Origin: Thiosocius teredinicola
GTDB lineage: Bacteria > Pseudomonadota > Gammaproteobacteria > Chromatiales > Chromatiaceae
DNA: 64,000 bases
Direction of reading: 5' to 3'
NCBI RefSeq assembly: GCF_002009425.1
Contig: NZ_CP019936.1
Location: 1,721,297-1,785,296, forward strand
A program made the position numbers and the translations under genes. Shown here one piece after another: positions 1 through 64,000 of this stretch (positions are counted from its first letter, which is position 1; the number at the start of each line of letters is the position of its first letter). The notes below the pieces were generated by a model. It made no database searches. It saw only the letters and a list, made by a program, of their open reading frames with translations, and was not told where the DNA came from.

Positions 1-896
1 TCGACCGTCTGCGCACTGGCGTCGCCGCCGAGTGAACTGGCAACGCCTTCGTTGACATGCAGCTTCATGTAACTGGTCTGTTCGCCAGGCGATACCGGGT
101 CGGAGTGGATATACGCCTCGCGGTGAAACTTGTCGAACGTGATCTTGCGGCCGTACAACGTCGGCTTGGTCACTACGCCGGCGTCGGATTCGCGCATGGC
201 GACCGAGAGTTTCTCATCGAGACTCTCGGCATCGACCGGATGACTGAACTGCAGGGTGGCGACGGTCTTGCGGATTTTCTTGTCCGCCGGATCTTGGTAG
301 AAGCGGAAGTTTTTCAGCTTGACCGTCATCGACGGCGTGCTGAATACGGCGCCGGGCTGCGTGAGTTCGACATGCGGTGCGAAAATGGAAGGCGCGAAAT
401 CGACGGTGTAGTCCTGGTTGGGAGCCCAGTCGTTTTTCGGCTGAAAACGCAGGGTGTTCGCGTCGAGCCATTCCCAGGTGCCGGGTACGGCCGGTTTCAT
501 CGTGACACCGTTTTTTACGGTCTCTCCGATCAGATCCAACTGGGCAACATCGGGCGCGCCTTCCGGATACTGTGCACGCAGTACATCGGTGGACAACACG
601 GCGTTGAATCGAATGATCAGCGGCTGCGGTTGCAACTCATCATTGACGACAGGGGTGACACGCGGACTTTCAGCGGCGGCGACGTAGCGCAGGGGTTCGG
701 GCAGGGTCTGGTAATAGAAATAGGCGGCGCCGCCGGCAATGCCGATCAGCAGCAATACGAGCACGGATCGATTGAATGTCGCGCTGTGATCGCGGCGCCA
801 AACCGTCATCGGACGCAACCAGGGCGGCGCTTGCCAACTCAGGCTTCCGAAGATCAAAGCCAGTAGTTTGCCGATTGCCCGGAAGATGAAACCCAT
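1..896 (-). CDS. hypothetical membrane-anchored protein (N-terminal TM helix, large soluble domain); C-terminus runs off window start
   Basis: Minus-strand frame open from ATG (~894-896) to position 1, antisense to listed ORF 57..866. N-terminus MGFIFRAIGKLLALIFGSLSW is a hydrophobic anchor. No family recognised by eye. Confidence 0.45.
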   Translation of the reverse strand, partial: MGFIFRAIGKLLALIFGSLSWQAPPWLRPMTVWRRDHSATFNRSVLVLLLIGIAGGAAYFYYQTLPEPLRYVAAAESPRVTPVVNDELQPQPLIIRFNAVLSTDVLRAQYPEGAPDVAQLDLIGETVKNGVTMKPAVPGTWEWLDANTLRFQPKNDWAPNQDYTVDFAPSIFAPHVELTQPGAVFSTPSMTVKLKNFRFYQDPADKKIRKTVATLQFSHPVDAESLDEKLSVAMRESDAGVVTKPTLYGRKITFDKFHREAYIHSDPVSPGEQTSYMKLHVNEGVASSLGGDASAQTV

Positions 897-1619
897 GCGA
901 CGTTCCTTGTAGTTGGTGTCCGAAAACGACGCGCAAGTATAGGCCGTTTGCTGCTGCGGTTCATGTGCAAATTGTGGCGAAACACTGGCGATTTGATGGA
1001 CCCGTTCGCTTGGCGAACACGACGCCGATTTCGTGACTGCTGATCCATAGCGTGCGATTCAAGGTCGTGCAGCATGCCTAGTTGAACAACTGCTAAACCA
1101 TGCGTCGTTACAGCGAATGGAATGCATTGATGTTCTTGTCAGGCGCGTGCCGTTGGTGGCGGGTGTCGTCTGAAATTCGGATGATTTCCGATAGCGGTTG
1201 GAGGGCATCGAGCCGTCGTTCGGTGAGAACTTGGGGATGGCTTTTGTAAAGGCACGATGTTCGGCTTTATTTTGAACTGCTTCTCAAATCTGAAAATCGG
1301 TGCGCGAGGGATAGTCGTTAAATGCCTGATTTAAGGAAGCTTTTGGTGAGTTGTGGGAATCAAGGGCTGACTTCTGCGATAAAAAATCGTTATATTAGGC
1401 AATGTTAAAGTAATGCCCTGCAGGGTCGATAGCTGAAGCCGGCCGAAACCCACCGCCATGGCATTGCGACGGTTGCTCGTCACGAGCGCTTACCGAGAGG
1501 AAGTCTGAGCTTGGTGCACGCGTCGTGCTACGCCAATGGTTGGTTGGGACACTCCTCTTAGTAGGTGCATTGGAGGCCCGAAACTTTTCCCGACTCCAAG
1601 ACAGAGACAACACAACGAA

Positions 1620-2444
1620 ATGAACATACGAACAAGACTGCTAGCCATCTTTTTTCTCATGGGTGCCGTGATCCTGGCGTACGCGCTCGCGGTGAGCTCA
1701 CTGAGCAATCGCCAGGTACAACTGGTTGACGAAACCCTGCTCAAGAACAGCCAGGCGCATGCACTGGCGAACTCGCTGATGATCCAGCTGCAGAAAACCC
1801 GTCGCTACGAGAAGGAATACTTCATCTACGTCGGTCATACCGCGAAGAAAGCCAAGTACATCGGCGAATGGACCGAGTCGATGAACAAGGTCGACGTCAT
1901 GATCAAAGCGATGATCGACGATGCGGACGGTTTGTTCGACGACAATGATGCGATCGAATTCATCGAGTGGCAGAAAGCGATCGCGTTCTATCGCAGCGAG
2001 TTCGAGAAGATCATCGAGCGTTATGCCGGGCTGAACGAGGTCGGCGAACTGGCAGCGGTTGCCTCGACCCAGCACACCGTGGATGCAAACACGCAGATCG
2101 CCGATGGCAAGAATCGACTCAAGCTGGTGTTTTCAGGGCTGGATACGCTGGAGGCGAAGAAAGATACCGAACTTGTTGCGACGCGCGCCAGCGTGCAGGA
2201 CAGCGCCGACATGATCGCCTATCTCACTTACGGCGCCGGCCTGCTTGTACTGGTGACGATGCTGATCGGCGTGATGACGCTGGATCGCTCGTTCATGGGC
2301 AAGTTCCGCAAGATCATCGATCAGACGCGCTCGATGCGCGATGGCGATATGGGCGTGCATTTCCAGAAGACCGGCATCAACGAGCTCGATGAACTAAGCG
2401 CCTCGCTGGAGATCATCAAGACCAAGTTGCTGCGTCGTAGCTGA
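1620..2444 (+). CDS. chemoreceptor-like membrane sensor: TM1, periplasmic helical ligand-binding-like domain, TM2 and a HAMP linker, with no output domain
   Basis: Internal ATG at MNIRTRLL of ORF 1536..2444 gives a TM helix (LLAIFFLMGAVILAYALAV). A ~190-aa periplasmic helical segment and a second TM (LTYGAGLLVLVTMLIGVMTL) follow. A HAMP-like segment (DRSFMGKFRKII..INELDELSASLEIIK) precedes the stop, and a hairpin terminator follows. Confidence 0.6.
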   Translation: MNIRTRLLAIFFLMGAVILAYALAVSSLSNRQVQLVDETLLKNSQAHALANSLMIQLQKTRRYEKEYFIYVGHTAKKAKYIGEWTESMNKVDVMIKAMIDDADGLFDDNDAIEFIEWQKAIAFYRSEFEKIIERYAGLNEVGELAAVASTQHTVDANTQIADGKNRLKLVFSGLDTLEAKKDTELVATRASVQDSADMIAYLTYGAGLLVLVTMLIGVMTLDRSFMGKFRKIIDQTRSMRDGDMGVHFQKTGINELDELSASLEIIKTKLLRRS

Positions 2445-2470
2445 TAACGTCATAGCAAAACCCAAAGAAA

Positions 2471-2511
2471 CCCACCGGCGAGGCCGATCAGCGCCTGCCG
2501 GTGGGTTTTTT
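2471..2511. terminator. bidirectional rho-independent terminator between the sensor gene and the convergent GNAT gene
   Basis: cccaccggc ... gccggtggg 9-bp stem followed by a tttttt run. An A-run lies on the opposite side. Confidence 0.7.
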
Positions 2512-2530
2512 GTTGCCCGGTCGCGGCAGC

Positions 2531-2989
2531 TTACTCGCCAGCGATGGCGATGCGAAGACTGTAGCCGTGTTTGTCGAATCCGAGTTTGTCGTAGAAGGCA
2601 TGCGCTCGCTCGCGCTTGAGATTGGACGACAAGGTCATCTTGTAGCAGCCCGCTGCGCCACACAGACGCATCGCCTCCTCGATCATCGCCGTACCGATGC
2701 CGAGCCCCTGTTGCTCGGGGGTAACCACGATATCTTCCAGCACGCCTGAAGGCGTCCCGCAGTGACCGAGGTTCGGCATGATCATCAGGGCAAAGGTGCC
2801 GACGATCTGCTGTTCGTGAACGGCGACATACAAACCGTAGCCGGGTAGGGCGTTGATCTGGTTGAAGACAGCCTGCGCAGCCGGGAGCGTCAGCACCTTG
2901 CCGTCGTCCAATTCGGGTTGGCTGTACAGATCCAGGATGGACGGAAGATCGGCTTCGGTGGCGGCTCTGAAGGAGATGTCGATCATCAC
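2531..2989 (-). CDS. phnO: GNAT-family N-acetyltransferase, PhnO-like (aminoalkylphosphonate N-acetyltransferase)
   Basis: 152-aa GNAT. C-terminal LSSNLKRERAHAFYDKLGF closely resembles E. coli PhnO (LSTNVKRHDAHRFYLREGY). It sits beside the phn cluster. Confidence 0.65.
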   Translation of the reverse strand: MMIDISFRAATEADLPSILDLYSQPELDDGKVLTLPAAQAVFNQINALPGYGLYVAVHEQQIVGTFALMIMPNLGHCGTPSGVLEDIVVTPEQQGLGIGTAMIEEAMRLCGAAGCYKMTLSSNLKRERAHAFYDKLGFDKHGYSLRIAIAGE

Positions 2990-3085
2990 CGTGTCAACCT
3001 GATGAATTTAGAACCCGATCGCATGATCTACGGTGCAATGCCGAAAAGCCATAGGCGAAACCACTCGAGCAACATAATGTTGTCA

Positions 3086-3101
3086 TTGTCAGCCATGACA
3101 A
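3086..3101. promoter_or_regulatory. perfect palindrome TTGTCA-gcca-TGACAA, preceded by an extra TTGTCA half-site, in the divergent promoter region between phnO-like and the HD gene
   Basis: Sequence ttgtcattgtcagccatgacaa read directly. It lies 35 nt upstream of the HD-gene ATG. Confidence 0.35.
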
Positions 3102-3134
3102 TTCAGCGACAATCAATCGCCGAGACAAACCACG

Positions 3135-3707
3135 ATGCCGATGCGCGACCCCGTTGCCGAGATTCTTCACCTGTTCGAGCGCCACGGACAGGGCCACTAT
3201 GGCGAAGCCGTGACCCAGACGCAGCACGCGGTGCAAGCCGGCGCGCTGGCGATTGCCGAAGGGCATCCCGATGATGTCGTGATCGGCGCTTTCCTGCACG
3301 ACATCGGGCATCTGATGGTCAACGAGGTGCCGGAGGCGCAACGTGATGCAGCCATCTACCGTCATCAGCAGATCGGTGCAGACCTGTTACGTGAGCTGGG
3401 GTTCTCAGAACTCGTGATCGATCTGGTGGCGACCCACGTCGACAGCAAGCGCTATCTGACTGCGGTCGATCCAGACTATCTGGCGACTTTGTCTCCCGCC
3501 AGCGTCGAGAGCCTGGCGTTCCAGGGCGGGCCGATGAGTGCAGATGAAGTGAGCGAGTTTCAAGCCCGTCCGGATATGTACCTGCACGTTCGATTGCGCC
3601 ATTGGGACGACCTGGCCAAAGATCCGCACAACGACAAAGTCGACATCGCACCTTTCGTGTCGCGCATGCGGGACCATTTTCGAGGTCAAGCCGGCGCGGC
3701 AGATTGA
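3135..3707 (+). CDS. HD-domain protein of the PhnZ family (mixed-valent di-iron oxygenase-like phosphonate C-P cleaving enzyme homolog)
   Basis: 190 aa. Motifs HYGEAVTQTQHAVQAG...FLHDIGH match the PhnZ pattern YIGEAITQLEHSLQ...LLHDLGH. It has the same length as PhnZ and sits inside the phn locus, convergent with phnP. Confidence 0.7.
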   Translation: MPMRDPVAEILHLFERHGQGHYGEAVTQTQHAVQAGALAIAEGHPDDVVIGAFLHDIGHLMVNEVPEAQRDAAIYRHQQIGADLLRELGFSELVIDLVATHVDSKRYLTAVDPDYLATLSPASVESLAFQGGPMSADEVSEFQARPDMYLHVRLRHWDDLAKDPHNDKVDIAPFVSRMRDHFRGQAGAAD

Positions 3708-3734
3708 TCGCAACCTGACGGTAGCGATTGGGCG

Positions 3735-4490
3735 TCAGATCTCTATCACCAGACCATCGTAAGCAACCGTTACCTCGTCGGGTAGCCGATGGTCGTGCTC
3801 CATCAGCCAGCTATCCAGTTCGTGCCCGATATGTGTGAGCAGATTGCGTGGTGACTTCAGCGACTCGATGGTGGCCAATGCGCGTGTCAGATCGTTGTGA
3901 TTGCGCGGGGCGGCGTCGCGCGGCGGAAAGCTGCAGTCGATGATCACTGCAGCGAGCGTTTGATCTTGTAATCGTTCTGCCGTAGCGTCAGGTAGACCGA
4001 CGGTGTCACAGAGATAAGCGACCGTTAGTCCGGCATGTTCGATCAGGTAGCCGAATGTCGGTTTCGAGTGTGTCAATGGCAAGGGTGTCAACCTGACCTC
4101 GCCGACAGTGAAAGGCTCGAATGCCGTTGCCTTGTTTCCGAAATCGAGAATACCGGGGTGTTTGAGCAGATCGCCGCAGCCCTCCGGGTCGTCCGGTCCG
4201 ATCACCGGGACGTGCTTGCCGGTTCCCCAGCGGATCCGGAACAGGCCCTGCACGTGGTCGGTATGGTAGTGGGTGAGCACCACCTTGGTCACACGATCCA
4301 TGAAGGGCTGGGTTGCCAGTTCGGGCAAGCCGGCATCGAGCAGAATCACGCTGTCGTCGGCCTCGATCAGCAGACAGGCAGAGTGGCGCCTGTAGGCCGC
4401 CGAGAGCGTCGCACGTTCACAGGCCGGACAGTCGCAGCCGAACAGCGGTACGCCGCCGGCGTTGCCACTGCCGAGAAACGTCAGCTTCAT
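3735..4490 (-). CDS. phnP: phosphoribosyl 1,2-cyclic phosphate phosphodiesterase PhnP (metallo-beta-lactamase fold)
   Basis: MKLTFLGSGNAGGVP..CDCPAC..HYHTDH motifs. Start taken at the internal ATG, because the upstream Arg/Pro-rich extension of ORF 3735..4784 is a GC artefact. ATGA overlap with phnN. Confidence 0.85.
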   Translation of the reverse strand: MKLTFLGSGNAGGVPLFGCDCPACERATLSAAYRRHSACLLIEADDSVILLDAGLPELATQPFMDRVTKVVLTHYHTDHVQGLFRIRWGTGKHVPVIGPDDPEGCGDLLKHPGILDFGNKATAFEPFTVGEVRLTPLPLTHSKPTFGYLIEHAGLTVAYLCDTVGLPDATAERLQDQTLAAVIIDCSFPPRDAAPRNHNDLTRALATIESLKSPRNLLTHIGHELDSWLMEHDHRLPDEVTVAYDGLVIEI

Positions 4491-5095
4491 TGCTCGTCTT
4501 CCGACAGCAGCCTTATCACTTGCTGGCCCGCCCGCTGCAGGCTGCCGTTGTTGTCGATGCATGTCAGGCGCGTGTGGTCGACCAATGCATCGCGCTCGCT
4601 GGCCAACAGCAGGCGTCGTTCGACCTCCACCCGGGTTTCCCGGCCGCGTGCGGTGAGTCGTTGTCGCAGGATCTCCGGGTCGGTCCTGATCAAAATTGGA
4701 TGAAGGTTCGGGAAAAGTGCTGCCGCCTTGTCGAGGTAGGTGCGAGAGCCATTGACAACGGCATGCATGCCGCGCTGCATCCATTCCTTGATCTCGATGC
4801 CGACGCCATACGAGAGACCATGGCTGCGCCAGTGCATGGCAAAGCAGCCTGCTTGCAGCCGACGGGCGAATTCGTCGGGAGTGAGCGCGACATGGTTCTC
4901 ACCACCGGCATCCGCAGGCCGGGTGATATAGCGATGGGCGAACAGCACGGATGCAGCCGTCGGCAGGTTGTCGCGCGCATAGCGCATGATACTGTCCTTG
5001 CCTGCACCAGACGCACCGATGATATAGAACAGTTTCGCGCCCACCAGAATATCGGTGCGTCTCAGGGTCAGACGACGCGTGTGCCCTGGCGCCAT
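4487..5095 (-). CDS. phnN: ribose 1,5-bisphosphate phosphokinase PhnN
   Basis: P-loop GASGAGKDS aligns with E. coli PhnN GPSGSGKDS. An alternative GTG start at ~5044 gives an MGAKLFYIIG N-terminus closer to the homolog. Confidence 0.85.
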   Translation of the reverse strand: MAPGHTRRLTLRRTDILVGAKLFYIIGASGAGKDSIMRYARDNLPTAASVLFAHRYITRPADAGGENHVALTPDEFARRLQAGCFAMHWRSHGLSYGVGIEIKEWMQRGMHAVVNGSRTYLDKAAALFPNLHPILIRTDPEILRQRLTARGRETRVEVERRLLLASERDALVDHTRLTCIDNNGSLQRAGQQVIRLLSEDEQ

Positions 5096-6213
5096 ACCTG
5101 TCTCACTACCGGCACATCATCCACGCAACGCACACGTATCAGGTCTGCCCGCTTGTCCACGGCGATGCTGCCGCGGTCGTGCAGGCCGGCGGCGTCCGCG
5201 GGGTTCAGATTGACCATGGCCACGGCTTCCGGCAGTTGGATGTGATCGATGTGCTGTGCAAGGACGAACGCGGCGTGCAGCAGGCTGTTCGGTACGTAGT
5301 CTGACGACAGGGTATCCAGCAGACCCTGTTGCGCGAGTTCACGTGCCGATACATTGCCCGAGTGCGAAAAGCCGCGCACGACATTCGGTGCGCCCATCAA
5401 CACGTGCAGGCCGTGGTGGCGTGACGCGTTGGCTGCGCCCACGGTTGTCGGGAACTCGGCGATACTCATGCCGTCGGCAACCGCTTCTTCGACATGCTCG
5501 ATCGTCGCATCGTCGTGACTGGCCAGAGACAGGCCGCGTTCGCGGCACATCTCTGCAATGGCCGCGCGATGATGGCGGCCGAGACGCAGGCTGGTCTCGG
5601 TCTGACGCTGGATCTGCGCCTCCATCTCCTCATCGCTCAGCTTGTACTTGCCCTGGTAGTACTCGCGGTACTTGTTGATGTCGGCGAACTGCCGCTGGCC
5701 GGGCGAGTGGTCCATGACCGATACCAGCTTGACGAGCGGGTCGTCGACGATCGACGTGAAGTTTTCCAATGTCGGCTCATAGGTGACCTCGCAGCGTATA
5801 TGCAGCAGGTGCTCGGCGCGCGTGAGATCGGACGCATGTGCCTGGCGAACGGCCTCGGTCATGTGCCTGAAGCGTTGGATGCGAGATGAACCCTGGATTA
5901 CGTCGCCTGTCGCCACGGCATTGAACACGGTGGTGATACCGGCGCTGGCAACCGCCGCATCGTGGGCAAAGATCGCCGGCATCGCCGGCCAGCTCACGGT
6001 CGGACGCGGGCTGAAGTGCTTTTCGAGATTGTCGGTGTGCAGTTCGATCAAACCGGCGATCAGGTAGTCGCCGTCGAGGTCAACAACGCTGGGCAGCTGA
6101 CTGTGACCCTCATCGACCGCCTTAATTTTGCCGTCGTGCAGGCAGACCGTACCTTTGATGACGCAGTCCGGCATCACGATCTGTGCGTTGCTGAGAACTG
6201 TCTCGCTGTTCAT
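5068..6213 (-). CDS. phnM: alpha-D-ribose 1-methylphosphonate 5-triphosphate diphosphatase PhnM (amidohydrolase)
   Basis: Amidohydrolase with DLHTDNLEKH and SHDD motifs. Position between phnL and phnN. Confidence 0.9.
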   Translation of the reverse strand: MNSETVLSNAQIVMPDCVIKGTVCLHDGKIKAVDEGHSQLPSVVDLDGDYLIAGLIELHTDNLEKHFSPRPTVSWPAMPAIFAHDAAVASAGITTVFNAVATGDVIQGSSRIQRFRHMTEAVRQAHASDLTRAEHLLHIRCEVTYEPTLENFTSIVDDPLVKLVSVMDHSPGQRQFADINKYREYYQGKYKLSDEEMEAQIQRQTETSLRLGRHHRAAIAEMCRERGLSLASHDDATIEHVEEAVADGMSIAEFPTTVGAANASRHHGLHVLMGAPNVVRGFSHSGNVSARELAQQGLLDTLSSDYVPNSLLHAAFVLAQHIDHIQLPEAVAMVNLNPADAAGLHDRGSIAVDKRADLIRVRCVDDVPVVRQVWRQGTRVV

Positions 6214-6932
6214 GCGGCCATACTCCGTAGTTCGCCGGTACCCATATCCAGTCGGTGCGTACCGACGTTTTCGCGCACTTCGGCGTCGTGGAAAATACCG
6301 ATCAGGGCTGCGCCGCGTTGCATCGCAGCGTGCATCAGGTCGATCACGACCTGGCGGTTGGCGGCGTCGAGCGACGCAGTCGGTTCATCGAGCAGCAGGA
6401 TCGGATAATCGGCGACGAAACAATGCGCGATGTTGACGCGCTGTTGTTCGCCGCCGGAAAAGGTGCTTGGTGCAAGCGACCACAGACGCCGCGGGATGTT
6501 GAGTCGGTCGAGATAGGTCTCTGCCTGTTCCCGGGCTTCATTGGCCGGTACGCCTTGGCGGCGCAGTGGCTCGGCGACGATATCCAGGGTGCTGACTCGG
6601 GGGATGACCCGCAGGAACTGACTGACATAACCCAGGGTTCGCCGCCGGATGTCGAGTATCTGGTGCGACGCAGCCGTCACCATGTCGACCCATGCCTCAT
6701 CGTGACGCACCAACACCTGACCCGATTGCGGGAGATAGTTGGCGTATAGCGAACGCAGCAGGGTGCTCTTGCCGGTGCCGGATTGACCGTGCAGCACGAT
6801 GCATTGACCGCGTTCGATGCTGAACGACACGTCGTCAAGCACATCGAGACGGATGCCGCCCTGGTTGTGCAGGGTGAAGTGTTTGTGCAGGTCTCGTGCT
6901 TCGAGCATCATCGAGTCCATCGGCGACCTCAT
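6210..6932 (-). CDS. phnL: C-P lyase system ATP-binding protein PhnL
   Basis: ABC ATPase motifs GQSGTGKST and LLLDEPTASLD. Follows phnK in operon order. Confidence 0.9.
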   Translation of the reverse strand: MRSPMDSMMLEARDLHKHFTLHNQGGIRLDVLDDVSFSIERGQCIVLHGQSGTGKSTLLRSLYANYLPQSGQVLVRHDEAWVDMVTAASHQILDIRRRTLGYVSQFLRVIPRVSTLDIVAEPLRRQGVPANEAREQAETYLDRLNIPRRLWSLAPSTFSGGEQQRVNIAHCFVADYPILLLDEPTASLDAANRQVVIDLMHAAMQRGAALIGIFHDAEVRENVGTHRLDMGTGELRSMAA

Positions 6933-7714
6933 GGTTGCAGTACCGATGAGACCAGCAACTGCGTATAAGCATGTTGCGGATCGTCCAGTACCTGGTCGGT
7001 CAGTCCCGTTTCCACGACTTCGCCACGGCGCATGACCATCAGGCGATGTGCCAGCAGGCGGGTTACGGCCAGATCGTGGGTGACGATAACGGCGGACAGT
7101 TGCAGATCGGTGACCAGGTTGCGCAACAGGTCGAGCAGGCGCGCTTGCACCGAAACGTCCAGGCCCCCGGTCGGCTCGTCCATGAACACCAGCCGCGGGG
7201 TGGTGACCAGGTTGCGCGCGATCTGTACCCGCTGTTGCATGCCGCCGGAGAAGTTCTTCGGCAGATCGTCGATGCGGGCGGCGTCGATCTCGACACGTCC
7301 GAGCCAGCGCTGTGCTTCGTTGCGAATCCCGCCGTAGTGCCGGGCGCCGACAGCCATCAAACGTTCGCCGACATTGGCGCCGGCGCTGACCCCCATGCGT
7401 AGCCCATCGCGCGGGTTTTGGTGCACGATGCCCCAGTCGGTGCGCATCAGCATGCGTCGCTGCGCCTCGGACATAGCAAACAGGCTCTGCATACCATCGT
7501 GGCGCGTGGCGTATTCGACACTGCCGCTACTTGGTGAGAGCTGGGCCGACAGGCAGTTGAGCAGCGTGCTTTTGCCGGAGCCCGATTCGCCGACGATTCC
7601 CAGGACCTCGCCCGGATGCAGTTCGAAGCTGACATCGCGACATCCCAGTTGTTCGCCGTAGTATTTGCTCAGCCGTGTGACGCGGAGTAACGGCTCGCGG
7701 GTGTTGCTGTTCAT
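6929..7714 (-). CDS. phnK: C-P lyase system ATP-binding protein PhnK
   Basis: ABC ATPase [19 protein letters not shown]-like signature and FMDEPTGGLD. Operon position after phnJ. Confidence 0.9.
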   Translation of the reverse strand: MNSNTREPLLRVTRLSKYYGEQLGCRDVSFELHPGEVLGIVGESGSGKSTLLNCLSAQLSPSSGSVEYATRHDGMQSLFAMSEAQRRMLMRTDWGIVHQNPRDGLRMGVSAGANVGERLMAVGARHYGGIRNEAQRWLGRVEIDAARIDDLPKNFSGGMQQRVQIARNLVTTPRLVFMDEPTGGLDVSVQARLLDLLRNLVTDLQLSAVIVTHDLAVTRLLAHRLMVMRRGEVVETGLTDQVLDDPQHAYTQLLVSSVLQP

Positions 7715-8622
7715 CGTTCGGATTCCGGGTGTGGGTATGCCGCCGGCGTGATGTCGTCACCGCTGAATCCCTGATCGCGGCGTTGTGCGCAGTACTGGGT
7801 ATCGGAACAGACGAACATGCGACCACCACGGTCGTCGGTGATGACCTCGTCGAGGTAGCTATGGTCGGAGCCGCACAGGGCGCAATGCTGCTGCCATGAC
7901 TGCACCTCGAAGGGATGGTCTTCGAAATCGAGGCTTCTGACCTCGGTAAACGGCGGAATGGCGTAGATGCGTTTCTCACGACCGGCGCCGAACAGTTGCA
8001 GTGCCGGGTTCATGTGCATCTTGGGGTTGTCGAACTTCGGAATCGGCGACGGCGACATGATGTAGCGGCCGTTGACCTGCACCGGGTAGTCGTAGCCGGT
8101 GGCGATGCGACCGAACTGGGTGATGTCTTCGTAGAGCTTCACGTGCATCACGCCGTACTCCTGCAAGGCGTGCATCTTGCGCGTTTCACTTTCACGCGGC
8201 TCGATCCAGCGTAGCGGCTCTGGGATCGGTACCTGGTAGACGAGGATCTGGCCATCCCGCAGCGGCACCTCGGGTATCCGGTGGCGCGTCTGGATCACGC
8301 TGGCCGCTGAGGTCTGCTCGGTGGTTGCAATGCCGGCGGTACGCGCGAAGAAGCGACGAATGCTGACCGCATTGGTCGTATCGTCTGCGCCCTGGTCGAT
8401 GACCTTCAGGGTGTCGTCGGCGCCGATCACGCTCGCGGTTACCTGAATGCCGCCGGTTCCCCATCCGTAGGGCAGAGGCATCTCGCGGCTGCCGAACGGC
8501 ACCTGATAACCCGGCACGGCGACGGCCTTGAGGATCGCGCGGCGGATCATGCGCTTCGTCTGCTCGTCGAGGTAGGCGAAGTTGTAGCCGTCCATCGGTG
8601 CGCTTGCGGCGGTGCCGTTCAT
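7711..8622 (-). CDS. phnJ: alpha-D-ribose 1-methylphosphonate 5-phosphate C-P lyase PhnJ
   Basis: Conserved PhnJ core GYQVPFGSREMP. C-terminal cysteine cluster CALCGS...CSDTQYC for the 4Fe-4S/radical SAM-like site. Confidence 0.92.
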   Translation of the reverse strand: MNGTAASAPMDGYNFAYLDEQTKRMIRRAILKAVAVPGYQVPFGSREMPLPYGWGTGGIQVTASVIGADDTLKVIDQGADDTTNAVSIRRFFARTAGIATTEQTSAASVIQTRHRIPEVPLRDGQILVYQVPIPEPLRWIEPRESETRKMHALQEYGVMHVKLYEDITQFGRIATGYDYPVQVNGRYIMSPSPIPKFDNPKMHMNPALQLFGAGREKRIYAIPPFTEVRSLDFEDHPFEVQSWQQHCALCGSDHSYLDEVITDDRGGRMFVCSDTQYCAQRRDQGFSGDDITPAAYPHPESER

Positions 8623-9758
8623 GCGGCACCTCCGGCCTTACGCTGGGTGGCGTCGTCATGTTCATCGGCTGCACGCAGGCGACGTACCAGATCGAGTTCG
8701 CCCTGAAAGTCGACGTAGTGGGGTAGCTTCAGGTGCTGCACGAACCCTGATGCCTCGACGTTGTCGCTGTGGTAGAGCACGAACTCTTCGTCTTGCGCGG
8801 GCGCCGATGTGTCTTCGCCCAGCTCGCGTGAACGCAGCGCACGGTCGACCAGGGCCATGGCCATCGCCTTGCGTTCACCGTAGCCGAATGTGAGTCCATA
8901 GCCACGCGTGAAGCGCGCCTTTTGTTCGGCGTTGCCTTTGAACTGGTTGATCATTTCGCATTCGGTGATGACGATGTCGCCGACGTCGATCGCGAAGCCG
9001 AGCTCCTCGGGCACGATTTCGACGCTGACTTCGCCCATGCGGATCTCACCGGCAAAGGGATGGTTGCGCCCGTAACCACGCTGCGTCGAGTAGCCCATCG
9101 CCAGCAGAAAGCCTTCGTCGGCACGGGCGAGATTCTGCAGTCGGATGTCGCGCTCGGCGGGGAACGTCAGCGGTTCCCGCGTCAGGTCGCCGACCGGTTC
9201 ATCTGCGTTGGCGTTTGCTTCGGTCTCGATCAGGTCTTCGTCGTTCAGCACGTCGGTGACCCGCGGCATCGCCTGCTGCGTCGCGTCGACCTTTGACGCC
9301 GGATGAGAAGACTCCGACTTGGTGGCGTCGCTATCAGCCGCGGTGTCGCCTTCGGCGGCCAACGCGAAATCGAGCAGTCGGTGGGTATAGTCGAATGTCG
9401 GCCCGAGGATCTGCCCGCCGGGGATGTCTTTGTAGGTCGCCGAGATGCGACGTTCGACATGCATCGCGTCGGTGTCGATCGGTTCGCTGACCGCGAGGCG
9501 GGGCAGGGTGGTGCGATAGGCGCGCAGCAGAAAGATTGCCTCGATGACGTCGCCGCGCGCCTGTTTGAGCGCGAGCGCCGCCAGGTCGCGGTCGTATACC
9601 GAGCCTTCAATCATCACGCGGTCGACCGCCAGGCTGAGCTGTTCGCGGATCTGATCGACGCCGATCTCGTCGATCGCGCGGTCGCCGCGGCGATCGCTGG
9701 CCAGCAGCCGGTGCGCATTGTCGATGGCCTTTTCACCACCCTTTACGGCTACGTACAT
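8619..9758 (-). CDS. phnI: C-P lyase core complex subunit PhnI
   Basis: MYVAVKGGEKAI N-terminus typical of PhnI. Operon position between phnH and phnJ. Confidence 0.9.
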   Translation of the reverse strand: MYVAVKGGEKAIDNAHRLLASDRRGDRAIDEIGVDQIREQLSLAVDRVMIEGSVYDRDLAALALKQARGDVIEAIFLLRAYRTTLPRLAVSEPIDTDAMHVERRISATYKDIPGGQILGPTFDYTHRLLDFALAAEGDTAADSDATKSESSHPASKVDATQQAMPRVTDVLNDEDLIETEANANADEPVGDLTREPLTFPAERDIRLQNLARADEGFLLAMGYSTQRGYGRNHPFAGEIRMGEVSVEIVPEELGFAIDVGDIVITECEMINQFKGNAEQKARFTRGYGLTFGYGERKAMAMALVDRALRSRELGEDTSAPAQDEEFVLYHSDNVEASGFVQHLKLPHYVDFQGELDLVRRLRAADEHDDATQRKAGGAA

Positions 9759-9759
9759 G

Positions 9760-10356
9760 TCAGGCCTCCAATCGCGTGCTGCGCGGTAATGCAGCCAGGC
9801 GATTACCGCTGGTCAAAATGAAATCGACACCGCGTGGAAAAAGCGTTGCGTTGTCGGCCACCCGTTGCCAGAGACCGGCCGGCGCGCCGGCAACTTCAAG
9901 CTCGATGACTCCGTCGATACCGGGGCCGATCAATCGCTGACCGCCATCGTTGGCGATGCCGGTAACATCAATGATGACGGTCGCTGCCTGTTCCGGATGT
10001 TCGTCCGTGCCGATATGAATCTGCGCAGTGCGATCGAATGCCTGTGCCTCGCCGAACAACAGGTATTGCGCACGCTCCGCTGCATCCGCAATCGGGCAGC
10101 CGCAATGAAAAGCCAGAAATTCGCGCGATTCTGAGGCTGCACTATCCAGCCAGACGGGTGTTTCAAAGTCGAGCAATGCGAGCGCGATCTGTGTCGCGGC
10201 GGCAGACAGGCCGTTGTTCGGTGCTATGCGCGAGTCCGGCAGCGTGACAACGAGGCCGGGGCGCGACATCGCCTGCAACACATGGCGAAAAACTTGCTGT
10301 GACTGGTGCACCGGGTTGTCGAACCCGGTAGCGAGCACGTCGCTTGCTTGAGGCAT
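9760..10356 (-). CDS. phnH: C-P lyase core complex subunit PhnH
   Basis: ~198 aa. Size and position between phnG and phnI. N-terminal GFDNPVHQSQQVFR is PhnH-like. Confidence 0.85.
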   Translation of the reverse strand: MPQASDVLATGFDNPVHQSQQVFRHVLQAMSRPGLVVTLPDSRIAPNNGLSAAATQIALALLDFETPVWLDSAASESREFLAFHCGCPIADAAERAQYLLFGEAQAFDRTAQIHIGTDEHPEQAATVIIDVTGIANDGGQRLIGPGIDGVIELEVAGAPAGLWQRVADNATLFPRGVDFILTSGNRLAALPRSTRLEA

Positions 10357-10357
10357 C

Positions 10358-10804
10358 TCAGTCGTCCCCCCGTACCAGCGTGAAGAAGTCCACCTTGGTT
10401 TTTGCGACCTCGCCGGAACGTGACCGCCGAGCCTGTTCGATGGCCTGCTGCAACGGCGCGACGGTCGCCGCCGGCAGGCTGCCGTTGAGCAACAAGGCGT
10501 CGGCTACGGCAGCCAGTTCGGCGCGCCGCTTGTCACGCCCGCAGATATAGGCGACGCCGGTTGTCTTGTCGGCGAGTTGTATGACACAGCGGGTCATCGT
10601 CATCTCACCCAGGTTGAACGCCCGGCCGTTGCCGCCCATGCGACCGCGCACTTGGCACAGCCCCGACTCCGGGGGACGTGGCAGGCTGTAACTCGGCTTT
10701 TGCGGTGCGTCGTCAATCAACGACTGCAACTGCGCCAGCGAACTGCGCGCGAGGGTCGCCATCCAGGCGCGTCGCTGCGTTTGTTGTGTTGAGGTTTCAC
10801 TCAT
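10358..10804 (-). CDS. phnG: C-P lyase core complex subunit PhnG
   Basis: First gene of the operon. Start set at the internal ATG (MSETSTQQ). The TTG start of ORF 10358..10855 would lie inside the operator palindrome. Confidence 0.8.
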   Translation of the reverse strand: MSETSTQQTQRRAWMATLARSSLAQLQSLIDDAPQKPSYSLPRPPESGLCQVRGRMGGNGRAFNLGEMTMTRCVIQLADKTTGVAYICGRDKRRAELAAVADALLLNGSLPAATVAPLQQAIEQARRSRSGEVAKTKVDFFTLVRGDD

Positions 10805-10828
10805 GTGCTGTTCAGACAATCCAAATAT

Positions 10829-10855
10829 TTGTATAGACAAATGTTGTCTATACAA
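10829..10855. promoter_or_regulatory. tandem inverted HutC/GntR-type operator (TTGTATAGACAA atg TTGTCTATACAA), a candidate PhnF binding site in the phnF/phnG divergent promoter
   Basis: Two 12-mers that are reverse complements of each other. Each contains the GT-N-TA-N-AC core (GTCTATAC) typical of HutC-subfamily operators. A third copy lies upstream of phnC. Confidence 0.7.
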
Positions 10856-10918
10856 TTACGCTGCCACGGTGACTTCCGCAAGGACGTTTCGGTGAATTTT
10901 TTTTGACAGACGAGGCGT

Positions 10919-11650
10919 ATGTTCATGGTTGTGTCAGATAACGCTGCTTCACTGCCTGTATGGCGCCAGATTCAAAACCGTCTGAAGGCCGCCATCCTGG
11001 ACGGCACCTATGCGGCCGGTGAACGCATTCCGACCGAACATGCGCTGGCGAGCGAACTGGGTGTCAACCGCCATACCGTGCGGCGTGCCATTTCCGGCTT
11101 GACCGAGCAGGGCCTGTTGCGGGTCGAGCAGGGGCGCGGCATGTTCGTGCAGGAGAACGTGCTGTTCTATCCGATCGGAAAACGCACGCGCTTCACCGAA
11201 ACGGTCGAGCGGCAGAACCGGTCGCGCGGCCGTCGCATCATCGCTGCCGACACCGCCAAGGCGGATGCCAAGGTGGCGCAGGCGCTCGGCATGCTGCGCG
11301 GGCGGGCGGTCATCCACCTGCGCTCGATCGCCGAGGTCGATGGGCGCCCGGTCAGCGTGTCGGACGATTTTTTCAATCGCGCGCGTTTTCCCGATATGGC
11401 GGGACATGCGCTCGACACCCTGTCGATCACGGAATCGTTGCGCCTGTGCGGCGTCGATGACTATTTCCGCAAGGTCACGCATGTAACGACGCGTATGCCG
11501 AAACGCGATGAAGCAGAGCAACTGCGCCAGCCGCTGAACCGCCCGGTGCTGGTCACCGAAAACATTGACGTGGACGTTGATGACAAACCGGTTGCCTTTG
11601 GCTCGACAATCTGGAGCGGCGACCGCGTGCAACTGGTCTTTGAAAGCTGA
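10919..11650 (+). CDS. phnF: GntR/HutC-family phosphonate operon transcriptional regulator PhnF (HTH plus UTRA domain)
   Basis: N-terminal winged HTH (PVWRQIQNRLKAAILDG...IPTEHALASELGVNRHTVRRAI) and a UTRA-like C-terminus. Divergent from phnG. Confidence 0.88.
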   Translation: MFMVVSDNAASLPVWRQIQNRLKAAILDGTYAAGERIPTEHALASELGVNRHTVRRAISGLTEQGLLRVEQGRGMFVQENVLFYPIGKRTRFTETVERQNRSRGRRIIAADTAKADAKVAQALGMLRGRAVIHLRSIAEVDGRPVSVSDDFFNRARFPDMAGHALDTLSITESLRLCGVDDYFRKVTHVTTRMPKRDEAEQLRQPLNRPVLVTENIDVDVDDKPVAFGSTIWSGDRVQLVFES

Positions 11651-11705
11651 CGTGCACGTCCGGTTAAACGGGCGCATCGCGGGGTCGGTCGAGTTCCCAA
11701 GAGAT

Positions 11706-12869
11706 TCACGCAGCAACACGTTGACGCGATGTGTAGACCGGTTGGCCGGCGACGAAGGTTGTGATGACCTCGGGCAGGCCGGGCTCACGGTCATCGACGA
11801 TCAGCACGTCGGCACGCATGCCTTCTCGTAGCGACCCGCGATCCGTCATCCCGGTTGCGGCCGCCGGCCAGCTGGATACCAGGGGCCACAGCTCCGCTAG
11901 CGTCTTGTCGGTCCGTTCAACCAGTTTGAACAGCGCGACCAGCAGCGATGGGTAGTAATAGTCCGACGTCAGGATGTCACAAACGCCATCGCGTACCGCG
12001 CCGGTTGCACACAGGCGGTCGCAATGGCTACCGTCCCGTACGACGTTGGGTGCGCCGAGGATCACGAAGTCGCCCTGGTCTTTGGCGGATCTGGCAACCT
12101 CGGTGCTCACGGGAAACTCGCACAGGCGCACGCCCAGTTCATGGAACCATGAGCGCATCTCGATGGTTTCATCGTCATGCGACGCACACGGGATGCCCGC
12201 ATCGCGTGCCGCTTGAGCCAGTCGGGCGATCGCGGGCGGCACATCGGCGGCGCGCGAAATCACGTCGTTGAAAACCCCGATGAACGCGTCGTGAGTCAAA
12301 CCTGTCCGATTGGCGTATTCATTGATCTTGCGGCGGTTGTCGGCCGCGATGTGCTGACCGATGTGGGCGGCATGGTCGTTGAAAGCCAGCAGATCGACAC
12401 GTCCGTCGTGCAGCAGGTCGGAAACGTCTCGCTCGCCCGCCAGGTTAAAGGTCTCCCAGCGCAGGTGCACGCGCGTGTCGCAGCCGAGGTTGGGCCTTTG
12501 TTGTTCTATGGCATCGATCAGAGAGAGTGCGGTTTCGCGTCCTCGCAGCCCGGGTTCCCATGAGTAGGTAATGCCGTGGAACGCGGTGGTGATGCCGTTG
12601 GCGAGCAACTGCCGATCGGTTTCACGCAGCGCCAGATCGACCGGGAAATGAACCCCGGGGCGCGGCAGAATCTGGCGCTCGAAGGCATCGCCGTGCAGGT
12701 CGATGATGCCTGGCAGAATCAACGCGCCCTGCGCGTCGATGGTTTGCCCGGCCGATGCCGGACCATTATCAGCGGAGCCGGCAATCACGCCGTCGCGGAG
12801 TTGCAACGGGACCGACGCGATGTGGCCTTCGCCCGTCAGCACCCGACCGTTGATGATCGTGAAATCCAT
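11706..12869 (-). CDS. second PhnM-like amidohydrolase (alpha-D-ribose 1-methylphosphonate 5-triphosphate diphosphatase paralog) at the end of the transporter operon
   Basis: Amidohydrolase motifs DLHGDAFE and SHDD. Similar length and motif layout to phnM at 5068..6213. Confidence 0.8.
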   Translation of the reverse strand: MDFTIINGRVLTGEGHIASVPLQLRDGVIAGSADNGPASAGQTIDAQGALILPGIIDLHGDAFERQILPRPGVHFPVDLALRETDRQLLANGITTAFHGITYSWEPGLRGRETALSLIDAIEQQRPNLGCDTRVHLRWETFNLAGERDVSDLLHDGRVDLLAFNDHAAHIGQHIAADNRRKINEYANRTGLTHDAFIGVFNDVISRAADVPPAIARLAQAARDAGIPCASHDDETIEMRSWFHELGVRLCEFPVSTEVARSAKDQGDFVILGAPNVVRDGSHCDRLCATGAVRDGVCDILTSDYYYPSLLVALFKLVERTDKTLAELWPLVSSWPAAATGMTDRGSLREGMRADVLIVDDREPGLPEVITTFVAGQPVYTSRQRVAA

Positions 12870-12872
12870 CGG

Positions 12873-13679
12873 TCAGATAACCAGTTTGCGCAGGCGCTGC
12901 GAAAGGATGTCGAGCAGGCTGACGCTGACCACGATGATGACCATGATCGCCGCAGTTTCTGCATAGTAGAAACCACGAATCATCTCGTACAGTGGCTGGC
13001 CTATGCCGCCGGCGCCGACGATGCCAAGCACCGTCGCCGAGCGCACGTTGGATTCGAAGCGGTACAGCGAATACGAAATCCACAGCGGCAATACCTGTGG
13101 GATGACGCCAAAGATGACTTCCTGCAGTCGGCTCGCGCCGGTGGCGCGGATACCTTCAACCGGACGGGGGTCGATCGCCTCGACCGCTTCGGAAAACAGC
13201 TTGGCGAGTATGCCGGTCGTATGCACGAACAGTGCGAGCACGCCGGCAAAGGGGCCGAGACCGACCGCTACGACGAACATCATCGCAAATACCATCTCGT
13301 TGATGGCGCGCGCGGCGTCCATCAGTCGGCGGACGGGTTGGTAGATCCACCACGGCACGATGTTCTCTGCCGACAACACGCCGAAGGGGATAGACAATAC
13401 GACAGCGAGTACCGTGCCCCATACGGCGATCTGAATGGTGACCATCATTTCTTCGACGTAGTCGGTCCAGTTCGTGAAGTCGGGCGGGAAAAAGCCCTGC
13501 AGGAACGAACTCATGTTGCCCGCTTCGCTGAACAGCACGCCCGGCGCCATTTCGGCGCCCTCCCAGGACCACACCAACACGGCGAGTGCAGCGGCCCAGC
13601 CGACGTAGTAGGCGAGCGATTTCTTCAGATCCCGCTTTGGGAGTTCCAGTTTGCCGGTGGCGGTAGCGGTGTGATTCAT
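12873..13679 (-). CDS. phnE: phosphonate ABC transporter permease PhnE
   Basis: Multi-TM permease with the EAA-like region typical of PhnE. Follows phnD. Confidence 0.88.
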
Positions 13680-13766
13680 AGCGATGTTATGGACGTTGGC
13701 GGGTGGCCTCCCCGGCCGGAAGCCGGGGAGGTGCCGCGCGCAGGGGTGCGCACGGCCAGGGGCGTC

Positions 13767-14798
13767 TTAGTTGGCGGCGACGCCCATCGAGCTGCTGATC
13801 AACACTTCGAGCTCGGCGAGCTTGGCGTCGATCTCGGCGATCTTTGCCTTTTTCTGCTCAGCGCTCATGTTGTCGTTGCCTTCGATCTTGAGCTTGTCCT
13901 TGAACAGGGCGAGCTGACGCACCGGGTACAACTGGGCGTTGTTGGAGTCGGTGTAACCGCCGCCACCGGTACCCAGGTCGGCAAGACGCTGCTGCTGTGC
14001 CGCGGCCTTGTCACCGAGACGGCCGTAACCGAGGAAGAACGATTTGATCTTGGCCTTGAGCGGCTTGCTCAGGTCCTTGCGATAAGTGATCGGATCTGCC
14101 GGGATCAGCGGTGAGGTCCAGACGATCTTGATCTTCTCGGCGGCATCCGGGGCAGTGACCTTGGAGCGTGCTACCTGCTCCGAGTTGTTCGACGCGGCGT
14201 CCACTTGCTTGTTGGCGACCGCCAGCAGGTTGGTCTCATGGTTGGCGTTGCGGACGGTTTTGAAACATTTTTTCGGATCGACGTTGTTCTGTGCGAACAC
14301 GTAGTAGGTCGGTACCAGGAATCCCGACGTGGAGTTCGGGTCGCCGATGCCGAAGTTCTTGCTGCCGTCGCACTTGAGCAGATCGTCGAGCGAGTTGATG
14401 TCCTTGTTGGCGACGTTGGTGATGATGTGCGAGTAGTAGCCCTGGGTTCCGTCGGCCTTGATCTCTTGAACGAATACCTCGGCACCAGCACGATCGACGG
14501 CCTCGATAGCCGATTTATTGCCGTACCAGGCGACGTGAACCTTGCCGAAACGCATACCTTCGATGATGCCGGCATAGTCCGAAGCGAAGAACGGTTTTAC
14601 TTTGATGCCGATCGCGTCTTCCATGTCCTTGAGAAAGGGCTCCCAGGACTGTTTCAGGTGGATGGTCGACTCGGTCGAGATGATTCCGAAGTTGATGACT
14701 TCGGGATCGCCTTCGAGCGCCTTGAAGTTTTGTTCGGCGACGGCTGCGCCGGTCAGCAGCAGCGCGGACAACGCGCCTTTCAGCAGGGTCTTCATCAT
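13767..14798 (-). CDS. phnD: phosphonate ABC transporter periplasmic substrate-binding protein PhnD (with a ~40-aa Lys/Glu/Ala-rich C-terminal extension)
   Basis: Signal peptide MMKTLLKGALSALLLTGAAVA and the PhnD-like core FGIISTES..YGNKSAIEA. The C-terminal coiled-coil-like tail AEQKKAKIAEIDAKLAELE is unusual. Confidence 0.88.
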   Translation of the reverse strand: MMKTLLKGALSALLLTGAAVAEQNFKALEGDPEVINFGIISTESTIHLKQSWEPFLKDMEDAIGIKVKPFFASDYAGIIEGMRFGKVHVAWYGNKSAIEAVDRAGAEVFVQEIKADGTQGYYSHIITNVANKDINSLDDLLKCDGSKNFGIGDPNSTSGFLVPTYYVFAQNNVDPKKCFKTVRNANHETNLLAVANKQVDAASNNSEQVARSKVTAPDAAEKIKIVWTSPLIPADPITYRKDLSKPLKAKIKSFFLGYGRLGDKAAAQQQRLADLGTGGGGYTDSNNAQLYPVRQLALFKDKLKIEGNDNMSAEQKKAKIAEIDAKLAELEVLISSSMGVAAN

Positions 14799-14840
14799 GA
14801 TTCTATGCTCCAGGTGAATGTGGGCCGGGTTTCAATTGCA

Positions 14841-15707
14841 CTAACTGGCAGAGGCGTAGACGACGTCGGTGTCGAACGCGTCGTCGTAGTCGTCATCGTC
14901 GGCGGTGTTCTTGCGGGTGCCGAGGATGAGTTCTTCGCTGTCTTCTCCGTACAGCTCGGTGAGAAATTCGGGGGTCAAGGCCTCGCTGGTGCCGTCATAG
15001 ACGACTTCGCCGTCGCGCATCGCCAGTGTTCGCGGGCAGTAGTGGATTGCATACGACACTTGATGCAACGACACGATGACGCTGATGTCCGCTTGGTTGA
15101 TCGCGGCCAGCGCCTTCATCACGCGTTTTGAGGACGCGGGATCGAGTGAGGCGATCGGTTCGTCAGCCAGAATGAGTTGGGCACGTTGTACCAGGGTGCG
15201 CGCGATCGCGACGCGCTGCTGTTGGCCGCCCGACAGTGTCGATGCGCGCTGATCGGCAAAGCGTGCCATGCCGACCTGGTCGAGCGCTTCCATGGCGGCA
15301 AGTTTCTCGGTTTTGTTGAACCACCCGAGCGAGCCCCGGTTTACCGGAATCCGACCCAGCAGCCCGAGACAGACATTGGTAAGCACAGAGAGGCGCTCTA
15401 TCAGATTGAATTGCTGGAATATGAAGCTGGTGTCGGCGCGCTGATGTCGTTTGCCGCGACGGATACGACCATTTCGCTGCACGGTTCGCCCGTTGACCTC
15501 GACAATGCCGGCGCCGTTCTTCGCGTCTCCAGCGGCAAGGCCGGCGACGTGACGTAGCAGGGTGGATTTGCCCGAGCCCGACGCCCCGATCAAAGCGACC
15601 ATTTCGCCACGTGCGATATCCAGGTTGATATTCTTCAGTGCGGTCTGCGCGCTTGATCCCCGGCCGAACGTTTTGTTCAGCTGCTGAATGCTGATTGCTT
15701 TGGACAT
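14841..15707 (-). CDS. phnC: phosphonate ABC transporter ATP-binding protein PhnC (acidic C-terminal tail)
   Basis: ABC ATPase [25 protein letters not shown] and ILADEP. First gene of the phnCDE operon. Confidence 0.9.
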
Positions 15708-15797
15708 GGCTCGGCCTCCGTCTTATGTAACTATTCTCCCGGCGCAGCCATGACTCCCGCGTTTACGAACGATGACAAATCGGTTACCGGCCATGAT

Positions 15798-15809
15798 TTG
15801 TCTATACAA
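15798..15809. promoter_or_regulatory. single HutC-type box TTGTCTATACAA (third copy of the PhnF-like operator) between phnC and the divergent EEP gene
   Basis: Exact 12-mer shared with the phnF/phnG operator. It lies ~90 nt upstream of the phnC start and ~110 nt upstream of the EEP gene. Confidence 0.6.
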
Positions 15810-15916
15810 CGTTGCTGATTGGTTGGTGCGTCGCGGATCGATCTCTGTCGATCGAACGCCTGTCACATCGTGCGGGTAGTTTTTGTTGGTTTACCGGTAT
15901 CGAAAATCGCCGAATC

Positions 15917-16711
15917 ATGCAGCGACAGCGCGTCAGAATCGTCACGCTCAACACCTGGAAAGGGGAGCGCGATTATGCAAACCGCTTGCGGTGTCTTGCC
16001 GACGGCTTGGCGCGGATCGAACCCGATGTCGTTCTTCTGCAGGAGGTGCTGGTGGCATCGGCGGGAGAGATCGATACTGGCGTGTTCCTGGCGAGAGCAC
16101 TCGATATGTATCTGTGTTTCGCACCTGCGCGTCGCAAGCGGCGTCGGGTGGGAGAAAGATCGGTCGACTGCTATTCCGGACTCGCGATATTGAGCCGCTT
16201 ACCGCTGTCGGCCACGCGAATCCTGGCGCTGAACAGCAACCCGCGCGATGGCGAGCGTGTCGCCTTGTGGGCGGAATGCCACCTCGGATCGGTTGTGGTG
16301 GGGCTGCTCAACGTTCATCTGACCCACCTCGATCCCGGCGATCGTTTACGCGCGCAGCAGGTGGGTCAGCTTGTCGATTTTTTGGATACCAGGGTCACAG
16401 ATTTGTGTGTGTTGGGCGGTGATTTCAACGCCGGCGTGCATTCACCTGCGCTGCACAGATTGGCCGGACGGGACGATGCGATTTCGGTCTGGGACGAATG
16501 CAACGCGGGCAATGACCTCAACACATTGAACTTCGACGGCCGCGGATGCATCGATCATCTGTTTCGCTTCGGTGGCGGTGTATTGGGTATTCGCTGGGCT
16601 GCGCTATCTGTCGCCCTCGACCGGCCGACATGCGATGGCAGTTTCGCCAGTGACCACGCCGCTGTCGTGGCCGATCTCGATCTGCCGGACGGGGTGGATG
16701 TATGCGCATGA
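15917..16711 (+). CDS. endonuclease/exonuclease/phosphatase (EEP) family hydrolase
   Basis: Start at the internal ATG (MQRQRVRIVTLNTW). EEP motifs LQEV, GDFN and SDHAAV. Confidence 0.75.
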   Translation: MQRQRVRIVTLNTWKGERDYANRLRCLADGLARIEPDVVLLQEVLVASAGEIDTGVFLARALDMYLCFAPARRKRRRVGERSVDCYSGLAILSRLPLSATRILALNSNPRDGERVALWAECHLGSVVVGLLNVHLTHLDPGDRLRAQQVGQLVDFLDTRVTDLCVLGGDFNAGVHSPALHRLAGRDDAISVWDECNAGNDLNTLNFDGRGCIDHLFRFGGGVLGIRWAALSVALDRPTCDGSFASDHAAVVADLDLPDGVDVCA

Positions 16712-17576
16712 CGGGGAAACGCTGATGCTGTGGAGTGTGTCGATCGACGTCGAGCAACCTGACCTAAGAGTTGGGGACAAACCGCCGTTGCTGCTGCAGC
16801 CGATACCGCCGGGTGAATGGTTTCAACGGGTTGCTGCCACTCGGTATACCAACGCGGCGCTGGCCGGCCGACTGACGGCGGATGCGTTGTCGCAAGGCGC
16901 AATGCTGCTGTGTGCCGTCGACAACCGTGCACTGTCGATCGGTTTCGACATCGAACTGACGATGGACAGGCCCGACGCTTCGGTGTGGCGGCAGCCAGAC
17001 AATCGCTATACACGTGCAACGATCGGGTTGGTCGACACGGCGAGATCGACCGTTGCCCATTGCGCAAACCAGGCAGATGCGGTGCGGGCGCTGGTCGAGC
17101 ATGCCGCCGTACGATTCGAATACGCCCACCCCAAACAACGATTCAACGATGCGACTGCTGAGATGCCCCTGGTATGTGGTACGGCGCAAGGCAGTTGCGT
17201 CGACATGCATGGCTATATCATGGCGATGGCCAAAGCCGTCGGCCTCAAAGCGCAATACCTGGCTGGGTATTGGGTTCATCCGGAAAAATCGCAGACCCAC
17301 GACATGCATTGTTGGCTCATGTTCGAGGCCGACGGCGACATTGTGTACTGGGATTTGGCGCATCATCTGAAGTGGCGGGTGCCGGAGCTTGCGCCCGCAC
17401 TCAATCCCGCTGGTGGCAGGCGGGTACTGATGAGCCACGGGCGCGGTCTGGTGTTTCATACGCCCTACGGTTGCGTCGAAGTCAGTCATTTCTCAGAGCC
17501 GCTCTGGATAATGCCCGATGGCTCGATCGTCGAGCCGCAGATCACCGTCAGGATAGATGGGCCACACATGAACTGA
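16698..17576 (+). CDS. transglutaminase-like cysteine peptidase domain protein
   Basis: Cys-His-Asp core: GSCVDMHGY...HCWLMFEADG...WDLAHH. The start may instead be the ATG at ~16725. Confidence 0.65.
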   Translation: MYAHDGETLMLWSVSIDVEQPDLRVGDKPPLLLQPIPPGEWFQRVAATRYTNAALAGRLTADALSQGAMLLCAVDNRALSIGFDIELTMDRPDASVWRQPDNRYTRATIGLVDTARSTVAHCANQADAVRALVEHAAVRFEYAHPKQRFNDATAEMPLVCGTAQGSCVDMHGYIMAMAKAVGLKAQYLAGYWVHPEKSQTHDMHCWLMFEADGDIVYWDLAHHLKWRVPELAPALNPAGGRRVLMSHGRGLVFHTPYGCVEVSHFSEPLWIMPDGSIVEPQITVRIDGPHMN

Positions 17577-17758
17577 GTGGTCATCGAGATTGCGCGCCCT
17601 CGACGGTCGATCTGACTTGGACGCGTTTGGCGTTGACGACGCGCCGACCGGGATATTGAGCTTTCATCGTCTCCCTGCCTGTTCTTTGCGCCCGGTCATT
17701 CGCACTACCTGCCTGGCTGTGTTATTGATTCGAGGGAACTTGAACGAATGATCTGAAG

Positions 17759-18574
17759 ATGTGCGAGTTATTTGCGATGTCGAGCCGATCGCCGACCAGT
17801 GTCGGGTTCTCGCTCGAACGCCTGACGCGTCGGGGCGGTGCCGAAGGCCCGCATCGCGATGGTTGGGGCGTGGCGTTTTATGCCGGTCCCGATGCCTTGT
17901 TGCTGCGCGAACCGAGTGCCGCGAGCGAGAGCGACCTGGTGAAGTTCATCGAGCAGCACGGTCCGCCGACGCAGCGGGTGATCTCGCATATCCGCCTAGC
18001 GAGCTTCGGCGAGCGCGCATTGCACAATACGCAGCCCTTCGTGCGAGAACTCGGCGGACGTGCCCACGTGTTTGCACACAACGGCGACCTGCCGGATCTG
18101 CTCGGCAAGGTGCCACTGCGGCATTCGCGCTTCCGTCCGATCGGTGAGACTGACTCCGAAGTCGCATTCTGCAAGCTGCTCGATGGCCTGGCGCCACTTT
18201 GGGATGAGGCCGGGGGCGGTGTGCCGGACCTGGCAAAGCGGCTGCAAACCGTCGCCGATTTCGCCGCGCAGACACGCGAACTCGGCTCCGCCAACTTCAT
18301 CTATTCCGATGGCGATGTGCTGTGGGTCCACGCGCATCGCCGCACCGAGCCCGACAAGGAGATGGTGTTGCCGGGTATGTTCGTGCTGACGCGCAGCTGC
18401 GAGGAAGCGACGCCCGACCTGTCGGGGTCCGGGGTCACCCTGTCGCCGGTTGCGCAGGCATTGACCCTGGTGGCCAGCGTACCGCTGACCGACGAATCGT
18501 GGGAGGTGCTCGCAGAGGGGGAGATTCTCGCGATCCGCGATGGCGAGATTGTCGAGCGCCGCATCGGTCGATAA
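17759..18574 (+). CDS. class-II (Ntn) glutamine amidotransferase, YafJ-like
   Basis: N-terminal MCELFAMSS, with catalytic Cys2 directly after Met. Typical of the YafJ/EgtC-type GATase-2 family. Confidence 0.75.
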   Translation: MCELFAMSSRSPTSVGFSLERLTRRGGAEGPHRDGWGVAFYAGPDALLLREPSAASESDLVKFIEQHGPPTQRVISHIRLASFGERALHNTQPFVRELGGRAHVFAHNGDLPDLLGKVPLRHSRFRPIGETDSEVAFCKLLDGLAPLWDEAGGGVPDLAKRLQTVADFAAQTRELGSANFIYSDGDVLWVHAHRRTEPDKEMVLPGMFVLTRSCEEATPDLSGSGVTLSPVAQALTLVASVPLTDESWEVLAEGEILAIRDGEIVERRIGR

Positions 18575-18583
18575 GACCGGCCG

Positions 18584-19834
18584 TCAGGTACCTTCCCGCC
18601 AGCTTGCGAGATACTGTGCCTGCTCGTCCGTTAGTTCATCGATGGCCAAACCCATGGCGGCCAGCTTAAGAGCGGCGACTTCGTTGTCGATCTCGGCGGG
18701 TACGCGATGCACCCCTGCCGGCAGGGCATGGTCGCGCAGATAGGCGACGGCGAGCGCCTGGTTGGCGAAGCTCATATCCATCACCGCAGCGGGGTGTCCT
18801 TCGGCGGCTGCGAGGTTCACCAAGCGGCCTTCCGCCAAAAGGCGTACACGTCGTCCATCGTTGAGCCGGTATTCGTCGACATGCGGCCGCGGCCGGGTAA
18901 CCTCGACCGACATCGCCTGCAGCGCCGGGATATTGATCTCGACATTGAAATGCCCGGAGTTGCCGATCACGCAGCCGTCCTTGATCGTCTCGAGGTGGGT
19001 TGCATCCAGCACGTGTTTATCGCCGCTGGCGGTGATGATGAAATCCGATTCGGCGGCCGCCTGACGCAATGGCATCACACGATATCCGTCCATCGCCGCC
19101 TCGAGCGCGCGCACCGCGTCCACCTCGCAGACGATGACGTGTGCGCCGTGTCCGTGGGCGCGGTTGGCGATGCCGCGTCCGCACCAGCCGTAACCGACGA
19201 CGGTGAAGGTGCGGCCGGCCAGCAGGATGTTGGTCGCGCGAATAACGCCGTCCAGGGTGCTTTGGCCGGTGCCGTAGCGGTTGTCGAACAGGTGTTTGGT
19301 ATCGGCATCGTTGACGGCGATTACCGGTATGCGCAAGGCGCCGTCGGCCGCCATGGCGCGCAGTCGGATCACACCTGTGGTGGTTTCTTCGGTGCTGCCG
19401 ACCACATCGTCGAGCGTTGGGCCGCCGCGCTTGTGCAACTCGCTGACCAGGTCGGCGCCGTCATCGAGCGTCACTTGCGGTCGGTGGGCGATAGCCGCAT
19501 CGATATGTTGGTAGTAGCGCTCGTTGTCTTCGCCGCGCACAGCGAACACCGGTATGCCGAAATCGTGCACCAGTGCGGCCGCCACGTCGTCCTGCGTGCT
19601 CAGTGGGTTGCTGGCACACAAAGCGATATCGGCGCCTCCTGCTTGTAGTACGCGTGCCAGGTTGGCGGTTTCCGTCGTGATATGCAGGCAGGCGCTGACG
19701 CGCAGCCCGGCGAGCGGTTTGTCGGCTGCAAAATGTTCGAACAATGTCTGCAGTACCGGCATCTCCGACCAGGCCCAATCGATGCGTCGACGGCCGCCGT
19801 CGGCGAGAGACCGGTCTTTGATGTCGCAGTGCAT
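18584..19834 (-). CDS. ahcY: adenosylhomocysteinase (S-adenosyl-L-homocysteine hydrolase)
   Basis: Start at the internal [31 protein letters not shown]-binding [10 protein letters not shown] and the [11 protein letters not shown] motif. Confidence 0.9.
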
Positions 19835-19958
19835 GATGGGTACGCCTCGCGTTTGTTCACGACGAGCCGGCCGGCGTGTCGAACGGTGTTCGATGGCGAC
19901 CGTGTTTTCACTACTATGCTTATAGTAGATCGAGACTTCGTCCAATACGGTTTGCGGC

Positions 19959-20636
19959 ATGTCAAGCAAAACACATGAAGCCGACAGCATGTTGCAGGCA
20001 ATCAACGACGATGTGGCCCTCACACGTCGTCAGACGGGCCGGGATGCGTTGGCTCCCGCCGTGATCGACGCGCTGCGCCGCGTGCCGAGGCATGCGTTCG
20101 TCGACGACGACCTCAAGGACCATGCCTATGACAACCGACCGTTGCCGATCGGGCGCGGGCAGACCATCTCGCAGCCGTTTATCGTTGCCTTGATGACCGA
20201 GCTGGCCGAGGTCGGCAAGGGTGCGCGCGTGCTCGAGGTGGGTACGGGTTCGGGTTACCAGTGCGCGGTTCTGGCCGAGTTGGCCGATGAGGTGTACTCG
20301 GTCGAGATCGTGCCGGAACTCGCCGAAAATGCGGCGCGCAGGCTGAAATCACTCGGTTATCGCAATGTGTCGACCAAGTTCGGTGACGGTTACGAGGGTT
20401 GGCCCGACAAGGCGCCGTTCGACGCGATCATCGTGACCGCGGCGACGCCACTGATACCGCCACCGCTGATCGAGCAACTCAAGCCCGGCGGCAGGCTGGT
20501 GTTGCCGCTGGGCCAGCCGCATTTCAGCCAGGAGCTCGTACTGTTGCGCAAGAACGCGCACGGTGAGATCGAAACCCACAACATACTGCCGGTAGCGTTC
20601 GTACCGCTGACAGGCCAACATGCACGCGGCGATTGA
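19959..20636 (+). CDS. pcm: protein-L-isoaspartate O-methyltransferase
   Basis: [13 protein letters not shown] and SAM-binding [10 protein letters not shown] motifs. Confidence 0.9.
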
Positions 20637-20726
20637 TGTTCGCCAAACGGAGTCCTGCAGCGCGAGTACCAGGTGTCGGCGCTGCCGGTACCATCTTCTC
20701 CATCGCCGACCGTGGGTATCCGTCGA

Positions 20727-22556
20727 ATGACAGATTCAACGTTCGAAAACCGTGTGTCGCAACAGATCTGGGACAGCCGCTACCGCTACCGGCTCGACGG
20801 TGTGGTGCAAGACCACACTTTGCAGGACAGCTGGCAGCGTGTGGCCGCGGCGTTGGCGAGTGTCGAGCCATCGGACCAAGCGCACTGGCAGGAGCGCTTC
20901 TATGCACAGTTGAATGCGTTTCGCTTTCTGCCCGGAGGGCGGATTCTTGCTGGTGCCGGCACCGGTTTCGACGTGACCCTGTTCAACTGCTTCGTCATGG
21001 GGCGCATCGAAGATTCGATGGAAGGCATCTTCGAGGCCTTGAAGGAAGGCGCGATCACGATGCAGTCCGGGGGCGGGGTCGGTTACGATTTTTCGACCCT
21101 GCGTCCGTCGGGCGTGCCGGCCTGGCGGGTCGGCGGTACGGCGTCCGGGCCGGTCTCGTTCATGCGCATCTGGGACAGCATGTGCGAGACCTTGCTGTCC
21201 ACGGCCGCACGGCGCGGCGCCATGATGGCGACATTGCGCTGCGATCATCCGGATATCGAGGCGTTCGTCGACGCCAAGCAGCAGACGGGCCAACTGCATA
21301 ATTTCAACCTCTCGGTATTGGTCAGCGATGCGTTCATGCAGGCGATGCACGCAGACGATGAATGGCCGCTGGTGTTTCCGGCAGACGGTCTCGCCGGCGG
21401 GCAGCATGCCGGCAACGCGATCATTGAGCGTGAATGGCCCGGCTATGCAGGCCGCGTGCCCTGCGTGGTGTTGCGTGTCTTACGGGCGCGGGCGCTGTGG
21501 GACAGGATCATGCAGGCCAGCTTCGAGAGTGCTGAACCCGGCGTGTTGTTCGTCGATAGGATCAACCGGCAGAACAATCTTGCTTACCGCGAGCGCATCA
21601 GCGCCACCAATCCGTGCGGTGAGATCCCGTTGCCACCGTATGGCGCCTGCAACCTGGGTTCGATCAACCTGGTTCAGTTCGTCCTTCATGCGTTAACTGC
21701 AGAGGCGCGTATCGATCTGGACGGCATCGCCCAGACCGCTGGGGTTGCGGTACGCATGCTCGACAATGTCATCGACCTGTCGCGTTTTCCGTTGCCGGCG
21801 CAGCAAGAGCAGGCCCGTGGCAGCCGCCGCATCGGTCTCGGCATCACCGGGCTGGCGGATGCGCTCATCATGCTCGGTCTGCACTACGGCAGCGATGCGG
21901 CACGGCAGCTTGCCGCGACGATCATGCGCACCGTGTGCCACGCCGCCTATCGTGCATCGGTGGCGCTGGCAGAGGAGAAGGGCAGCTTTCCGTTCTTCGA
22001 GCGCGATGCCTTGCTGCAGCAGCCGTTCATCAAGTCGTTGCCGCAGGACATTCAGCAAGGCATACGCAGCAGCGGTCTGCGCAACAGCCACCTGACGGCC
22101 ATTGCCCCTACCGGCACGATCAGCCTGCTGGCCAACAATGTGTCCAGCGGTATCGAGCCGGTGTTCAGTTTTGAGCACCAGCGACAGATCCGCGACAACG
22201 ACGGTTCGCCGCAGTGCTTTGCCTTGTACGACTACAGTCTCGGGCTATGGCGCCGGCAACGTGGTGAACAGTCGCTGCCCGATTACTTTGTCGCCGCTCA
22301 CCAATTGACGCCGGAAGAGCATCTGCAGATGCAGGCGGCATTGCAGCCCTATGTCGACAATGCGATCTCGAAGACCGTCAACATCCCCGAGGATTTCGCT
22401 GTGGCCGATTATCAGTCGGTGTACGAAGACGCCTATCGTCTTGGACTCAAAGGTTGCACCACCTTCCGGCCGAATCGTGTGACCGGTTCCATCCTCGAGG
22501 CGTCTGCCGCCGGGCCGGATTCGCATTGCTGCGGGGTGGATCGCAGCGACGACTGA
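20727..22556 (+). CDS. nrdJ: adenosylcobalamin-dependent ribonucleotide reductase (class II), short monomeric type
   Basis: NCFV, TNPCGE and PYGACNLGS motifs. Start at the internal ATG MTDSTFENR. Confidence 0.8.
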   Translation: MTDSTFENRVSQQIWDSRYRYRLDGVVQDHTLQDSWQRVAAALASVEPSDQAHWQERFYAQLNAFRFLPGGRILAGAGTGFDVTLFNCFVMGRIEDSMEGIFEALKEGAITMQSGGGVGYDFSTLRPSGVPAWRVGGTASGPVSFMRIWDSMCETLLSTAARRGAMMATLRCDHPDIEAFVDAKQQTGQLHNFNLSVLVSDAFMQAMHADDEWPLVFPADGLAGGQHAGNAIIEREWPGYAGRVPCVVLRVLRARALWDRIMQASFESAEPGVLFVDRINRQNNLAYRERISATNPCGEIPLPPYGACNLGSINLVQFVLHALTAEARIDLDGIAQTAGVAVRMLDNVIDLSRFPLPAQQEQARGSRRIGLGITGLADALIMLGLHYGSDAARQLAATIMRTVCHAAYRASVALAEEKGSFPFFERDALLQQPFIKSLPQDIQQGIRSSGLRNSHLTAIAPTGTISLLANNVSSGIEPVFSFEHQRQIRDNDGSPQCFALYDYSLGLWRRQRGEQSLPDYFVAAHQLTPEEHLQMQAALQPYVDNAISKTVNIPEDFAVADYQSVYEDAYRLGLKGCTTFRPNRVTGSILEASAAGPDSHCCGVDRSDD

Positions 22557-22637
22557 CCTCGCCCTGGTCACCCGATATGCCCGAAGGCCGCGGGTCGATT
22601 ACAATCGGCAGGCCAGACCCGCGTTTAACGACGCGCA

Positions 22638-25136
22638 ATGCCGGCAGGCATGCCCGGTGCAAGTGGCGGCAACAAGAACAAGGAGGGCGAAAGCGCGCTC
22701 ATGGCCACGGCGGCTCACGAATTGACAGCGTTCGAAGAAGCAAGGGCCCTGGCTCGCCGTCGTCGATTGCGCCTGTGGTTTCCGATTGGCGTTGTGGTGG
22801 TCATGCTGGTTGCGCTGGTCGGGATCGCCATATTCGACTACAGGACCATGCGCGCCGACACCCTGGCATTGTCCAAGGGCGTGATCGTCAATCTGCAAAG
22901 CCGGATCGAGACCGAAGTCGTCGCCTATATCGAGCCCATCGGCGACACCATCCGCCTGTCGCGCGATCTCTTGTCTGACAAGACCCTGTCCGATGTCCGC
23001 CGCGACCTCGTCGAGCCCTTGGGCATCGGCGTGTTGAACAACATGCCGCAGCTCACGAGCCTGATCATCGGCGTGCCGAACGGCGAGTTCTTCATGGTGC
23101 GTCGCTATCAGGACGACAAGCAGCAACAGCGTGGGCTCGAGGTCAAGACCATCAGCAAAGCCAGCGAGGCCGATGGCAAGCCCGTCGTGCGCCTGGTAAG
23201 GCGTGATGCTGCCGGCAAAGTGATTTCAGATCAGGTTGTCGAGTGGGACGGGTACGATCCCCGTCAGCGTCCGTGGTATCAGGGGGTAAGCCATGAGGAA
23301 GCCGACCGCCTGTTCTGGACCGACGTCTATCCGTTCTTCACCGACCGCGCCGCCGGCATTACGGGTTCGCTGCCGTTTATCAACGAGGCGGGCGAACTGG
23401 CGGCCGTGATAGGTGCCGACGTCAAGCTCGAAAGCCTGAGTCGTTTCTTGAGCGACCTCAAAATCGGCACCACAGGCTTTGCGTTCATTGTCGACAAAAC
23501 CGATCGCGTTATCGCCCACCCCAGTGCCGAATTGGTCAAGGAGACGGAGGCCGGTGAGGTGCGTTTGACGCGCGTCGCCGATCTTGCCGATCCGATTGCA
23601 CGACGCGCCTACGACCGTTTCCGGGTAGAAGGCCACGGCCGGCGCGATTTTGAATTGAACGATCGCCGCTACATCAGTTCGGTATCTTCACTGAAGCACC
23701 TGATCGACCGGGACTGGTCGGTGATCGTGGTGGTGCCGGAGGATGACTTCATTGGGTTTGTCGTCGAGAACGTCGGCAAGACGCTGGCGATGGGTTTGTC
23801 GGTCATGCTGCTGGCGGCCTTCCTCGCCGCCTTGTTGATTCGCCAGGGATTGCGTACCGACCGCGAGGCCATCCGTATTCTCGAACGTGAAGCGCAGCTC
23901 GATGCGCAGAGTGAGGCATTCGGCAGCACCGCCGTGCAGTCGGCGATTTTCGACTCGGGCGACGAGAACTCGTTGGCGCCGGTCACCGAAGCGGTGGCGC
24001 GTTCGTCGCGAGTCCGGCGTGCCAGCGTGTGGCAGTTCGACAGCGCTCATGACGAACTGCGTTGTCTCGACTGTTTCGACCAAGAGGCAGAAGGACACAC
24101 CCACGGCAATGCCTTGCGCCGCCCGGACCACCAGGCGTTGTTCGATGCAATCGAGCAGGGCGTGACATTGCGCGAGCTCGATACATCGAATGCGGCGGCA
24201 ACGACCTCTGTGTACAGCCGCTACCTCGACCCGATGGGTTGCCGGGCCTTGTTGTCGGCACCGGTCAAGGTAAGGGGCGAGGTGATCGGTGCGCTGTGGC
24301 TGGAGGATACCGGCAGGCGTGAACGCTGGTCGGACCAGGTGGCGCAATTTGCGCTGGCAATGGCCAACCTGTTGGCCATTCGGCAGGCGACGAGCGGCGC
24401 GACCGTGTCGGACAGCCAGCGTGACATGGCATCACCCGTCGAGAAGCGGCAAGGCGGCGCGCTGCCGGCTGCGGCGAAAGCCAGGCGTGACGAGGCGGTC
24501 GACATCGAAACCAGCCTGGGGGCGCAGCGTGCGGCAGCCTTTACCGCGAGACTTGCCCAGCTCGCCGGCGAGCAGCGCGCGGCGAGCGCCGAGGTTATCG
24601 ACGAGTTGGCGGTATTGTCACTGCACTTCACCGATGCCGTCGTGCTGGCCGAGCCGTTCGGCAAATCCAGCGACGAGTCTGTCGTCACCTACCTGATCCG
24701 CGAACTCGAGCGCGCCGCCGCCGATCACGACTTGGCCTATATGAAGTTTCTCTCCGATCAAGTGATGGCAGCGGCGGATCCCAACGATGATCCCAGGACC
24801 GGCGCGGCGAAGCTGGCCGATTTTGCGCTGCAGGTGCAGACGGTGTGCGAACGATTGTTCACCGAGCAGCAGTCACCGCTGGCGTTCTGTATCGGTCTTG
24901 ATCTCGGTCCGGTGATCGGGAGCGTCGTAGGTCGCGAGCAGCGCGCGTTCAACCTGTGGGGGGAGGCCGCGCAGATGGCGACAGACATGGCGCTGACCGG
25001 GCTGCCCGGCAGCATTCAGGCAACCGAAACGGTCTACCGGGCCTTGTCGGACGACTATCTGTTCCAACTCCGCGGGCGCCACTATCTGGAAAATATCGGT
25101 GAATTTTCCACGTACCTGATGAGTGGCCGGCTGTGA
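22638..25136 (+). CDS. membrane sensor with periplasmic Cache-like domain, cytoplasmic GAF domain and a C-terminal class-III nucleotidyl-cyclase homology domain (adenylate/guanylate cyclase-like; catalytic residues appear substituted)
   Basis: Two TM helices flank a ~300-aa periplasmic region. A GAF-like block follows (ASVWQFDS..EVIGALWLED). The C-terminal CHD pattern HFTDAV..IGLDLGPVIGSVVG..FNLWGEAAQMATDMA resembles the WGDTVNxASRMES motif, but N becomes Q and R becomes D. Confidence 0.7.
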   Translation: MPAGMPGASGGNKNKEGESALMATAAHELTAFEEARALARRRRLRLWFPIGVVVVMLVALVGIAIFDYRTMRADTLALSKGVIVNLQSRIETEVVAYIEPIGDTIRLSRDLLSDKTLSDVRRDLVEPLGIGVLNNMPQLTSLIIGVPNGEFFMVRRYQDDKQQQRGLEVKTISKASEADGKPVVRLVRRDAAGKVISDQVVEWDGYDPRQRPWYQGVSHEEADRLFWTDVYPFFTDRAAGITGSLPFINEAGELAAVIGADVKLESLSRFLSDLKIGTTGFAFIVDKTDRVIAHPSAELVKETEAGEVRLTRVADLADPIARRAYDRFRVEGHGRRDFELNDRRYISSVSSLKHLIDRDWSVIVVVPEDDFIGFVVENVGKTLAMGLSVMLLAAFLAALLIRQGLRTDREAIRILEREAQLDAQSEAFGSTAVQSAIFDSGDENSLAPVTEAVARSSRVRRASVWQFDSAHDELRCLDCFDQEAEGHTHGNALRRPDHQALFDAIEQGVTLRELDTSNAAATTSVYSRYLDPMGCRALLSAPVKVRGEVIGALWLEDTGRRERWSDQVAQFALAMANLLAIRQATSGATVSDSQRDMASPVEKRQGGALPAAAKARRDEAVDIETSLGAQRAAAFTARLAQLAGEQRAASAEVIDELAVLSLHFTDAVVLAEPFGKSSDESVVTYLIRELERAAADHDLAYMKFLSDQVMAAADPNDDPRTGAAKLADFALQVQTVCERLFTEQQSPLAFCIGLDLGPVIGSVVGREQRAFNLWGEAAQMATDMALTGLPGSIQATETVYRALSDDYLFQLRGRHYLENIGEFSTYLMSGRL

Positions 25137-25972
25137 AGCTGCGCGAGGCAAACACGGTTGCCGTGAACACTGGCGATACATTGCCGGCTTTGGGGCTACT
25201 TGCTCGATTGGGCGAGCGGGTACTACGCGTCATTCGCGCCGTCTTGATGTTCGTCGGCGATGCCTCGGTGGCGCTGGCCCGCGGTTTCGTACCGGGGCGC
25301 TGGCGGCGCACGATGCGCGAGGAGCTGTTCACCTATTTCTACCACGTCGGGGTGCGTGCCGTGCCTGCCGTGGTTGTCGCCGCGCTGTTGGTCGGCATCG
25401 GGCTGGTCCAGCAGATCCTGTATTGGCTCGACGTCGCCGGGCAACAGGGAAGCGTCGGTTCATTTCTCGTTCTGGTGCTGGTGCGTGAGATTTCGCCCGT
25501 GGTCACGGCGCTGATCGTCATCGGGCGCAGCGGATCGGTGCTGCTCGACGAAGTGGGACACATGAAAGTGAATGGGCAACTGCGCATGTTGCAGTCGGTC
25601 GGCCTCGACCCGGTCGATCTCATTGCGATACCGCGTTGCTTTGCCATGTCCCTGGCAGTCTGCGTGCTGACGATCATCTTTCTGTATGCAGCGCTGTGGT
25701 CGGGCTACCTGATGGCGTCGTTGACCGGCCTGACGTCGATCTCGCTGCTGAGCTTCGTCGATAGCGTATTGAGCGGCATGACCATCGGCGATCACCTGTT
25801 GTTGGTAATCAAGCCGTTGGTTACCGGCTACGTCATTGCGTATATCGCCGTCTGGTTCGGTATGCGCGTGGAGGCCAATGCGCTGGCGGTGCGTCGCATG
25901 TTGCCGCGTGGTTTCGTTTATTCCCTGATCGCGACGTTCTTGATCGGGGCAACGGTTTCGGCGGTGTTGTAG
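25133..25972 (+). CDS. MlaE/YrbE-family ABC transporter permease
   Basis: Topology and size match MlaE-like permeases. Start overlaps the upstream stop (ATGA). Confidence 0.75.
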   Translation: MKLREANTVAVNTGDTLPALGLLARLGERVLRVIRAVLMFVGDASVALARGFVPGRWRRTMREELFTYFYHVGVRAVPAVVVAALLVGIGLVQQILYWLDVAGQQGSVGSFLVLVLVREISPVVTALIVIGRSGSVLLDEVGHMKVNGQLRMLQSVGLDPVDLIAIPRCFAMSLAVCVLTIIFLYAALWSGYLMASLTGLTSISLLSFVDSVLSGMTIGDHLLLVIKPLVTGYVIAYIAVWFGMRVEANALAVRRMLPRGFVYSLIATFLIGATVSAVL

Positions 25973-26686
25973 ATGCTTGCACCAATGACTCATCACAACA
26001 CGGTGCCGCGCCTGCAGGCACATGGCGTCAGGGTGGCCGCATCCGGCACCTGGCCGGCACTGTCGTTCGATCTGAATGTTGCGCCGGGCGAACTGCATCT
26101 GCTGCGTTCGCTCGACGTCGAGCGTTCGACGGCGCTCGTGGACATTCTGCTCGGGCTTGAACAACCGCAAGCCGGCGATGTGCGCTTTGACGGACAGGCC
26201 TGGCGTGAAATGTCTGAAAGTGACGCGTTTCGCGTGCGCGGCCAGGTTGGTCGGGTGATGAACCGCGGTAACTGGTTACGCTCGCGCACGGTCATGGACA
26301 ATCTCTTGCTGCCATTGCGGCACCACACAGTGCTGCCGGACGATCTGCTGCGTGAAATGGCGTGTGACCTGGCGCGCCATTTCGGTCTGCCCGGCCTGCC
26401 GATGTTGCCGCCAGACGATTGTCCCGCCAGCGATCTCGAACGCGCGGCGTGCGTCAAAGCTTTTCTGGGACGACCGCAGCTGGTGTTTCTCGAGCACCCC
26501 ATGGAGTATGCCGACATCGGCCTGCTGCCGCCGTTGATGGCGGCGGTGCAACAGGTGCGCCGCCGTGGCGGGGCCGTGGTCTGGTTCACGCGCAATCGGG
26601 CCGTGCTTGAACAGCGCAGCATCCCCGCCGATCGTCGCTATCACATCGTCGGCGGGCATCTACTTGACCTGGAGCGAAGCGAGTGA
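25973..26686 (+). CDS. degenerate ABC ATPase-like protein (MlaF-like fold lacking Walker A, signature, Walker B and H-loop residues)
   Basis: Where GxxGxGKST is expected it reads LLRSLDVERSTAL. Where Walker B is expected it reads LVFLEHPM instead of hhhhDEPT. The signature region reads ASDLERAA. Confidence 0.65.
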   Translation: MLAPMTHHNTVPRLQAHGVRVAASGTWPALSFDLNVAPGELHLLRSLDVERSTALVDILLGLEQPQAGDVRFDGQAWREMSESDAFRVRGQVGRVMNRGNWLRSRTVMDNLLLPLRHHTVLPDDLLREMACDLARHFGLPGLPMLPPDDCPASDLERAACVKAFLGRPQLVFLEHPMEYADIGLLPPLMAAVQQVRRRGGAVVWFTRNRAVLEQRSIPADRRYHIVGGHLLDLERSE

Positions 26687-27738
26687 CCGATATCAAACGC
26701 TATCGTCGGGAGCGTACCTTCCTGGGCGCGACAGTGCTGATAGCGCTGGTGCTGTTCCTGTTCACCTTGATCAAGGCCGATGCGCTGCGCGAGTTGTTCG
26801 ACCCCGGCGAACCGCTGCGCCTGGTGCTGCCTGATGAGGGGCTTTACGGCCTGACCGAAGGGGCGAAGATCGAGGTGCTGGGAACCGAGGCGGGCAAGAT
26901 CCAACGCATCGTGATCGAGCCGGACCAGAAGATTCATGCGATGGCGCGCTTGAGCGCTTCGATGGTGCCATTCGTTCGGGGAGATTCTGAAGCCATCATC
27001 CGCAAGACCTTCGGTGTCGCTGGCGACAGTTATGTCGAGATTACCCGCGGCACCGGCGAGCCGATGGATTGGGAATACGCCGTATTGACGGCGAGGCCGG
27101 ACCGGGCGCCGACCGACAGTATCGGCGAGATCATGGAAGACGTGCGTAGCAGGGTCATCCCAATTCTGGAGCAGACCGAGCGCACCATGACGGCGTTGGC
27201 CGATCTGACGGAGCGACTTGCCGATCCAGAAGGCGATCTACAGGGGGTGCTGGCCGACATCAACGCAGTCACCGGACGCATCGAGCGCGGTGAGGGCACC
27301 TTGGGCAGCCTGTTGAGCGACGAGGGCACCGCCAAAGAACTCGAGGCACTGTTGCTCAGCGCCAACAAGGCGGTCGACCAACTCGGTCCGATCCTCGAGG
27401 AGCTACAGAAAACCGCGCAACAGGTCACGTCCTTGTCGCGTTCGATCAATGCGCAGAGCAAGGATCTGCCGGAGATCAGTGCCAGCGTGAAGTCGGTCAT
27501 GGCATCGCTCGATGTCGTTATGGCCGACCTGAAAAAGACCTCGCCGGAGCTACCTAAGATCACGCGTGACATCAGCGCGTCCACGGCGAACATCCCGGTA
27601 CTGCTTGGTATGACCCAGCAGACCTTGTCGGAACTGGAAGGCTTGCTGCGTCAACTGCGCAACAGCTGGCTGATCGGTGGAAGTGGCGCGCCGCCTCCGG
27701 AGGGTGGTCGCTTGCCTCCGAGCGAGGTGCGGCCATGA
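26683..27738 (+). CDS. MlaD/MCE-domain protein (single N-terminal TM, MCE domain, long helical C-terminal region)
   Basis: TM LGATVLIALVLFLFTLI, then MCE-like RLVLPDEGLYGLTEGAKIEVLGTEAGKI. Coiled-coil-like C-terminus. Confidence 0.75.
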   Translation: MTDIKRYRRERTFLGATVLIALVLFLFTLIKADALRELFDPGEPLRLVLPDEGLYGLTEGAKIEVLGTEAGKIQRIVIEPDQKIHAMARLSASMVPFVRGDSEAIIRKTFGVAGDSYVEITRGTGEPMDWEYAVLTARPDRAPTDSIGEIMEDVRSRVIPILEQTERTMTALADLTERLADPEGDLQGVLADINAVTGRIERGEGTLGSLLSDEGTAKELEALLLSANKAVDQLGPILEELQKTAQQVTSLSRSINAQSKDLPEISASVKSVMASLDVVMADLKKTSPELPKITRDISASTANIPVLLGMTQQTLSELEGLLRQLRNSWLIGGSGAPPPEGGRLPPSEVRP

Positions 27739-28646
27739 ATGTTGTCCGCATGGTGATCGGCGCCGCGGTGTGCGCAACCTTACTGGCCGCATGCGGCGGC
27801 TCTGCCGAGAAACCCGAGACACCGCCGACCGAGCAACAGTCGCTCGACCGTTCTGCGCGCCTGGCCTTTGCGCAGGGTAGGTACGATCAGGCCGCAAGCC
27901 TGTACGAAGCGGCGTTGCTCGCCGCATTGAAGGAAGACGCACCGCAGGCAATCGTCGATGCCCGCTTCAACCTCGCACTTTGTCAAACCTACCAGGGGCA
28001 ATACGCCGAGGCGCTCGATCAACTCGAACAGGCTGAGGCGGAAAGGCTGCGTCGCGGTGTTGTCGGTGAAGGCAGTATCGAGCTGCTGCGTGGCACGATC
28101 CATTACCGAAGCGGTCAACTCGATAAGGCGCGCTTGGTGCTACAGACGCTGTTGGTCGGTGACAACGGTAGCGCCGCGACGGCGACAAAGGCGCACTTCG
28201 TGCTCGGATTGATCGCCGCGGATCAGGGCGATATCAAGGACTTGAGCACGCATCTCAACGCCATCGGCGCGGACGCCGTGCAGGCGTCGGCGACCGACCG
28301 GTTGGAACTTACGGCATTGCTCAGCGCCTTGCAGGGCGAGGCCGATCAGGCCCTGGCCCAGCTCGAACAGGTTGCGCGTTTGCGTCGGGACGAGCGCGAT
28401 TACAGGGGGATGGTGCGCGTGCTGGCGAAAGCCGGCGACGTGGCCGAGCATGCGCAACGTATTCAGTCGGCGGGGCGTTATCTGCTACGAGCCGGGCGCA
28501 GCGCCGCGCAACGCCGCGAGCCGGAAACACGTGGCTGGCTGGAGCGTGCTGAACAGCTGGCTTCGCGGGCGGGCGATACTGAAACGGCGCGTGAGGCCCG
28601 CGAACTGTTGAATGGCTTGGAAGACAAGGCGGCGACGAGCCGCTGA
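27735..28646 (+). CDS. TPR-repeat lipoprotein
   Basis: Lipobox LLAAC after the signal peptide. Repeated YxxAxxxYxxAL-type helical repeats. ATGA overlap with the upstream MCE gene. Confidence 0.7.
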   Translation: MNVVRMVIGAAVCATLLAACGGSAEKPETPPTEQQSLDRSARLAFAQGRYDQAASLYEAALLAALKEDAPQAIVDARFNLALCQTYQGQYAEALDQLEQAEAERLRRGVVGEGSIELLRGTIHYRSGQLDKARLVLQTLLVGDNGSAATATKAHFVLGLIAADQGDIKDLSTHLNAIGADAVQASATDRLELTALLSALQGEADQALAQLEQVARLRRDERDYRGMVRVLAKAGDVAEHAQRIQSAGRYLLRAGRSAAQRREPETRGWLERAEQLASRAGDTETAREARELLNGLEDKAATSR

Positions 28647-28664
28647 ACAGGCCGATCGGTCGAG

Positions 28665-29126
28665 CTACCGGCGGCCCGCATCCGATGTTTTCATCCGATG
28701 TTGAATATCTGCGATCAATTCATCGGTCGCGACTGCGTACCATTCGGGCACTATCGTGAATTGGCTGCGTTCTCCAAGAAGCACACGCACCGGTTCGCTG
28801 GTGATCATAATCCGTGGCTTACTCGAGTCGGTAGCCAGTTCGACGGCCGTGATCTTCGAATAGGGTATCTGTGCCGTTGGCGATCCCAAGGGCTCGCGAA
28901 TCTTCAACGTGTCTGGCCCCAGGTCCAACCCGGGCAAGAGCCAGACTTTTGCGACCTGGAATACAAAGCCTGACACCACCATAGCGATAACTGCACCAGT
29001 GACAAACGTGGTGGCGTTCAGATCGAAGAAGCTGAATACGAACCCCAGCAGTCCGGCAAAGCCTGCCATCAGAATGAGGTCGATCAGCCTTGCCGGCCAG
29101 GTGAATGCAATTTTCTTGTTATTCAT
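28665..29126 (-). CDS. small membrane protein with two TM helices and a PH-like cytoplasmic domain (hypothetical)
   Basis: ORF 153 aa. Hydrophobic helices LIDLILMAGFAGLLGFVFSFF and AVIAMVVSGFVF. Confidence 0.55.
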   Translation of the reverse strand: MNNKKIAFTWPARLIDLILMAGFAGLLGFVFSFFDLNATTFVTGAVIAMVVSGFVFQVAKVWLLPGLDLGPDTLKIREPLGSPTAQIPYSKITAVELATDSSKPRIMITSEPVRVLLGERSQFTIVPEWYAVATDELIADIQHRMKTSDAGRR

Positions 29127-29208
29127 GCCGTCGACCCGTTGTCGAAGTTGTAGGGGTGGCCGGTAAGCTTGGATCGATCGGCAGCCTAACCAATGCCGGA
29201 CTGCCTCG

Positions 29209-29829
29209 CTAGTGTGAAATCAAGGTGCGTGCAATGCCGACCAATTGGCGGCGCTGCTTGTCGTCCATGTCCGAATAGATCGTCATCAGTTCGCGCAGTT
29301 CGTCGGGAAACGAGGCGCACAGGCCATCCGACTCGATATGTTGTTCGTCCAGCCACGTTCGCGGTTTGTCGCCGGCTTTCTCTATCTTGCGCGCCAGGCG
29401 ATCGCCGATATGCTTGAAGGGGTTATCGATGTGCTCGATGACCGTCGACGGTTTGAGATGCAGATCGGCGATGAAGGCCGCGGTGGCGTCCTGCGAGGTG
29501 TCGGCGGCCATCTGGTACAGATAGACGAGATTTTGATGACGCACTGCCTGCAGGTCGCGTTCGCCGGATCGAATCGGCCCGAGGCCAAACATGATCCAGC
29601 AAACAGAGGTGCCGGTGAGCTTGGCGATTGTTGTGACATCGTTGGGGTGGGGCATGGAGTAACCTGCCTCGTACCACGACAGCCTGTTCTCCGGCCATTT
29701 CGGCAACTTGCGTTTGAACTCCTTCGCCGATTTGAAGCCGGCCATCTTGCGTGCCTGCGCGATACGTTTGCCGATCTTTATGGCAAGAGGATCTTTGGTG
29801 CGCGAAGGGGATGAATGAATTTTTGTCAT
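29209..29829 (-). CDS. XRE-family helix-turn-helix transcriptional regulator (phage-repressor-like)
   Basis: HTH segment IGKRIAQARKMAGFKSAKEFKRKL...DVTTIAKLTGTSVCWIMFG. Start at the internal ATG (MTKIHSS). Sits at the edge of the tRNA islet. Confidence 0.65.
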   Translation of the reverse strand: MTKIHSSPSRTKDPLAIKIGKRIAQARKMAGFKSAKEFKRKLPKWPENRLSWYEAGYSMPHPNDVTTIAKLTGTSVCWIMFGLGPIRSGERDLQAVRHQNLVYLYQMAADTSQDATAAFIADLHLKPSTVIEHIDNPFKHIGDRLARKIEKAGDKPRTWLDEQHIESDGLCASFPDELRELMTIYSDMDDKQRRQLVGIARTLISH

Positions 29830-29926
29830 ATGCAAAAAAAGTTCTTGCAAAGTAAGTTTTGCCAATTATACTTTGCGCCATTCCAGCGGGGTATGCCCGC
29901 GATAACTTTTTTTACTGGAGTTGAAC

Positions 29927-30079
29927 GTGCGTTTTCTGAACGAGCCAAGAACACAAGCCGAACGCGATGTGCGGTCAGTACTGACCGTCGCGGGCAGTCT
30001 GTGCTCGTTTGCGGTCCGGGGTGTCGACGGGTTTGTTGGCACGCTTGGCGACAAGCAACTGAAGATTGGTATGAATTGA
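29927..30079 (+). CDS. small hypothetical ORF (50 aa, GTG start with GGAG Shine-Dalgarno), divergent from the XRE gene and ending before a strong terminator
   Basis: ggag-N8-GTG. Translation MRFLNEPRTQAERDVRSVLTVAGSLCSFAVRGVDGFVGTLGDKQLKIGMN. No homology recognised. Confidence 0.3.
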   Translation: MRFLNEPRTQAERDVRSVLTVAGSLCSFAVRGVDGFVGTLGDKQLKIGMN

Positions 30080-30135
30080 CGCACTGCGATTGAAGGATCG
30101 GAGGCGTCGAGATGGATTGACGCCTTCCGGAAAGA

Positions 30136-30167
30136 ACCCCGGTAGGTGATGAACCCCGGGGTTTTTT
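30136..30167 (+). terminator. rho-independent terminator (ccccgg...ccgggg followed by T7), preceded by a second 9-bp hairpin
   Basis: aaccccggtaggtgatgaaccccggggttttttt. An upstream hairpin ggaggcgtc...gacgcctcc sits at ~30099-30127. Confidence 0.7.
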
Positions 30168-30195
30168 TGTGCCCGGTGGTTGGGAATTGAACAAC

Positions 30196-30432
30196 AGGTC
30201 GCTGGTGTAACGGTTAGCACATCGGCCGGTCAGGAAAGCGTTGGTGATTCTGGGCAGATTGAGAAGTGTTCGAAACAGACTGAATCAAGGCGCGAATCGC
30301 GCGTAATAGCGAGCTATTGCGAAGATTCGTAACGCTTAGTCGGTTTGTTTCGAGCGCTTGGCAACTGACCACGAATTGCCAACGCTTTCCTCAAGCCGAA
30401 AGGTACAGGTTCGAATCCTGTGCGACCTACCA
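30196..30432 (+). tRNA. tRNA-Asp(GUC)-like gene interrupted in the anticodon loop by a 158-bp insertion (putative disrupted or unusually processed tRNA)
   Basis: 5' half: acceptor aggtcgc, D-arm gtgt-aacggtta-gcac, anticodon stem tcggc. 3' half ~165 nt downstream: gccga, variable aaggt, T-arm acagg-ttcgaat-cctgt, acceptor gcgacct, then a + cca. All four stems are fully complementary. Removing the insert and one TCA copy restores a 7-nt loop cggtcaa with anticodon GUC. Confidence 0.6.
30233..30390. mobile_element. 158-bp MITE-like insertion with 12-bp perfect terminal inverted repeats (GGAAAGCGTTGG...CCAACGCTTTCC) flanked by a 3-bp TCA direct repeat, inserted in the tRNA anticodon loop
   Basis: The TIRs are exact reverse complements. 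TCA is duplicated on both flanks. The interior contains a 7-bp hairpin (ttggcaa...ttgccaa). No coding capacity. Confidence 0.55.
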
Positions 30433-30436
30433 GACT

Positions 30437-30513
30437 GCGCTCATGGCCAAATGGATGAAGGCACCCGGTTGCGAACTGGGAGATTCCGGGTTCGAGTCCT
30501 GGTGAGCGCGCCA
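30437..30513 (+). tRNA. 77-nt cloverleaf tRNA with anticodon GCG (Arg-decoding) but a Ser/Leu-type D-arm (3-bp GCC/GGC stem, 11-nt loop) and a short variable loop; a non-canonical tRNA
   Basis: Acceptor gcgctca/tgagcgc, then g and an encoded CCA. Anticodon arm cccgg-ttGCGaa-ctggg with U33 and A37. T-arm ccggg-ttcgagt-cctgg. Flanked by a 10-bp inverted repeat cagactgcgc/gcgcagtctg. Confidence 0.6.
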
Positions 30514-30569
30514 AGTCGCGCAGTCTGCAGAGGCGGACTGCTTGTTCAACGTGAGAAAGGAGGTGTGCC

Positions 30570-30647
30570 ATGCCACGCATCAAATGGGACGACGAACGTT
30601 GGGAAGACCGGGCCAATAGCTTTCGAAAAGATGTCGAAGCGGAGTAA
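30570..30647 (+). CDS. 25-aa small ORF with a perfect AAGGAGG Shine-Dalgarno ([25 protein letters not shown])
   Basis: gagaaaggaggtgtgccATG. The ORF terminates with TAA, overlapping the next ORF start. Confidence 0.4.
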
Positions 30648-30825
30648 GGGTTATCCGTCGGAAACAAACGTGAAGCGCGGAGAACGCATCGTAAACAAAG
30701 ACAAGGAACTGCTGGAAAAATTGGGTCGGAACGATCCGTGCCCGTGCGGCTCGGGCCGTAGGTTTCAAGCAGTGCTGCCTCGAAAGGAAGTCCTTTCGAC
30801 AGCAGTGATCGCAAGGATTACGTAA
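30631..30825 (+). pseudogene. SEC-C-motif (YchJ/SecA C-terminal zinc-binding motif) small protein gene with an apparent +1 frameshift inside the metal-binding motif
   Basis: Translation reaches ...[21 protein letters not shown], then reads QAVLP... A 1-nt shift after ttt-c restores [13 protein letters not shown]-stop, matching the consensus CPCGSGKKFKKCC. Confidence 0.5.
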
Positions 30826-30854
30826 GAGATTGAAGGGCGGGTCGTATTGGCGCT

Positions 30855-30885
30855 GCTGTCCTTCAAATGAACTCCCTCGAAGCGG
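30855..30885 (+). repeat. tRNA-like acceptor/T-arm minihelix element (ccctcga-a-gcgg-ttcgact-ccgc-tcggggg)
   Basis: A 7-bp stem stacked on a 4-bp stem with a T-loop-like ttcgact loop. A related copy lies at 31096-31130. Confidence 0.4.
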
Positions 30886-31015
30886 TTCGACTCCGCTCGG
30901 GGGAACAAGGTCCTCATCAGGACGTTGCGTGACCGTGGTTGGGCTTCAGAACGCCCGCCGGCGCCGCCTGCACTGCAGTCCGGTGTACCGCACGCAATGG
31001 TCGATGGAGACTCCA

Positions 31016-31089
31016 CTGGATATAGCTCAGTTGGGTAGAGCAATCGCCTTACACGCGATCAGTCAGAGGTTCGAATCCTCTTATCTAGA
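31016..31089 (+). tRNA. tRNA-Val(UAC)
   Basis: Acceptor ctggata/tatctag (one G-U pair), D-arm gctc-agttgggta-gagc, anticodon arm atcgc-ctTACac-gcgat, T-arm agagg-ttcgaat-cctct, discriminator A. CCA is not encoded. Confidence 0.8.
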
Positions 31090-31095
31090 CCTGGA

Positions 31096-31130
31096 AAGGG
31101 CGAGAGCCCCGCGGTTCGATTCCGCTTACA
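31096..31130 (+). other. tRNA 3'-half-like fragment (hairpin gggc-gaga-gccc plus T-arm-like gcgg-ttcgatt-ccgc), related to the element at 30855-30885
   Basis: Contains a T-loop consensus ttcgatt but no matching 5' acceptor or D-arm. An inverted repeat ccgcgat...atcgcgg lies further downstream. Confidence 0.4.
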
Positions 31131-31429
31131 CCCGAGGCAAGGCCCCGGTGAGTTCCGCGATCGTGTATCGCGGATGTCGTCTCACAGCATGCTGGATGCC
31201 TGCGTGACGCCGAGCCGGTAACGGCCAGTGCGCTTCCCATCGCGATGGATGGTCAGACCAGGGACGGTCAGCCAGACAAAACGACCGGAAGCGCACCCGC
31301 TGCTATCGATCGATGTCACCCGCACCGTGCATGTGGGGCCGAGCCTTTTCGAAGCGCATCTTCGGGTGCGCTTCGCAAAGGCGAACGGAAGTTCACGAGG
31401 AATGCACTAACGATAACAAGGAGAAGAAA

Positions 31430-32572
31430 ATGATGATGTTCAAGCATTTTGTGGTCGCTCAGCACGAACGCGCCTTGCTGTACCGTGACCGTCAGTTGGT
31501 CGCCGTGCTTGCACCGGGCGTACACCGCTACTTCGACCCGACCGGTCGGATTTCGGCAACTGTGTTCGACCTGTCGCAGACCGAATTCGCGGATGCCAAC
31601 GCGGACCTGTTGATGAAGACCTCGGGCGACTTGCTCGACGGTTACCTGATGCAGGTCTTGATGGGTGATCACGAGGTCGGCCTGGTGTACCGCGACGACA
31701 CCTTCGTTACGGCATTGGCGCCGGGCGAGCGCAAGGTGTTCTGGAAGTTGCCGCACCAGTTGCGTGTTGAACGCGTTGCGGTCGACACCGAGCTGCAGGT
31801 GGCCAAGCAATTGGTCGATGCGATTGTGCGTACCAAAGGTGGCGTCGTGTCGCGTGCATTGATGCCGTTCGTCTACAGCGCCGAAGTGGCGGACAACCAG
31901 GTTGGCCTGTTGTTTGTCGACGGTGAGATGGCACAGGCATTGAAGCCGGGTTATTACGTGTACTGGGCGGTCAAACGCCGTGTGGTGGTTGAGCCGTACG
32001 ATACCCGTATCCAGGCCATGGAAGTGCAGGGCCAGGAGATCCTGACCCGCGACAAGGTGTCGCTGCGGGTGAACCTCGGTGCACAGTACCGTGTGGCCGA
32101 TGCGGTGAAGGCACGCGCTGATCTGCAACAGCCGATCGAATGGCTGTACCGTGAACTGCAGTTTGCGTTGCGCCAGGCGGTGGGTTCGCGCGATCTCGAC
32201 AAACTGTTGGAAGACAAGGAACGTGTCGACCACGAAGTGTTCGAGAAGGTGGTGGCCACGGCTGCAGAGCACGGTTTCGATCTGCGTAGCGTGGGTATCC
32301 GCGACGTCATCCTGCCGGGTGACATGAAGGATATCCTGAACCAGGTCGTGCAGGCCGAAAAAGCCGCTCAGGCGAACGTCATCAAGCGACGTGAAGAAAC
32401 GGCAGCGACCCGTTCGCTGTTGAACACGGCAAAGCTGATGGACGAGAACCCGACCTTGCTGCGCCTGAAAGAGTTGGAAACGCTCGAGAAGGTGACCGAG
32501 AAGGTCGATCGCCTGACCGTGTTTGGTGGTCTCGACGGCGTGTTGAAAGACACGGTCAAGATCAATGTTTAA
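31430..32572 (+). CDS. SPFH/band-7 (stomatin/flotillin-like) domain protein without a predicted TM, with a C-terminal coiled coil
   Basis: Start at the internal ATG MMMFKHF with an AAGGAGAAG Shine-Dalgarno. SPFH-like core VSLRVNLGAQYRVADAV. C-terminal Glu/Lys/Leu-rich helices. Confidence 0.7.
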   Translation: MMMFKHFVVAQHERALLYRDRQLVAVLAPGVHRYFDPTGRISATVFDLSQTEFADANADLLMKTSGDLLDGYLMQVLMGDHEVGLVYRDDTFVTALAPGERKVFWKLPHQLRVERVAVDTELQVAKQLVDAIVRTKGGVVSRALMPFVYSAEVADNQVGLLFVDGEMAQALKPGYYVYWAVKRRVVVEPYDTRIQAMEVQGQEILTRDKVSLRVNLGAQYRVADAVKARADLQQPIEWLYRELQFALRQAVGSRDLDKLLEDKERVDHEVFEKVVATAAEHGFDLRSVGIRDVILPGDMKDILNQVVQAEKAAQANVIKRREETAATRSLLNTAKLMDENPTLLRLKELETLEKVTEKVDRLTVFGGLDGVLKDTVKINV

Positions 32573-32653
32573 CGTTAACCCGCCCGGTCGTTGTGGTTCG
32601 CCACACGCCGGGCACAAACTCAATGGAAGACAACAGGACGAGGGAGAAGAACG

Positions 32654-33853
32654 ATGCCTGTTAAACATACCCTGAACAAGGGCAAGGTGCCGGTACATAT
32701 CTGGACCGAGGATGCCGAGTCGCAGGCGATGACGCAGTTGGCGAACATCGCGCAGCTGCCGTTCGTGCATCACCACGTGGCGGCGATGCCGGATGTGCAT
32801 GCGGGTATCGGTGCAACCGTCGGTTCGGTGATCCCGACCAAAGGCGCGATCGTGCCGGCGGCCGTTGGTGTGGATATCGGCTGCGGCATGAACGCGCTGC
32901 GTACCTCGCTGAAGGCCGAAGACCTGCCGGAGAGCCTGCGTCGCGTGCGAAACGCGGTCGAGGCGGCAATCCCGGTCGGCTTTGATATGCATAAGAACGA
33001 TCCGGTGAAGCGATCGACCATCACGCCGATGGCCAAAGGCCTGGACGTGATCATCGACAAGCATCCGGCGCTTGCGCGTATGCAGAAGAAGCGTCCGTAC
33101 GATGTCTGGGTGCGTCAACTGGCGACACTCGGCGGCGGCAACCACTTTATCGAGCTGTGCCTGGACGAGGTGGGTGATGTCTGGATCATGTTGCACTCCG
33201 GTTCACGTGGAATCGGCAACATCATCGGGCGCTACTTCATCAACCTGGCGCGACACGATATGGGTGACCAGCTGGGCCGACTGCCCGACAAAGATCTGGC
33301 GTACTTCACCGAGGGTGCGAAGCACTTCGAGGACTATGTCGAGGCGGTGCATTGGGCGCAGGACTACGCGATGGTCAACCGTCGGGAAATGATGCGCTCG
33401 ATCATCTCGGCACTGGAGAAGTATCTGCCGCCGTTCACGATCACCAAAGAGGCGATCAACTGCCACCATAACTATGTGGCACGTGAAACCCACTTCGGTG
33501 CCGACGTGTACGTAACGCGCAAAGGTGCGATCCGGGCCGGCGAAGGTGAGCTGGGCATCATCCCGGGCTCGATGGGCGCCAAGTCGTACATCGTGCGCGG
33601 TAAAGGCAATGCCGAGTCGTTCTGCTCGTGTTCGCACGGCGCGGGCCGACGCATGTCGCGTAGCAAGGCGAAGAAGCAGTTCAGCCAGACGGACCTGGAA
33701 CACCAGACCGAGGGTGTTGAATGTCGCAAAGACAGCGGGGTGATCGACGAGATCCCCGGTGCCTATAAAGACATCGACGTGGTAATGGCGAACCAGACCG
33801 ACCTGGTTGAAGTGGTACACACACTGAAACAGGTGCTGTGTGTGAAAGGCTGA
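32654..33853 (+). CDS. rtcB: RNA-splicing ligase RtcB (3'-phosphate/5'-hydroxyl nucleic acid ligase)
   Basis: Conserved motifs MPDVHAGIGATVGSV, GGGNHFIEL, HSGSRGIGN, NCHHNY and SHGAGR. Start at the internal ATG with a GGAGAAG Shine-Dalgarno. Confidence 0.9.
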   Translation: MPVKHTLNKGKVPVHIWTEDAESQAMTQLANIAQLPFVHHHVAAMPDVHAGIGATVGSVIPTKGAIVPAAVGVDIGCGMNALRTSLKAEDLPESLRRVRNAVEAAIPVGFDMHKNDPVKRSTITPMAKGLDVIIDKHPALARMQKKRPYDVWVRQLATLGGGNHFIELCLDEVGDVWIMLHSGSRGIGNIIGRYFINLARHDMGDQLGRLPDKDLAYFTEGAKHFEDYVEAVHWAQDYAMVNRREMMRSIISALEKYLPPFTITKEAINCHHNYVARETHFGADVYVTRKGAIRAGEGELGIIPGSMGAKSYIVRGKGNAESFCSCSHGAGRRMSRSKAKKQFSQTDLEHQTEGVECRKDSGVIDEIPGAYKDIDVVMANQTDLVEVVHTLKQVLCVKG

Positions 33854-33854
33854 G

Positions 33855-33881
33855 TGGGCCGGGGCTTCGGCCCACTCTTTT
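33855..33881 (+). terminator. rho-independent terminator after rtcB
   Basis: gtgggccggggcttcggcccac followed by tcttttt. Confidence 0.75.
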
Positions 33882-33894
33882 TACGAAACCAGTA

Positions 33895-34110
33895 ATGGAA
33901 GCAAAAGCAATGGCGAACAAGACCAACAAGGCAAGAAACCTGTTGCACAACCACCCGATGATGAAGAAGGGTGGCGTGCATCAGAAATCGAACAAGGCAC
34001 AACGTAAAAAGGAGAAAATGGCGCTGCGCAAGGCGTGGTTTTCTCCGAGTGCAGCCATGTCGGCTGTATTCGGAGAAGACCGTGCACGCATTGACATGGT
34101 TCATTGTTAA
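33895..34110 (+). CDS. small highly basic hypothetical protein (71 aa)
   Basis: ORF within listed 33838..34110, after the terminator. Lys/Arg-rich (KARNLLHNHPMMKKGGVHQKSNKAQRKKEKMALRKAW). Lower-GC region. Confidence 0.35.
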   Translation: MEAKAMANKTNKARNLLHNHPMMKKGGVHQKSNKAQRKKEKMALRKAWFSPSAAMSAVFGEDRARIDMVHC

Positions 34111-34223
34111 TTGGGGTTAGTTCTGTTCAGGCGATCGTTGCTCAATCAGTTAGACTCGATATTGTTGCTGCTGATGGAGTCGTGGTACCGTTTCGCGCCA
34201 ATGACTAGCAATGGAGATGCAGC

Positions 34224-34589
34224 ATGCCATGGCAATACAGTCAGAGTACTGGAGTACTCACAAGGGATGGGCGCGTAGTCGGAACCGGCTATTCGGGAGC
34301 AGCTGGCGTTGGGCGAAACAATCCAGATGCCGAGCGACTGACTGACGTGGGTCCGATACCGCGAGGTCAGTATCGAATTGGGGCTCAATATTCGCATCAG
34401 TCGAAAGGGCCCGTTACTATGGCGTTAAATCCCGTCAATCACTCAGCGCATGGTCGAATGCATTTTCTCATTCACGGAGACAGTATCCGGAATCCCGGCA
34501 ATGCTTCTCAAGGTTGTATTATTCTTCGGCGTGATATCCGAGAACGTATTGCCAACAGCGGTGATGCAGTTTTGGAGATTGTGAGATGA
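34224..34589 (+). CDS. Tlde1-like/DUF2778-type L,D-transpeptidase-fold toxin domain protein
   Basis: The motif HFLIHGDSIRNPGNASQGCIIL matches the His...Ser-x-Gly-Cys catalytic signature of YkuD/Tlde1 L,D-transpeptidase domains. Low-GC islet. GGAG Shine-Dalgarno. Confidence 0.6.
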   Translation: MPWQYSQSTGVLTRDGRVVGTGYSGAAGVGRNNPDAERLTDVGPIPRGQYRIGAQYSHQSKGPVTMALNPVNHSAHGRMHFLIHGDSIRNPGNASQGCIILRRDIRERIANSGDAVLEIVR

Positions 34590-34942
34590 CCCGTTTGTCT
34601 ATAGCGATCGTGGTGCTGACACTGTTTTCTAGTCCAGCGGTCGCCGACCCGGATTGTACTAGCCCCGATGCTTGGCCGGCCGGTATGGCGTTCACGCATC
34701 TGAAGAACGCGGGGTTGGTGACCAACTACAACTTGGATTTCGATAAAACGACCGTAACCCGATTGGCATCGGAAAGAGTGGGTGACGACCTCTATCGCCA
34801 GATTCACAGAGTGTCGTTTGTGAGAAAGTCTGGAGCAAAACTCGAAGCAATTACCGTCAATGATGCGTCGAATGAAGAGTGTTCCATGTCGGGCGTCGAC
34901 GTTTATGTCATCGAGAAGATGCTAGGCGACTTCAGCTCATAA
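34586..34942 (+). CDS. periplasmic immunity-like protein (signal peptide), translationally coupled to the upstream toxin-like gene
   Basis: ATGA overlap with the upstream gene. Signal peptide MTRLSIAIVVLTLFSSPAVA. Small soluble domain. Same low-GC islet. Confidence 0.55.
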   Translation: MTRLSIAIVVLTLFSSPAVADPDCTSPDAWPAGMAFTHLKNAGLVTNYNLDFDKTTVTRLASERVGDDLYRQIHRVSFVRKSGAKLEAITVNDASNEECSMSGVDVYVIEKMLGDFSS

Positions 34943-35090
34943 AGTCTTATCGTCATGGGATCTAGGTCTTGAGCCGGATACCCGATGCCAGAGGTGAAGT
35001 CGCCAAGCGCGGCCTACAATGACTACGCCTTTGCGCAGAATATGTCAGACGCCCAAGGCGTCGATTCAGTCGATCTCATCGTAAATTCAC

Positions 35091-36077
35091 CTAATTCTTG
35101 GCTCTAGCCGAGGACCTCCGTTTCGTCGAGGCGGCCGCGTGCGATCCGCCTTGCTGCACCGCCTTGCCGGTCCTCGCTTGCCCGGCAACCAAGGCGGGCA
35201 CAGCTTTCTCTATGTGCGTAAGGAACTCGATCATCGTATCAGACAGAGTTTTACCTCGCTTCCAGATCCACTCATAGGCGAACACTGCAGGTTCATTGTT
35301 GGAAAGGAGCAAGGGACGCGCGCTCGTATTGTTGGCTGACAATTTGCTCGTCGGCAATATGCCTGCACCGATACCGATCGACGTCCATTCTTCAATGACC
35401 TTATAGGTGAGTGCTTGTCCTGGATAGGGTGAGAACTTACAACGCTCGCTGGCAAACATTCGCTCGACCGCGTCGTTCAACCCGCAGCCGCCACCAGTCA
35501 AGATGATCGGCGCTGTAGGCAATTCAGAGATAGGCAGTGGGCCGGCTTGTTGGTCACTCTCGTCTGCTGCCGGTAGATAGCGGAGCTCGTCTCTATAGAA
35601 CGCCATAGAGTTTTCTTCGGCGGCGAGTTCGCGTGCAACAACAACTTGTATATCGATTTGCGTGGCATGTAGACGGGACGACAATTCGTCGACAAAACAC
35701 TCTTTGAAATACACATGAACATCCGGATGCCGTTGTCTGAACGGTTGTATTGCCTGGTTCAAGCGTTGCATGTCGACCAGCGGCGAAAACCCGATGCGCA
35801 ACATTTTGTGCGTCGGGTTCAGATACTGCTCCGCTGCTTCCAGCAAGTCGTCGCGGCTTTGTGCGACGCGCTGCATGTACGGCAGCAGGGTCTGGCCGAA
35901 GGGAGTGATTTCGACTTTGCGTGTCGTACGGGTGAACAACCGCCCGCCGAGTTCTTCTTCGAGCTGCGAGATCGCGTTCGACAGCGTGGGTTGGGTGGCG
36001 AAAGCGAGTTCCGCGGCACGACTGAACGACCCGGTTTGAGCGACCAGCAGGGCAAACTGCAGTTGTTTTAGGTTCAT
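35091..36077 (-). CDS. LysR-family transcriptional regulator
   Basis: N-terminal HTH MNLKQLQFALLVAQTGSFSRAAELAFATQPTLSNAISQLEEELGGRLF. LysR substrate-binding-like C-terminus. Confidence 0.85.
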   Translation of the reverse strand: MNLKQLQFALLVAQTGSFSRAAELAFATQPTLSNAISQLEEELGGRLFTRTTRKVEITPFGQTLLPYMQRVAQSRDDLLEAAEQYLNPTHKMLRIGFSPLVDMQRLNQAIQPFRQRHPDVHVYFKECFVDELSSRLHATQIDIQVVVARELAAEENSMAFYRDELRYLPAADESDQQAGPLPISELPTAPIILTGGGCGLNDAVERMFASERCKFSPYPGQALTYKVIEEWTSIGIGAGILPTSKLSANNTSARPLLLSNNEPAVFAYEWIWKRGKTLSDTMIEFLTHIEKAVPALVAGQARTGKAVQQGGSHAAASTKRRSSARAKN

Positions 36078-36184
36078 AATCAGATTTATTCGAAAATCAT
36101 ATAAATCAAATTCAGAAATAGAATTTCTAAATTATTCTAGCGGTACTTATGCTCTTCGTCGAAACATCTGACGAGGAAATACTC

Positions 36185-36364
36185 ATGAGTGCACAACGCA
36201 TGTTGTTCTTTACCGTGGCAGCGCTGCTGTTGACCGGCATAGGTTTGACCGGATGGCGTGAAGTCCACTGGTTTCTGTATGTGGTGCCGGCGATGCTGGT
36301 ATTCGCCGGGATCTCCGGCATCTGCCCGGGGCTGATGCTGTACAAGAAGATCGGCTTCAAGTAG
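36185..36364 (+). CDS. DUF2892 (YgaP-like) small inner-membrane protein
   Basis: Two hydrophobic helices with the GICPG motif typical of DUF2892. Start at the internal ATG MSAQRMLFF. Confidence 0.6.
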   Translation: MSAQRMLFFTVAALLLTGIGLTGWREVHWFLYVVPAMLVFAGISGICPGLMLYKKIGFK

Positions 36365-36418
36365 TCGATCGCACGACCGGCGGTCGATGTCCGTTCGGTG
36401 GTGCAGGGCACGTGGGCC

Positions 36419-37723
36419 ATGAACAATTTCGGCTTCGAGTCTTTTCTGTTCTCCGTCATTGTCGTGACGGCGGGTTTGCTTTTCGTAAACCGCTTGGTGG
36501 CGGAACTGGCGCCGCGCACGCGACGGCGTTGGTTGTTGGGCTTGGCCATTGGTTCGGGCGTGATCGTGTTTACGCTGAAGGTCGCATTTGCCGTCATCTT
36601 CAGCTTTTACGCGGAAGACATTCTTGCCCTGTTGCCCGACAAGGCATCGCCCGGTCGGCCGTCATCGGCTGGTGAATTGCCGGCATTTATCGAGGTAGGG
36701 ACGGGCGATGCCGCCTATCAATGGCAGGCATTGCCCGAAACAGCCCCGTTTCCGCCCGACAATCCACCTTCGCCCGAAAAGGTCCGCCTGGGTCGTGCAT
36801 TGTTTTTGGATAAGCGCTTGTCGCTGGACGGATCGGTGGCATGTGCCGGTTGTCATGAGATCTCGAACGACAAGGGCGGGGCGGACGGCGATGCAACGTC
36901 AACCGGTGTCGGCGGACGTTCGGGGCAACGCAACGCCCCAACGGTGCTGAACGCCGCGTTCTTTACGGCATTGTTCTGGGACGGGCGTGCGGGTTCACTG
37001 GAAGAGCAGGTGCGTGGCCCCCTGCTCAACGAAGTGGAGATGGCGATGCCGTCGCTGGACGCTGTCGTCGACCGCGTTCGAGCGATCCCAAGCTATCCGC
37101 CGATGTTTGCAGCGGCCTTCGGTGAGGGAGCGGCGATCGATATCGACGCCATCGCCAAGGCCATAGCGGCTTTCGAACGCACCCTGGTAACGCCCAACGC
37201 TGCGTATGACCGGTTCGTGCGAGGTGACGCGACCGCGTTGAGCGACCGACAGTTGCGAGGCATGGCCTTGTTTGAGTCGACCGGCTGTGTTGCGTGTCAT
37301 CGCGGCCCGGCATTCAGCGCAGCCGCGGAGGCAGGGCGGGGAGACGCCTACCGGATGTTTCCCGCAGTGCCGGGCACCGAGTATGCGAAGCGATACCGAC
37401 TCGACGAAGACACCGGCCTGGCCGATGCGGACAAAAATGCGGGCCGTGGGGTCTGGCGAGTACCGTCGTTGCGCAACGTGGCGCGTACCGCACCGTACTT
37501 TCACAATGGTTCTGTGGATAGTCTCGCCGAGGCGGTACGTATCATGTCGCGCGTGCAGTTGAACAAGCGACTGAGCAACGATCGCAACGACGATCGATCA
37601 ATCCGGTGGCACCAAGACACGCGTCGGCTTCACGTGCATGACGGAGAAGCGCTCAGCGATGATGAAGTCGACGATATCGTCGCCTTTCTCGAGGCATTGA
37701 ACGGTGAATTGCCGGTGTTCTGA
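36419..37723 (+). CDS. di-haem cytochrome c peroxidase (CCP/MauG family) with an N-terminal membrane anchor
   Basis: Two CxxCH motifs (CAGCHE, CVACHR). Conserved WDGRAGSLEEQ and PSLRN..TAPYFHNGS motifs. Two N-terminal TM helices. Confidence 0.85.
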   Translation: MNNFGFESFLFSVIVVTAGLLFVNRLVAELAPRTRRRWLLGLAIGSGVIVFTLKVAFAVIFSFYAEDILALLPDKASPGRPSSAGELPAFIEVGTGDAAYQWQALPETAPFPPDNPPSPEKVRLGRALFLDKRLSLDGSVACAGCHEISNDKGGADGDATSTGVGGRSGQRNAPTVLNAAFFTALFWDGRAGSLEEQVRGPLLNEVEMAMPSLDAVVDRVRAIPSYPPMFAAAFGEGAAIDIDAIAKAIAAFERTLVTPNAAYDRFVRGDATALSDRQLRGMALFESTGCVACHRGPAFSAAAEAGRGDAYRMFPAVPGTEYAKRYRLDEDTGLADADKNAGRGVWRVPSLRNVARTAPYFHNGSVDSLAEAVRIMSRVQLNKRLSNDRNDDRSIRWHQDTRRLHVHDGEALSDDEVDDIVAFLEALNGELPVF

Positions 37724-37747
37724 GGTTTGTCGTAGGAACCGCGGGGT

Positions 37748-38806
37748 TCAACAGATGCGCGGCAACTGTTCGCCCACAAGCATGTCGACAATGCGTTCGC
37801 CGCCGAAACCGGTTTCGAGAATCACGCTACCATGCGGCGCCTCGACCACATGACCGATGATCGCGCTGTGCTCACCCGCCGGGTGTGCCTGCATCGCAGA
37901 GAGCACCTTGGCAGAGGCATCGGCCGGCACGATCGCAACGAGTTTGCCCTCGTTCGCCAGGTAGAGCGGGTCAAGCCCGAGCAACTCGCTGAGTCCGCGT
38001 ACCTCGGCACGTACGGGCAGCGCTTCCTCGCGGATGCGGATGCAGGTGTCGCTGGCGTCGGCGAATTCGTTGAGCACGGTCGCTATGCCTCCGCGCGTTG
38101 CGTCGCGCAGGCAATGGATGTCCGGGCAGACATCGAGCATCGCTGCGATCAGGCCGTTCAGCGCGCAGCAATCGGTTTCGATATGGCTTTCGAGCGCCAT
38201 ATCGCCGCGCGCGTCGGCAATCGCGGCACCGTGGTCGCCGACGTAGCCGTTGATGATAACGACATCGCCGGCACGTGCGCGTTGCGTGCGGATGTCGATG
38301 CCGTGAGGTATCACGCCGACGCCGGCGGTATTGATAAACAGCTTGTCGGCAGCGCCCTTGTGTACCACCTTGGTATCGCCGGTGACGATCTTCACGCCGG
38401 CGGCATCCGCCGTCGCCTTCATCGATGCGACGATACGCCGCAGGTCGTCGACCGCGAAGCCCTCTTCGATAATCATGCCGCAGGTCAGGTACAGCGGCAC
38501 CGCGCCGCCGACGGCAAGATCATTGACCGTGCCGGCCACCGCCAGCTTGCCGATATCGCCTCCGGGAAAGAACAACGGATCGACGACATAGGAATCGGTC
38601 GTCATGGCCAGCGTGCCGCCGAGGGCGTTGAGCGAATCAAGGCTGATGCGTGCCTGGTCTTCGAGGGCTGCCAGGGTTTCGTTGGCAAAGCCGTCGACGA
38701 ACACATCGTTGATCAGGTCGCGCATCGCCTTGCCGCCGGCGCCGTGCGCCAGCGTGATCGTTTTGCCTTTCAGGCGCGGTTTGGCTGCGGTGTTGGATGC
38801 ACTCAT
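37748..38806 (-). CDS. hypE: hydrogenase maturation protein HypE (carbamoyl dehydratase)
   Basis: AIR-synthase-like fold. C-terminal ...PRIC with a terminal Cys. 4-nt overlap with hypD. Confidence 0.9.
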   Translation of the reverse strand: MSASNTAAKPRLKGKTITLAHGAGGKAMRDLINDVFVDGFANETLAALEDQARISLDSLNALGGTLAMTTDSYVVDPLFFPGGDIGKLAVAGTVNDLAVGGAVPLYLTCGMIIEEGFAVDDLRRIVASMKATADAAGVKIVTGDTKVVHKGAADKLFINTAGVGVIPHGIDIRTQRARAGDVVIINGYVGDHGAAIADARGDMALESHIETDCCALNGLIAAMLDVCPDIHCLRDATRGGIATVLNEFADASDTCIRIREEALPVRAEVRGLSELLGLDPLYLANEGKLVAIVPADASAKVLSAMQAHPAGEHSAIIGHVVEAPHGSVILETGFGGERIVDMLVGEQLPRIC

Positions 38807-39963
38807 GCGGAGGCCTCGTGGCGTTGCTTGTCGTTACGCTTGGCGAGCAGTTCGGGCAGGTTGCCGAAGTTATAGTAGGCGGCGCACGCCCCTTCGGATG
38901 ACACCATCAACGCACCCAGCGGCGTCTCGGGCGTGCAGGTGCCGCCGAACACCTTGCACTCCCATGGGCGTATCACGCCCTTGAGTACTTCGCCGCACTG
39001 GCAGGACTTCGGGTCGGCAATCTTCAGGTTGGGCACGGCGAACTTGCGCTCGGCATCGAAACGGGCGAACGCATCGCGCATTTTCACGCCGGAATGGTCG
39101 ATCGAACCCAGGCCGCGCCATTCGAAGAACTCGCGCAGTTCGAAGACCTGGTGGATCGCGTCGAGCCCGGCCGGGTTGCCCTGCTTGGGCACCACCCGCG
39201 CATACTGGTTTTCTACCTCGCAGCGCCCTTCGGCGAGTTGCCTGATCACCATCCACAGTGACTGCACGATATCCAGCGGTTCGAAGCCGGTGATGACGAT
39301 CGGTTTCTTGTAGGTGTCGGCGACGAACTCGAAAGGGCCTTCGCCGACCACCATGCTGACATGGCCCGGCGCGAGGAATCCGTCGAGCTGCATGTCGGGC
39401 GAATCGAGAATGGCCTTGATCGTCGGCACCGTGGTGATGTGGTTGCAGAACAGTGAGAAGTTGTCGCGGTTCTCGCGCTGCGCCTGCAAGACGGTCAGCG
39501 CCGTGCTCGGCATCGTCGTCTCGAATCCCAGGCCGAAGAAGATCACTTGGCGGTCCGGGTTGCGGCGCGCCAACTCGAGCGCGTCGAGCGGCGAATACAC
39601 CATGCGGATATCGGCGCCATCGGCCTTGGCCTGCAGCAGGCTTTTCTTTGAACCGGGCACGCGCATCGCATCGCCGAAGGTCGCGAAGATCACGTCGGGT
39701 CGTTCGGCCAAGGCAACGCAGTCATCGACCCGGCCCATCGGCAGCACGCAGACCGGACAGCCCGGGCCATGCACCAGTTCGATCCGTCCCGGCAGCATCT
39801 GTTCGATACCGTAACGGAAGATCGTGTGCGTATGGCCGCCGCAGAACTCCATGATCTGCAACGGACGTTGTTTGGCGGCCGGGATGCGGTCGAGCAGTAC
39901 GGCGATCTCATCGATCAGGCGTCGTGCCGCCTTGGGGTCGCGGAATTCGTCTACGTATTTCAT
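38803..39963 (-). CDS. hypD: hydrogenase maturation protein HypD
   Basis: CGGHTH, GPGCPVC and CxxGE..C..C C-terminal cysteine motifs. Start at the internal MKYVDEF. Confidence 0.9.
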   Translation of the reverse strand: MKYVDEFRDPKAARRLIDEIAVLLDRIPAAKQRPLQIMEFCGGHTHTIFRYGIEQMLPGRIELVHGPGCPVCVLPMGRVDDCVALAERPDVIFATFGDAMRVPGSKKSLLQAKADGADIRMVYSPLDALELARRNPDRQVIFFGLGFETTMPSTALTVLQAQRENRDNFSLFCNHITTVPTIKAILDSPDMQLDGFLAPGHVSMVVGEGPFEFVADTYKKPIVITGFEPLDIVQSLWMVIRQLAEGRCEVENQYARVVPKQGNPAGLDAIHQVFELREFFEWRGLGSIDHSGVKMRDAFARFDAERKFAVPNLKIADPKSCQCGEVLKGVIRPWECKVFGGTCTPETPLGALMVSSEGACAAYYNFGNLPELLAKRNDKQRHEASA

Positions 39964-40646
39964 GTCGCTGCTCCGAGTTGGCCGCGATGATCGGCGAGCA
40001 GGGTGTGCACCAGGTCCCACAGGATGTGGTAACAGGCGACATGCACCTCCTGCACGCGGTGAATGGAATCGGTTTCGACGACAAGGCAGTGATCCACCAG
40101 CCCGCTGGATCGCATCTCGCCGCCATCGCCACCGGCCAGGCCGAGTGTGACCAGGCCGAGTTGCTTGGCCTTGCGATAGGCATTGATCAGGTTGTCGGAA
40201 TTGCCGCTGGTCGAAAAGCCCATCACGCCGTCACCGGCGCGCGCATGCGCCTCGAGTTGGCGGACGAATACATGCGCCATGCCGACATCGTTGCCGACGG
40301 CCGTCAACATCGCGGTGTCGACGCACAAATTCATCGCCGGCAGGGCGGGGCGGCCGGCAGTCACCGGGTGTTGGAACTCGACGGCGAAGTGCGCGGCATC
40401 GCAGCTCGAACCGCCGTTGCCCATGCTGAACATCCGACCCTGGCGGCGATAGACATCCGCGACCGCCGTTGCGGCCTCGATCAGCGCTTCGCCGTGCTGG
40501 GTAAAAAACTGCTGTTTCACGGCAACGCTGTCAGCTGCCTTGCGTTCTATTGAATTCAGCAGCGCCTGGTGTTCCTGCGCGGCATCTTTGGTCTTGCCGT
40601 GCAGGAAGGGGTACAGCGCTTGAAGACGGTCGTCGCTGTCGCTCAC
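39960..40646 (-). CDS. SIS-domain phosphoheptose-isomerase-like protein (GmhA/DiaA family) embedded between hypC and hypD
   Basis: GmhA-like core MFSMGNGGSSCDAAHFAVEF and GFSTSGNS. The GTG start overlaps the hypC stop. The Arg-rich N-terminus of ORF 39960..40928 is an artefact. Confidence 0.7.
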   Translation of the reverse strand: MSDSDDRLQALYPFLHGKTKDAAQEHQALLNSIERKAADSVAVKQQFFTQHGEALIEAATAVADVYRRQGRMFSMGNGGSSCDAAHFAVEFQHPVTAGRPALPAMNLCVDTAMLTAVGNDVGMAHVFVRQLEAHARAGDGVMGFSTSGNSDNLINAYRKAKQLGLVTLGLAGGDGGEMRSSGLVDHCLVVETDSIHRVQEVHVACYHILWDLVHTLLADHRGQLGAAT

Positions 40647-40930
40647 GTTTGCTCTGCCGCCGTTTGTTGCATCGCGTTCAGTTCGTCCTGCATCTCGCCC
40701 AGTTCCTGCAGGATCGCCAATGTCTTCTGTGCCTCGTCTTCGTCGATACGACTCATCGCAAATCCGACATGCACCAGTACCCAGTCGCCGATGCAGTCCG
40801 CGGCGGGCCTTGTTTCGGTGACCACGCAGGCGATGTTCACAGCGCGCCGTACACCGGCGACGTCCACCTTCGCCATGAAGTTGTCGGCGTCGGTGATCTC
40901 GACGATCTGTCCGGGGATGCCAAGACACAT
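40643..40930 (-). CDS. hypC: hydrogenase maturation factor HypC
   Basis: N-terminal MCLGIP. ~95 aa. Confidence 0.88.
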   Translation of the reverse strand: MCLGIPGQIVEITDADNFMAKVDVAGVRRAVNIACVVTETRPAADCIGDWVLVHVGFAMSRIDEDEAQKTLAILQELGEMQDELNAMQQTAAEQT

Positions 40931-40951
40931 AGTGCTTACCTCTTACCTTGC

Positions 40952-42418
40952 TCAGTGCACCGTACAGACCATGCAGGGGTCGAACGAGCGCACGATGTGC
41001 TGTATGGAAACGGTCTGTTTGCCGTTGTCGCCGACCTCGGTGCCGATCAGCGCCTGTTCCAGCGCGCCCGGTACATCGTCCTGGTCGCGCGGAGAGAAAT
41101 TCCAGGTGGTCGGGGCGACGATCTGGTAGTTCAGAATCCGCCCGTGCTTAATCTGCAGCCAGTGGCCCAGGCTGCCGCGTGCCGCTTCGACGAGACCGAC
41201 CCCTTCACCGTCTTTGGGCAACTTGCCTTGGTTACAGAAGGTTTCACCGATGGCGATGGCTTTGATCCAGCCTTCCATCATGGGAACCACGCGCGCCAGT
41301 TCGAGCAGGCGCGCAACCACTCGGCTGAACACATTGCCGCCGCCGTTCGTCACCAGTTCGGCGATCAAGGGGTGGCCGTCGATCAACTGGCGTGCGACGG
41401 CGCCCACCTCGAAGACCCGGCCGTTGTAGCGCGGCGCCTTGCACCAGCTGTAGGCATCGGCGATATCGGCGTCGGGCAGGGTACTGCCGTCGAAGGGGTG
41501 TTTCGGCGTGCGTTGCGCGTGCATCCAGGCGTGACTGATGTCTTCGGTGATGGCGCGCTGCTCGAACGACTCGCGGCGACCGTCGAACCAGATGCCGGAT
41601 TCGAAACGGTGGGTCTCGTTGGGGTGACCGGTGGCATAGGCACCGTAGCTCATGAAGTGGTCGGTGGCGCGTCCGAGTTTGGCCAAGCCGGCCGAAGCCG
41701 CGATGCGGACGAAATGCGCGAAGTCGCCACCGGCATGCTGTCCGGCCCATGCCATCAGCTCATCTTCGGTAGCGATTGCAGCGACGTTCTCCAGCTTGTC
41801 GGCAAACAGTGTGGTTTCGAGAAAGCGCCGAAAACCTGCAACGATGGATTGAAGGCGCAGTTTTTCACGCGGCTCGATCGCGCGCGTCGTACCGCCCGGC
41901 TGCAGGGCCAGCGAGTGAGGCCATTTGCCGGCGAGCAGGCCGGTGATGTGCATCCATTCGCTGCGTGCCGGCAACATGTCGCGCGATGCGCTGCCTTTCT
42001 GTGCAACGAAGCGCTCGGCGGCATCGCGATGCCAGGCATGTTCGGCATAGTCGCTGCGCGCGAAGTCGGGCATGAAGAACAGGTAGAAGTGCGACAGATG
42101 GTCGGCGACGTTCTCACAGGCAAGGATCAGGTTGGTCGCCAACAGGCCGTTGGGCGTCTGCTCGATCCCCTGTGCATCGGCGAGGGCGCGTGCGGCGGCG
42201 ACCGACTGCGAGACCGAGCAGATGCCGCAGATACGCGGCGTGATCACGAGCGCATCGCGCGGGTCCTTGCCGACCAGGATCTGTTCGAATCCACGGTAAA
42301 GAGGTGAGTTCACCCAGGCCGACTCGATTCTTCCCTCGTCGATCTCGACCTGAACTTCGAGATCACCTTCGACGCGATTGAATGGTCCGAGGATGCGACG
42401 TGTGGAGTTGCCCGCCAT
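40952..42418 (-). CDS. hupV: regulatory (H2-sensing) [NiFe]-hydrogenase large subunit HupV/HoxC
   Basis: RICGICS N-terminal and DPCMVCTVH C-terminal Ni-binding motifs. The protein ends at the His with no cleavable extension, as in sensor hydrogenases. Confidence 0.85.
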   Translation of the reverse strand: MAGNSTRRILGPFNRVEGDLEVQVEIDEGRIESAWVNSPLYRGFEQILVGKDPRDALVITPRICGICSVSQSVAAARALADAQGIEQTPNGLLATNLILACENVADHLSHFYLFFMPDFARSDYAEHAWHRDAAERFVAQKGSASRDMLPARSEWMHITGLLAGKWPHSLALQPGGTTRAIEPREKLRLQSIVAGFRRFLETTLFADKLENVAAIATEDELMAWAGQHAGGDFAHFVRIAASAGLAKLGRATDHFMSYGAYATGHPNETHRFESGIWFDGRRESFEQRAITEDISHAWMHAQRTPKHPFDGSTLPDADIADAYSWCKAPRYNGRVFEVGAVARQLIDGHPLIAELVTNGGGNVFSRVVARLLELARVVPMMEGWIKAIAIGETFCNQGKLPKDGEGVGLVEAARGSLGHWLQIKHGRILNYQIVAPTTWNFSPRDQDDVPGALEQALIGTEVGDNGKQTVSIQHIVRSFDPCMVCTVH

Positions 42419-43428
42419 CAGCGTTCACCCCGTTTCTTGTCGCTGCCCGGCGGCACCACGATGTGGTCGGCAACTGCATTTTCGCGCAGGCGCTTGGGTG
42501 TCGCGGCTTTCGACAGGGAAGCCAGCGCAACGAACCATGCCTTCGGCATATCCGTGGGCAGGCCGATCGGTATGCCGGCAATCTTCGGTGTTTCGGTGAA
42601 CGGATGCCCGGGTTCTTCGAACACCGGTGCGGTGCAGTTGATGCAGGCATAGCCGCCGCGAATACACGAGCCTTCGCCGTTCCACGGGCGGCGGTTGCAG
42701 TCGGCATGCGCCTGGGTGCCCAGGCAGCCCATGTGCTCCATCATGCAGCCCTGATCGGATGGCGCCTCGGCGCTGGCCTTGAATTCGTAGAACTCGTTGC
42801 GCGTACAACCGTGATGTACCAGGTGATTGGTATAGCTGCGTGGACGGTTCCATTCGTCCAATTGCGTCTCGTCCATATCGCCCATCGCCACCTGCGCCAG
42901 GGTATCGGTGACCCAGCCGGGATGCACCGGGCAGCCGGCCACGTTGATTACGCGCAGTCCTTCCGGGCTGTGCCAGTCTTCGCCGAGCAGTCCGCCGGGC
43001 TGATTGCCCTCGTATTGCAGTCCACACGCCTCGGTCGGGTTGCCGCCGGCCATCGTCACGCCACCGAATGCAGCACACGAACCGATGGCGATTGTGTAGC
43101 GTGCCTTGCGCGACAGGTCGGCTATCCATTGCATCATCGGCCGACCGGTGCCGGCGAGCATATGAAAGCGCCCGGTATCATTGGGGCCGCGCATCACCGA
43201 GCCTTCGAGACAGAGGATGTCCAATGCCTGCTCGCCGCTCATGATGCGGTTGAGCAGATCGATGAATTCGCCGTTGGATGCCTCGCTGAGCGACGGATGC
43301 CAGAGCAGTTCGATGCCGGCGTATTCCAGTGTTGCGTAAAGATCCGGCGATTCGGCATTCAGCAGCGACATGCTGCAACCGCCACAGCTGCCGGATTGAA
43401 GCCACAAGGTACGCAACGCTGTCGTCAT
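42418..43428 (-). CDS. hupU: regulatory [NiFe]-hydrogenase small subunit HupU/HoxB (no Tat signal peptide)
   Basis: Starts directly MTTALRTLWLQSGSCGGCSMS with no twin-arginine leader. Fe-S cluster cysteines are present. Overlaps the hupV start. Confidence 0.85.
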   Translation of the reverse strand: MTTALRTLWLQSGSCGGCSMSLLNAESPDLYATLEYAGIELLWHPSLSEASNGEFIDLLNRIMSGEQALDILCLEGSVMRGPNDTGRFHMLAGTGRPMMQWIADLSRKARYTIAIGSCAAFGGVTMAGGNPTEACGLQYEGNQPGGLLGEDWHSPEGLRVINVAGCPVHPGWVTDTLAQVAMGDMDETQLDEWNRPRSYTNHLVHHGCTRNEFYEFKASAEAPSDQGCMMEHMGCLGTQAHADCNRRPWNGEGSCIRGGYACINCTAPVFEEPGHPFTETPKIAGIPIGLPTDMPKAWFVALASLSKAATPKRLRENAVADHIVVPPGSDKKRGER

Positions 43429-44795
43429 TCACTCAACTCCAACGGCACGGTCAAGGTAAATACAGCGCCACCTTCGTCGCGATTGGCTCCTTCCAGTTTG
43501 CCCTGGCACTGATCGGTGGCCAGCGAATAGCTGATGTACAGGCCGAGGCCGGTCCCTTTGCCGACCGGTTTGGTGGTGAAGAAGGGGTCGAACACGCGCA
43601 GCAACTGGTCTGGTGCGATGCCGGTGCCGTTGTCTGAGACCTCGACGGTCACCGTTGAATTCTGGGTGCCGGCGCGTATCGCAATGCGTCCATCCTTATA
43701 GTCTTCGATTGCGTCGGCGGCATTCTGGATCAGGTTGACCAGAATCTGGTGGACGTAGCCTTCGTAGCCGTACAGTTCGAGCGATGGCGGGATGTCGATG
43801 ACCACTTCGGGCCGTTCGCGGCGTGCCTTGATCACCCATTCGGCCGCCGTGTTGATGACCCGGCTGAGATCGAAGCGGCTGCACTGTTGTTGGTTCGGCG
43901 TCGAGAAACGACGCAGGTCTTCGACGATCTCGCCGACGCGTTCGGCGCCTTCGAGCGAGCCGTCGATCAGCGGGCCGATATCCTGCAGCAGGCGGTCGAT
44001 CTTCAGATCGCTGCGCAGTTGTTCGCGCTCTTTGTCGCTCGCCGAACGGTGAATCGCACCGAGGTATTCGGCGAGGCGTTTCTCGTAGCGTTTCAACGCG
44101 TGCATGTTGCCGAACACGAAGCTGATCGGGTTGTTCAATTCGTGCGCGACGCCGGCCACCAGCTGGCCGAGCGATGCCATCTTTTCCGATTGCACCAATT
44201 GTTGCTGCGCGGTCTTCAATTGATCGTGCGTCTCGCGCAGATCCTGGTAGGCGCGGCGCAGTTCGCCCAGCGGCCGACCGGTGATCACCAGCCCCGACAG
44301 GCGACCGTCGTGATCGAAGCGCGGTGTGCAGTTGATCGCGATCGGCGCGCCTTCGCCGTCGGGGCCGCGCAGTTCGACCTCGCAATCGGTGATCACGTCA
44401 GTGCGGATATGCTCGGCGAAGTCTTCGACCTGTTCGGCGTATTCCTCGGTGAACAAGGTGCCGAGCGCGACGCCGGTCAGGTCGCTGGCAGTGCGACCGG
44501 TGAGTTCTTCGAGTGCGCGGTTGACCTGCTGGATGCGACCGCGGGTGTCGGCGACGATCAGCACATCGGTCATCGACGAGATCACGCTCTGGATGAAGCG
44601 GTGCGCATCCTCCAAGCCGGCATTCTTTTCTTCGAGTTCGACCTGGTAACGCACGATGTCCGCATAGATGGTATCCATGCGCTGGATCACCTCGATCCAT
44701 GCCGATTCATCGACCATACCGTGCTCGATGTTGCCGACACGCGCCATCAGGCCGCCGATGTCGTCGTTTGCCGCCTTGTCGCCGGGCGACGTCAC
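43425..44795 (-). CDS. hupT: PAS-domain histidine kinase HupT/HoxJ
   Basis: PAS region, then HisKA H-box VAHELNNP and an HATPase_c (GTGLGL) block. Sits between hupR and hupUV. Confidence 0.85.
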   Translation of the reverse strand: MTSPGDKAANDDIGGLMARVGNIEHGMVDESAWIEVIQRMDTIYADIVRYQVELEEKNAGLEDAHRFIQSVISSMTDVLIVADTRGRIQQVNRALEELTGRTASDLTGVALGTLFTEEYAEQVEDFAEHIRTDVITDCEVELRGPDGEGAPIAINCTPRFDHDGRLSGLVITGRPLGELRRAYQDLRETHDQLKTAQQQLVQSEKMASLGQLVAGVAHELNNPISFVFGNMHALKRYEKRLAEYLGAIHRSASDKEREQLRSDLKIDRLLQDIGPLIDGSLEGAERVGEIVEDLRRFSTPNQQQCSRFDLSRVINTAAEWVIKARRERPEVVIDIPPSLELYGYEGYVHQILVNLIQNAADAIEDYKDGRIAIRAGTQNSTVTVEVSDNGTGIAPDQLLRVFDPFFTTKPVGKGTGLGLYISYSLATDQCQGKLEGANRDEGGAVFTLTVPLELSE

Positions 44796-46279
44796 TGTGC
44801 GCGACCCGTGCTTTTCAGTTCTTCCATGCCGTCCACCTTCTCGAGGTCGTAGCGTTCGAGCTTACTGCGCAGACCGACGCGCGACAGGCCGAGTTCCTCC
44901 GCGGCGCGCGTCTTGTTCCAGCGATGCCGTATCAGGGTTTCTTTCAGAATCCGCGCCTCAAGCGATTCGATGCGCTCCTTGAGGCTGCCTTCGGTCTGGC
45001 TGACGATCGCCAGATCGTCGGTGCCTTCTTCGTCCGCGCCTTGCAGGATGCGCGGCGACAACAGTTCGGCGCCGAGGATCGCGTCCTGGGCGAGTACCAG
45101 CATGCGCTTCAATTCGTTCTGCAGTTCACGCACGTTGCCCGGCCAGTGATAGGCCTCCAGGCAGGCGAGCGTTTCGCGGCTGATGCCGTCGACGCGTTTG
45201 CCCAGCTGGCGCTGCAGATCATCGAGCAGGCTGTGGGCGAGTACGGCGATGTCCTTGGGGCGGTCGCGCAGCGGCGGCAGATTGATCGTGAACGTGGCGA
45301 TACGGTAGTAAAGGTCTTCACGGAAGCGACCGGCACGCACCTCGGCCTCGAGATCGCGGTTGGTGGCGGCGACCACGCGCACGTCGACCATGCGCCGCTG
45401 GTTGCTGCCGAGCGGGCGGATCTCGCCCTCCTGCAACACGCGCAGCAGCTTGACCTGAAACGCCGGCGATATCTCGCCGATCTCGTCGAGAAACACGGTG
45501 CCGCCGTCGGCCAGTTCGAACAGGCCGACGCGTTCTTCGCTGGCGCCGGTAAAGGCGCCGCGTTTGTGACCGAACAACTCGCTTTCGAGTAGCTCATCGG
45601 GCAAGGCGCCGCAGTTCTCGGCGACGAACGGGCCGTCGCGCCGCAGGCTGTTGTAGTGCAGGGCGCGTGCGCACAGTTCCTTGCCGGTACCGGACTCGCC
45701 GCTGACCAGTACGCTGACGTCATATGGCGCAACCCGGCGCACCAGGTCGCACACGCCGTTCATACAGCTTTCCGGGCCGCGCACGATGCCCTGGTCCCAG
45801 TCGAAACGCTGCTGCAGCAGACGGCGTTTGCCTTCGAGATCTTCGGCGACAGTCTCCGGGCGCAGCTTCAGCTCGGTCGACAGCAGCGCATTCTGGCGTT
45901 GCAGGTGAAACAGATCGACCGCGTTGCGCAGCTTCAGCAACAGCTTGTCGGGATGCCACGGCTTGCTGATGTACTGATAGATGCCGGCCCGGTTGATCGC
46001 CTCGACCAGGTCGCCGGCGTCGGTGTAACCCGAGATGATGATGCGGATGACCTCCGGCCAGCGATCGCGCACCCGGCTGAGGAATTCGACACCGGTCTCA
46101 CCGGGCATGCGCTGGTCGCACAGGATGGCCTGCACCCACTCGCGTTCGAGGATGCCCTCGGCCTCGGCGGCGTTCTCGGCCGTCAGTACCTCGAATTCCT
46201 CTTCGAGCGTACGCCGCAGGGTTTCGAGCGAGCGCGGCTCGTCGTCGATGACCAGAACGGTGGGCAGGTTGCTACTCAT
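44792..46279 (-). CDS. hupR: sigma-54-dependent response regulator HupR/HoxA (NtrC family)
   Basis: Receiver [11 protein letters not shown]+ sigma54 activator motifs GESGTGKE and GAFTGA, and a C-terminal Fis-type HTH. Start at the internal MSSNLPTV. Confidence 0.88.
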
Positions 46280-47190
46280 ACGTGATTCTTGACCGACTCG
46301 GCGATGTTCAGCGGTTCGGACAGGGGATGACCGATCAGGCGCAATTGGCGCGACCCACGAATCCAGGCATACCAGTCGCTCATGCCTTCGCCGGTGGTTG
46401 CAGACACCTTGAGGACCTGTAGCTTGGGGTTCACCCGGCGCGCGTAGGCGATGCATTTGTCGACATCAAAATTCAGATGCGGCAGCAGGTCGATCTTGTT
46501 CAGCAGCATCAGGTCGGCCGCATGGAACATGTCCGGGTACTTGATCGGCTTGTCTTCGCCTTCGGTAATCGACAGGATCGCGACCTTGTGTGCCTCGCCC
46601 AGATCGAACGCGGCGGGGCACACCAGGTTGCCGACATTCTCGATGAACAACACCGAGCCGGTCTGCGGCTTGAGGTGCTCGATGGCGTGCCCGACCTGAT
46701 GCGCATCGAGATGGCAGCCCTTGCCGGTGTTGATCTGAATCGCGTGTGCGCCGGTCTCGCGAATGCGTTCGGCATCGTTGCTGGTTTCCTGGTCGCCTTC
46801 GATAACCGCCAGCGACAGTTCGTCTTTCAGATCGGTCAGGGTGCGGGTCAGCAGGGTGGTTTTGCCCGAACCCGGTGAAGACACCAGGTTGAGCGCGAGG
46901 ATGCCCTGGTCTGCCAGCATCTGGCGGTTTGCATTGGCGTATTGATCGTTTTTGCTCAGGATGTCCTGTTCGATCTGCACCATGCGTGATTGCGACATGC
47001 CGGGGGCATGTGCGCGCGCCGGCCCATGACCGTAGTGATGATCGTCGCCATGGCCATGCGCATGCGAGTGTTCATGCTCGTGATCATCATGATGGTGGTG
47101 AGGATGGTCGTGAGAATGCGAGTGATCGTGATCGTCGGTGACACCTTCGATACGCGATTCACCTTCGCCGCAGCCGCAGACGGTACACAT
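46276..47190 (-). CDS. hypB: hydrogenase nickel-incorporation GTPase HypB with a long His-rich N-terminal Ni-storage region
   Basis: [10 protein letters not shown], then a [33 protein letters not shown] stretch. GTPase P-loop [11 protein letters not shown]. Confidence 0.9.
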
Positions 47191-47531
47191 TATTCCACCT
47201 CCAGTTCTTTGATCCGCATCTGGTCACCGTGGGTGACCTGCAATTGATAGCCGCCACAACGCGGGCAGGCGTCGTAGCGTTGATTGATTTCGACGTTGTC
47301 GCCGCACGCCATGCACCAGGCGATCGCCGGTTGATCGACGATCTCCAGCTTGCAGCCATCGGCCAGCGTGCCGCGACAGACGACATCGAAACTGAACAGC
47401 ATGGCCGACGGCTCGACACCCGCCAGCGCGCCGATCTCGAGCCATACCGTTTTGACCCGCTTGAATTGCTGCGCCTCGGCTTGGTCTTCGAGTACCTGCA
47501 AAATGCCTTCACACAATGACATCTCGTGCAT
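47190..47531 (-). CDS. hypA: hydrogenase nickel insertion protein HypA
   Basis: [11 protein letters not shown] with an N-terminal MHE. Zn site CMACG...CPRCGG. Confidence 0.9.
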
Positions 47532-48685
47532 CAGCTTTCCTCGATGTGTAGGTCGTAGCCGACACAGGGATCGATCGAGTGCACCAACAGGCGCGCCTGT
47601 AGCTGCGCGGTCGATTCATCGGCTGCACGGACCGACGTCAGCGTGCGTACAGCGACGCCGCTCGGATGGAAGTTCCATTCGGTCGGCGCCAGGATGCGGT
47701 AGCGTGAGACTTTTTCGCCCTCGAGTTCGACGTAGTGACACAGCCGGCCGCGCGCCGCCTCGAGTTGCGCAAAGCCGGTTTGCCCGCGTGGGGGTTTCTC
47801 CGTATCCAACAACACCGACGACAGCTCGGCGATCTCGATCAGCCGCGCCGTCAGACGCCACAGCAGGCCGTTGCCGAAGCGACGGCCGATCGCCTTCATC
47901 AAAGGATGCGCAGCCTGGCGCGCCGACGGGCCGGTTTCGCGTGTCTGGTTCTTCCAGGTCGGTTGTGCGACGAAGACGTCGGCACCTTCGGCGGACAAGA
48001 TCGCCGTCAGTTCGCGCTCGACACTCTTGGGCAGGGTGGCCATCTTGGCATTGCCGAGGCTTTCCCAGGCGCGCCGGCGGACGAACTTGAGCAACTGGGC
48101 AGCCGGCGAAGGGCTTGTATCGGCCCAGGCGAGAAAGGCGTCCTGGTCGTGATGCAGCCAGGTTGCGATGTCGCCGCCGAACACCTGCGAGGCGACGGAC
48201 TGGCGAAGGTGTTCGGCCAACGGGCGCAGTTCATCGAGGTTCAATGCGAAACGTTGCAGACCGGGCCAGCGACATACCATCTGTTCAGGGTCGATCAGCT
48301 GCTTGAGCGCCTGCACATCCTGGGTGATTCGTCCGAGCGACGCATTGGCGCGTTCGCCGCCGCAGAACTCAGGCCATTCGAACAGCACGCGCCACAGGTG
48401 TTCACGCAGTGTTTCGAGCCGCTGCAGGATGACCCGCGCGTGCTGAACATCGCCGTTCGGGGTTTCGCCGATCGCCGACTCGATGGCGCGCACGGCAGCG
48501 ACCGATTGCGCCTGGCCGCAGACGTTGAACACCAGTGGCATGAGCTTCAGCGTCTCGTCGATCGTGCGCCCCTCGAACAGGCGCGAAGCCAGGGTCGGGC
48601 GCGTCGAAAGCACGCTGACCGCGGCGCGTTTCGGCGCTACGCGGATATCCAGGCGTCCTTCGATGGCCGACCGACCGGGGCTCAC
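47531..48685 (-). CDS. hupK: HupK/HoxV-like [NiFe] large-subunit-like scaffold protein
   Basis: Large-subunit-like with a degenerate N-terminal motif (FNVCGQAQ) and a C-terminal DPCVGYDLH lacking the full CxxC pair. Confidence 0.8.
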   Translation of the reverse strand: MSPGRSAIEGRLDIRVAPKRAAVSVLSTRPTLASRLFEGRTIDETLKLMPLVFNVCGQAQSVAAVRAIESAIGETPNGDVQHARVILQRLETLREHLWRVLFEWPEFCGGERANASLGRITQDVQALKQLIDPEQMVCRWPGLQRFALNLDELRPLAEHLRQSVASQVFGGDIATWLHHDQDAFLAWADTSPSPAAQLLKFVRRRAWESLGNAKMATLPKSVERELTAILSAEGADVFVAQPTWKNQTRETGPSARQAAHPLMKAIGRRFGNGLLWRLTARLIEIAELSSVLLDTEKPPRGQTGFAQLEAARGRLCHYVELEGEKVSRYRILAPTEWNFHPSGVAVRTLTSVRAADESTAQLQARLLVHSIDPCVGYDLHIEES

Positions 48686-49194
48686 GGTGATTCTTCTCCA
48701 TCCTTGTGCAGGCGGCCACGCAGAAAATCGCGCCGGCTCAGTTTGGTAGGTTGCGCCGTCGCTGCGACGTCTTCAACGGTGTCGTCGTTGCCTGTCTGCT
48801 CCTCGCCGTGCCAACGCTTGACGATCTCATCGGCGAAAGTCGACGACTCGGTGTCACGGCATTCGGCATCATCGATGGCTTCCAGGGCGGCGAGCGCAAA
48901 CGCCACCGCGGTTTCCTGGTCTGCGATCTCGCCGACCGGTGACAGCAGGGAGCAGGACTGGAAGCGACCGATGCCTTCTTCGTGCCCGATCACGAAATCG
49001 TAGGGACCGGAGGCGAACACATGGGTCTGGTAGCTGCCCACCGGCAGGTCATGCCAATCGTCGCCCTCGCAAGGCAACAACATCAGATTGATGAACCAGG
49101 GGGTGATCAGAATGCCCAGGCAGCCCTGCGGCGTGCGCCGAAAGCCGACCGGTTCAACCGACAGCGCCGGGTTCAGGATCGGAACGTCCTGCAT
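48682..49194 (-). CDS. hupJ: HupJ / HybE-family hydrogenase assembly chaperone
   Basis: HybE-like core. Start ambiguous: ATG at ~49194 or GTG at ~49263. The N-terminal part of ORF 48682..49449 is an artefact. Confidence 0.65.
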   Translation of the reverse strand: MQDVPILNPALSVEPVGFRRTPQGCLGILITPWFINLMLLPCEGDDWHDLPVGSYQTHVFASGPYDFVIGHEEGIGRFQSCSLLSPVGEIADQETAVAFALAALEAIDDAECRDTESSTFADEIVKRWHGEEQTGNDDTVEDVAATAQPTKLSRRDFLRGRLHKDGEESP

Positions 49195-49264
49195 GCGCGT
49201 GTTCTGCACATGCTGAAAATGCCGCCGCAGTCCTCCCGCCAGTGCCTGTAACTGCAGATCCACG

Positions 49265-49483
49265 TCAGTCCTCCAGGATGACCATGAACTGCGCCTTGGC
49301 GCCGTCGCATTCGGGACAGCGCCAGTGGTCGGGCAGCTGCGAGAACGGTGTGCCGGGCGGGATCTGCCAGTAGTCGTCACCCTCGGCAGGGTCGTAGACA
49401 TGCCAGCAGATCTTGCACTCCATATGGGCGTCATCGGGCAGACGAGCATCGTCGCCGGCGTATGACCCCTCGAACGTCTTCAC
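49265..49483 (-). CDS. hupI: rubredoxin HupI
   Basis: GTG start overlaps the hupH stop. FEGSYAGDDARLP..ECKICWHVYDP...CPECDG rubredoxin motifs match HupI. Confidence 0.8.
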   Translation of the reverse strand: MKTFEGSYAGDDARLPDDAHMECKICWHVYDPAEGDDYWQIPPGTPFSQLPDHWRCPECDGAKAQFMVILED

Positions 49484-50346
49484 CGGTACATCTCCAGTAT
49501 CTCGTTCAATCGCTCTGCGCTGTCGAGGATGTCTTCGGGCGCGGCCAGCGCGACCGACGGCACGTCGACGACCTCGATGGTATTCAGGATCAGCGCGTCC
49601 TGCGAGTTGAAGTACTTGATCCACCACACGTTGGGGAAGGCGGTGCTGCCGATGCGGCAGTTGCCGTAGCCGCGCGAAAGTACCGTGACCGGGCCTACGC
49701 CGAGGCGTTCGCCCAGCAGCATCACGTCGCCTTCGGTCAACGGCAGCAGGGTCAGGTTCACCGTGTGCTCCGCGTCGCCCGGGCGAAAGTTCGCCATGTG
49801 GTCGGCCAGTTCCACGAGAATCGCGGGCGCGTTCTGAATGCCTGGGTCGGTCGCGTCGAACTGCGTGTCCAACGGGGCAGGCGGGATGGTCTGCGAGATA
49901 TCGCTGACCAACGACGGCACATCGCCGACCTCGATCGTATCGTGGCGCATCTGGCCGAAGCTGTCGAAGTGCTGCACGCGCCAGACACCTGCCAGTACCG
50001 ATTCCTGCGCCTTGCTCGGCGACAGCCCCTCCATCGTCGCGCTGACTTCGCCTTCACCCAGCAACTGGTTGATGAAGTCGAGGTTGGCCGCATCGAGTTG
50101 CTCGAGCGTGATGGCCGTCGACGGGTCGCCGCATTGGTAGCTGCGCAGCGCGCTCAGCGCCTGCTCGAGAATGCGTTTGCTAACCGACAGGTCGGCCTCG
50201 ACTTCGTCGGGCTCCGGCAATATCGGTTGATGATAGGTCTGCATGTCGCCAGGCATCTGCATATAGTTCAGCTCGCCGTCTTCGTCCGGCTGACTGCCTG
50301 GGCCGATACCGATACCGATGACGGGGATGTCGGGAAGCTTAGGCAT
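49480..50346 (-). CDS. hupH: hydrogenase expression/formation protein HupH (HyaF family)
   Basis: ~288 aa. HupH-like duplicated domain. Position between hupG and hupI. Confidence 0.8.
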   Translation of the reverse strand: MPKLPDIPVIGIGIGPGSQPDEDGELNYMQMPGDMQTYHQPILPEPDEVEADLSVSKRILEQALSALRSYQCGDPSTAITLEQLDAANLDFINQLLGEGEVSATMEGLSPSKAQESVLAGVWRVQHFDSFGQMRHDTIEVGDVPSLVSDISQTIPPAPLDTQFDATDPGIQNAPAILVELADHMANFRPGDAEHTVNLTLLPLTEGDVMLLGERLGVGPVTVLSRGYGNCRIGSTAFPNVWWIKYFNSQDALILNTIEVVDVPSVALAAPEDILDSAERLNEILEMYR

Positions 50347-50770
50347 GGCGTTGCTCCTTCGAGGCGTCGATCACCGGGATACCGACACCGGGGTTGTGAG
50401 ACGGTGCGTTGTCGAGGATTTCGGGAATGCGTTCCATGTATTCCGACCAATCGCGAATCTTGCTGATCTTGCCGAGAAATCGACCCCGACGAAGGAACAC
50501 CAGACTCGGCCAGACCGTGATGTCGTAAACCAGCTTCAATTGATCCTCGAGTTGGCGGTCGACGACCATCGGGATGAAGCGATCGGGAAAGGCGCGTGCC
50601 AGTTCGGGCAGCACCACGGCGACGTCGTTGCTCTCGGGGTAACGCTTGGGGTCTTCGGTGAAGAACAGCACGACAGTGCTGTCGCTCTCCAGGGTGGACG
50701 CCAGGTTCTGCGCATCCAGTACGGGGTAACCATGTTCGGCAACCAGTTGGGCGATCAAGGGAGATGGCAC
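50339..50770 (-). CDS. hupG: hydrogenase-1 operon protein HyaE-like HupG (thioredoxin-like)
   Basis: 143 aa. HyaE-family. Position after hupF. Confidence 0.75.
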   Translation of the reverse strand: MPSPLIAQLVAEHGYPVLDAQNLASTLESDSTVVLFFTEDPKRYPESNDVAVVLPELARAFPDRFIPMVVDRQLEDQLKLVYDITVWPSLVFLRRGRFLGKISKIRDWSEYMERIPEILDNAPSHNPGVGIPVIDASKEQRHA

Positions 50771-50773
50771 GGC

Positions 50774-51085
50774 TTACGCCTCCTTTATGTTGTTTTTCAG
50801 GTGGTCGGGTAGCTGTGGCTCGCGATCGATCAGATCAGCGAACAGGTGATCGACCTGGTGGTCGCCCGACATCACGTGTTGAATGGCGTTGACGGCATCC
50901 CGCATCTCCAGTGCGGTCCGCTCATCGAGTATTTCGCGGGCGGCCCCGAGGAACACGAGCAGCCAGTCACCCGGCGAGGGTGTGCCGACCAGGCTGATAT
51001 CCACGATGTGTCGTTGGCCGTTGTCGTCACAGCCCGCCTGAAACTCGCCGACATCGACGACCTGCATGGGGATGCCGATACACAT
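50774..51085 (-). CDS. hupF: HypC-family hydrogenase maturation chaperone HupF
   Basis: N-terminal MCIGIP, with an extended C-terminus relative to HypC. Confidence 0.85.
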   Translation of the reverse strand: MCIGIPMQVVDVGEFQAGCDDNGQRHIVDISLVGTPSPGDWLLVFLGAAREILDERTALEMRDAVNAIQHVMSGDHQVDHLFADLIDREPQLPDHLKNNIKEA

Positions 51086-51780
51086 CAGTCTTTCACCCGG
51101 TGGTCGACATTCACGCTGAGTTTGTCGCCTTCGAACTGCACCGGCTTGGGGTCGAACTGCATGTTCTCGTCCCGCAACACCCGCTCGTCACCACCTCGAT
51201 AGGCGAGGCGCTCATCCGGGCGTCCGGTTTCATAGGCGCTGAGGTTCAATGCCTCGGGGTTCAGGGAATCGTTGTCGGGGAGCGGCTCGGCGCGCTGTTC
51301 GGCATTCGCCCCGCGCTGCGCCAGCCAATTCAAAGCCGCTGTGATCGCCGGCTCGATCTGCGCGCGCACCACCGGGCGCAGGCTGCCGCCGTAGTCTTCG
51401 AGATGCTCTGGTTGCACACCGACCAGCAGCAGTGCACGTGGGTAGGATCCGGTAAGTTCGGCCATCGCCAGCACTTCCTGGAAACCGGTCTGGTGGAGGC
51501 TCATTTTCTTTGCGCCCATGAAGCTCGGCACGTCGTCGCCTTCGACCAGCTTCAAGGTGCCCGGTGCAAGGCCGTAGTCGACCGCGTCGAACACCACGAG
51601 GATCTCGGCGGTTTGCACATGCTCCAATAGATAGATGCCCTGGGTACCGCCGTCGATCAACGAGACGTTGCCGCCGAATTGATACCGCCGGTTGAGTTCC
51701 TCGATGGCGCGTACGCCGAACCCCTCATCTGCCCATAGCACGTTGCCGATGCCGAGTAGGGTGACACTGGGTGTCGTCAT
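51085..51780 (-). CDS. hupD: [NiFe]-hydrogenase maturation endopeptidase HupD (HyaD/HybD family) with a C-terminal extension
   Basis: LLGIGNVLWADEGFGVRA and GGTQGIYL motifs of HybD-type proteases. Confidence 0.85.
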   Translation of the reverse strand: MTTPSVTLLGIGNVLWADEGFGVRAIEELNRRYQFGGNVSLIDGGTQGIYLLEHVQTAEILVVFDAVDYGLAPGTLKLVEGDDVPSFMGAKKMSLHQTGFQEVLAMAELTGSYPRALLLVGVQPEHLEDYGGSLRPVVRAQIEPAITAALNWLAQRGANAEQRAEPLPDNDSLNPEALNLSAYETGRPDERLAYRGGDERVLRDENMQFDPKPVQFEGDKLSVNVDHRVKD

Positions 51781-51810
51781 GTCTGCTCCGCAGGTTGCGT
51801 GTTAAACGAT

Positions 51811-51821
51811 TTGCAAGCCAA
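51811..51821. promoter_or_regulatory. TTG-N5-CAA palindrome (TTGcaagcCAA), a candidate HupR/NtrC-type site in the hupD/hupS divergent region
   Basis: Read directly, ~30 nt upstream of the hupD start. HupR-type regulators are reported to bind TTG-N5-CAA. Confidence 0.3.
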
Positions 51822-52209
51822 GTGGCAAGTTGCATGCCGCTCGTAGGGCCATCGCTCAAGTACCGGATTTTCAACGTGTTCTTGAATGCTTATCCGGTCG
51901 GTGCAGCAGAATTCGGAAACAATCCTTTCAGTGATGTCGGCAATCCGGCAAAGAACTTTACAGAATACTTGACGATTTTGCTTGGGGAAGGCGGTTACTT
52001 GGTGGCGCCTGGCGTCGAGTTCCGGCTGAACACTTGCCACTTGGCGTTCATGCATGAATTTTCATTCAAAAAGCGGCTGACCGCTGCCGGCGGAGGTGAA
52101 AGCGTTCCTTCCAGCTGAGTGCAAAGAACCGTTTAACGCTTTTCGGCAATGCTTAGGATTGAAATCGAGAAAACAGCATAACCCTTTGTTTTTAAAAGCC
52201 TAAAAAACT

Positions 52210-52226
52210 TGGCAGAGTCTTTGCTA
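52210..52226 (+). promoter_or_regulatory. putative sigma-54 (-24/-12) promoter TGGCAG-N6-TTGCT upstream of hupS
   Basis: GG and GC are spaced 12 nt apart, matching the TGGCAC-N5-TTGC consensus. Lies ~57 nt upstream of the hupS ATG, and a sigma54-dependent HupR is encoded nearby. Confidence 0.5.
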
Positions 52227-52282
52227 TTCCTGCTTACACAAAGCGCACCGGCCGAGTTGCGCTATTGCCACGGGAGATAAGC

Positions 52283-53353
52283 ATGACAGAGACCTTTTAC
52301 GAGGTGATGCGGAAGCAGGGGATTACCCGCCGCAGCTTCCTGAAATATTGCAGCCTGACCGCTGCCGCGCTGGGGCTGGGTCCAGCGTTCGTTCCGAAGA
52401 TCGCGCATGCGATGGAAACCAAGCCCCGCATCCCGATCCTGTGGCTGCACGGCCTGGAATGTACCTGCTGTTCGGAATCCTTTATCCGCTCGGCACACCC
52501 GTTGGCCAAGGACGTGGTTTTGTCGATGGTCTCACTCGACTACGACGACACCATCATGGCGTCGGCCGGTCACCAGGCCGAGGCCATCATCGAAGAGACC
52601 ATCCAGAAATACGACGGCAACTTCATCCTCGCGGTCGAGGGCAACCCGCCGCTCAACCAGGATGGCATGTCGTGCATCATCGCCGGCAAGCCGTTCGTCG
52701 AACAGCTGCAGCATGCTGCGGCACACTGCAAGGCGATCATCTCCTGGGGTTCATGCGCCTCGTACGGTTGCGTGCAGGCGGCCAAGCCGAACCCGACGCG
52801 CGCCACGCCGGTTCATAAAGTCATTCACGACAAGCCGATCATCAAGGTGCCGGGCTGCCCGCCCATCGCCGAGGTCATGACCGCCGTTGTGACCTATATG
52901 CTGACCTTCGACCGCATTCCCGAGCTCGACCGCCAGGGTCGGCCGAAGATGTTCTACAGCCAGCGTATCCACGACAAGTGCTACCGCCGTCCGCATTTCG
53001 ATGCCGGTCAGTTCGTCGAGAGCTGGGACGATGAGAACGCCCGCAAGGCCTACTGCCTGTACAAGATGGGCTGCAAGGGTCCGACCACCTACAACGCCTG
53101 TTCGACCATCCGCTGGAACGAGGGCACCTCGTTTCCGATCCAGGCCGGACACGGCTGTATCGGTTGTTCTGAAGACGGCTTCTGGGACAAGGGCTCTTGG
53201 TATGCCCGCCTTACCGACATCAAGCAGTTCGGTGTCGAAAGCAATGCCGACAAGGTCGGTATGACTGCCGCCGGCGTCGTCGGTGCAGCCACCGCCGCAC
53301 ATCTCGCCGTTAGTGCCGTCAAGCGCGCCCAGCAGAAAGGAGACAAAGAATGA
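52283..53353 (+). CDS. hupS: uptake [NiFe]-hydrogenase small subunit HupS (Tat signal)
   Basis: Twin-arginine leader [18 protein letters not shown]. Fe-S cysteine motifs. ATG with a GGGAGA Shine-Dalgarno. Confidence 0.9.
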
Positions 53354-55164
53354 GTGTTAAACAGACGCCTAACGGTTACAGCCTGGATACCGGCGGTCGG
53401 CGGGTCGTGGTCGATCCGGTTACCCGGATCGAGGGCCACATGCGCTGCGAGGTCAACGTCGACGAAAACAACGTGATCCGCAATGCGGTGTCGTCCGGCA
53501 CCATGTGGCGTGGTCTCGAAGTGATTCTGAAAGGTCGCGATCCGCGTGATGCCTGGGCCTTCGTCGAGCGTATCTGCGGTGTGTGTACCGGTTGTCACGC
53601 GCTGACCTCGGTACGTGCGGTCGAAGATGCACTGGGCATCGAGATTCCGAAGAATGCCCACCTGATCCGCGAGATGATGGCCAAGACGTTGCAGGTGCAT
53701 GACCATGTCGTGCACTTCTATCACCTGCACGCGCTCGATTGGGTCAACCCGGTCAACGCGCTGAAAGCGGATCCGAAAGAGACCTCGAAGATCCAGCAGT
53801 TGGTGTCGCCGCATCATCCGATGTCGAGCCCGGGTTACTTCCGCGATATCCAGACCCGCATCCGCAAGTTCATCGAGTCGGGGCAACTTGGCCCGTTCAA
53901 GAACGGCTACTGGGACAACCCGGCGTACAAGCTGCCGCCGGAGGTCGACCTGATGGCGGTCGCGCACTATCTCGAAGCGCTCGACATGCAGAAGGAGTTC
54001 GTCAAGGTGCATACGGTGTTCGGTGGCAAGAACCCGCACCCGAACTACCTGGTCGGTGGCGTGCCGTGTGCGATCAATATGGATGGCGATCTGTCCGCCG
54101 GCGCACCGCTCAACATGGAGCGCCTCAACTTCGTCAAGGCGCGCATCGACGAGATGAAGGCGTTCAACGACAACGTCTACATTCCCGACGTTATCGCGAT
54201 CGCCAGCTTCTACAAGAATTGGTTGTACGGTGGCGGCCATGGCGCGAAGAACGTTATGGATTACGGTGCCTATCCGAAGGTCAACTACGACAAGTCGACC
54301 GATCAATTGCCGGGTGGTGTCATCCTCAACGGCAATTGGAACGAGGTGCTTCCCATCGATCCGCGCGATCCGGAGCAGGTGCAGGAGTACGTTGCGCATT
54401 CCTGGTACAGCTACCCCGACGAGAAGAAGGGGCTGCACCCATGGGACGGTATCACCGAGCCGAACTTCGAACTGGGTCGCGGCACCAAGGGCAGCCGGAC
54501 CAACATCGAGGAACTCGACGAGAGCGCCAAGTACTCGTGGATCAAGTCGCCGCGCTGGCGCGGCCATGCGGTCGAAGTCGGTCCGCTGTCGCGTTACACC
54601 CTGGCGTACGCGCAGAACGTCGAATACGTGCAAGAGCAGGTACACCGCAGTGTCGCGGCGTTCAACCAACTGGCCGGCACCAATGCCGATGCCAAGACCG
54701 TCCTGCAGTCGACCATCGGCCGGACCTTGGCGCGCGCGCTGGAATCACAGTATTGCGCCGACATGATGGTCGACGATTGGAATGAATTGATGGCCAACAT
54801 CAAGGCCGGCGATACCGCGACTGCCAACATGGAAAAGTGGGATCCGTCGACTTGGCCGAAAGAGGCCAAGGGTGTGGGCACCGTCGCCGCACCGCGCGGT
54901 GGGCTTGGTCATTGGATCAAGATCAAGGACGGCCGTATCGAGAACTACCAGTGCGTGGTGCCGACCACCTGGAACGGCTCGCCGCGTGACCCGGCCGGCA
55001 ACATCGGTGCGTTCGAGGCCTGCCTGATGAACACGCCGATGGAGCGTCCGGATGAGCCGGTAGAGATCCTGCGCAGTCTGCACAGCTTCGATCCCTGCTT
55101 GGCGTGCTCGACGCATGTCATGTCTGAAGAAGGTGAGGAACTCACCAGCGTCAAGGTCCGCTAA
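53350..55164 (+). CDS. hupL: uptake [NiFe]-hydrogenase large subunit HupL (with cleavable C-terminal extension)
   Basis: [11 protein letters not shown]-terminal and [11 protein letters not shown]-terminal motifs, followed by a 15-aa extension for HupD processing. Confidence 0.92.
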
Positions 55165-55180
55165 GGCGAGGAGAACGACG

Positions 55181-55399
55181 ATGATGAAACGAAAAACGGC
55201 AATGCTGTTCGGGGCCTTGGCGACCATTAGCGGGTGGGCGATCGCTCATCCTGGGCACGGCCTGCACTCGGTGAATGATGGCTGGCACCCGATGTTCGGC
55301 ATCGAGCATATCGCCCTGCTGGCGATTCTCGGCGGTGTGGGCTGGTATCTGGCGCGGCGCAGCAAGGTGTCGGGCCGACACAACGACCGTCAGGAGTAG
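55181..55399 (+). CDS. mini HupE/UreJ-like protein (signal peptide, His-rich N-terminus HPGHGLH and one TM), 72 aa
   Basis: Shine-Dalgarno AGGCGAGGAG. Signal peptide. His-rich motifs HPGHGLH and HPMFGIEHIALLAIL resemble the N-terminal metal-binding region of HupE nickel permeases. Full HupE is ~190 aa. Confidence 0.5.
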   Translation: MMKRKTAMLFGALATISGWAIAHPGHGLHSVNDGWHPMFGIEHIALLAILGGVGWYLARRSKVSGRHNDRQE

Positions 55400-55402
55400 C
55401 CT

Positions 55403-56116
55403 ATGACCACCATGGCAACCAAAACCCATTCGGAGCCGGCGGTCTACGTCTACGAGGCGCCGCTACGGATCTGGCACTGGGTCAATGCCTTGTGCATCGT
55501 GACCTTGGCCTTGACCGGCTACTTCATCGGCAGCCCGCTGCCGAGCGTGCCGGGCGAGGCCAGTGACAATTTCCTGATGGGTTACATCCGCTTCGTGCAT
55601 TTCGCCGCAGGCTACATACTGGCGATCGGATTCCTGTTCCGCATCTACTGGGCGTTTGTCGGCAACCATCATGCACGCCAGTTGTTCGCGCCACCGTTGT
55701 TCAGTGGCAAGTTCTGGAGTGGCGTGTGGCATGAGATCAAGTGGTATGCCTTCATGGTCAAAGAGCCACGCAAGTACACCGGGCATAACCCCTTGGCGGT
55801 GGTCGTGATGCACGTGCTGTTCGTATGGATGCTGATCTTCATGATCGTGACCGGCTTCGCGCTGTACGGCGAGGGCACCGGCATGGGGTCGTGGCAGTTC
55901 GAGCTGTTCAGCTCGTGGGTGATCCCGTTGTTCGGCCAGAGTCAGGACGTGCATACCTGGCACCACCTGGTGATGTGGGCCCTGGTGTGCTTCGTGATCA
56001 TTCACGTGTATGTCGCGATTCGCGAAGACATCATGTCGCGTCAATCGCTGATCAGCACGATGATCAGCGGCTGGCGCATGTTCAAGGACAATCGCGATAT
56101 GGATCGTCTCGAATAG
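55403..56116 (+). CDS. hupC: [NiFe]-hydrogenase b-type cytochrome subunit HupC/HupZ
   Basis: Four TM helices with conserved His ligands (WHW, HF, HV). Confidence 0.88.
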   Translation: MTTMATKTHSEPAVYVYEAPLRIWHWVNALCIVTLALTGYFIGSPLPSVPGEASDNFLMGYIRFVHFAAGYILAIGFLFRIYWAFVGNHHARQLFAPPLFSGKFWSGVWHEIKWYAFMVKEPRKYTGHNPLAVVVMHVLFVWMLIFMIVTGFALYGEGTGMGSWQFELFSSWVIPLFGQSQDVHTWHHLVMWALVCFVIIHVYVAIREDIMSRQSLISTMISGWRMFKDNRDMDRLE

Positions 56117-56202
56117 TCCGCACCTGAGCACCCTCCCGACGGGTCCCGCGTACCCCCCCGTACGCGTGGCCCGTTGGCTTTTCGGCTGCGCGGTTGGCCG
56201 AT

Positions 56203-56244
56203 GGGCGGCCGATTTCCTCTTGTCGTTCCCGCCCTTTTTTTTTG
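56203..56244 (+). terminator. putative terminator after hupC (gggcgg...ccgccc stem followed by T10)
   Basis: Stem with a long loop, then tttttttttt. Confidence 0.4.
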
Positions 56245-56368
56245 TATCTTTGTGTCCGACCGCATAGTGCCACCATTTCGTCGTGGGTCAAATTGATTTC
56301 TGACGTTGCACCTGCCTGTCGGCCTGCCTAGAGTGCTGCGTTTTGTCGTTTCAGTCAGTGAGGAAATC

Positions 56369-56761
56369 ATGAGCTACGAGTTCAACGTTACCCTTTCCAT
56401 GCCGTTTGCCGCCGCCCTCGAGAAAGTGCGCGAAACCCTGATGTCGGAGCACCTCGGCATCGTCAGCGATGTCGACGTACAGGCCATCTTCAAGAACAAG
56501 ATGGACAAAGACATTCCGCCTTACCACATCCTGGGGGCGTGCAATCCCAAGTTGGCCGATCGTGTGATCGGCAGCGAGCCGAATGCCGGCGTGTTGCTGC
56601 CGTGCAATTTCGTGCTGCGCGAGGTCGACGGCGGCAGCACCGTGGTGAGTTTCATGGATCCGGTGCCGGTGCTCGCGCTGACCGCTACGGATGAGCCGAA
56701 AGCGGTCGCCAGCGAAGCCCGCGAGATCCTGCAGCGCGTGGTCGCCAAGCTCGGCGGTTGA
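56369..56761 (+). CDS. DUF302-domain protein
   Basis: MSYEFNVTLSMPF...GIVSDVDVQAIFK pattern typical of DUF302. Start at the internal ATG. Confidence 0.6.
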   Translation: MSYEFNVTLSMPFAAALEKVRETLMSEHLGIVSDVDVQAIFKNKMDKDIPPYHILGACNPKLADRVIGSEPNAGVLLPCNFVLREVDGGSTVVSFMDPVPVLALTATDEPKAVASEAREILQRVVAKLGG

Positions 56762-57012
56762 ACGTCCAGTAAGGGAACGGCGCGCGTGACCGGTGTCCGC
56801 GCGTTGTCACCCGGCGTTGTTATAATCGATCAAGCTTTTACGTCGGCGACGCGGGCCAGCTATCTCCAGAGACCGGTTTGGAGCAGCCGTTAGATGTTTA
56901 TTATGCGCATATCTCATCTTTTGGCTGTTTGATTCCTCTTAGACTCCTTTAAATGAGGCTATCGGCTCGTTCCGCTACATCCATTGATTATTTATGAAGT
57001 GAGCTCGCATCG

Positions 57013-58737
57013 ATGACGACGAAAATACTGCCGCACGGCAGTGAGGACCTGGTTAACCTGCTGGCGGATCCTGAAGCTGCCGAGGTGCTCAAGAACGAGT
57101 CCGGCGTGTATCCGTCGGTCACCCTGAGTCAGCGCCAGATGTGCGATCTGGAACTGCTGATGAACGGCGCGTTCACGCCGCTGACCGGCTTCATGGACCA
57201 GGCCGCCTACAATGCCGTGGTCGACAACTTGAGCCTGCCCGACGGCACCCTGTGGCCGATCCCGATCGTGTTCGATGTGCCCGAGCAGATAGCCGAAAAG
57301 CTCAAGCCGGGCGACAAGGTTGCGCTGCGTGACAACGAAGGCTTCATGCCGGCCGTGTTGACGGTGTCCGACGTCTGGCAGCCGGACAAACAGCACGAGG
57401 CGCAGCAGGTCTACGGTACCAGCGACATCGAGCATCCGGGTGTGCGCTACCTGATGAACTCGGTCAATTCGCATTACATCGGCGGTTCGATCGAAGGTGT
57501 GCAGGCGCCGGTTCACCACGATTTCGAGAATCTGTGGGACACCCCGGAAGAGATGCGTGCGATGTTCGCCAAGCTCGGCTGGCGGCGCGTGGTGGGTTTT
57601 CAGACCAGCAAGCCGATGCATCGCCTGCAGCGCGAGATCACGCTAAGGGTCGCCAAGGAGTTGCAGGCGCATGTGTTGTTGCACCCAACCGTCGGTGTGA
57701 CCAAGCCGGGCGATCTGCAGTACTACGCCCGTGTGCACTGCTACCAGGCCATTCGCAAATATTTTCCGCACAACCTGGCGATGCTTTCGCTGCTGCCGCT
57801 GGCGATGCGCATGGCCGGCCCGCGCGAAGCGCTGTGGCATGCGATCGTGCATCAGAATTATGGTTGCTCGCACATGATCGTCGGCCCCAAGCATGCCGGC
57901 CCGCCACCGGTCGATGGCAACGACGCGCCGTTCTACGACACCGAAAGCTCGAAGGCGTTGATCGAAGAGCATGCCGGTCGCCTGGGCATCGAGATCGTGC
58001 ATGTCGAGCCGCATCAGTATGTGCCGGAGAAGCAACGCTTCATGGGCGTTTCCGAGATTGCGGCCAAGGGTCTGGAGGGTATCGAGTACACCGATGCCCA
58101 GCTCAAGCAGGATCTGGCAATGGGTGAGCAGCCGCCGGAATGGTTCAGCTATCCCGAGGTCGTCGCCGAGTTGCGCAACGTCTACCCACCGCGCAGCCGT
58201 CAGGGTTTCACGCTGTTCTTCACCGGCCTGTCGGGTTCGGGCAAATCGACGCTGGCCAAGATCATCTACGGCAAGCTGGTCGAAGGCGGGCGCCGCCCGG
58301 CGACGCTGCTCGATGGCGACATTGTGCGTCAGAACCTGTCGAGTGAGCTGGGTTTCTCCAAGCATCACCGCGACCTGAACATCCGGCGTATCGGCTACGT
58401 CGCCAGTGAGATCACCAAGAACGGCGGGATTGCGATCTGCGCGCCGATCGCGCCGTACACCGAAACGCGGCGTGCGGTGCGCGAGATGATCGAAGACCGC
58501 GGCGCCTTTATCGAGGTGCACGTGGCAACGCCGTTGGAAGTCTGTGAGGCGCGCGACCGCAAGGGGCTGTACGCCAAGGCGCGCAAGGGCATCATTCCGG
58601 AATTCACCGGGATCAGCGATCCCTACGAACTGCCCGAACGGGCCGAGATCAAGATCGATACGGCGAATGTTTCGCCGATGGAGGCGGCGCAGGAGATCTA
58701 CCTGTACCTGGTCAAGGAAGGCTACATCGATTCCTGA
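57013..58737 (+). CDS. sat: bifunctional sulfate adenylyltransferase (ATP sulfurylase, Sat-type) / adenylylsulfate kinase (CysC) fusion
   Basis: N-terminal ATP-sulfurylase motifs QTSKPMHR and HxxH-like GPKHAG. C-terminal APS kinase P-loop GLSGSGKST. Confidence 0.9.
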   Translation: MTTKILPHGSEDLVNLLADPEAAEVLKNESGVYPSVTLSQRQMCDLELLMNGAFTPLTGFMDQAAYNAVVDNLSLPDGTLWPIPIVFDVPEQIAEKLKPGDKVALRDNEGFMPAVLTVSDVWQPDKQHEAQQVYGTSDIEHPGVRYLMNSVNSHYIGGSIEGVQAPVHHDFENLWDTPEEMRAMFAKLGWRRVVGFQTSKPMHRLQREITLRVAKELQAHVLLHPTVGVTKPGDLQYYARVHCYQAIRKYFPHNLAMLSLLPLAMRMAGPREALWHAIVHQNYGCSHMIVGPKHAGPPPVDGNDAPFYDTESSKALIEEHAGRLGIEIVHVEPHQYVPEKQRFMGVSEIAAKGLEGIEYTDAQLKQDLAMGEQPPEWFSYPEVVAELRNVYPPRSRQGFTLFFTGLSGSGKSTLAKIIYGKLVEGGRRPATLLDGDIVRQNLSSELGFSKHHRDLNIRRIGYVASEITKNGGIAICAPIAPYTETRRAVREMIEDRGAFIEVHVATPLEVCEARDRKGLYAKARKGIIPEFTGISDPYELPERAEIKIDTANVSPMEAAQEIYLYLVKEGYIDS

Positions 58738-58755
58738 TCGAGGCTGTCGATCAAT

Positions 58756-58784
58756 GAAAAAAGCCCGCGTGAGCGGGCTTTTTG
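58756..58784. terminator. bidirectional rho-independent terminator (aaaaaagcccgc-gtga-gcgggcttttt)
   Basis: Perfect 8-bp stem flanked by an A-run and a T-run, between convergent genes. Confidence 0.8.
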
Positions 58785-58794
58785 CTGTTTGCTG

Positions 58795-59139
58795 TCAGTG
58801 AGCTTTTTTGATCTCGTCGAACGGATCGTTTTCCGCATCGGACGGTTCGACATGGTGGTCGCGCGGGCTCCACATGCCGTGGCAGCGGTCGGCCTCAACC
58901 CCTTGCAGGGTCAGCATGGTCCAGACAGCGGCGATGCCCCACATGGCAAAACCCAGTGCGACGGTGTACCAGCTGATGCCGGCTTCGCCCGTCGGGCCGC
59001 CGAGAAAGCCGTAGACGACGCTGACGACGCCGAATAGCCAGAATACAGTGACCGGCGCGGCGCAATTTGTTCCGCAACCGTAACGGCATGCACCAACCGG
59101 CGGTACAACTGCCGACGTCATGTATCGCTTCATCCCCAT
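58795..59139 (-). CDS. small membrane protein (hypothetical)
   Basis: Hydrophobic helices VTVFWLFGVVSVVYGFLGG and VALGFAMWGIAAVWTML. No family assigned. Confidence 0.45.
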   Translation of the reverse strand: MGMKRYMTSAVVPPVGACRYGCGTNCAAPVTVFWLFGVVSVVYGFLGGPTGEAGISWYTVALGFAMWGIAAVWTMLTLQGVEADRCHGMWSPRDHHVEPSDAENDPFDEIKKAH

Positions 59140-59266
59140 TCGCCATCCGCTCCCGAGAAGCTTCTCAATAATGACGATTGATTAGTAACACGGGCGTTAC
59201 ACCTGGGCAACACCTAATTCACACAGTGTCACTCGGATATTTGTCGTTTCACGAACGGTTTTGGCG

Positions 59267-60064
59267 TCAGGCGGGCATCGATTCGGGCACATGTGGCCGG
59301 ATCGTGGAGATCATTTCGCGGTGCAGCTTGATGCTGCCGGTGACCACGTTGCCGGTCTCAAGGTGGCGGCTGCCGCCGCGGATGTCGGTCACCACGCCGC
59401 CGGCTTCCTGAACCAGCAACGCACCGGCTGCGAAATCCCAGACCGACAGGCCGAGCTCCCAGAAGCCGTCGAGCCGGCCGCAGGCGACATAGGCGAAATC
59501 GAGCGCGGCCGAGCCCGGGCGGCGGATGCCGGCAGCCGGCTTGGCCAGGTCTTTCATCATGCCCAGGTATTCATCCATATAACGCTGGTCACGGAACGGG
59601 ATGCCGGTGCCGAGCAGGGCGCCGTGCAGACCTTTGACATCGTTGACACGGATGCGGCGATCGTTGAGCAAGGCACCTGCGCCGCGATCGGCCGTGAACA
59701 TCTCGTCGCGCAGCGGATCGTAGACCACGCCGCTCTCGAGGCGGCCGCGGTGCAGCAGTGCAATCGACACGGCGAACTGCGGAAAGCCGTGCAGGTAATT
59801 GGTAGTGCCGTCGAGCGGATCGATGATCCACTGGAAATCGTCCTTACCCTGGGCGCCGCTCTCTTCGGCGAGGATCGCGTGGCCTGGGTAGGCCTTGCGG
59901 ATCGTGTCGATGATCGCCTGCTCGGCGTTGCGATCGACTTCGCTCACGTAGTCGTTCGACTGCTTTTCGATCACGGTCAGACTGTCGAGCCGACTGAACG
60001 AACGCATGATGACGCTGCCGGCCTGGCGCGCGGCGCGTACTGCAATATTGGTCGTGGGATTCAT
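59267..60064 (-). CDS. suhB: inositol monophosphatase family protein SuhB
   Basis: Motifs EESG, WIIDPLDGT and DFAAG. Start at the internal MNPTTNIAVRAA. The upstream part of ORF 59267..60553 is an artefact. Confidence 0.88.
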   Translation of the reverse strand: MNPTTNIAVRAARQAGSVIMRSFSRLDSLTVIEKQSNDYVSEVDRNAEQAIIDTIRKAYPGHAILAEESGAQGKDDFQWIIDPLDGTTNYLHGFPQFAVSIALLHRGRLESGVVYDPLRDEMFTADRGAGALLNDRRIRVNDVKGLHGALLGTGIPFRDQRYMDEYLGMMKDLAKPAAGIRRPGSAALDFAYVACGRLDGFWELGLSVWDFAAGALLVQEAGGVVTDIRGGSRHLETGNVVTGSIKLHREMISTIRPHVPESMPA

Positions 60065-60143
60065 GGCGCGCGAGCATACGGGAAATCCAGTGGCGCGGAA
60101 AGGCGAAGCGCCGCTGTCTGTGCATTTGATAAGCTCTCGCGCC

Positions 60144-60878
60144 ATGACGAATAACGTACGCATTGTCATGGTGCAGACATCGCATCCCGGCAACATCGGC
60201 GCTGCTGCACGCGCGATGAAAAACATGTGCCTGTCGGAGTTGGTGCTGGTCGATCCGAAGCGCTTTCCCTGCGACGAGGCCACGGTGCGCGCCTCGGGGG
60301 CGGACGATCTCCTGGCGAGCGCGCGTGTGGTCGGTTCACTCGCCGATGCAATAGCCGATTGCCGCATCGTGATCGGTGCCAGCGCACGCCTGCGTTCCGT
60401 CTCCTGGCCGTTGGTCACGCCTCGCGAGGCGGCGGCGTTGGCCCTGGCTGAAGCGCCGACTGCGCCGGTGTCGATCGTGTTCGGTCGCGAGAGTTCGGGG
60501 TTGAGCAACGACGAGCTCGATCTGTGCACGCATTTGGTCCACATTCCGACCAACCCTGAATACAGTTCGCTGAACGTGGCGATGGCCGTGCAGGTGCTGG
60601 CTTATGAACTGATGGTGGCCGATATCGACGCGACCACGCCGACCGAGTCGATGGAAGACGTAGCGAGCAACGCCGAGATGGAGGGTTTCTTCGGCCACCT
60701 CGAGCAGGCCCTGGATGAAATCGGTTTCACCGACGAGCGGCGCTCGGCCAAATTGATGCGCCGTTTACGTCGACTGTTCCATCGCGCCACGCCGGCCAGC
60801 GACGAGATCAATATCCTGCGCGGCATATTGAGCGCGGCGCAGGGGCGCAAGTCGATGCGTCGCGACGCCGGCGACTGA
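60144..60878 (+). CDS. trmJ: tRNA (cytidine/uridine-2'-O-)-methyltransferase TrmJ (SPOUT family)
   Basis: IVMVQTSHPGNIGAAARAMKNMCLSELVLV N-terminus typical of TrmJ. Divergent from suhB. Confidence 0.88.
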   Translation: MTNNVRIVMVQTSHPGNIGAAARAMKNMCLSELVLVDPKRFPCDEATVRASGADDLLASARVVGSLADAIADCRIVIGASARLRSVSWPLVTPREAAALALAEAPTAPVSIVFGRESSGLSNDELDLCTHLVHIPTNPEYSSLNVAMAVQVLAYELMVADIDATTPTESMEDVASNAEMEGFFGHLEQALDEIGFTDERRSAKLMRRLRRLFHRATPASDEINILRGILSAAQGRKSMRRDAGD

Positions 60879-61002
60879 CTGAAAAAAACTTCGCCGCGCA
60901 ACGGTCATAGGGTGGCCGGAGCAAGTTGGCCCCCGCTGGTTTGCTGCGGGAGCTTTCCTGTAAAGTGTTGTGTTTTCATCCGTAGATCCAAGTCGGAGAT
61001 CC

Positions 61003-61806
61003 ATGTTCGACAACCTTCGCGAAGATGTGCGTATCGTCTTCGATCGCGACCCGGCGGCCCGCAGTACGCTGGAGATCCTGACCGCCTATCCCGGGCTGCA
61101 CGCGCTGCTGTTTCATCGACTGTCGCACTGGTTGTGGGGTGTGGGTCTGCACTGGCTGGCGCGGATGGTGTCGCATATCGCCCGCTGGCTGACCGGCATC
61201 GAAATTCATCCCGGTGCGGTGATCGGCCGCCGCTTCTTTATCGATCACGGCATGGGGGTGGTTATCGGCGAGACCGCGGTGATCGGCGATGACTGCACCC
61301 TGTATCACGGCGTGACCCTCGGCGGCACCAGCTGGCAGAAAGGCAAGCGCCATCCAACCCTGGCCAACGACGTGGTGGTCGGGGCAGGGGCCAAGGTGCT
61401 CGGTCCGATCGAGATCGGCTCGGGCGCGCGTATCGGCTCGAATGCCGTCGTCGTGCGTGATGTGCCGGCCAACAGCACGGTGGTCGGCGTACCCGGCCGA
61501 CTGATCGAGCGCAAAGACAAAAACGTCGACACCGAACATCGCGAGAAGATGGCGACGAAGATGGGGTTCGATGCCTACGGCGCGACCGCCGATGCGCCCG
61601 ACCCGGTCGCCCACGCGATCAACTGCATGCTCGATCATGTGCATGTCATGGAAACCAAGATGCAGCGCATGTGCGAGGCGATGCGTGAGATGGGCTTCGA
61701 GCCTGGTGAGGAAGACCTGCCGGGCCTGGAGAGTTGCGAGATCATCTCGACGGCCGACGAGCTACGCAAAATGCAGTTGGAAGAGGGTGACAAGGACGGC
61801 AAATAA
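61003..61806 (+). CDS. cysE: serine O-acetyltransferase CysE (with C-terminal extension)
   Basis: SATase N-terminal domain and hexapeptide repeats [38 protein letters not shown]. Confidence 0.9.
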
Positions 61807-61827
61807 CCGCGAGAAATGCGCGCGAGT

Positions 61828-61853
61828 AATAGTTGACTAATTTACTCGGTAAT
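61828..61853 (+). promoter_or_regulatory. type-1 IscR binding site (ATAGTTGACTAATTTACTCGGTAATG) in the iscR promoter
   Basis: Near-identical to the E. coli iscR promoter IscR box ATAGTTGACCAATTTACTCGGGAATG. Lies ~40 nt upstream of the iscR start. Confidence 0.7.
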
Positions 61854-61892
61854 GTATAGTCCGCTGCATTCTCAGCGGCGGAGTATATACTG

Positions 61893-62384
61893 GTGAGGCT
61901 CACAACCAAAGGCCGTTACGCGGTCACCGCGATGCTGGATCTGGCTCTTCACCATGGGCAGGGTCCGATTACACTGGCCGACATCGCACAGCGTCAGGGC
62001 ATCTCGCTTTCTTACCTGGAACAGCTGTTTTCGCGACTGCGCAAGCGCAACCTCGTTTCGAGCGTGCGCGGACCGGGTGGCGGGTACACGCTGGGCCGTG
62101 AGGCATCCAATATCTACGTCGCACAGGTGATCTCGGCAGTCGACGAAAACGTCGATACGACGAAGTGTGGGGGTGCCCACAATTGCCAGGACAACCATCA
62201 GTGCCTGACGCACGACCTGTGGCAAGACCTGAGCAATCGCATCTTCGACTACCTCAACCGGATCAGTCTGCAGGATCTGATGAACCGGCAGGGCGTTCAG
62301 GAGGTGGCCGAGCGCCAGGAGCAGGGTGACGAGGTGGCTTCGGTCGGGTTGGCTGATCTGCAGCCCGAATCCGCAGGCGCCTGA
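61893..62384 (+). CDS. iscR: Fe-S cluster assembly transcriptional regulator IscR (Rrf2 family)
   Basis: [18 protein letters not shown]. Cluster-ligand cysteines [16 protein letters not shown] start. Confidence 0.9.
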
Positions 62385-62429
62385 TTCCATAACAACAAAG
62401 ATGAGAAGCAAGCAGGCTCGGAGCGCTTC

Positions 62430-63644
62430 ATGAAATTCCCGATCTACCTCGATTATTCCGCAACGACGCCGGTCGATCCGCGCGTGGCAGAGAAGATGTG
62501 CGCCTGTCTGACACCGGACGGTGCCTTTGGTAACCCGGCATCGCGTTCGCACGCCTTCGGCTGGCAGGCGGAGAAACTGGCCGACGAGGCGCGCGCCAAT
62601 GTCGCCGCGCTGGTCGGCGCCGATCCGAAAGAGATTATCTGGACCTCGGGCGCGACCGAGTCCGACAACCTGGCGATCAAAGGGGCGGCCCATTTCTATC
62701 AGAAGCAGGGCAAGCACATCATCACGGTCAAGACCGAGCACAAGGCCGTACTCGATACCTGCCGTCAGCTCGAGCGAGAAGGCTTTGAAGTCACCTATCT
62801 CGATGTTTTGCCGAGTGGGCTGGTCGACCTCAAGGCGTTCGAAGCGGCGATAAGGCCCGACACCATCGTTGCCTCGGTAATGCACGTGAACAACGAAATC
62901 GGCGTGATCCAGGACATCGCCGCGCTCGGCGCAATCTGCCGCGAGCGCAAGGTGATCTTCCATGTCGACGGCGCACAGAGTGCCGGCAAGGTACCGATCA
63001 ACCTGGCGGAGCTGCCGGTCGATCTGATGAGCTTCAGCGCGCACAAGATCTATGGTCCGAAGGGCATCGGCGCGCTGTACGTGCAGCGCAAGCCGCGCAT
63101 CCGCCTCGAAGCGCAGATGCACGGCGGCGGGCACGAACGCGGGCTGCGCTCGGGTACGCTTGCGACGCACCAGATCGTTGGGATGGGCGAGGCGTTTCGC
63201 ATCGCCAAAGAAGAGATGGCGACCGAGAACGAGCGTATCCGCGCATTGCGTGATCGTCTCTACGCCGGCCTGAAGGATATGGAAGAGGTCTACGTCAATG
63301 GCGACATGGACCAGCGCATCGCCGGTAACCTGAACATCAGTTTCAATTTCGTCGAGGGCGAGAGCCTGATGATGGCGCTGAAAGACATGGCGGTTTCATC
63401 GGGTTCGGCATGTACCTCGGCGAGCCTCGAGCCCAGTTATGTGCTGCGCGCGCTGGGGCGGGAAGACGAACTGGCACACAGCTCGTTGCGATTCACGCTC
63501 GGCCGTTTTACGACCGAGGAAGAGATCGACCATGTACTTTCCCAGGTGCGCGGACAGGTGGAGCGGCTACGCGAGTTGAGCCCCCTGTGGGATATGTACA
63601 AAGAGGGCATCGATCTTAAAAATGTCGAATGGGTAGCGCATTGA
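62430..63644 (+). CDS. iscS: cysteine desulfurase IscS
   Basis: PLP site [12 protein letters not shown]. Active-site loop SSGSACTS. C-terminal EWVAH. Confidence 0.92.
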
Positions 63645-63881
63645 GCCTACCTATTAAAAGTGCTCTCATCTGCGCCAGCGCAAAAAATAGTTGCACCATC
63701 CTGTCACATTTAACTTCAGGCTTTGTGTAATTCGCGGGTTAGGTGTAGCCTCGCGATGCGGATAGGAGAATATCCGTCTCGAAAGAGTATTGCGCGGGTT
63801 TATCCGCAGTCCGCTGGTGATATGTGGTTCGGTTACCGGTGGATTTTGTGCTACGGACCACACGCTTGAGAGCATTCTGTG

Positions 63882-64000
63882 ATGAATATATATGTAGGTA
63901 ATCTGGCTTACGCAGTCACCGACGACGATCTGCGTGACGCTTTTTCAGCGTTCGGTGAGGTATCACGTGCGAACGTGATCATGGATCGCGACACGGGTCG
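63882..64000 (+). CDS. RRM-type RNA-binding protein (partial, continues beyond window)
   Basis: MNIYVGNLAYAVTDDDLRDAFSAFGEV, with the RNP-2 motif IYVGNL. Preceded by a ~240-nt AT-richer leader with hairpins. Confidence 0.7.
   Translation, partial: MNIYVGNLAYAVTDDDLRDAFSAFGEVSRANVIMDRDTG

Follow-up and report, generated by a model that had tools for sequence, protein, structure and literature searches.

A tRNA-Arg gene with a GCG anticodon beside a Band-7/RtcB module in Thiosocius teredinicola, and its probable origin in a tRNA array

In the 64,000-nt stretch of Thiosocius teredinicola DNA analysed here (the window), positions 30437-30513 are a genuine, well-formed arginine tRNA gene with an unusual anticodon that starts with G. 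The explanation towards which we lean is that this accessory tRNA-Arg(GCG) survives from a tRNA array moving together with a Band-7(slipin)/RtcB RNA-repair module; clusters of spare tRNAs beside such a gene set are found in many marine bacteria. As an accessory gene it is of interest, but it does not represent a novel type of RNA. The module runs in the order divergent HTH gene, Lys-type split tRNA, tRNA-Arg(GCG), b7a-tRNA, Band-7, RtcB and a small ORF, with the following features.

29209..29865, minus strand: 218-aa protein with a weak XRE/phage-repressor-like HTH (HTH_31, E 0.003; several PHROG transcriptional repressor families, 4e-5 to 3e-3)
30196..30432, plus strand: split tRNA gene with exons orthologous to array tRNA-Lys(UUU), the anticodon loop broken by a 161-nt hairpin-forming insert (~30232-30392)
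30431..30440, unstranded: left arm of an inverted repeat, made of the last two bases (CA) of the upstream tRNA CCA, a 4-nt spacer and tRNA-Arg bases 1-4 (repeat search, rarity test)
30437..30513, plus strand: tRNA-Arg(GCG) (ARAGORN; Rfam RF00005; Arg-type body by anticodon-masked isotype profiles)
30518..30527, unstranded: right arm of the inverted repeat, starting 4 nt past the tRNA-Arg CCA (repeat search)
30520..30541, plus strand: GC-rich 9-bp hairpin GCAGUCUGC/GCGGACUGC, then UUGUUC (repeat search; minimum-free-energy fold of 30425-30550)
31016..31091, plus strand: b7a-tRNA (band-7-associated tRNA-like RNA), read as Val(tac) by ARAGORN and also found by Rfam, without encoded CCA, 338 nt upstream of the Band-7 gene
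31430..32572, plus strand: Band-7/SPFH (slipin family) protein of 380 aa (Pfam PF01145, 4e-25)
32591..33853, plus strand: RtcB RNA ligase (Pfam PF01139, 4e-131)
33838..34110, plus strand: small conserved ORF after RtcB (tblastn matches in 17 related loci)

ARAGORN called tRNA-Arg(gcg) on the plus strand over the exact span of 77 nt, and RF00005 matched end to end over 30437-30510 with 61.1 bits (E 9e-11, model positions 1-71 of 71; gathering score 29 bits), followed by an encoded CCA at 30511-30513. The cloverleaf with encoded CCA and GCG anticodon, which the earlier note on this DNA had folded by hand, was thus confirmed. The acceptor stem consists of 7 Watson-Crick pairs, the anticodon stem of 5 bp (one of them G·U) and the T-stem of 5 bp. 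The anticodon loop is UUGCGAA, the variable loop AGAUU, the T-loop UUCGAGU and the discriminator G73. Conserved tertiary nucleotides were found at U8, A14, A15/U48 (a permitted 15/48 combination), G18G19, U33, U54U55C56 and A58. Thermodynamic folding of the lone 77 nt did not return the cloverleaf (z = -1.96, unremarkable), so the evidence for a tRNA is that of the covariance model and the conserved nucleotides.

The D-arm, TGGCCAAATGGATGAAGGCA, had been described in the earlier note as of Ser/Leu type. Its 3-bp stem and 11-nt loop were literally true, the pairs being G10-C25, C11-G24 and C12-G23 with A13·A22 next to them; in the covariance-model alignment, the arm has a 9-nt loop on a stem of the customary 4 positions, of which 13·22 is not a Watson-Crick pair. 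A hybrid with class II did not stand. The variable loop is 5 nt long, where a class II arm has more than 10 nt and a stem, and an identical D-arm was present in an array tRNA-Arg(ACG) (L089:2226-2302). Isotype was also assessed using HMM profiles built from array tRNAs with the anticodon masked (leave-one-out accuracy 63/70), which gave 37.7 bits for Arg against 21.1 for Leu, 20.7 for Lys and 7.3 for Ser. The covariance alignment, the L089 homologue and the low Ser and Leu scores led us to reject a class-II/Arg chimera. In E. coli the Arg identity set comprises C35, G36 (or U36), A20 and a purine at position 73; here A20 (in the D-loop motif ..UGGAUGA.., after G18G19), C35, G36 and G73 were all found.

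In bacteria, CGU, CGC and CGA are almost universally read by a tRNA whose inosine is introduced by TadA, an essential enzyme. The window gene carries G34 in place of the A34 that TadA converts to inosine in this standard decoder. The usual bacterial solution is tRNA-Arg(ACG -> ICG) together with a CCG tRNA, and a G34 tRNA-Arg is documented only for some Mollicutes, as the earlier note had expected in calling it rare (PMC3711424). Where TadA has been lost, ICG is replaced by a G34 plus U34 strategy (PMC3711424).

The gene was correctly placed in the earlier note directly after a disrupted tRNA: 4 nt separate it from the upstream gene, which ARAGORN with the intron option read as tRNA-Asp(gtc), i(37,161). 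Compared with the intact Lys(ttt) genes L001:3636-3711 and L084:985-1060, the exons of this split gene showed 84-86% identity; against the Lys(ttt) located just before Arg(gcg) in L095/L097/L104, identity was 70-75%. The insert adopts a rod-like fold with inverted arms of 52 nt (-122.9 kcal/mol, z = -11). A group I intron, or any other Rfam family, was considered for the split tRNA and for L019-type inserts and was rejected, as neither gave an Rfam match.

The 10-bp inverted repeat that had been noticed around the gene is real and perfect (CAGACTGCGC at 30431-30440 and GCGCAGTCTG at 30518-30527, 10 nt, 100% complementary, 77 nt between the arms), yet it lacks comparative support. In a set of 198 tRNAs from related loci, no second one had a bracketing repeat above 8 nt, and a family trait was accordingly rejected. 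When flanks were swapped as a null, a bracket of 10 nt was reached in 1 of 5000 trials. In the minimum-free-energy fold of the precursor (30425-30550), the right arm pairs inside the downstream hairpin. The terminator scan passed over this hairpin (30520-30541), which might act as a weak terminator or else serve the processing or stability of the tRNA pair. In intact arrays Arg(GCG) is followed by a Leu(UAG)-type tRNA, and the sequence directly 3' of the window's tRNA-Arg weakly resembled the 5' half of this next array tRNA (p = 0.04-0.15, uncorrected); the right arm as a possible relic of it is a lead, not a result. No promoter of the tRNA pair was identified. A sigma-54 promoter was rejected: the TGGCACGCTT motif is common to the window and an E. 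coli slipin locus, but the consensus is incomplete in the window and was present in only 1 of 138 loci.

It had also been proposed that the tRNA derives from a phage or mobile element. On this account it would be borne by a phage or an integrative element, and the inverted repeat would be the footprint of an attachment site or of an insertion. The statistically unusual bracket, a dip in GC content across ~28-38 kb of the window and the weak likeness of the divergent ORF to phage repressors speak for it. However, blastn in 'distant' mode found no close relative of the tRNA in 50,697 phage records (the best match, 83% over 42 nt, was a tRNA-Asn) and no relevant match in plasmids, and IMG/VR held neither an exact match to its 40-nt core nor relatives of the Band-7 gene. 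Relatives of Band-7 in PLSDB were found only on secondary chromosomes or mislabelled chromosomes, and 5,426 E. coli genomes held no close sequence match to the tRNA. The scanned neighbours included no integrase, transposase or phage structural gene, and PADLOC anti-phage defence models gave no meaningful match in the module proteins. The absence of the bracket from other tRNAs of related loci and the local pairing of its right arm also argue against a footprint. Given the searches of phages, plasmids, E. coli genomes and IMG/VR, a phage or plasmid origin was rejected, and we consider an element-borne tRNA very improbable.

The neighbours of the gene form a recurrent module. The tRNA-Arg ends 917 nt upstream of the Band-7 gene, whose product is 100% identical to 'slipin family protein [Thiosocius teredinicola]'. 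An ORF with a SEC-C motif in the spacer looks frameshifted, and family searches with the small ORF at 33838-34110 gave no match. The HTH protein (29209-29865, minus strand) bounds the tRNA cluster and is a candidate regulator; in 23 loci a homologue is found upstream of the tRNA cluster and transcribed in the opposite direction. The HTH gene and the small ORF have homologues that accompany the module from locus to locus, which is not so for the Mla, TPR, Tlde1 and LysR flanks. An RtcB homologue was inside the fetched flank in about half of the related loci, most often just downstream of Band-7. The accessory status put forward in the earlier note was borne out by this recurrence of the module in many genomes between unrelated flanking genes.

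We compared 160 related loci; in GTDB genomes and marine-sediment metagenomes, the slot upstream of b7a-tRNA/Band-7 is often filled by an array of CCA-encoding tRNAs, with as many as 25 members, and nearly all of the loci have a tRNA-like gene at the b7a position, 150-618 nt (median 410) from the Band-7 gene. The two kinds of tRNA differ as follows.

Distal (array) tRNAs, 377 distinct: encoded CCA in 88%; A34 in 2% (8 of 9 being Arg-ACG); odd loops in 9/377
Proximal (b7a) tRNAs, 116 distinct: encoded CCA in 15%; A34 in 18%, over 11 anticodons; odd loops in 15%

Features of the b7a-tRNA family were derived from 48 aligned loci. The family has an invariant D-arm TAGCTCA...GGGTAGAGCA (T8, G10 C11 T12 ... 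A24 G25 C26), usually lacks an encoded CCA and has a hypervariable anticodon loop, sometimes of 6 or 8 nt. The name b7a-tRNA, and the prediction of such an RNA next to Band-7 and RtcB, go back to Burroughs & Aravind 2016, as quoted in bioRxiv 10.1101/312249. In the window this slot is occupied by 31016-31091. The tRNA-Arg(GCG) has another D-arm, an encoded CCA and an anticodon that obeys the wobble rules, so that the tRNA-like regulatory RNA suggested in the earlier note is a description that fits the neighbour and not the Arg gene.

Besides the window lineage, 14 array loci carried tRNA-Arg(GCG), which fell into 5 clusters at 90% identity, and 5 loci carried ACG; the two never co-occurred in one array among these 19 loci. 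GCG stood together with UCG in 7 loci. In 9 arrays Arg(gcg) directly followed a Lys tRNA: in L091, L095, L097 and L104, where the spacer was measured at 2-6 nt, and in L107, L108, L111, L126 and L161. Within arrays G34 is thus commoner than ACG, alternates with ACG, is often paired with UCG and typically comes right after a Lys tRNA. The window gene shares this setting: it shares the strand of Band-7, has the divergent HTH gene on one side and the b7a-tRNA on the other, in the same order as in related loci, encodes its CCA and has a Lys-type tRNA, now split, just upstream. A long tandem series (roughly 10 or more tRNAs) was not found in the window, which has one intact and one split gene before the b7a-tRNA and no UCG partner. 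Across 21 array tRNA-Arg genes, compensatory double changes were observed in 19/21 cloverleaf pairs, and the array tRNA-Arg class as a whole is, judged from its substitutions, under structural selection.

The same gene was compared in two sister genomes that are 98% identical. In MWSD01000261 a 10-nt deletion removes the 3' half of the D-arm, and in MWSE01000040 the universally conserved G18 is changed to C. These lesions suggest relaxed constraint on tRNA-Arg(GCG) and make its present activity uncertain. The closest loci outside Thiosocius (L001, L002, L003 and L084) lack the Arg gene altogether. The non-coding tRNA region was ~2% different among the three Thiosocius genomes and RtcB had many more differences, mostly at third positions, so the tRNA region is not visibly drifting faster than neutral.

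Two rival explanations were considered. If TadA and tRNA-Arg(ACG) had been lost in Thiosocius, tRNA-Arg(GCG) would be the normal CGC/CGU decoder, for which there is the Mollicute precedent (PMC3711424), and CGC and CGU are indeed the dominant Arg codons among the window genes. But a sole decoder of ~5% of codons could not tolerate being broken or mutated in two sister genomes, nor would it be expected to be absent from the loci of the nearest relatives and to sit in a mobile module; such a replacement is scarcely credible. Codon usage gave no other reason for the gene. CGY made up 75% of Arg codons in module genes vs 69% in flanking genes, and matching to the islet genes, on which the earlier note had touched, was rejected, since the flanks were alike and the islet showed no special need for CGY.

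The second explanation, a decaying relic, holds that the gene is an intact-looking but dispensable leftover of an ancestral array, neither expressed nor needed in Thiosocius and heading for loss. The lesions in the sister genomes, the loss from the four nearest loci, the Lys-type neighbour broken by its insert, the frameshifted appearance of the SEC-C-motif ORF and the weak Leu(UAG)-type remnant downstream are all consistent with it. Against it, the window copy has kept all stem pairs and conserved tertiary nucleotides, the tRNA region shows no visible excess over neutral change and the class as a whole appears to be structurally selected. We regard this relic as somewhat unlikely, though it is the strongest competitor of the array explanation.

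If the gene is a surviving array member, tRNA-Arg(GCG) would, after transcription and processing, be charged by ArgRS, and its G34 would read CGC and CGU directly, so that no A-to-I editing by TadA would be needed. In full arrays the G34 tRNA and its UCG partner could constitute self-sufficient, horizontally portable CGN decoding. The role would be to keep up arginine decoding under damage to housekeeping tRNAs or translational stress, alongside repair by RtcB. Because the array has shrunk to a remnant, the contribution of this Thiosocius copy may be small. An experimental parallel may be seen in the TrcR regulon of Anabaena, where translational stress induces a tRNA array together with rtcB and a slipin gene. 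In an Anabaena trcR deletion mutant rtcB was up 77-fold and the slipin gene alr0740 up 42-fold, and the trn array is likewise under TrcR repression (PMC10272220). Translational stress induces long tRNA arrays, which are aminoacylated and share their regulation with rtcB (PMC8421152).

A role outside decoding was also weighed, in which the tRNA would act on anticodon nucleases as a decoy or sponge, or would serve the Band-7/RtcB machinery as substrate or cofactor. The gene adjoins RtcB and the b7a-tRNA, whose family clearly breaks decoding rules. The arrays are rich in His, Asp, Asn, Lys, Phe, Gln, Leu and Arg tRNAs, and these are the classes targeted by known anticodon nucleases. A sponge role has been proposed for the operonic tRNAs of Anabaena (PMC8421152). 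However, the distal array tRNAs keep encoded CCA, standard wobble, identity elements and acceptor stems, which a pure decoy would not need, and 23/26 Anabaena array tRNAs were aminoacylated in vivo (PMC8421152). A purely non-decoding role is thus quite unlikely.

In the 19 loci above, horizontally moving arrays tied to the Band-7/RtcB module prefer the editing-free G34 (+ U34) solution, a pointer to portable, self-sufficient decoding sets in bacteria. A more speculative extension, which we hold to be unlikely as it stands, is that module and array form a chromosomal 'tRNA damage insurance', in which RtcB reseals cut tRNAs and the array supplies replacements that are independent of host editing and insensitive to anticodon-loop toxins. 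If so, G34, which occurs in at least 5 sequence lineages and never beside ACG, would have been selected repeatedly for escape from TadA dependence and/or from nucleases that recognise the ICG loop, and the window gene would be a working example testable in culture. T. teredinicola is a culturable organism with a single gene in which expression, charging and protection by a spare tRNA upon tRNA damage could be tested. The analysis also gives the b7a-tRNA, still unvalidated and strikingly variable in its anticodon, a fuller genomic setting.

Among known systems, the tRNA-Arg(GCG) of the Pneumoniae group of Mollicutes (Yokobori et al. 2013, PMC3711424) likewise has G34, reads CGY without inosine and has a UCG partner for CGN; its origin lies in an ACG tRNA whose A34 became G34. 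There it is the sole housekeeping decoder after loss of TadA, whereas the window gene is an additional one, carried by a mobile module in a gammaproteobacterium with a large genome, where ICG is presumably present as well. With the housekeeping tRNA-Arg(ACG->ICG) the window gene shares the class-I cloverleaf, A20 in a GGAU D-loop motif, C35, G36, A37, a purine discriminator and a 5-nt variable loop. It differs in having G34 instead of A34, U32 where the housekeeping tRNA usually has C32, and A13·A22 closing the D-stem. Y RNAs of the YrlA type, encoded in rsr-yrlBA-rtcBA operons, are also tRNA-like RNAs beside RtcB; they bind Ro60 and have a tRNA-like domain with neither an anticodon arm nor free acceptor ends, whereas the window RNA is a complete tRNA. 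No TROVE (Ro60) domain was found in the neighbouring ORFs scanned, and no Rfam Y RNA model matched. Phage tRNA clusters, proposed as replacements for host tRNAs cut by anticodon nucleases, are similar as portable spare tRNAs that may circumvent harm to host tRNA biology or reliance on it, but the context in the window is chromosomal and bacterial, with a repair ligase and with no phage genes or homologues.

The b7a-tRNA system is the same module on the same strand, in which genes for Band-7 and RtcB accompany one for a tRNA-shaped RNA, but Arg(GCG) has none of the invariant D-arm, missing CCA and hypervariable anticodon loop that mark 31016-31091. The Anabaena-type tRNA arrays (PMC8421152; PMC10272220) are, as here, CCA-encoding genes that stand in tandem, are separated by short spacers, duplicate the housekeeping set and have spread horizontally, some members being pseudogenes, and they are tied to rtcB, and in Anabaena also to a slipin gene, by neighbourhood or co-regulation. 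A preference of arrays for tRNA-Arg(GCG) is not mentioned in the main text of PMC8421152 ('GCG' occurs 0 times). The present case differs in its gammaproteobacterial host and in being a two-gene remnant, and its link to Band-7, b7a-tRNA and RtcB is physical, all lying on the same strand within 1-4 kb.

On the + strand, ARAGORN called a tRNA-Arg(GCG) that spans exactly 30437-30513, and the Rfam tRNA model aligned with this segment from end to end at 61.1 bits (threshold 29). The 77-nt cloverleaf with GCG anticodon and encoded CCA described in the earlier note was therefore correct in every factual detail.

Elements of the tRNA-Arg(GCG) gene, read from the sequence against the Rfam alignment
Acceptor stem: 7 Watson-Crick pairs
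D-stem: G10-C25, C11-G24, C12-G23, closing A13·A22
D-loop: A14 A15 U16 G18 G19 A20 U G A21
Anticodon arm: 5-bp stem; loop U32 U33 G34 C35 G36 A37 A38
Variable loop: 5 nt, AGATT
T-arm: 5-bp T-stem; T-loop UUCGAGU
3' end: discriminator G73 and encoded CCA

The tertiary partners were complete (U8/A14, A15/U48, G18/U55, G19/C56 and U54/A58); the thermodynamic fold was uninformative (z = -1.96). Isotype was assigned with anticodon-masked HMM profiles of 16 isotypes built from 377 distinct array tRNAs, with the window lineage left out (leave-one-out accuracy 63/70). Arg scored best with 37.7 bits, followed by Leu (21.1), Lys (20.7) and Ser (7.3). With A20, C35, G36 and G73 the gene has the Arg identity set of E. 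coli ArgRS. Once taken for a class-II signature, the "3-bp stem, 11-nt loop" is the usual D-stem of four positions, in which pair 13·22 is mismatched. The same D-arm, TGGCCAAAT(T)GGAT.AAGGCACC, together with variable loop AGATT, was found in an array-borne tRNA-Arg(ACG) at a related Band-7 locus (L089:2226-2302); it is a trait inherited in one tRNA-Arg lineage. The Ser/Leu hybrid was rejected on the D-stem, this shared arm and the profile scores. The sole real departure from bacterial tRNA-Arg is G34, and on this point the claim of a non-standard arginine anticodon held.

The gene is part of the following module.

Features of the module
29209-29865, - strand: 218-aa protein with a weak XRE/phage-repressor HTH
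30196-30432, + strand: tRNA gene split by a 161-nt insert
30437-30513, + strand: tRNA-Arg(GCG), 4 nt past the split gene (ARAGORN)
31016-31091, + strand: second tRNA-like gene, "Val-TAC", without CCA, the band-7-associated (b7a) tRNA of the window (ARAGORN, Rfam)
31430-32572, + strand: Band-7/SPFH
32591-33853, + strand: RtcB RNA ligase
33838-34110, + strand: small conserved ORF

The Band-7 protein matched the "slipin family protein" of Thiosocius teredinicola (Gammaproteobacteria, Chromatiales, Sedimenticolaceae) at 100% identity. In other genomes the HTH gene, Band-7, RtcB and the small ORF recurred together, whereas the Mla, TPR, Tlde1 and LysR neighbours did not recur with them; the module is thus accessory and shifts between genomic contexts, as had been proposed for the surroundings of the tRNA. 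GC content dipped across the module. RtcB was absent within 5 kb in about half of the loci carrying Band-7 and a b7a-tRNA (L001-L080). In the E. coli version (L162) the slipin gene was partnered by a nucleotidyltransferase instead of RtcB, with only a T-arm-like element and no ARAGORN tRNA call upstream; this query was at least 80% covered in about 1,629 of 5,426 complete E. coli genomes.

Just past the module, a Tlde1/YkuD-domain protein (34224-34942; fold like that of a type VI secretion L,D-transpeptidase effector) is followed by an overlapping 118-aa ORF. The two could be a toxin-immunity pair, and were conserved only in one sister genome (L083). The spacer between tRNA-Arg and the b7a-tRNA contained an ORF of 25 codons whose Shine-Dalgarno sequence is strong (30571-30648) and a small SEC-C-motif ORF (CPCGSG..., about 30680-30810), in which one extra T near 30763-30765 puts the final Cys-Cys out of frame. 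This frameshift was common to 3/3 Thiosocius assemblies, and both substitutions seen in the ORF were synonymous. Isolated T-arm-like motifs without a full tRNA, at 30871-30896 and 31107-31130 (GCGGTTCGACTCCGC and CGCGGTTCGATTCCGC), may derive from array members since lost, or be additional T-loop modules.

When Band-7 loci were scanned for tRNAs (80 from GTDB species genomes and 80 from metagenomes), the distinct tRNA-like sequences fell cleanly into two classes.

Classes of tRNA-like genes at Band-7 loci
Proximal (b7a-tRNA), n=116: 150-618 nt upstream of Band-7; encoded CCA 15%; A34 18%, across 11 different anticodons; odd (2- or 4-nt) anticodons 15%
Distal (arrays of up to 25 genes), n=377: farther upstream; encoded CCA 88%; A34 2%, 8/9 of them Arg-ACG; odd (2- or 4-nt) anticodons 9/377

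The distal genes have the behaviour of decoders; the proximal gene lacks it, and its D-arm is invariant. Every distal trait, including CCA and G34, was present in the window's Arg(GCG), which contradicts the idea of a tRNA-like regulatory RNA; a role as decoy or cofactor in place of translator is improbable.

Over 116 distinct loci, the body of the b7a-tRNA was conserved but its anticodon loop hypervariable: anticodons of every kind occurred, among them A34 types and a stop anticodon, and some loops had 6 or 8 nt. Compared with the sister copies (L081:1805-1880, L083:975-1050), the window's differed mainly at anticodon bases 31050-31051 (TAC vs ATC), and from L083 also at 31063. The likely cause is diversifying selection or a targeted mechanism. 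The 7-mer CTTACAC of its anticodon loop was found again at 31127-31133. A passage of the YrlA paper from the Wolin laboratory quotes the b7a-tRNA prediction of Burroughs & Aravind (2016) and remarks that it lacks validation (bioRxiv 10.1101/312249).

Arginine anticodons were counted at loci with at least three CCA-bearing tRNAs. Arg(GCG) occurred in 14 loci, as 13 distinct sequences that group into 5 clusters at 90% identity (the window lineage is a further one), and Arg(ACG) in 5, never alongside Arg(GCG); GCG and UCG were found together in 7. In Band-7-linked arrays a G34 tRNA-Arg is the preferred state and not the exception, a modestly new point. G34 plus U34 allows editing-independent reading of a four-codon box. 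Mollicutes without TadA took up this strategy (PMC3711424).

Across 21 array tRNA-Arg genes, compensatory double substitutions were present at 19/21 cloverleaf pairs and the 19-56 tertiary pair appeared to covary (G19/C56, C19/G56, A19/U56), indicating that the class is selected to fold as tRNA. The universal G19-C56 was swapped in array tRNA-Arg(GCG) for C19-G56 (D-loop ..TGCA.., T-loop TTGAAGT) or A19-U56 (D-loop ..TGAAT.., T-loop TTTAAGT); genes with such swaps were L095:970-1045, L097:444-519, L104:397-472 and L149:1315-1390, and L091:980-1055 with its relatives. Among CCA-bearing array tRNAs, U56 went with a GA dinucleotide in the D-loop in 28/29 and G56 with GC in 7/8.

A Lys tRNA directly preceded Arg(GCG) in nine arrays, with a spacer of 2-6 nt in the four measured (L091, L095, L097, L104). 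The window spacer is 4 nt, in agreement with the reported position right after a disrupted tRNA. The exons of this split gene were 84-86% identical to the intact tRNA-Lys(UUU) of the nearest relatives (L001, L084) and 70-75% identical to the Lys(UUU) preceding Arg(GCG) in L095, L097 and L104. L001 and L002 kept instead the next member, a Leu(UAG)-type tRNA with a short variable loop. Judged from these sequences, the Thiosocius pair appears to be what is left of a Lys-Arg(GCG)-Leu-Gln... array. Arrays contained "tRNA-Leu" genes (UAG, CAG, CAA and UAA anticodons) only 76-79 nt long, with a Leu-type 3-bp D-stem and A73 and without the long variable arm (e.g. L002:1096-1172, L007:4250-4328, L074:3300-3376, L095:1051-1127, L097:527-603); such a form is not known among housekeeping bacterial tRNA-Leu.

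The 161-nt insert (about 30232-30392) lies in the anticodon loop of the Lys(UUU)-type gene 30196-30432. Its predicted fold is a long rod (-123 kcal/mol, z = -11), perfect inverted repeats of 12 bp form its termini, and TCA stands on either side. A different tRNA (Leu-UAG type, L001:3960-4200) carried an anticodon-loop insert with a common 55-nt core (85% identity, opposite orientation). The insert looks like a small hairpin mobile element targeting anticodon loops; it could also be an intron, with RtcB as the joining ligase. Three more array tRNA-like genes had inserts of 130-210 nt (L019:2502-2714, L022:1958-2173, L009:3764-4072), related to each other in sequence (L019 vs L022, 91%) and unrelated to that of the window. 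Rfam searches gave no match for the window insert and no family, group I intron included, for the other three.

The inverted repeat reported around tRNA-Arg(GCG) proved real: a perfect 10-nt repeat at 30431-30440 / 30518-30527, identical in the sister genomes. In 198 other tRNAs no such bracket exceeded 8 nt; the null rate was about 1 in 5000. In the precursor fold, leader GACU pairs with AGUC after the CCA, and the right arm is taken up by a 9-bp hairpin (30520-30541) with UUGUUC behind it. Most simply, this predicted fold would mean leader-trailer complementarity plus a 3' hairpin ending or stabilising the tRNA transcript. Since 30514-30545 weakly resembles the 5' half of a Leu(UAG)-type tRNA, the hairpin may reuse sequence of a defunct neighbouring gene.

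Among the three Thiosocius genomes, only the window copy of tRNA-Arg(GCG) was unblemished. In the 98%-identical symbiont assemblies, the MWSD01000261 copy had lost 10 nt (GATGAAGGCA), destroying the D-arm, and the MWSE01000040 copy was intact but carried G18->C. These lesions argue for relaxed constraint, and that the gene is a dispensable relic is a secondary possibility, rather unlikely. However, across 30050-34200 the three genomes (that of the window, L081 and L083) differed by only about 2% in the 1.3-kb non-coding tRNA/spacer region, against about 70 variable sites in RtcB, most of them third positions of codons, so neutral decay cannot be called with confidence; the low non-coding divergence suggests selection on the whole stretch or recent recombination. 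With the sister copies broken, a housekeeping replacement for ICG is very improbable. Equally improbable is a phage or integration footprint, akin to the mobile-element or phage origin raised in the earlier note; phage, plasmid and IMG/VR searches contradict it. Codon usage offered no special rationale for the gene: CGY accounted for 69-75% of Arg codons, in the module as in the flanking genes.

We somewhat favour an accessory tRNA-Arg inherited from a portable tRNA array that would serve as a backup for translation upon tRNA damage. Once charged, its G34 would read CGC/CGU directly without TadA, the array would support translation when tRNAs are damaged, and the adjoining RtcB ligase could reseal them; stress induction and a benefit to the cell would be expected.

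Long tRNA arrays ("L-arrays") occur in many phyla, all classes of Proteobacteria included, and that of Anabaena is induced by translational stress, has 23/26 tRNAs charged and is co-regulated with rtcB (PMC8421152). In an Anabaena trcR mutant rtcB rose 77-fold and the slipin gene alr0740 42-fold, and the trn array is also repressed by TrcR (PMC10272220). More surprising than tRNA-Arg at this locus are the b7a anticodon hypervariability, the anticodon-loop hairpin inserts and the Leu-type tRNAs lacking a variable arm; the window gene itself is an accessory array tRNA in an RtcB/Band-7 context, a kind already known.

Follow-up and report, generated by a model that had tools for sequence, protein, structure and literature searches.

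RtcB enzymes seal RNA ends that carry a 2′,3′-cyclic phosphate or a 3′-phosphate onto 5′-OH ends. They are widespread in bacteria, but to our knowledge little is known, outside E. coli and Salmonella, of what they act on in the cell and which proteins or RNAs help them. The locus described here, from a stretch of 64,000 nucleotides of the Thiosocius teredinicola genome (the window), raises the question of what an RtcB ligase does when it stands behind a gene for an SPFH (Band-7) protein and has no cyclase or RtcR regulator beside it. The initial annotation had placed this gene pair in a low-GC, tRNA-rich islet that also held a toxin/immunity pair, and read it either as an RNA-damage repair or counter-defense module or as a phage-derived island. 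The features of the locus are as follows, with coordinates in window positions:

29209–29865, minus strand: divergent XRE/CI-like helix-turn-helix (HTH) protein, 218 aa; weak HTH_31 match, also matching NCBIfam DicA and PHROG repressor families.
29845–29872, plus strand: sigma-70-like promoter candidate, TTGCAA-16-TATACT, facing the cassette; from a consensus scan.
30100–30168, plus strand: two strong predicted hairpins, the second (30130–30168) with a U-run and a candidate terminator or attenuator.
30196–30432, plus strand: tRNA-like gene interrupted by a palindromic insertion of 161 nt (30232–30391); found by ARAGORN in intron mode.
30437–30513, plus strand: tRNA-Arg of the upstream array, CCA encoded, anticodon GCG (unusual); ARAGORN, Rfam 61 bits.
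30570–30833, plus strand: small SEC-C zinc-knuckle gene; its ATG stands behind a strong Shine-Dalgarno sequence and opens a leader of 17 codons; read from the sequence.
30873–30904, plus strand: minihelix, an acceptor-like stem on a T arm, lacking D and anticodon arms; −20.9 kcal/mol, z = −3.65.
31016–31091, plus strand: SPFH-proximal tRNA-like gene in the “b7a-tRNA” position, tRNA-Val(UAC); Rfam 68.9 bits.
31092–31131, plus strand: “elbow” minihelix directly 3′ of the tRNA-like gene, made of TGGAAA, a small GNRA-type hairpin and a T arm.
31132–31429, plus strand: structured SPFH leader with a long hairpin (31196–31325) and a 17-bp hairpin (31343–31382).
31430–32572, plus strand: soluble SPFH/Band-7 protein, “slipin family”, 380 aa; PF01145.
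32654–33853, plus strand: RtcB 3′-phosphate/5′-OH RNA ligase, 399 aa; Pfam 438.8 bits, PHROG 1075 496 bits.
33852–33882, plus strand: intrinsic terminator of the SPFH-RtcB unit, an 11-bp stem with 8 GC pairs followed by TTTTT.
33910–34110, plus strand: small basic ORF with the motif RNxLHxHPLMRKGGxHxKS, recurrent 3′ of RtcB in relatives.
34224–34589: Tlde1 domain protein (PF10908, E = 1.4e-13), then a signal-peptide ORF.

The two central genes match Pfam families SPFH/Band_7 (PF01145, E = 2.9e-25) and RtcB (PF01139, E = 3e-131, over the full length). They lie on the same strand, 81 nt apart, with no terminator-like site in the gap, and both the anchorless SPFH gene 5′ of rtcB and the strong terminator behind rtcB are seen in the sequence as first reported. 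From its N to its C terminus, the SPFH protein consists of two β-rich repeats, a core of the stomatin type and a long helix. Its Kyte-Doolittle maximum over 19 residues is 0.92, and its AlphaFold model (pLDDT 81.5) opens with β strands from residue 4, so that the protein appears to lack a membrane anchor. In a fold search, all SPFH proteins in the matched solved complexes form a ring or cage. In the RtcB translation the metal and GMP-histidine motifs DIGCG, GGGNHF, HSGSRG, HHN and SHGAGR are readable and intact. The enzyme falls below the NCBIfam cut-offs both for the E. coli equivalog (181.6 bits, cut-off 407) and for TIGR03073, the PrfH-linked RtcB2 (148.8 bits, cut-off 271.8), and its structurally solved relatives are distant. 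The small ORF behind RtcB is kept in the related loci L001–L003 and L023 and more weakly in L004, L007, L024, L034 and L050; it has no match in Pfam, NCBIfam or the PDB.

The usual companions of rtcB are indeed missing locally. Pfam searches of the ORFs between 15.8 and 49 kb, about 15 kb to either side, gave no RTC, RtcR/CARF, archease or TROVE domain, and tBLASTn of the whole 64 kb with a verified RtcA homologue (PF01137) gave nothing better than E > 0.7. The gene divergent from the cassette encodes an XRE-type HTH protein and not RtcR, and the only Sigma54_activat protein found, at 44792–46456 in the hyp region, carries a Response_reg (receiver) domain and no CARF domain. Rfam at E ≤ 10 over 29850–31450 gives tRNA-type matches only, and thus no Y RNA. 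No release-factor-like ORF of the PrfH module adjoins RtcB, and no NfeD gene is found among the neighbors of the SPFH gene. In PADLOC-DB 2.0 there is no match for the SPFH, RtcB, HTH or Tlde1 proteins or for the small ORF; the sole matches are those of the SEC-C motif to PDC-S12 and E2.

The locus therefore differs from each of the better-known systems that it brings to mind. The canonical rtcBA/rtcR operon of E. coli shares the ligase superfamily and its chemistry, whereas the window lacks the cyclase and the sigma-54 CARF activator and its RtcB scores under the equivalog cut-off. [quoted passage not shown] The TROVE/Ro protein, Y RNA, RtcA and RtcR are absent from the window; the scaffold here is an SPFH protein and the RNA a near-complete tRNA, in place of Y RNAs with a tRNA-like domain. 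Unlike the SPFH proteins that form membrane cages (stomatin, HflK/C, prohibitin, QmcA and flotillin), the protein in the window has neither an anchor nor an NfeD partner. Resemblance to the shoulder domain of MVP in the eukaryotic vault is weak and may reflect only the common SPFH fold.

Genomic context shows that the SPFH protein is a genuine partner of RtcB. In a survey of 80 related loci with an SPFH homologue, RtcB is adjacent or nearby in 43, usually directly 3′ of the SPFH gene. A same-strand tRNA-like gene lies 150–1200 nt (mostly 270–620) 5′ of the SPFH gene in 74 of the 80. The arrangement of SPFH, tRNA-like and RtcB genes recurs in dozens of unrelated genomes and is more than chance. 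The loci are chromosomal and their contexts varied, and the loci share no further protein family. The tRNA-rich setting reported at the outset is real, but it is not mere context: the SPFH-proximal tRNA-like gene is a steadier companion than RtcB itself, and the conservation of its body together with its upstream position argues that the nearby tRNA-like genes belong to the system and not to the background. In the remaining 37 loci RtcB is not found within 6 kb, and in many of these unrelated or convergent genes follow the tRNA-like and SPFH genes; the SPFH-RNA pair may therefore have a function independent of RtcB.

The pairing is not new, as it matches a predicted system. [quoted passage not shown] In the window, a Band-7 gene stands beside RtcB and a tRNA-resembling RNA gene (31016–31091) stands beside the Band-7 gene, and nothing contradicts membership in the predicted system. 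The system occasionally exchanges partners with the Rtc/Rsr systems, as seen in Citrobacter, where a gene of this SPFH family stands, outside an RtcB context, with rtcR on one side and the gene for the RlaP repair nucleotidyltransferase (PF10127) on the other. In E. coli, the gene that follows this SPFH family carries the annotation of a nucleotidyltransferase domain protein. Details seen here, the prediction itself being taken from the citing paper, are the free anticodon loop, the elbow minihelix and the two N-terminal β repeats of the SPFH protein. Further details, on the same footing, are the link of the cassette to long tRNA arrays that have HNH genes, the frameshifted SEC-C gene and the HTH regulator.

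The gene for the tRNA-shaped RNA accompanies the SPFH gene in many bacterial lineages, and the anticodon loop of this RNA is free of decoding constraint. Among the proximal tRNA-like genes the loop departs from seven nucleotides in 18 of 73; in the 55 loops of seven nucleotides, U33 is missing from 16 and A34 is present in 12. Many of these genes have a 4-bp acceptor stem and no CCA. The closest relatives have in common the D arm, the anticodon stem and a TGGATA/TATCC acceptor motif, while their anticodons read TTG, TTT, GTA and TTG. The gene in the window lies 339 nt 5′ of the SPFH ATG; its Val(UAC)-type loop is fully canonical, its AU-rich acceptor stem has 7 bp with C1-G72, and CCA is not encoded. 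With such a loop and stem, it could be a working tRNA-Val, which counts against the reading favored below.

Directly behind the proximal gene, the elbow minihelix is found in 27 loci, with a T stem that is paired in all of them and shows compensatory CG/GC/UA changes, although its folding energy is not significant for the window sequence alone. The SPFH leader that follows folds with z = −3.9 and −5.6, its blocks are kept in L001–L003, and the SPFH ribosome-binding site (AAGGAG) is at 31418–31423. As with the minihelix at 30873–30904, a hairpin containing a T loop is seen 5′ of the proximal tRNA-like gene of L001 (around L001:5240–5272). Further upstream, the palindromic insertion in the split gene replaces U33 and the anticodon, and the gene folds at −123 kcal/mol (z = −9.8). 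Its intact homologue in L001 (L001:4635–4711, by BLASTN) has a Lys(UUU)-type loop, and a related palindrome interrupts a different tRNA-like gene at L001:4960–5200. The Arg(GCG) species also occurs in the arrays of L021, L027, L041 and L140.

The divergent HTH protein is a candidate repressor of the cassette. Its homologues occupy the same divergent position in L001, L003 and L018 and lie on the other strand in L005; others adjoin SEC-C/RtcB in L126 and L128. The promoter candidate facing the cassette is weak evidence, since such sites are no commoner than in shuffled sequence. The terminator-like hairpin at 30130–30168 sits between this sole promoter-like site and the cassette; the stretch 30088–30175 folds at −42.7 kcal/mol (z = −5.0) and is kept in L001:3972–4028. 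The low GC noted earlier is confirmed, at 0.51–0.60 over 29–37 kb against 0.61–0.65 in the flanks. The Tlde1 toxin/immunity pair, on the other hand, has no counterpart in any related locus and drops out of the module as a neighbor in the same low-GC patch.

Reading the locus as an RNA-damage repair module, one of the two readings of the initial annotation, is supported, as are the local absence of rtcA and rtcR and the SPFH partnership. On balance, we favor somewhat the view that it is a self-contained, horizontally mobile cassette for RNA repair and translation rescue, of the Band-7/RtcB/tRNA-like type. Most likely it would be induced by stress to re-ligate tRNA or rRNA that has been cleaved, and the SPFH oligomer and the tRNA-like RNA would be its scaffold, a cofactor or a decoy. 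The divergent HTH repressor and the leader hairpins would keep the cassette silent until damaged translation switches it on. The SPFH protein would then use its long C-terminal helix to build a ring or cage, which may bind the tRNA-like RNA and the elbow minihelix. The resulting ribonucleoprotein might present broken tRNAs, or rRNA, to RtcB, or might itself be a tRNA-shaped decoy or adaptor, a part proposed for Ro60 and Y RNA with RtcB in rsr-yrlBA-rtcBA. Resealing of the breaks by RtcB would allow translation to recover.

A different, and in our judgement unlikely, explanation is that the tRNA-like RNAs imitate what anticodon nucleases (toxins, colicins and abortive-infection enzymes) cut, with loops that diversify to match the nucleases met. 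The RNAs would soak up the nuclease, or their cleavage would act as an alarm; the SPFH cage would hold them, and RtcB would recycle cut decoys, which would then be its main substrate in place of cellular tRNA. Among close relatives, the loops (identity 0.42–0.48) differ more than the fourfold sites of the adjacent gene (0.66–0.68), with a body identity of 0.78–0.92, but the comparison with fourfold sites is crude because GC3 is high. Relaxed constraint accounts for the variation equally well. Lys UUU, Gln UUG and Met CAU loops recur, with Asn, Asp, His and Tyr in the arrays. These loop types overlap known targets of nucleases such as PrrC, colicin E5 and VapC. However, loops of five, six or eight nucleotides and loops without U33 would be poor mimics of an anticodon loop, and the cassette has no nuclease gene as a consistent neighbor. 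As precedent, a sponge role has already been proposed for array tRNAs (PMC8421152) and a competitive-inhibitor role for YrlA (PMC7790460).

It is still less probable that the upstream genes encode functional reserve tRNAs, a short “L-array” in partial decay that is expressed under translational stress to refill the tRNA pool, with SPFH and RtcB as merely co-regulated stress genes that have no physical link to the RNAs. Several loci (L004–L006, L021, L027, L047 and L076) do carry arrays of 6–25 apparently normal tRNAs with an HNH endonuclease 5′ of the SPFH gene, as in the cyanobacterial L-array neighborhood, which includes an HNH gene and rtcB (PMC8421152), and Val(UAC) and Arg(GCG) in the window score as good tRNAs. 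The SPFH-proximal gene, however, keeps its position even where there is no array, is often unfit for decoding and is directly followed by a minihelix that is not a tRNA, while one array member in the window has been destroyed by the insertion. The remaining idea, the phage-derived island of the initial annotation, in which the cassette would be the remnant of a phage carrying tRNAs and RtcB against host tRNA-cleaving defenses, is very improbable: a CI-like repressor, low GC and a PHROG match of the Tlde1-like neighbor are present, and for RtcB the phage family PHROG 1075 gives a higher score than the bacterial NCBIfam models, the sole phage link that we count, but SPFH and SEC-C have no match in 50,697 phage records, no integrase (Pfam scans, 15.8–49 kb), structural genes or flanking att-like direct repeats were found, and the relatives are chromosomal in varied contexts.

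For the repair cassette, a physiological parallel comes from Anabaena. A trcR mutant shows de-repression of the slipin gene alr0740, of rtcB and of the trn tRNA array, and translation inhibitors induce both rtcB and the trn operon (PMC10272220, PMC8421152). The regulon (trn L-array, rtcB all3526, slipin alr0740 and HNH all8564) comprises the same gene types as the relatives of the cassette, with alr0740, a possible orthologue, likened to the SPFH protein of the window by its slipin family name. The Anabaena genes are dispersed and under the RHH repressor TrcR, whereas those of the window and its relatives are clustered and have an XRE-type HTH neighbor.

The SPFH/tRNA-like partnership would represent a second, independent way of providing RtcB with a tRNA mimic and a protein that forms cages, parallel to Ro and Y RNA and, more loosely, to the vault particle. 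The window offers a compact and complete example in a cultivated organism, with a candidate regulator, tRNA-like gene, minihelix, SPFH, RtcB and terminator. Three facts that lend themselves to testing come out of the analysis: SPFH has no partner more constant than the tRNA-like gene, the loop of this gene is unconstrained and the SPFH protein is soluble.

The SEC-C gene between the tRNA-Arg and the first minihelix is a candidate member of the cassette as well, as its family recurs beside RtcB, RtcA, SPFH and tRNA arrays. The family is widespread across phyla, and its complete protein appears to need up to three +1 frameshifts at UUU-Y. In the window, the predicted full product requires three such shifts, at 30621–30627 (TTTCGAA), 30763–30769 (TTTCAAG) and 30794–30800 (TTTCGAC). 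The trans-frame product restores the SEC-C motif, with 39.5 bits and 18 of 19 positions compared to 29.8 bits and 14 of 19 in the 0 frame. At site 0, an in-register TTT-Y junction is present in 81 of 84 loci, and a leader-frame ATG with a Shine-Dalgarno-like motif in 72 of the 84, usually 9–13 codons upstream. Site 1 is +1 in 65 of 80 metagenome loci and four of six genome loci, and site 2 in 21 of 86 loci. Third-position periodicity tracks the shifted frame, and in-frame SEC-C homologues exist. The position and direction of the shift, which are kept in distant taxa, the slippery site at the junction and the conservation of the downstream frame as protein are all consistent with programmed +1 frameshifting.

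The same logic is known from the +1 frameshift of prfB (RF2) at CUU-UGA-C, a P-site slip onto an overlapping cognate codon near a stop or slow codon, and the SEC-C variants UUU-UGA-G/C and UUU-UAA-G are formally identical to it in logic. SEC-C differs in having up to three sites per gene of about 90 codons, in its slippery codon UUU-Y and in an A-site codon that is more often sense (CGA, CAA) than stop. No Shine-Dalgarno-like stimulator was noticed in the few SEC-C junctions read, which were not analyzed systematically.

We tentatively suggest that the SEC-C gene might be the built-in sensor of translation damage in the cassette. Each shift site precedes a slow codon (CGA, CAA) or a stop (UGA, UAA), and basal output would be tiny. 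It would rise sharply if the cognate Arg-ICG or Gln-UUG tRNAs or the release factors became scarce or were cut, or if tRNA-Phe lacked its full modification. A ribosome-binding SEC-C peptide would then be a direct read-out of tRNA damage, perhaps acting alongside RtcB, SPFH and the tRNA-like RNAs. No description of the frameshift family was found in the searchable literature. If real, the triple-frameshift gene would be a rare bacterial case of multi-site programmed +1 frameshifting and a natural reporter of tRNA and termination stress. Current annotation pipelines would in that case mis-call an entire gene family, which in public annotation appears only as truncated “SEC-C metal-binding domain” ORFs.

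The RtcB gene of the window lies 81 nt downstream of an SPFH/Band-7 gene on the same strand, with no terminator-like site seen in the 81-nt gap:

31430-32572, + strand: SPFH/Band-7 gene (Pfam PF01145, E = 2.9e-25)
32654-33853, + strand: RtcB gene (PF01139, 438.8 bits across the whole model)
33852-33882, + strand: terminator after RtcB, an 11-bp GC-rich hairpin with a T-run

AAGGAG, read from the sequence 6 nt 5' of the ATG, is the ribosome-binding site of the SPFH gene. The RtcB ligase is present with its catalytic motifs: the translation contains DIGCG, GGGNHF, HSGSRG, HHN and SHGAGR, which comprise the two-metal-binding and GMP-adduct residues of characterised RtcB enzymes. Pfam scans of the ORFs between 15.8 and 49 kb found no gene for an RNA cyclase, RtcR, archease, TROVE protein or PrfH, and a verified RtcA query had no match in all 64 kb. 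The GC content is 0.51-0.60 at 29-37 kb versus 0.61-0.65 outside, and the flanks are of a housekeeping nature, with a Mla-type transporter and a TPR protein upstream and LysR, a di-haem peroxidase and hyp genes downstream. A hydrogenase maturation and regulation cluster at 37748-47190 (HypE, HypD, a HypB/CobW-type GTPase, a PAS histidine kinase and an NtrC-type sigma-54 activator) includes an activator that is not to be confused with RtcR.

The SPFH protein, 100% identical to a Thiosocius teredinicola protein publicly annotated as "slipin family protein", is a soluble stomatin-type protein. Its maximum 19-residue hydropathy of 0.92 corresponds to no membrane segment, and in an AlphaFold model built on 50 homologues (pLDDT 81.5) the beta strands begin at residue 4. 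The N-terminal part of the model has two beta-rich repeats (residues about 1-47 and 73-117), both with short helices after them; a stomatin-type core (residues 148-294) and a 65-residue helix (residues 297-364) come next. SPFH proteins form rings or cages via the C-terminal helix, and the window protein probably also oligomerises, but in the cytoplasm. The family is large, with at least 7,998 matches at E ≤ 1e-10, the top ones being about 380 aa long. The initial annotation had described an RtcB gene paired with a TM-less SPFH protein, without rtcA or rtcR, followed by a terminator and set in low-GC DNA; the gene calls, the hydropathy and model, the absence of RtcA and RtcR and the GC dip bear this out in every checkable detail.

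The pairing had been taken as unprecedented. However, a Band-7/RtcB/b7a-tRNA system (b7a, band-7-associated) was already predicted by Burroughs & Aravind 2016, as cited in 10.1101/312249, which describes b7a-tRNA as an in-silico prediction only. Both sequence-level features of this system are found in the window, and the locus is a further case of it. Among 80 genomic loci with SPFH homologues (46-69% identity, mostly Gammaproteobacteria; labelled L001 onwards), RtcB lies within 6 kb of the SPFH gene in 43, most often directly 3'. The reading of the locus as an RNA-repair kind of module is upheld. All-against-all ORF clustering revealed no other protein family common to the 80 loci. A conserved protein partner in the RtcB-less loci was considered and rejected, as the downstream genes there are unrelated (MFS transporters, permeases, a transposase, regulators). 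In six loci (L001:7278-8228, L002:3281-4228, L013, L024, L034 and L050), an additional protein of about 315 aa, unmatched in Pfam and NCBIfam, is encoded between SPFH and RtcB or just downstream; it is absent from the window.

The more constant companion of the SPFH gene is an RNA gene. ARAGORN identified a same-strand tRNA or tRNA-like gene 5' of the SPFH start in 74 of the 80 loci, at a distance of 150-1200 nt, mostly 270-620 nt, and at least two of the six remaining loci have less than 300 nt of upstream sequence. The tRNAs, treated as background in the initial annotation, thus belong to the Band-7 system: the tRNA-shaped RNA gene, whose anticodon loop is free, has co-evolved with the SPFH gene in its position. 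In the window, this proximal gene is accompanied by two smaller elements:

30873-30904, + strand: acceptor/T-arm minihelix, identified by folding
31016-31091, + strand: proximal tRNA-like gene, "tRNA-Val(UAC)", 339 nt upstream of SPFH
31092-31131, + strand: second element, TGGTAA-type, with hairpin and T arm

The proximal genes do not behave like decoders. Their D arm (TAGCTCAG..GGTAGAGCA) and T arm (GGTTCGAnTCC) are strongly conserved. The anticodon loop has 5, 6 or 8 nt in 18 of 73 genes, and among the 55 loops of seven nucleotides, U33 is missing from 16 and A34 is present in 12. There are 31 different "anticodons", UUA included. The acceptor stem is only 4 bp long in many Xanthomonadales copies, and most copies do not encode CCA. 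Among close relatives, the body is nearly constant and the loop is scrambled. In a Competibacter-like group, loop identity is 0.48, compared with 0.92 for the body and 0.68 for 4-fold sites of the adjacent SPFH gene; the corresponding values in a Xanthomonadales-like group are 0.42, 0.78 and 0.66. The Competibacter-like loops include CTCATCA, TTATGGA, TTTGTAA, CTGATAA, CCACGAA and TTACAAA on bodies that are 92% identical. The closest relatives of the window (L001, L002, L003 and L040) have its D arm, anticodon stem and TGGATA/TATCC acceptor motif, with loops of TTG, TTT, GTA and TTG. These features clearly mark the tRNA-like RNA as a non-decoding partner of the soluble SPFH protein.

The second element is found directly 3' of the tRNA-like gene in 27 loci, the window included, and is built of TGGTAA with a small hairpin and a T arm. 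Pairing of the T stem is 100% across alignment cells, with compensatory CG/GC/UA changes, and none of 500 shuffles reached the observed covariation score.

We propose that the cassette would be induced under stress and that an SPFH oligomer would bind the tRNA-like RNA to form an RNP. This RNP may then aid RtcB in resealing 2',3'-cyclic-phosphate/5'-OH breaks in tRNA or rRNA, either by presenting the substrate or as an adaptor or decoy in the shape of a tRNA. A role of the RNA purely as decoy or sensor is the main rival; the fast turnover of the loop speaks for it, and the many loops that are no longer anticodon-loop-like speak against it.

Upstream of the proximal gene, seven loci (L004, L005, L006, L021, L027, L047 and L076) have 6-25 tRNA genes. 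A role for these upstream genes as spare tRNAs fits in part: it agrees with the arrays, but does not fit the proximal gene. The window itself has a short, partly decayed "array":

30196-30432, + strand: split tRNA-like gene, in which a 161-nt palindromic insertion replaces U33 and the anticodon
30232-30391: the insertion, about 160 nt, exactly in the anticodon loop (fold -123 kcal/mol)
30437-30513, + strand: tRNA-Arg(GCG), an unusual species that recurs in the arrays of other loci

An intron spliced by RtcB was rejected as the main reading of the split gene. Almost perfectly palindromic, the insertion has taken the place of U33 and the anticodon; the homologous gene in L001 is uninterrupted, its loop being of the Lys(UUU) type, and another tRNA-like gene of that locus carries a related palindrome in its loop (L001:5005-5140). 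No bulge-helix-bulge motif is evident at the insertion, and we know of no bacterial enzyme that would cut it to RtcB-compatible ends. It looks like a mobile palindromic element. No second copy was found in the 64 kb. It may be MITE-like and favour these loops, or be a functional extension that forms a long stem. In Rfam, at permissive thresholds, the split tRNA, the minihelices and the SPFH leader matched no Y RNA, group I intron or other family.

In ten loci (L004-L006, L017, L019-L021, L023, L032 and L076; e.g., L032:4825-5421), an HNH endonuclease of about 200 aa is encoded beside the tRNA arrays or SPFH genes, which mirrors the HNH gene conserved upstream of the long tRNA arrays ("L-arrays") of cyanobacteria. 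The L-arrays have the HNH gene and rtcB in their neighbourhood and are co-induced by translation inhibitors (PMC8421152). The trn array and the rtcB gene all3526 of Anabaena are under negative control by TrcR, an RHH repressor, and deletion of trcR raises expression of the slipin gene alr0740 more than 40-fold (PMC10272220). Provided that alr0740 is orthologous, this would be the only experimental hint that a tRNA array, RtcB and SPFH act in one response.

The window also contains candidate regulatory elements:

29209-29865, - strand (divergent): XRE/CI-like HTH gene, candidate regulator
29845-29872: sigma-70-like promoter candidate facing the cassette, of a kind not enriched relative to shuffled sequence
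30100-30168: attenuator candidate, two strong hairpins, the second with a U-run, conserved with L001
31132-31429: SPFH leader, 300 nt, with two strong hairpins and blocks conserved with L001-L003

L001, L003, L005 and L018 retain the HTH gene with the cassette, and the metagenome loci L126 and L128 have it with SEC-C/RtcB. The leader hairpins, one of 130 nt (31196-31325) and one of 17 bp (31343-31382), are both partly conserved in L001-L003 and may serve as an attenuator, a processing site or an sRNA. Both here (29921-30079, + strand) and in L001 (3783-3933), the stretch from the divergent HTH gene to the conserved terminator-like hairpin contains an ORF of about 50 codons, in each case ending ...MN; it may encode a leader peptide or a Cro-like partner of the repressor. 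A sigma-54 promoter 5' of the tRNA-like gene was dropped, as the GG/GC spacing is wrong by eye in both the window and L001.

Downstream of RtcB, two further features were found:

33910-34110, + strand: small basic ORF with the motif RNxLHxHPLMRKGGxHxKSxKAxR, recurring 3' of RtcB in about ten loci
34224-34942, + strand: Tlde1-domain ORF and signal-peptide ORF, overlapping by 4 nt

The small basic ORF superficially resembles a ribosome-rescue peptide. Neither ArfA nor any entry of Pfam, NCBIfam or the PDB matches it significantly, and an ArfA-like role is unsupported by these searches, profile search of the PDB included. The Tlde1 domain is of an L,D-transpeptidase-like toxin type, and the signal-peptide ORF is a plausible immunity protein; the pair is the lowest-GC stretch of the region. 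The toxin and its immunity protein had been counted as part of the module, but since they have no counterpart in any related SPFH/RtcB locus, they are regarded as an unrelated neighbour. The suggestion of a phage-derived island likewise has almost no support, as SPFH and SEC-C homologues are absent from the phage genomes searched and no att-like repeats were found; PADLOC matched none of SPFH, RtcB, HTH, the small ORF or Tlde1 to a defence system, and both a defence-system and a phage origin were rejected.

Between the tRNA-Arg gene and the minihelix is a small gene that appears to be read in several frames:

30570-30833, + strand: small SEC-C zinc-knuckle gene (Pfam SEC-C)
30621-30627 (TTTCGAA): site 0, leader to N part; TTT-Y, mostly TTT-YGA-R; in-register TTT-Y in 81/84 loci
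30763-30769 (TTTCAAG): site 1, CPCGS... to FKxCC; TTT-[C/T]AA-[G/A]; +1 in 65/80 metagenome loci
30794-30800 (TTTCGAC): site 2, ...SGx to FDGS; TTT-[C/T]GA-N; +1 in 21/86 loci

In Thiosocius, the gene carries the annotation "SEC-C metal-binding domain-containing protein" with a length of 64 aa, and it is found in six SPFH loci. In L002, L005, L013 and L037, the zinc knuckle changes frame, its second half (FKxCC...YDGSxRxxYF) being +1 relative to the first, and the window copy has the same shift; in L033 and L044, the halves are in frame. A metagenome scan yielded at least 557 SEC-C relatives, of which 80 were analysed (L083-L162). The 0-frame A-site codon at site 0 is CGA in 43, UGA in 20, CAC in 8 and others in 10 loci; at site 1, CAA in 56 and UAA in 11 of 70; and at site 2, CGA or UGA. 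The leader frame at site 0 has an ATG with an SD-like motif 5' of it (often GGAGG) in 72 of 84 loci, usually 9-13 codons before the slip site, and the N-part frame of many loci lacks a start codon or has stops just upstream. Counting sites 1 and 2 alone, only four of 86 loci are shift-free, and the window gene requires all three shifts, its conceptual product stopping at 30831-30833.

Translation in the shifted frames is supported in three ways: nucleotide variability peaks at third codon positions of the proposed frames (0.41/0.30/1.50 bits at positions 1/2/3 in the N part and 0.82/0.76/1.33 bits after site 1), homologues of the joined protein exist that are wholly in frame (e.g., P0149 and P0126), and the joined product matches the SEC-C model better (39.5 bits, 18 of 19 positions) than the 0-frame product does (29.8 bits, 14 of 19). 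The prfB frameshift site is CUU-UGA-C, and CGA is slow to decode because of I·A wobble. UUU-pyrimidine was reportedly found by Curran, Parker and colleagues to be prone to +1 shifts in E. coli. Genuine recoding is the probable explanation, and the gene is read as one of programmed frameshifting whose output would signal slow decoding or termination. The family is widespread across phyla, and its public annotation consists only of truncated ORFs of 55-150 aa; no description of the frameshifted gene was found in the literature searched, the GeneTack paper included.

No constant neighbour of the SEC-C gene was found in the 80 metagenome loci. All of the neighbours that recur belong to RNA repair or translation: RtcB in 9 loci by ORF clustering or about a dozen by tBLASTn, SPFH in 5, RtcA in 3 and tRNA arrays in about 8. 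The order is HTH/SEC-C/RtcB at one locus and SPFH/RtcB/SEC-C at another. It is possible, though somewhat less likely than not, that the gene also acts as a stress sensor with the repair cassette.

According to 10.1101/312249, the Band-7 system occasionally swaps partners with Rsr/YrlA, and partner exchange appears in the collections searched here as well. In enterobacteria, RlaP takes the place of RtcB beside SPFH, as verified by Pfam in Citrobacter and suggested by annotation in E. coli. In Citrobacter freundii NZ_CP151862.1 (L082:3966-7919), an SPFH gene of this family is oriented divergently from rtcR and precedes an RlaP nucleotidyltransferase gene (PF10127), and in E. coli STEC639 CP061233.1 (L081:6004-7928), SPFH precedes a gene annotated as a nucleotidyltransferase domain protein. 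Rfam detected no tRNA 5' of either SPFH gene, although a T-arm-like motif is visible by eye; the Citrobacter leader contains a sigma-54-like TGGCAC motif and the T-arm-like sequence GGGTTCGATTCCC.

What the first reader, a model, noticed from the sequence alone, without database searches (positions are those of the whole stretch)
34224..34942. Orphan Tlde1/DUF2778-like L,D-transpeptidase-fold toxin with a translationally coupled periplasmic immunity gene in a low-GC islet
A 121-aa protein carries the His...Ser-x-Gly-Cys(Ile) catalytic signature of YkuD-type L,D-transpeptidase domains. T6SS peptidoglycan-targeting effectors (Tlde1) and DUF2778 proteins use this signature. It overlaps by 4 nt a gene for a signal-peptide-bearing small protein. 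That is the classic effector/immunity layout, with the immunity protein placed in the periplasm where peptidoglycan is. Local GC is clearly lower than the flanks, and there is no T6SS, VgrG or PAAR nearby. It is likely an orphan or remnant pair, possibly retained only for immunity.
Basis: partly seen in the sequence, partly recalled or inferred. Interest (0 to 1): 0.6.

Follow-up and report, generated by a model that had tools for sequence, protein, structure and literature searches.

The report
Cell-wall toxin with periplasmic immunity partner

Summary
ORF A (34224-34589, 121 aa) and ORF B (34586-34942, 118 aa) overlap by ATGA. A scores above Pfam's cut-off for Tlde1_dom/DUF2778. Its confident AF2 model best matches Salmonella Tlde1a and L,D-transpeptidases, and His84 and Ser95-x-Gly97-Cys98 are invariant in homologues. 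B has a Sec-type signal peptide, two invariant cysteines and no known domain.

The window is Thiosocius teredinicola. RefSeq already names A "tlde1 domain-containing protein".

New points:
- A belongs to a large subfamily of short (~120 aa) stand-alone proteins, about 50 aa shorter than Tlde1a. Most of the 39 genome loci have a signal-bearing downstream partner.
- A 64%-identical A plus a B-family partner lies directly after tssB-tssC-hcp in an Azoarcus MAG. Hcp is adjacent in three more loci. This supports Hcp-cargo T6SS delivery for the clade.
- Here the pair is orphan, with no T6SS genes found in the 64 kb. It is not a remnant: it is syntenic in a relative with 88% nt identity, and dN/dS is about 0.1 for both genes.
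- The same subfamily occurs in phage lysis cassettes.

I could not test whether Thiosocius has a T6SS elsewhere. Verdict: an ordinary new member of a known kind.

The parts
34224..34589 (+). Toxin gene A (121 aa, stop included). A short stand-alone Tlde1_dom / L,D-transpeptidase-fold protein with no signal peptide. Identical to RefSeq WP_078119250.1.
   Evidence: Pfam PF10908, 51.7 bits; AF2 mean pLDDT 94.8; best Foldseek match 7uo8_A, Tlde1a; 100% identity to the RefSeq protein; phrog_24118, 114 bits.
34473..34517 (+). Active-site segment: His84 codon at 34473-34475, Ser95-Gln96-Gly97-Cys98, with the Cys98 codon at 34515-34517.
   Evidence: Sequence. H84, S95, G97 and C98 are invariant in 30 homologues. 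The motif was compared with Tlde1a H121...S128-H129-G130-C131.
34586..34942 (+). Putative immunity gene B (118 aa, stop included). A periplasmic small protein of a family with no annotated domain. 98% identical to cluster representative P0121, whose cluster (built at 90% identity) holds RefSeq WP_078119251.1; identity to that record itself was not checked.
   Evidence: no family match; 60 homologues; invariant C24 and C99; AF2 mean pLDDT 91.5; only weak cystatin/NTF2-like fold matches; homologues lie directly downstream of A homologues.
34586..34645 (+). Coding region for the predicted Sec signal peptide of B, residues 1-20: MTRLSIAIVVLTLFSSPAVA, with cleavage before DPDC.
   Evidence: Read by eye. 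The N-terminal helix has lower pLDDT in the model. No dedicated predictor was available.
34586..34589 (+). ATGA overlap: the start codon of B overlaps the stop codon of A, giving translational coupling.
   Evidence: The same -4 overlap occurs in more than 20 related loci.
34213..34216 (+). GGAG Shine-Dalgarno sequence for A, 7 nt before the ATG.
   Evidence: Read.
34574..34577 (+). GGAG Shine-Dalgarno sequence for B, inside the 3' end of A and 8 nt before the ATG.
   Evidence: Read.
33852..33887 (+). Strong terminator-like hairpin (11 bp, 8 G-C pairs) plus a T run just after the RtcB stop. It separates the upstream operon from the small ORF and the toxin/immunity unit.
34921..35008 (.). Inverted repeat with 18-nt arms, 89% complementary, spanning the 3' end of B. 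It is a possible transcript end, and the similarity to the relative L046 stops here (34949).

Best explanation
A and B form an intact, selectively maintained toxin/immunity pair of the Tlde1 (DUF2778) superfamily.

A is a 13-kDa cysteine L,D-peptidase with the YkuD fold. I infer that it attacks the peptide stems of peptidoglycan by L,D-carboxypeptidase and/or L,D-transpeptidase exchange chemistry, through the His84/Cys98 pair. It has no export signal, so it is harmless in the producer's cytoplasm and has to be delivered into a neighbour's periplasm.

B is made by translational coupling and exported by Sec. It probably carries a Cys24-Cys99 disulfide. I infer that it binds and blocks any A that reaches the cell's own or a sister cell's periplasm.

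The most likely delivery route is as cargo inside the Hcp tube of a type VI secretion system encoded elsewhere in the Thiosocius teredinicola genome. The cassette is a horizontally acquired two-gene module that sits alone here between an RtcB operon and a LysR regulator.

Shown here: family, fold, catalytic residues, layout, conservation, purifying selection, and T6SS linkage of close homologues. Inferred: enzymatic activity, inhibition by B, the disulfide, and the delivery route in this organism.

The confidence of 0.62 is for the whole statement. Taken alone, the toxin/immunity-pair part is about 0.85, and T6SS delivery in this organism is about 0.5.
For: **Family and fold**
- Pfam Tlde1_dom scores 51.7 bits against a cut-off of 30.1, and YkuD scores 24.3 against 23.4.
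- The AF2 model has mean pLDDT 94.8.
- All 11 Foldseek PDB matches at E <= 0.001 are Tlde1a (top, 7uo8_A, TM-score 0.65 over the query) or mycobacterial L,D-transpeptidases; the L,D-carboxypeptidases Pgp2 and Csd6 follow at E 0.001-0.007.
- H84, S95, G97 and C98 are invariant in 30 homologues.
- In Tlde1a, H121 and C131 are required for toxicity. Tlde1a is toxic only in the periplasm and is neutralised by a Sec-exported immunity protein.

**Partner gene**
- Most of the 39 genome loci have a directly following gene on the same strand. More than 20 have the same -4 overlap, and most have a hydrophobic N-terminal signal.
- B-family proteins occur directly downstream of A homologues, or as orphan copies or fragments in arrays.
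- B diverges in step with A. Examples of A/B identity to the window pair: 63/57%, 64/50%, 50/44% and 48/29%.

**Link to T6SS**
- In the Azoarcus MAG L005, a 64%-identical A with a B-family partner follows tssB (VipA, E 5e-61), tssC (VipB, E 1e-133) and hcp (E 9e-39) directly.
- Hcp is also adjacent in L015, L011 and a Pantoea vagans plasmid, where it is annotated tssD.
- Published analysis finds 43-77% of DUF2778 family members near T6SS genes and proposes Hcp cargo delivery.

**Maintained, not decaying**
- The pair is at the same position in relative L046, with 88% nt identity, and both ORFs are intact.
- dN/dS is 0.096 for A and 0.099 for B.

**Foreign origin**
- GC is 0.517 against 0.606 for the window (z = -2.9), and GC3 of A is 0.42.
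- The nearest named homologues are betaproteobacterial.
Against: - No T6SS gene lies in the 64-kb window. I could not establish whether T. teredinicola has a T6SS at all, and I found no literature statement.
- Only 4 of the 41 distinct genome, metagenome and plasmid loci examined (the window's own lineage not counted) have Hcp next to the pair. Their neighbourhoods are otherwise heterogeneous.
- The protein is distant from the one characterised member. There was no sequence-level match to Tlde1a in PDB searches, and identity in the structural alignment is 16%.
- It is about 50 aa shorter than Tlde1a and probably lacks the capping subdomain that Tlde1a needs for toxicity.
- The second His of Tlde1a's SHGC is Gln here and varies within the subfamily.
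- Homologues of the same subfamily sit in phage lysis cassettes, so the fold is not tied to T6SS.
- No activity, toxicity or A-B binding was or could be tested.
Confidence: 0.62

Rival explanations
1. This is a stranded pair kept only for immunity. On this view the organism has no means of delivering A, and the cassette persists because B protects against Tlde1-type attack by neighbours.
For: - There are no T6SS genes in the window.
- Orphan immunity genes are known in this superfamily, for example Tai6 in S. Typhimurium.
- Orphan B copies and fragments occur in L004 and L005.
Against: - The toxin ORF is intact, with all catalytic residues.
- It has dN/dS of 0.096 over dS of 0.41 against a relative. 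That is as constrained as B, at 0.099.
- If only immunity were selected, A should accumulate frameshifts or relaxed substitutions, as the A fragments in L005 do.
Confidence: 0.12
2. This is a toxin/immunity pair delivered without a T6SS. A could be released by cell lysis, in outer-membrane vesicles, or by another secretion or contractile injection system, and would act on neighbours as a bacteriocin-like peptidoglycan toxin.
For: - Most members of the short subfamily are not next to T6SS genes.
- DUF2778 genes have been reported near T1SS, T2SS, T4SS and T5SS genes and in phyla without T6SS.
- The pair also occurs on small plasmids and in viral contigs.
Against: - No such system is encoded next to the pair here.
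- A free 13-kDa protein has no evident way across a target's outer membrane.
- The only recurrent secretion-related neighbour found is Hcp.
Confidence: 0.15
3. This is a remnant of a phage lysis cassette. On this view A is an endolysin-type L,D-peptidase and B is a lysis accessory protein of the spanin or holin type.
For: - A matches phrog_24118 over its full length (114 bits).
- Homologues at 48-55% identity lie next to a holin (L052, L105) or an Rz-like spanin (L060) in viral contigs.
- Erwinia and Dickeya jumbo phages carry copies.
Against: - B has no PHROG match.
- B is predicted to be a cleaved, globular alpha+beta periplasmic protein. It is not a membrane-anchored coiled coil or a lipoprotein.
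- B's own homologues pair with A behind tssBC-hcp.
- No phage gene is present in the flanks.
- The pair is stably syntenic in a relative.
Confidence: 0.04
4. A is a housekeeping cytoplasmic peptidoglycan-recycling or remodelling enzyme, an L,D-carboxypeptidase acting on recycled tetrapeptides. B would be an unrelated periplasmic protein that happens to be co-transcribed.
For: - A lacks a signal peptide.
- Both genes are under purifying selection.
- The Tlde1 authors note that some DUF2778 proteins may simply remodel peptidoglycan.
Against: - The pair has atypical GC and GC3 and a patchy distribution typical of horizontal transfer.
- The downstream partners are polymorphic, and there are tandem arrays and fragments.
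- Locations on plasmids and phages and links to Hcp are hallmarks of conflict systems, not housekeeping genes.
Confidence: 0.04

Closest known systems
Tlde1a / Tldi1a of Salmonella Typhimurium SPI-6 (STM14_0336 / STM14_0335; PDB 7UMA, 7UO3, 7UO8)
   Same: - Same Pfam family, PF10908.
- It is the best structural match to the A model (7uo8_A).
- It has a catalytic His...S-x-G-C motif.
- The effector has no signal peptide, and the adjacent immunity protein has a Sec signal.
- It is small enough to travel as Hcp cargo.
   Different: - Only about 16% identity in the structural alignment, and no sequence-level match in PDB searches.
- 121 aa against 173 aa, so the capping subdomain (containing W90) is probably missing. 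This is inferred from length and predicted secondary structure.
- 13 residues separate His and Cys, against 9 in Tlde1a.
- SHGC is SQGC here.
- The immunity gene is downstream and belongs to an unrelated family without a Pfam domain, whereas Tldi1a is upstream and is DUF2195.
- The pair is not in a T6SS cluster.
Orphan hcp-effector-immunity islands with the same short Tlde1 subfamily (Azoarcus MAG L005; Pantoea vagans pVag1 L043; L011; L015)
   Same: - Same ~120-aa subfamily, at 37-64% identity.
- Same -4 overlap with a signal-bearing downstream gene.
- L005 also has the same B family.
   Different: Those loci carry hcp immediately adjacent, and L005 also carries tssB and tssC. The window has none.
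YkuD-type L,D-transpeptidases and L,D-carboxypeptidases (LdtMt2, Csd6, Pgp2)
   Same: They share the core beta-sandwich fold and the His/Cys catalytic pair. Pfam YkuD scores just above its cut-off.
   Different: - Those enzymes are exported, multi-domain housekeeping proteins.
- A is a bare catalytic domain with no signal peptide.
- A is paired with a putative inhibitor, and its genetics are those of a mobile element.
phrog_24118 phage proteins (function unknown), including Erwinia and Dickeya jumbo-phage 'DUF2778 domain-containing' proteins
   Same: A matches the profile over its full length at 114 bits and is 44-55% identical to phage copies.
   Different: The phage copies often lie beside a holin or spanin, or beside structural genes, and most lack a B-like partner. 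The window has no phage genes.

Membership tests
Pfam PF10908 Tlde1_dom (DUF2778 superfamily) | Sequence match above the curated gathering score. | tested here: met
   51.7 bits against a cut-off of 30.1, covering residues 21-111 and profile positions 4-106 of 120. RefSeq names the identical protein 'tlde1 domain-containing protein'.
Pfam PF10908 Tlde1_dom (DUF2778 superfamily) | L,D-transpeptidase (YkuD-like) fold. | tested here: met
   The AF2 model has mean pLDDT 94.8. The top Foldseek PDB match is Tlde1a 7uo8_A (E 2.5e-4, TM-score 0.65 over the query), followed by LdtMt2, Pgp2 and Csd6.
Pfam PF10908 Tlde1_dom (DUF2778 superfamily) | Catalytic His and Cys in an H-x(n)-[S/T]-x-G-C-h motif. 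| tested here: met
   H84...S95-Q96-G97-C98-I99. H84, S95, G97 and C98 are invariant in 30 homologues. One deviation: the His of Tlde1a's S-H-G-C is Gln here and varies in the subfamily.
Tlde1a-type effectors (Salmonella, characterised) | Capping subdomain over the active-site cleft (beta6-7, alpha1, eta2; W90), which is needed for toxicity. | tested here: inconclusive
   The protein is 52 aa shorter than Tlde1a. The model has a single alpha-helix (103-112), placed after the catalytic Cys. The Foldseek TM-score over the target is only 0.48. Absence is inferred, because no residue-level superposition was available.
Tlde1a-type effectors (Salmonella, characterised) | L,D-carboxypeptidase and D-amino-acid exchange activity on peptidoglycan, with periplasm-specific toxicity. 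| not testable with these tools
   This needs toxicity assays and muropeptide analysis.
T6SS Hcp-cargo effector/immunity pair | Genetic linkage to hcp, vgrG, PAAR or T6SS core genes at this locus. | tested here: not met
   There are no TssB, TssC or Hcp homologues in the 64-kb window. The large ORFs are housekeeping genes. The syntenic +/-10 kb carries no T6SS Pfam family.
T6SS Hcp-cargo effector/immunity pair | Linkage of close homologues to T6SS genes elsewhere. | tested here: met
   L005 has tssB-tssC-hcp-A(64%)-B. Hcp is adjacent in L011, L015 and L043.
T6SS Hcp-cargo effector/immunity pair | A T6SS is present in the same genome. | not testable with these tools
   Only 64 kb of the 4.79-Mb genome is available. 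The genome-collection scan did not return this genome, and no paper addresses the point.
T6SS Hcp-cargo effector/immunity pair | The effector lacks a signal peptide and the immunity protein is exported to the compartment where the toxin acts. | tested here: met
   A's conserved N-terminus, MPWQYSQ, is part of the fold. B has n/h/c regions and an AxA site, conserved in character across 31 homologues. This is a manual assessment only.
Tldi1 immunity proteins (DUF2195) | A sequence match to DUF2195. | tested here: not met
   B has no Pfam or NCBIfam match apart from a sub-threshold PepSY_2 hit on the signal peptide. It has no significant Foldseek PDB match.
Phage lysis cassette (endolysin with holin or spanin) | An adjacent holin or spanin and a phage gene context. 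| tested here: not met
   B has no PHROG match. The flanking genes are RtcB, Band7, LysR and a cytochrome c peroxidase. Phage homologues of A do sit in such cassettes.

The most novel reading that the evidence does not exclude
The short (~120 aa) Tlde1-like subfamily (phrog_24118) may be a minimal L,D-peptidase module without a capping subdomain that moves between two uses. In phages it would serve as an endolysin in lysis cassettes. In bacteria it would serve as an interbacterial toxin paired with a previously undescribed family of cystatin-like periplasmic inhibitors, to which B belongs. In Thiosocius, an intracellular shipworm gill symbiont, the pair could be maintained and used without any T6SS, through lysis or another route, to police co-resident symbiont strains.
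Probability: 0.12. Interest if true: 0.55.

Novelty: new member of a known kind. Interest (0 to 1): 0.27.

Why it matters
For the genome, this adds one confident interbacterial-competition cassette to a cultivable chemoautotrophic shipworm symbiont. Strain competition inside bacteriocytes is of some interest in that setting.

For the Tlde1 field, three modest points arise:
- A very large subfamily of about 120 aa appears to lack the capping subdomain and the second motif histidine that were studied in Tlde1a. Its chemistry may therefore differ.
- The subfamily's immunity partners, including the B family with its conserved DPDC...ECSMSG cysteines, have no annotated domain.
- The same subfamily appears in phage lysis cassettes.

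None of this is surprising to a specialist, and the gene is already named correctly in RefSeq.

Tried and rejected
- **Sequence searches of the PDB.** The single protein gave no hit. A 30-sequence profile gave only a weak YkuD hit, 4lpq, E 1.2. The link to Tlde1a therefore rests on Pfam and fold comparison.
- **Exact look-up of A in the contig index.** It found nothing. The organism was identified through cluster members instead.
- **Apparent loss of the toxin gene in relatives.** The gene tables for L046-L049 list no toxin gene. tblastn shows intact ORFs at 92-99% identity, so this was rejected as an artefact of the gene tables.
- **T6SS status of Thiosocius.** Three literature searches found nothing, and the Distel 2017 PNAS paper is not held.
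- **A conserved neighbour besides the partner gene.** Pfam scans of 290 neighbouring ORFs from 39 loci showed no recurrent family except a few Hcp hits.
- **Flanking repeats or insertion-sequence ends around the islet.** None were convincing.
- **The small upstream ORF as ArfA.** BLASTP against an E. coli ArfA sequence recalled from memory gave nothing.
Full report
**1. The observation**

The window holds two same-strand ORFs, 34224-34589 (121 aa, A) and 34586-34942 (118 aa, B). They overlap by ATGA. Each is preceded by a GGAG 7-8 nt upstream of its ATG (read). Neither ORF can be extended upstream.

A carries His84 and Ser95-Gln96-Gly97-Cys98-Ile99. B begins MTR-LSIAIVVLTLF-SSPAVA|DPDC, which is a textbook Sec/SPase I signal read by eye.

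GC of the pair is 0.517, against 0.606 +/- 0.031 for equal-sized windows (z = -2.9, lowest 1.6%). GC3 of A is 0.42, against 0.75-0.77 for the Band7 and RtcB genes. The low-GC tract is wider than the finding, about 33800-36400, and includes the LysR gene.

**2. What A is**

- Pfam places A in Tlde1_dom/DUF2778 (51.7 bits, cut-off 30.1). YkuD scores just above its cut-off.
- A 30-sequence alignment shows H84, S95, G97 and C98 to be invariant.
- The AF2 model is confident, with mean pLDDT 94.8.
- All 11 Foldseek PDB matches at E <= 0.001 are Salmonella Tlde1a (7uo8_A, the top hit) or mycobacterial L,D-transpeptidases; the L,D-carboxypeptidases Pgp2 and Csd6 follow at E 0.001-0.007.

Tlde1a is a T6SS effector that trims or exchanges the fourth residue of peptidoglycan stems. 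It is toxic only in the periplasm, needs H121 and C131, and is neutralised by a Sec-exported immunity protein.

A is nevertheless a distant relative of Tlde1a:
- PDB sequence searches found no match to Tlde1a.
- Identity in the structural alignment is about 16%.
- A has 121 aa against 173 aa.
- A has 13 residues between His and Cys, against 9 in Tlde1a.
- Tlde1a's S-H-G-C is S-Q-G-C here, and that position varies in the subfamily.
- The model has one helix, placed after the catalytic Cys. I therefore infer, but did not show, that Tlde1a's capping subdomain is absent.

**3. Organism and prior annotation**

Exact look-ups show that the window's RtcB is a Thiosocius teredinicola protein. A is 100% identical to WP_078119250.1, "tlde1 domain-containing protein [Thiosocius teredinicola]". 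B is 98% identical to the representative of the cluster that holds WP_078119251.1, annotated "hypothetical protein". The toxin call is therefore already in public annotation.

**4. The family and its partner gene**

A has more than 600 homologues, nearly all stand-alone proteins of 118-122 aa.

A scan of species-representative genomes gave 39 loci. They come from Beta-, Gamma- and Alphaproteobacteria, Acidobacteriota, Geobacteraceae, Anaeromyxobacteraceae and Pirellulales. In most of them a same-strand gene follows directly. More than 20 have the identical -4 overlap, and most partners have a hydrophobic signal-like N-terminus. The partners fall into several unrelated families, as expected for polymorphic toxin/immunity systems.

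Properties of the B family:
- It has 60 homologues and no Pfam or NCBIfam domain.
- Its signal segment is variable. The mature start is conserved (DPDC), and C24 and C99 are invariant. I infer a periplasmic disulfide from this.
- B homologues are found directly downstream of A homologues, or as orphan copies and fragments.
- B diverges in parallel with A, and faster.
- The model (mean pLDDT 91.5) is one helix packed on a four-stranded sheet. Foldseek finds nothing significant.

**5. Delivery**

The Azoarcus MAG L005 has tssB, tssC and hcp, all confirmed with Pfam. They are followed immediately by a 64%-identical A and a B-family partner, and then by an hcp fragment, an inverted B copy with an A fragment, a B fragment and a divergent A copy.

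Hcp is also adjacent in a Geobacteraceae MAG (L015), an Oxalobacteraceae genome (L011) and a Pantoea vagans plasmid, where the layout is tssD-tlde1-hypothetical. Published work proposes Hcp-cargo delivery for this superfamily and finds 43-77% of members near T6SS genes.

In the short subfamily, however, only 4 of the 41 distinct loci examined outside the window's own lineage have Hcp alongside. Scans of 290 neighbouring ORFs show otherwise unrelated contexts. Standing alone is therefore the commonest situation for this subfamily.

The window itself has no TssB, TssC or Hcp. Its large ORFs are ribonucleotide reductase, NiFe hydrogenases, ATP sulfurylase and regulators. The immediate neighbours are Band7, RtcB, a LysR regulator and a cytochrome c peroxidase. 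I could not determine whether Thiosocius encodes a T6SS elsewhere.

**6. Not a remnant**

Contigs from a related organism (L046-L048, assembled from SRA runs) align at 84-88% nt identity (88% for L046) and carry the pair in the same place after Band7, RtcB and the small ORF. Both ORFs are intact there. The gene tables omit the toxin gene, but tblastn shows it at 92-93% amino-acid identity.

Against L046, dN/dS is 0.096 for A and 0.099 for B, compared with 0.03 for RtcB. Similarity stops right after B, at 34949. The relative has two transporter genes there that the window lacks, and its LysR region is only 69% identical.

The toxin is therefore under purifying selection. This argues against retention for immunity alone, and it implies that A does something for the cell.

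**7. Phage connection (a side finding)**

- A matches phrog_24118 (function unknown) over its full length at 114 bits.
- Fifty-eight IMG/VR contigs and 58 deposited phage records carry homologues at 37-55% identity. The deposited records are mainly Erwinia and Dickeya jumbo phages.
- In some contigs the neighbouring gene is a holin (L052, E 1.5e-25; L105, E 6e-5) or an Rz-like spanin (L060, E 7e-5). This is the position an endolysin would occupy.
- Other contigs carry the -4 overlap with a B-like partner.

This raises the rival idea that the window's pair is a phage lysis remnant. Several results argue against it. B has no PHROG match and is a globular, cleaved periplasmic protein. Its homologues accompany A behind hcp. 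No phage genes flank the pair.

**8. Verdict**

The 'remnant or immunity-only' suggestion is not supported.

The most likely mechanism is this. A is a cytoplasmically inert L,D-peptidase toxin delivered into neighbours' periplasm, most probably inside Hcp. B is co-translated, exported by Sec, and neutralises A. The enzymatic activity, the inhibition by B and the delivery route in Thiosocius are all inferred.

This is a new member of a known kind and is already annotated as such. Interest is low to moderate. It lies mainly in the uncharacterised short subfamily, its immunity families that have no annotated domain, and its dual presence in T6SS islands and phage lysis cassettes.

Noticed in passing
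window 33910-34110 (+): A 66-aa lysine-rich ORF lies between the RtcB terminator and the toxin gene. Its N-terminal 45 residues or so are conserved in the relative L046, while the C-terminus varies. The coding region contains very stable hairpins at about 34011-34070 (z = -4.6), one of which looks like a terminator. It has no Pfam or NCBIfam match. An ArfA-like reading (rescue factor made from a truncated mRNA) was tested only by BLASTP against a sequence recalled from memory, and that gave nothing.
   Followed up: partly
window 30437-30513 and 31016-31091 (+): tRNA-Arg(GCG) and tRNA-Val(TAC) lie directly upstream of the Band7(SPFH)-RtcB (RNA ligase) genes. To my knowledge a GCG anticodon for Arg is unusual in bacteria. 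The tRNAs sit beside a low-GC patch at 29700-30500.
   Followed up: no
window 34949-35259, compared with L046 10364-13036: Synteny breaks immediately after gene B. The relative carries Gly_transporter and Na_Ala_symp genes that are absent from the window, and the LysR region beyond is only 69% identical, against 88% upstream. This looks like a recombination or variable hot spot next to the cassette.
   Followed up: partly
L005 7303-12613 (Azoarcus sp. MAG): tssB-tssC-hcp is followed by an array: an A-B pair, an hcp fragment, an inverted B copy with an A fragment, a B fragment, and a divergent and apparently frameshifted A copy. This is a typical effector/immunity accretion zone.
   Followed up: partly
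L033 8776-11625 and L040 8803-11698 (Tatumella): Each locus has three tandem A-like genes, and each gene has its own downstream signal-bearing partner.
   Followed up: no
L052 2077-2897; L105 5584-6797; L060 6001-6812; L045 (Erwinia phage Y3) 3998-4363: Homologues of A in viral contigs lie next to a holin or an Rz-like spanin, which is the position of an endolysin. Erwinia and Dickeya jumbo phages carry copies at 44-47% identity. The family is phrog_24118, function unknown.
   Followed up: partly
L044 1525-2231 (Burkholderia glumae plasmid p28s4p, 16 kb): An A homologue (54% identity) with a B-family partner lies right after trfA on a small plasmid that also carries Tra genes. This is a plausible vehicle for spread of the cassette.
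   Followed up: no
Pantoea agglomerans megaplasmids, hits H35-H40 and H47: A feature listed under the tblastn match to A, alongside the Tlde1-like gene, is annotated 'Shiga toxin A subunit'. This is either an odd label or a second toxin in the same island.
   Followed up: no
window ~700-2000 and 51590-52308: Two further patches have GC as low as the toxin/immunity pair. Their content was not examined.
   Followed up: no
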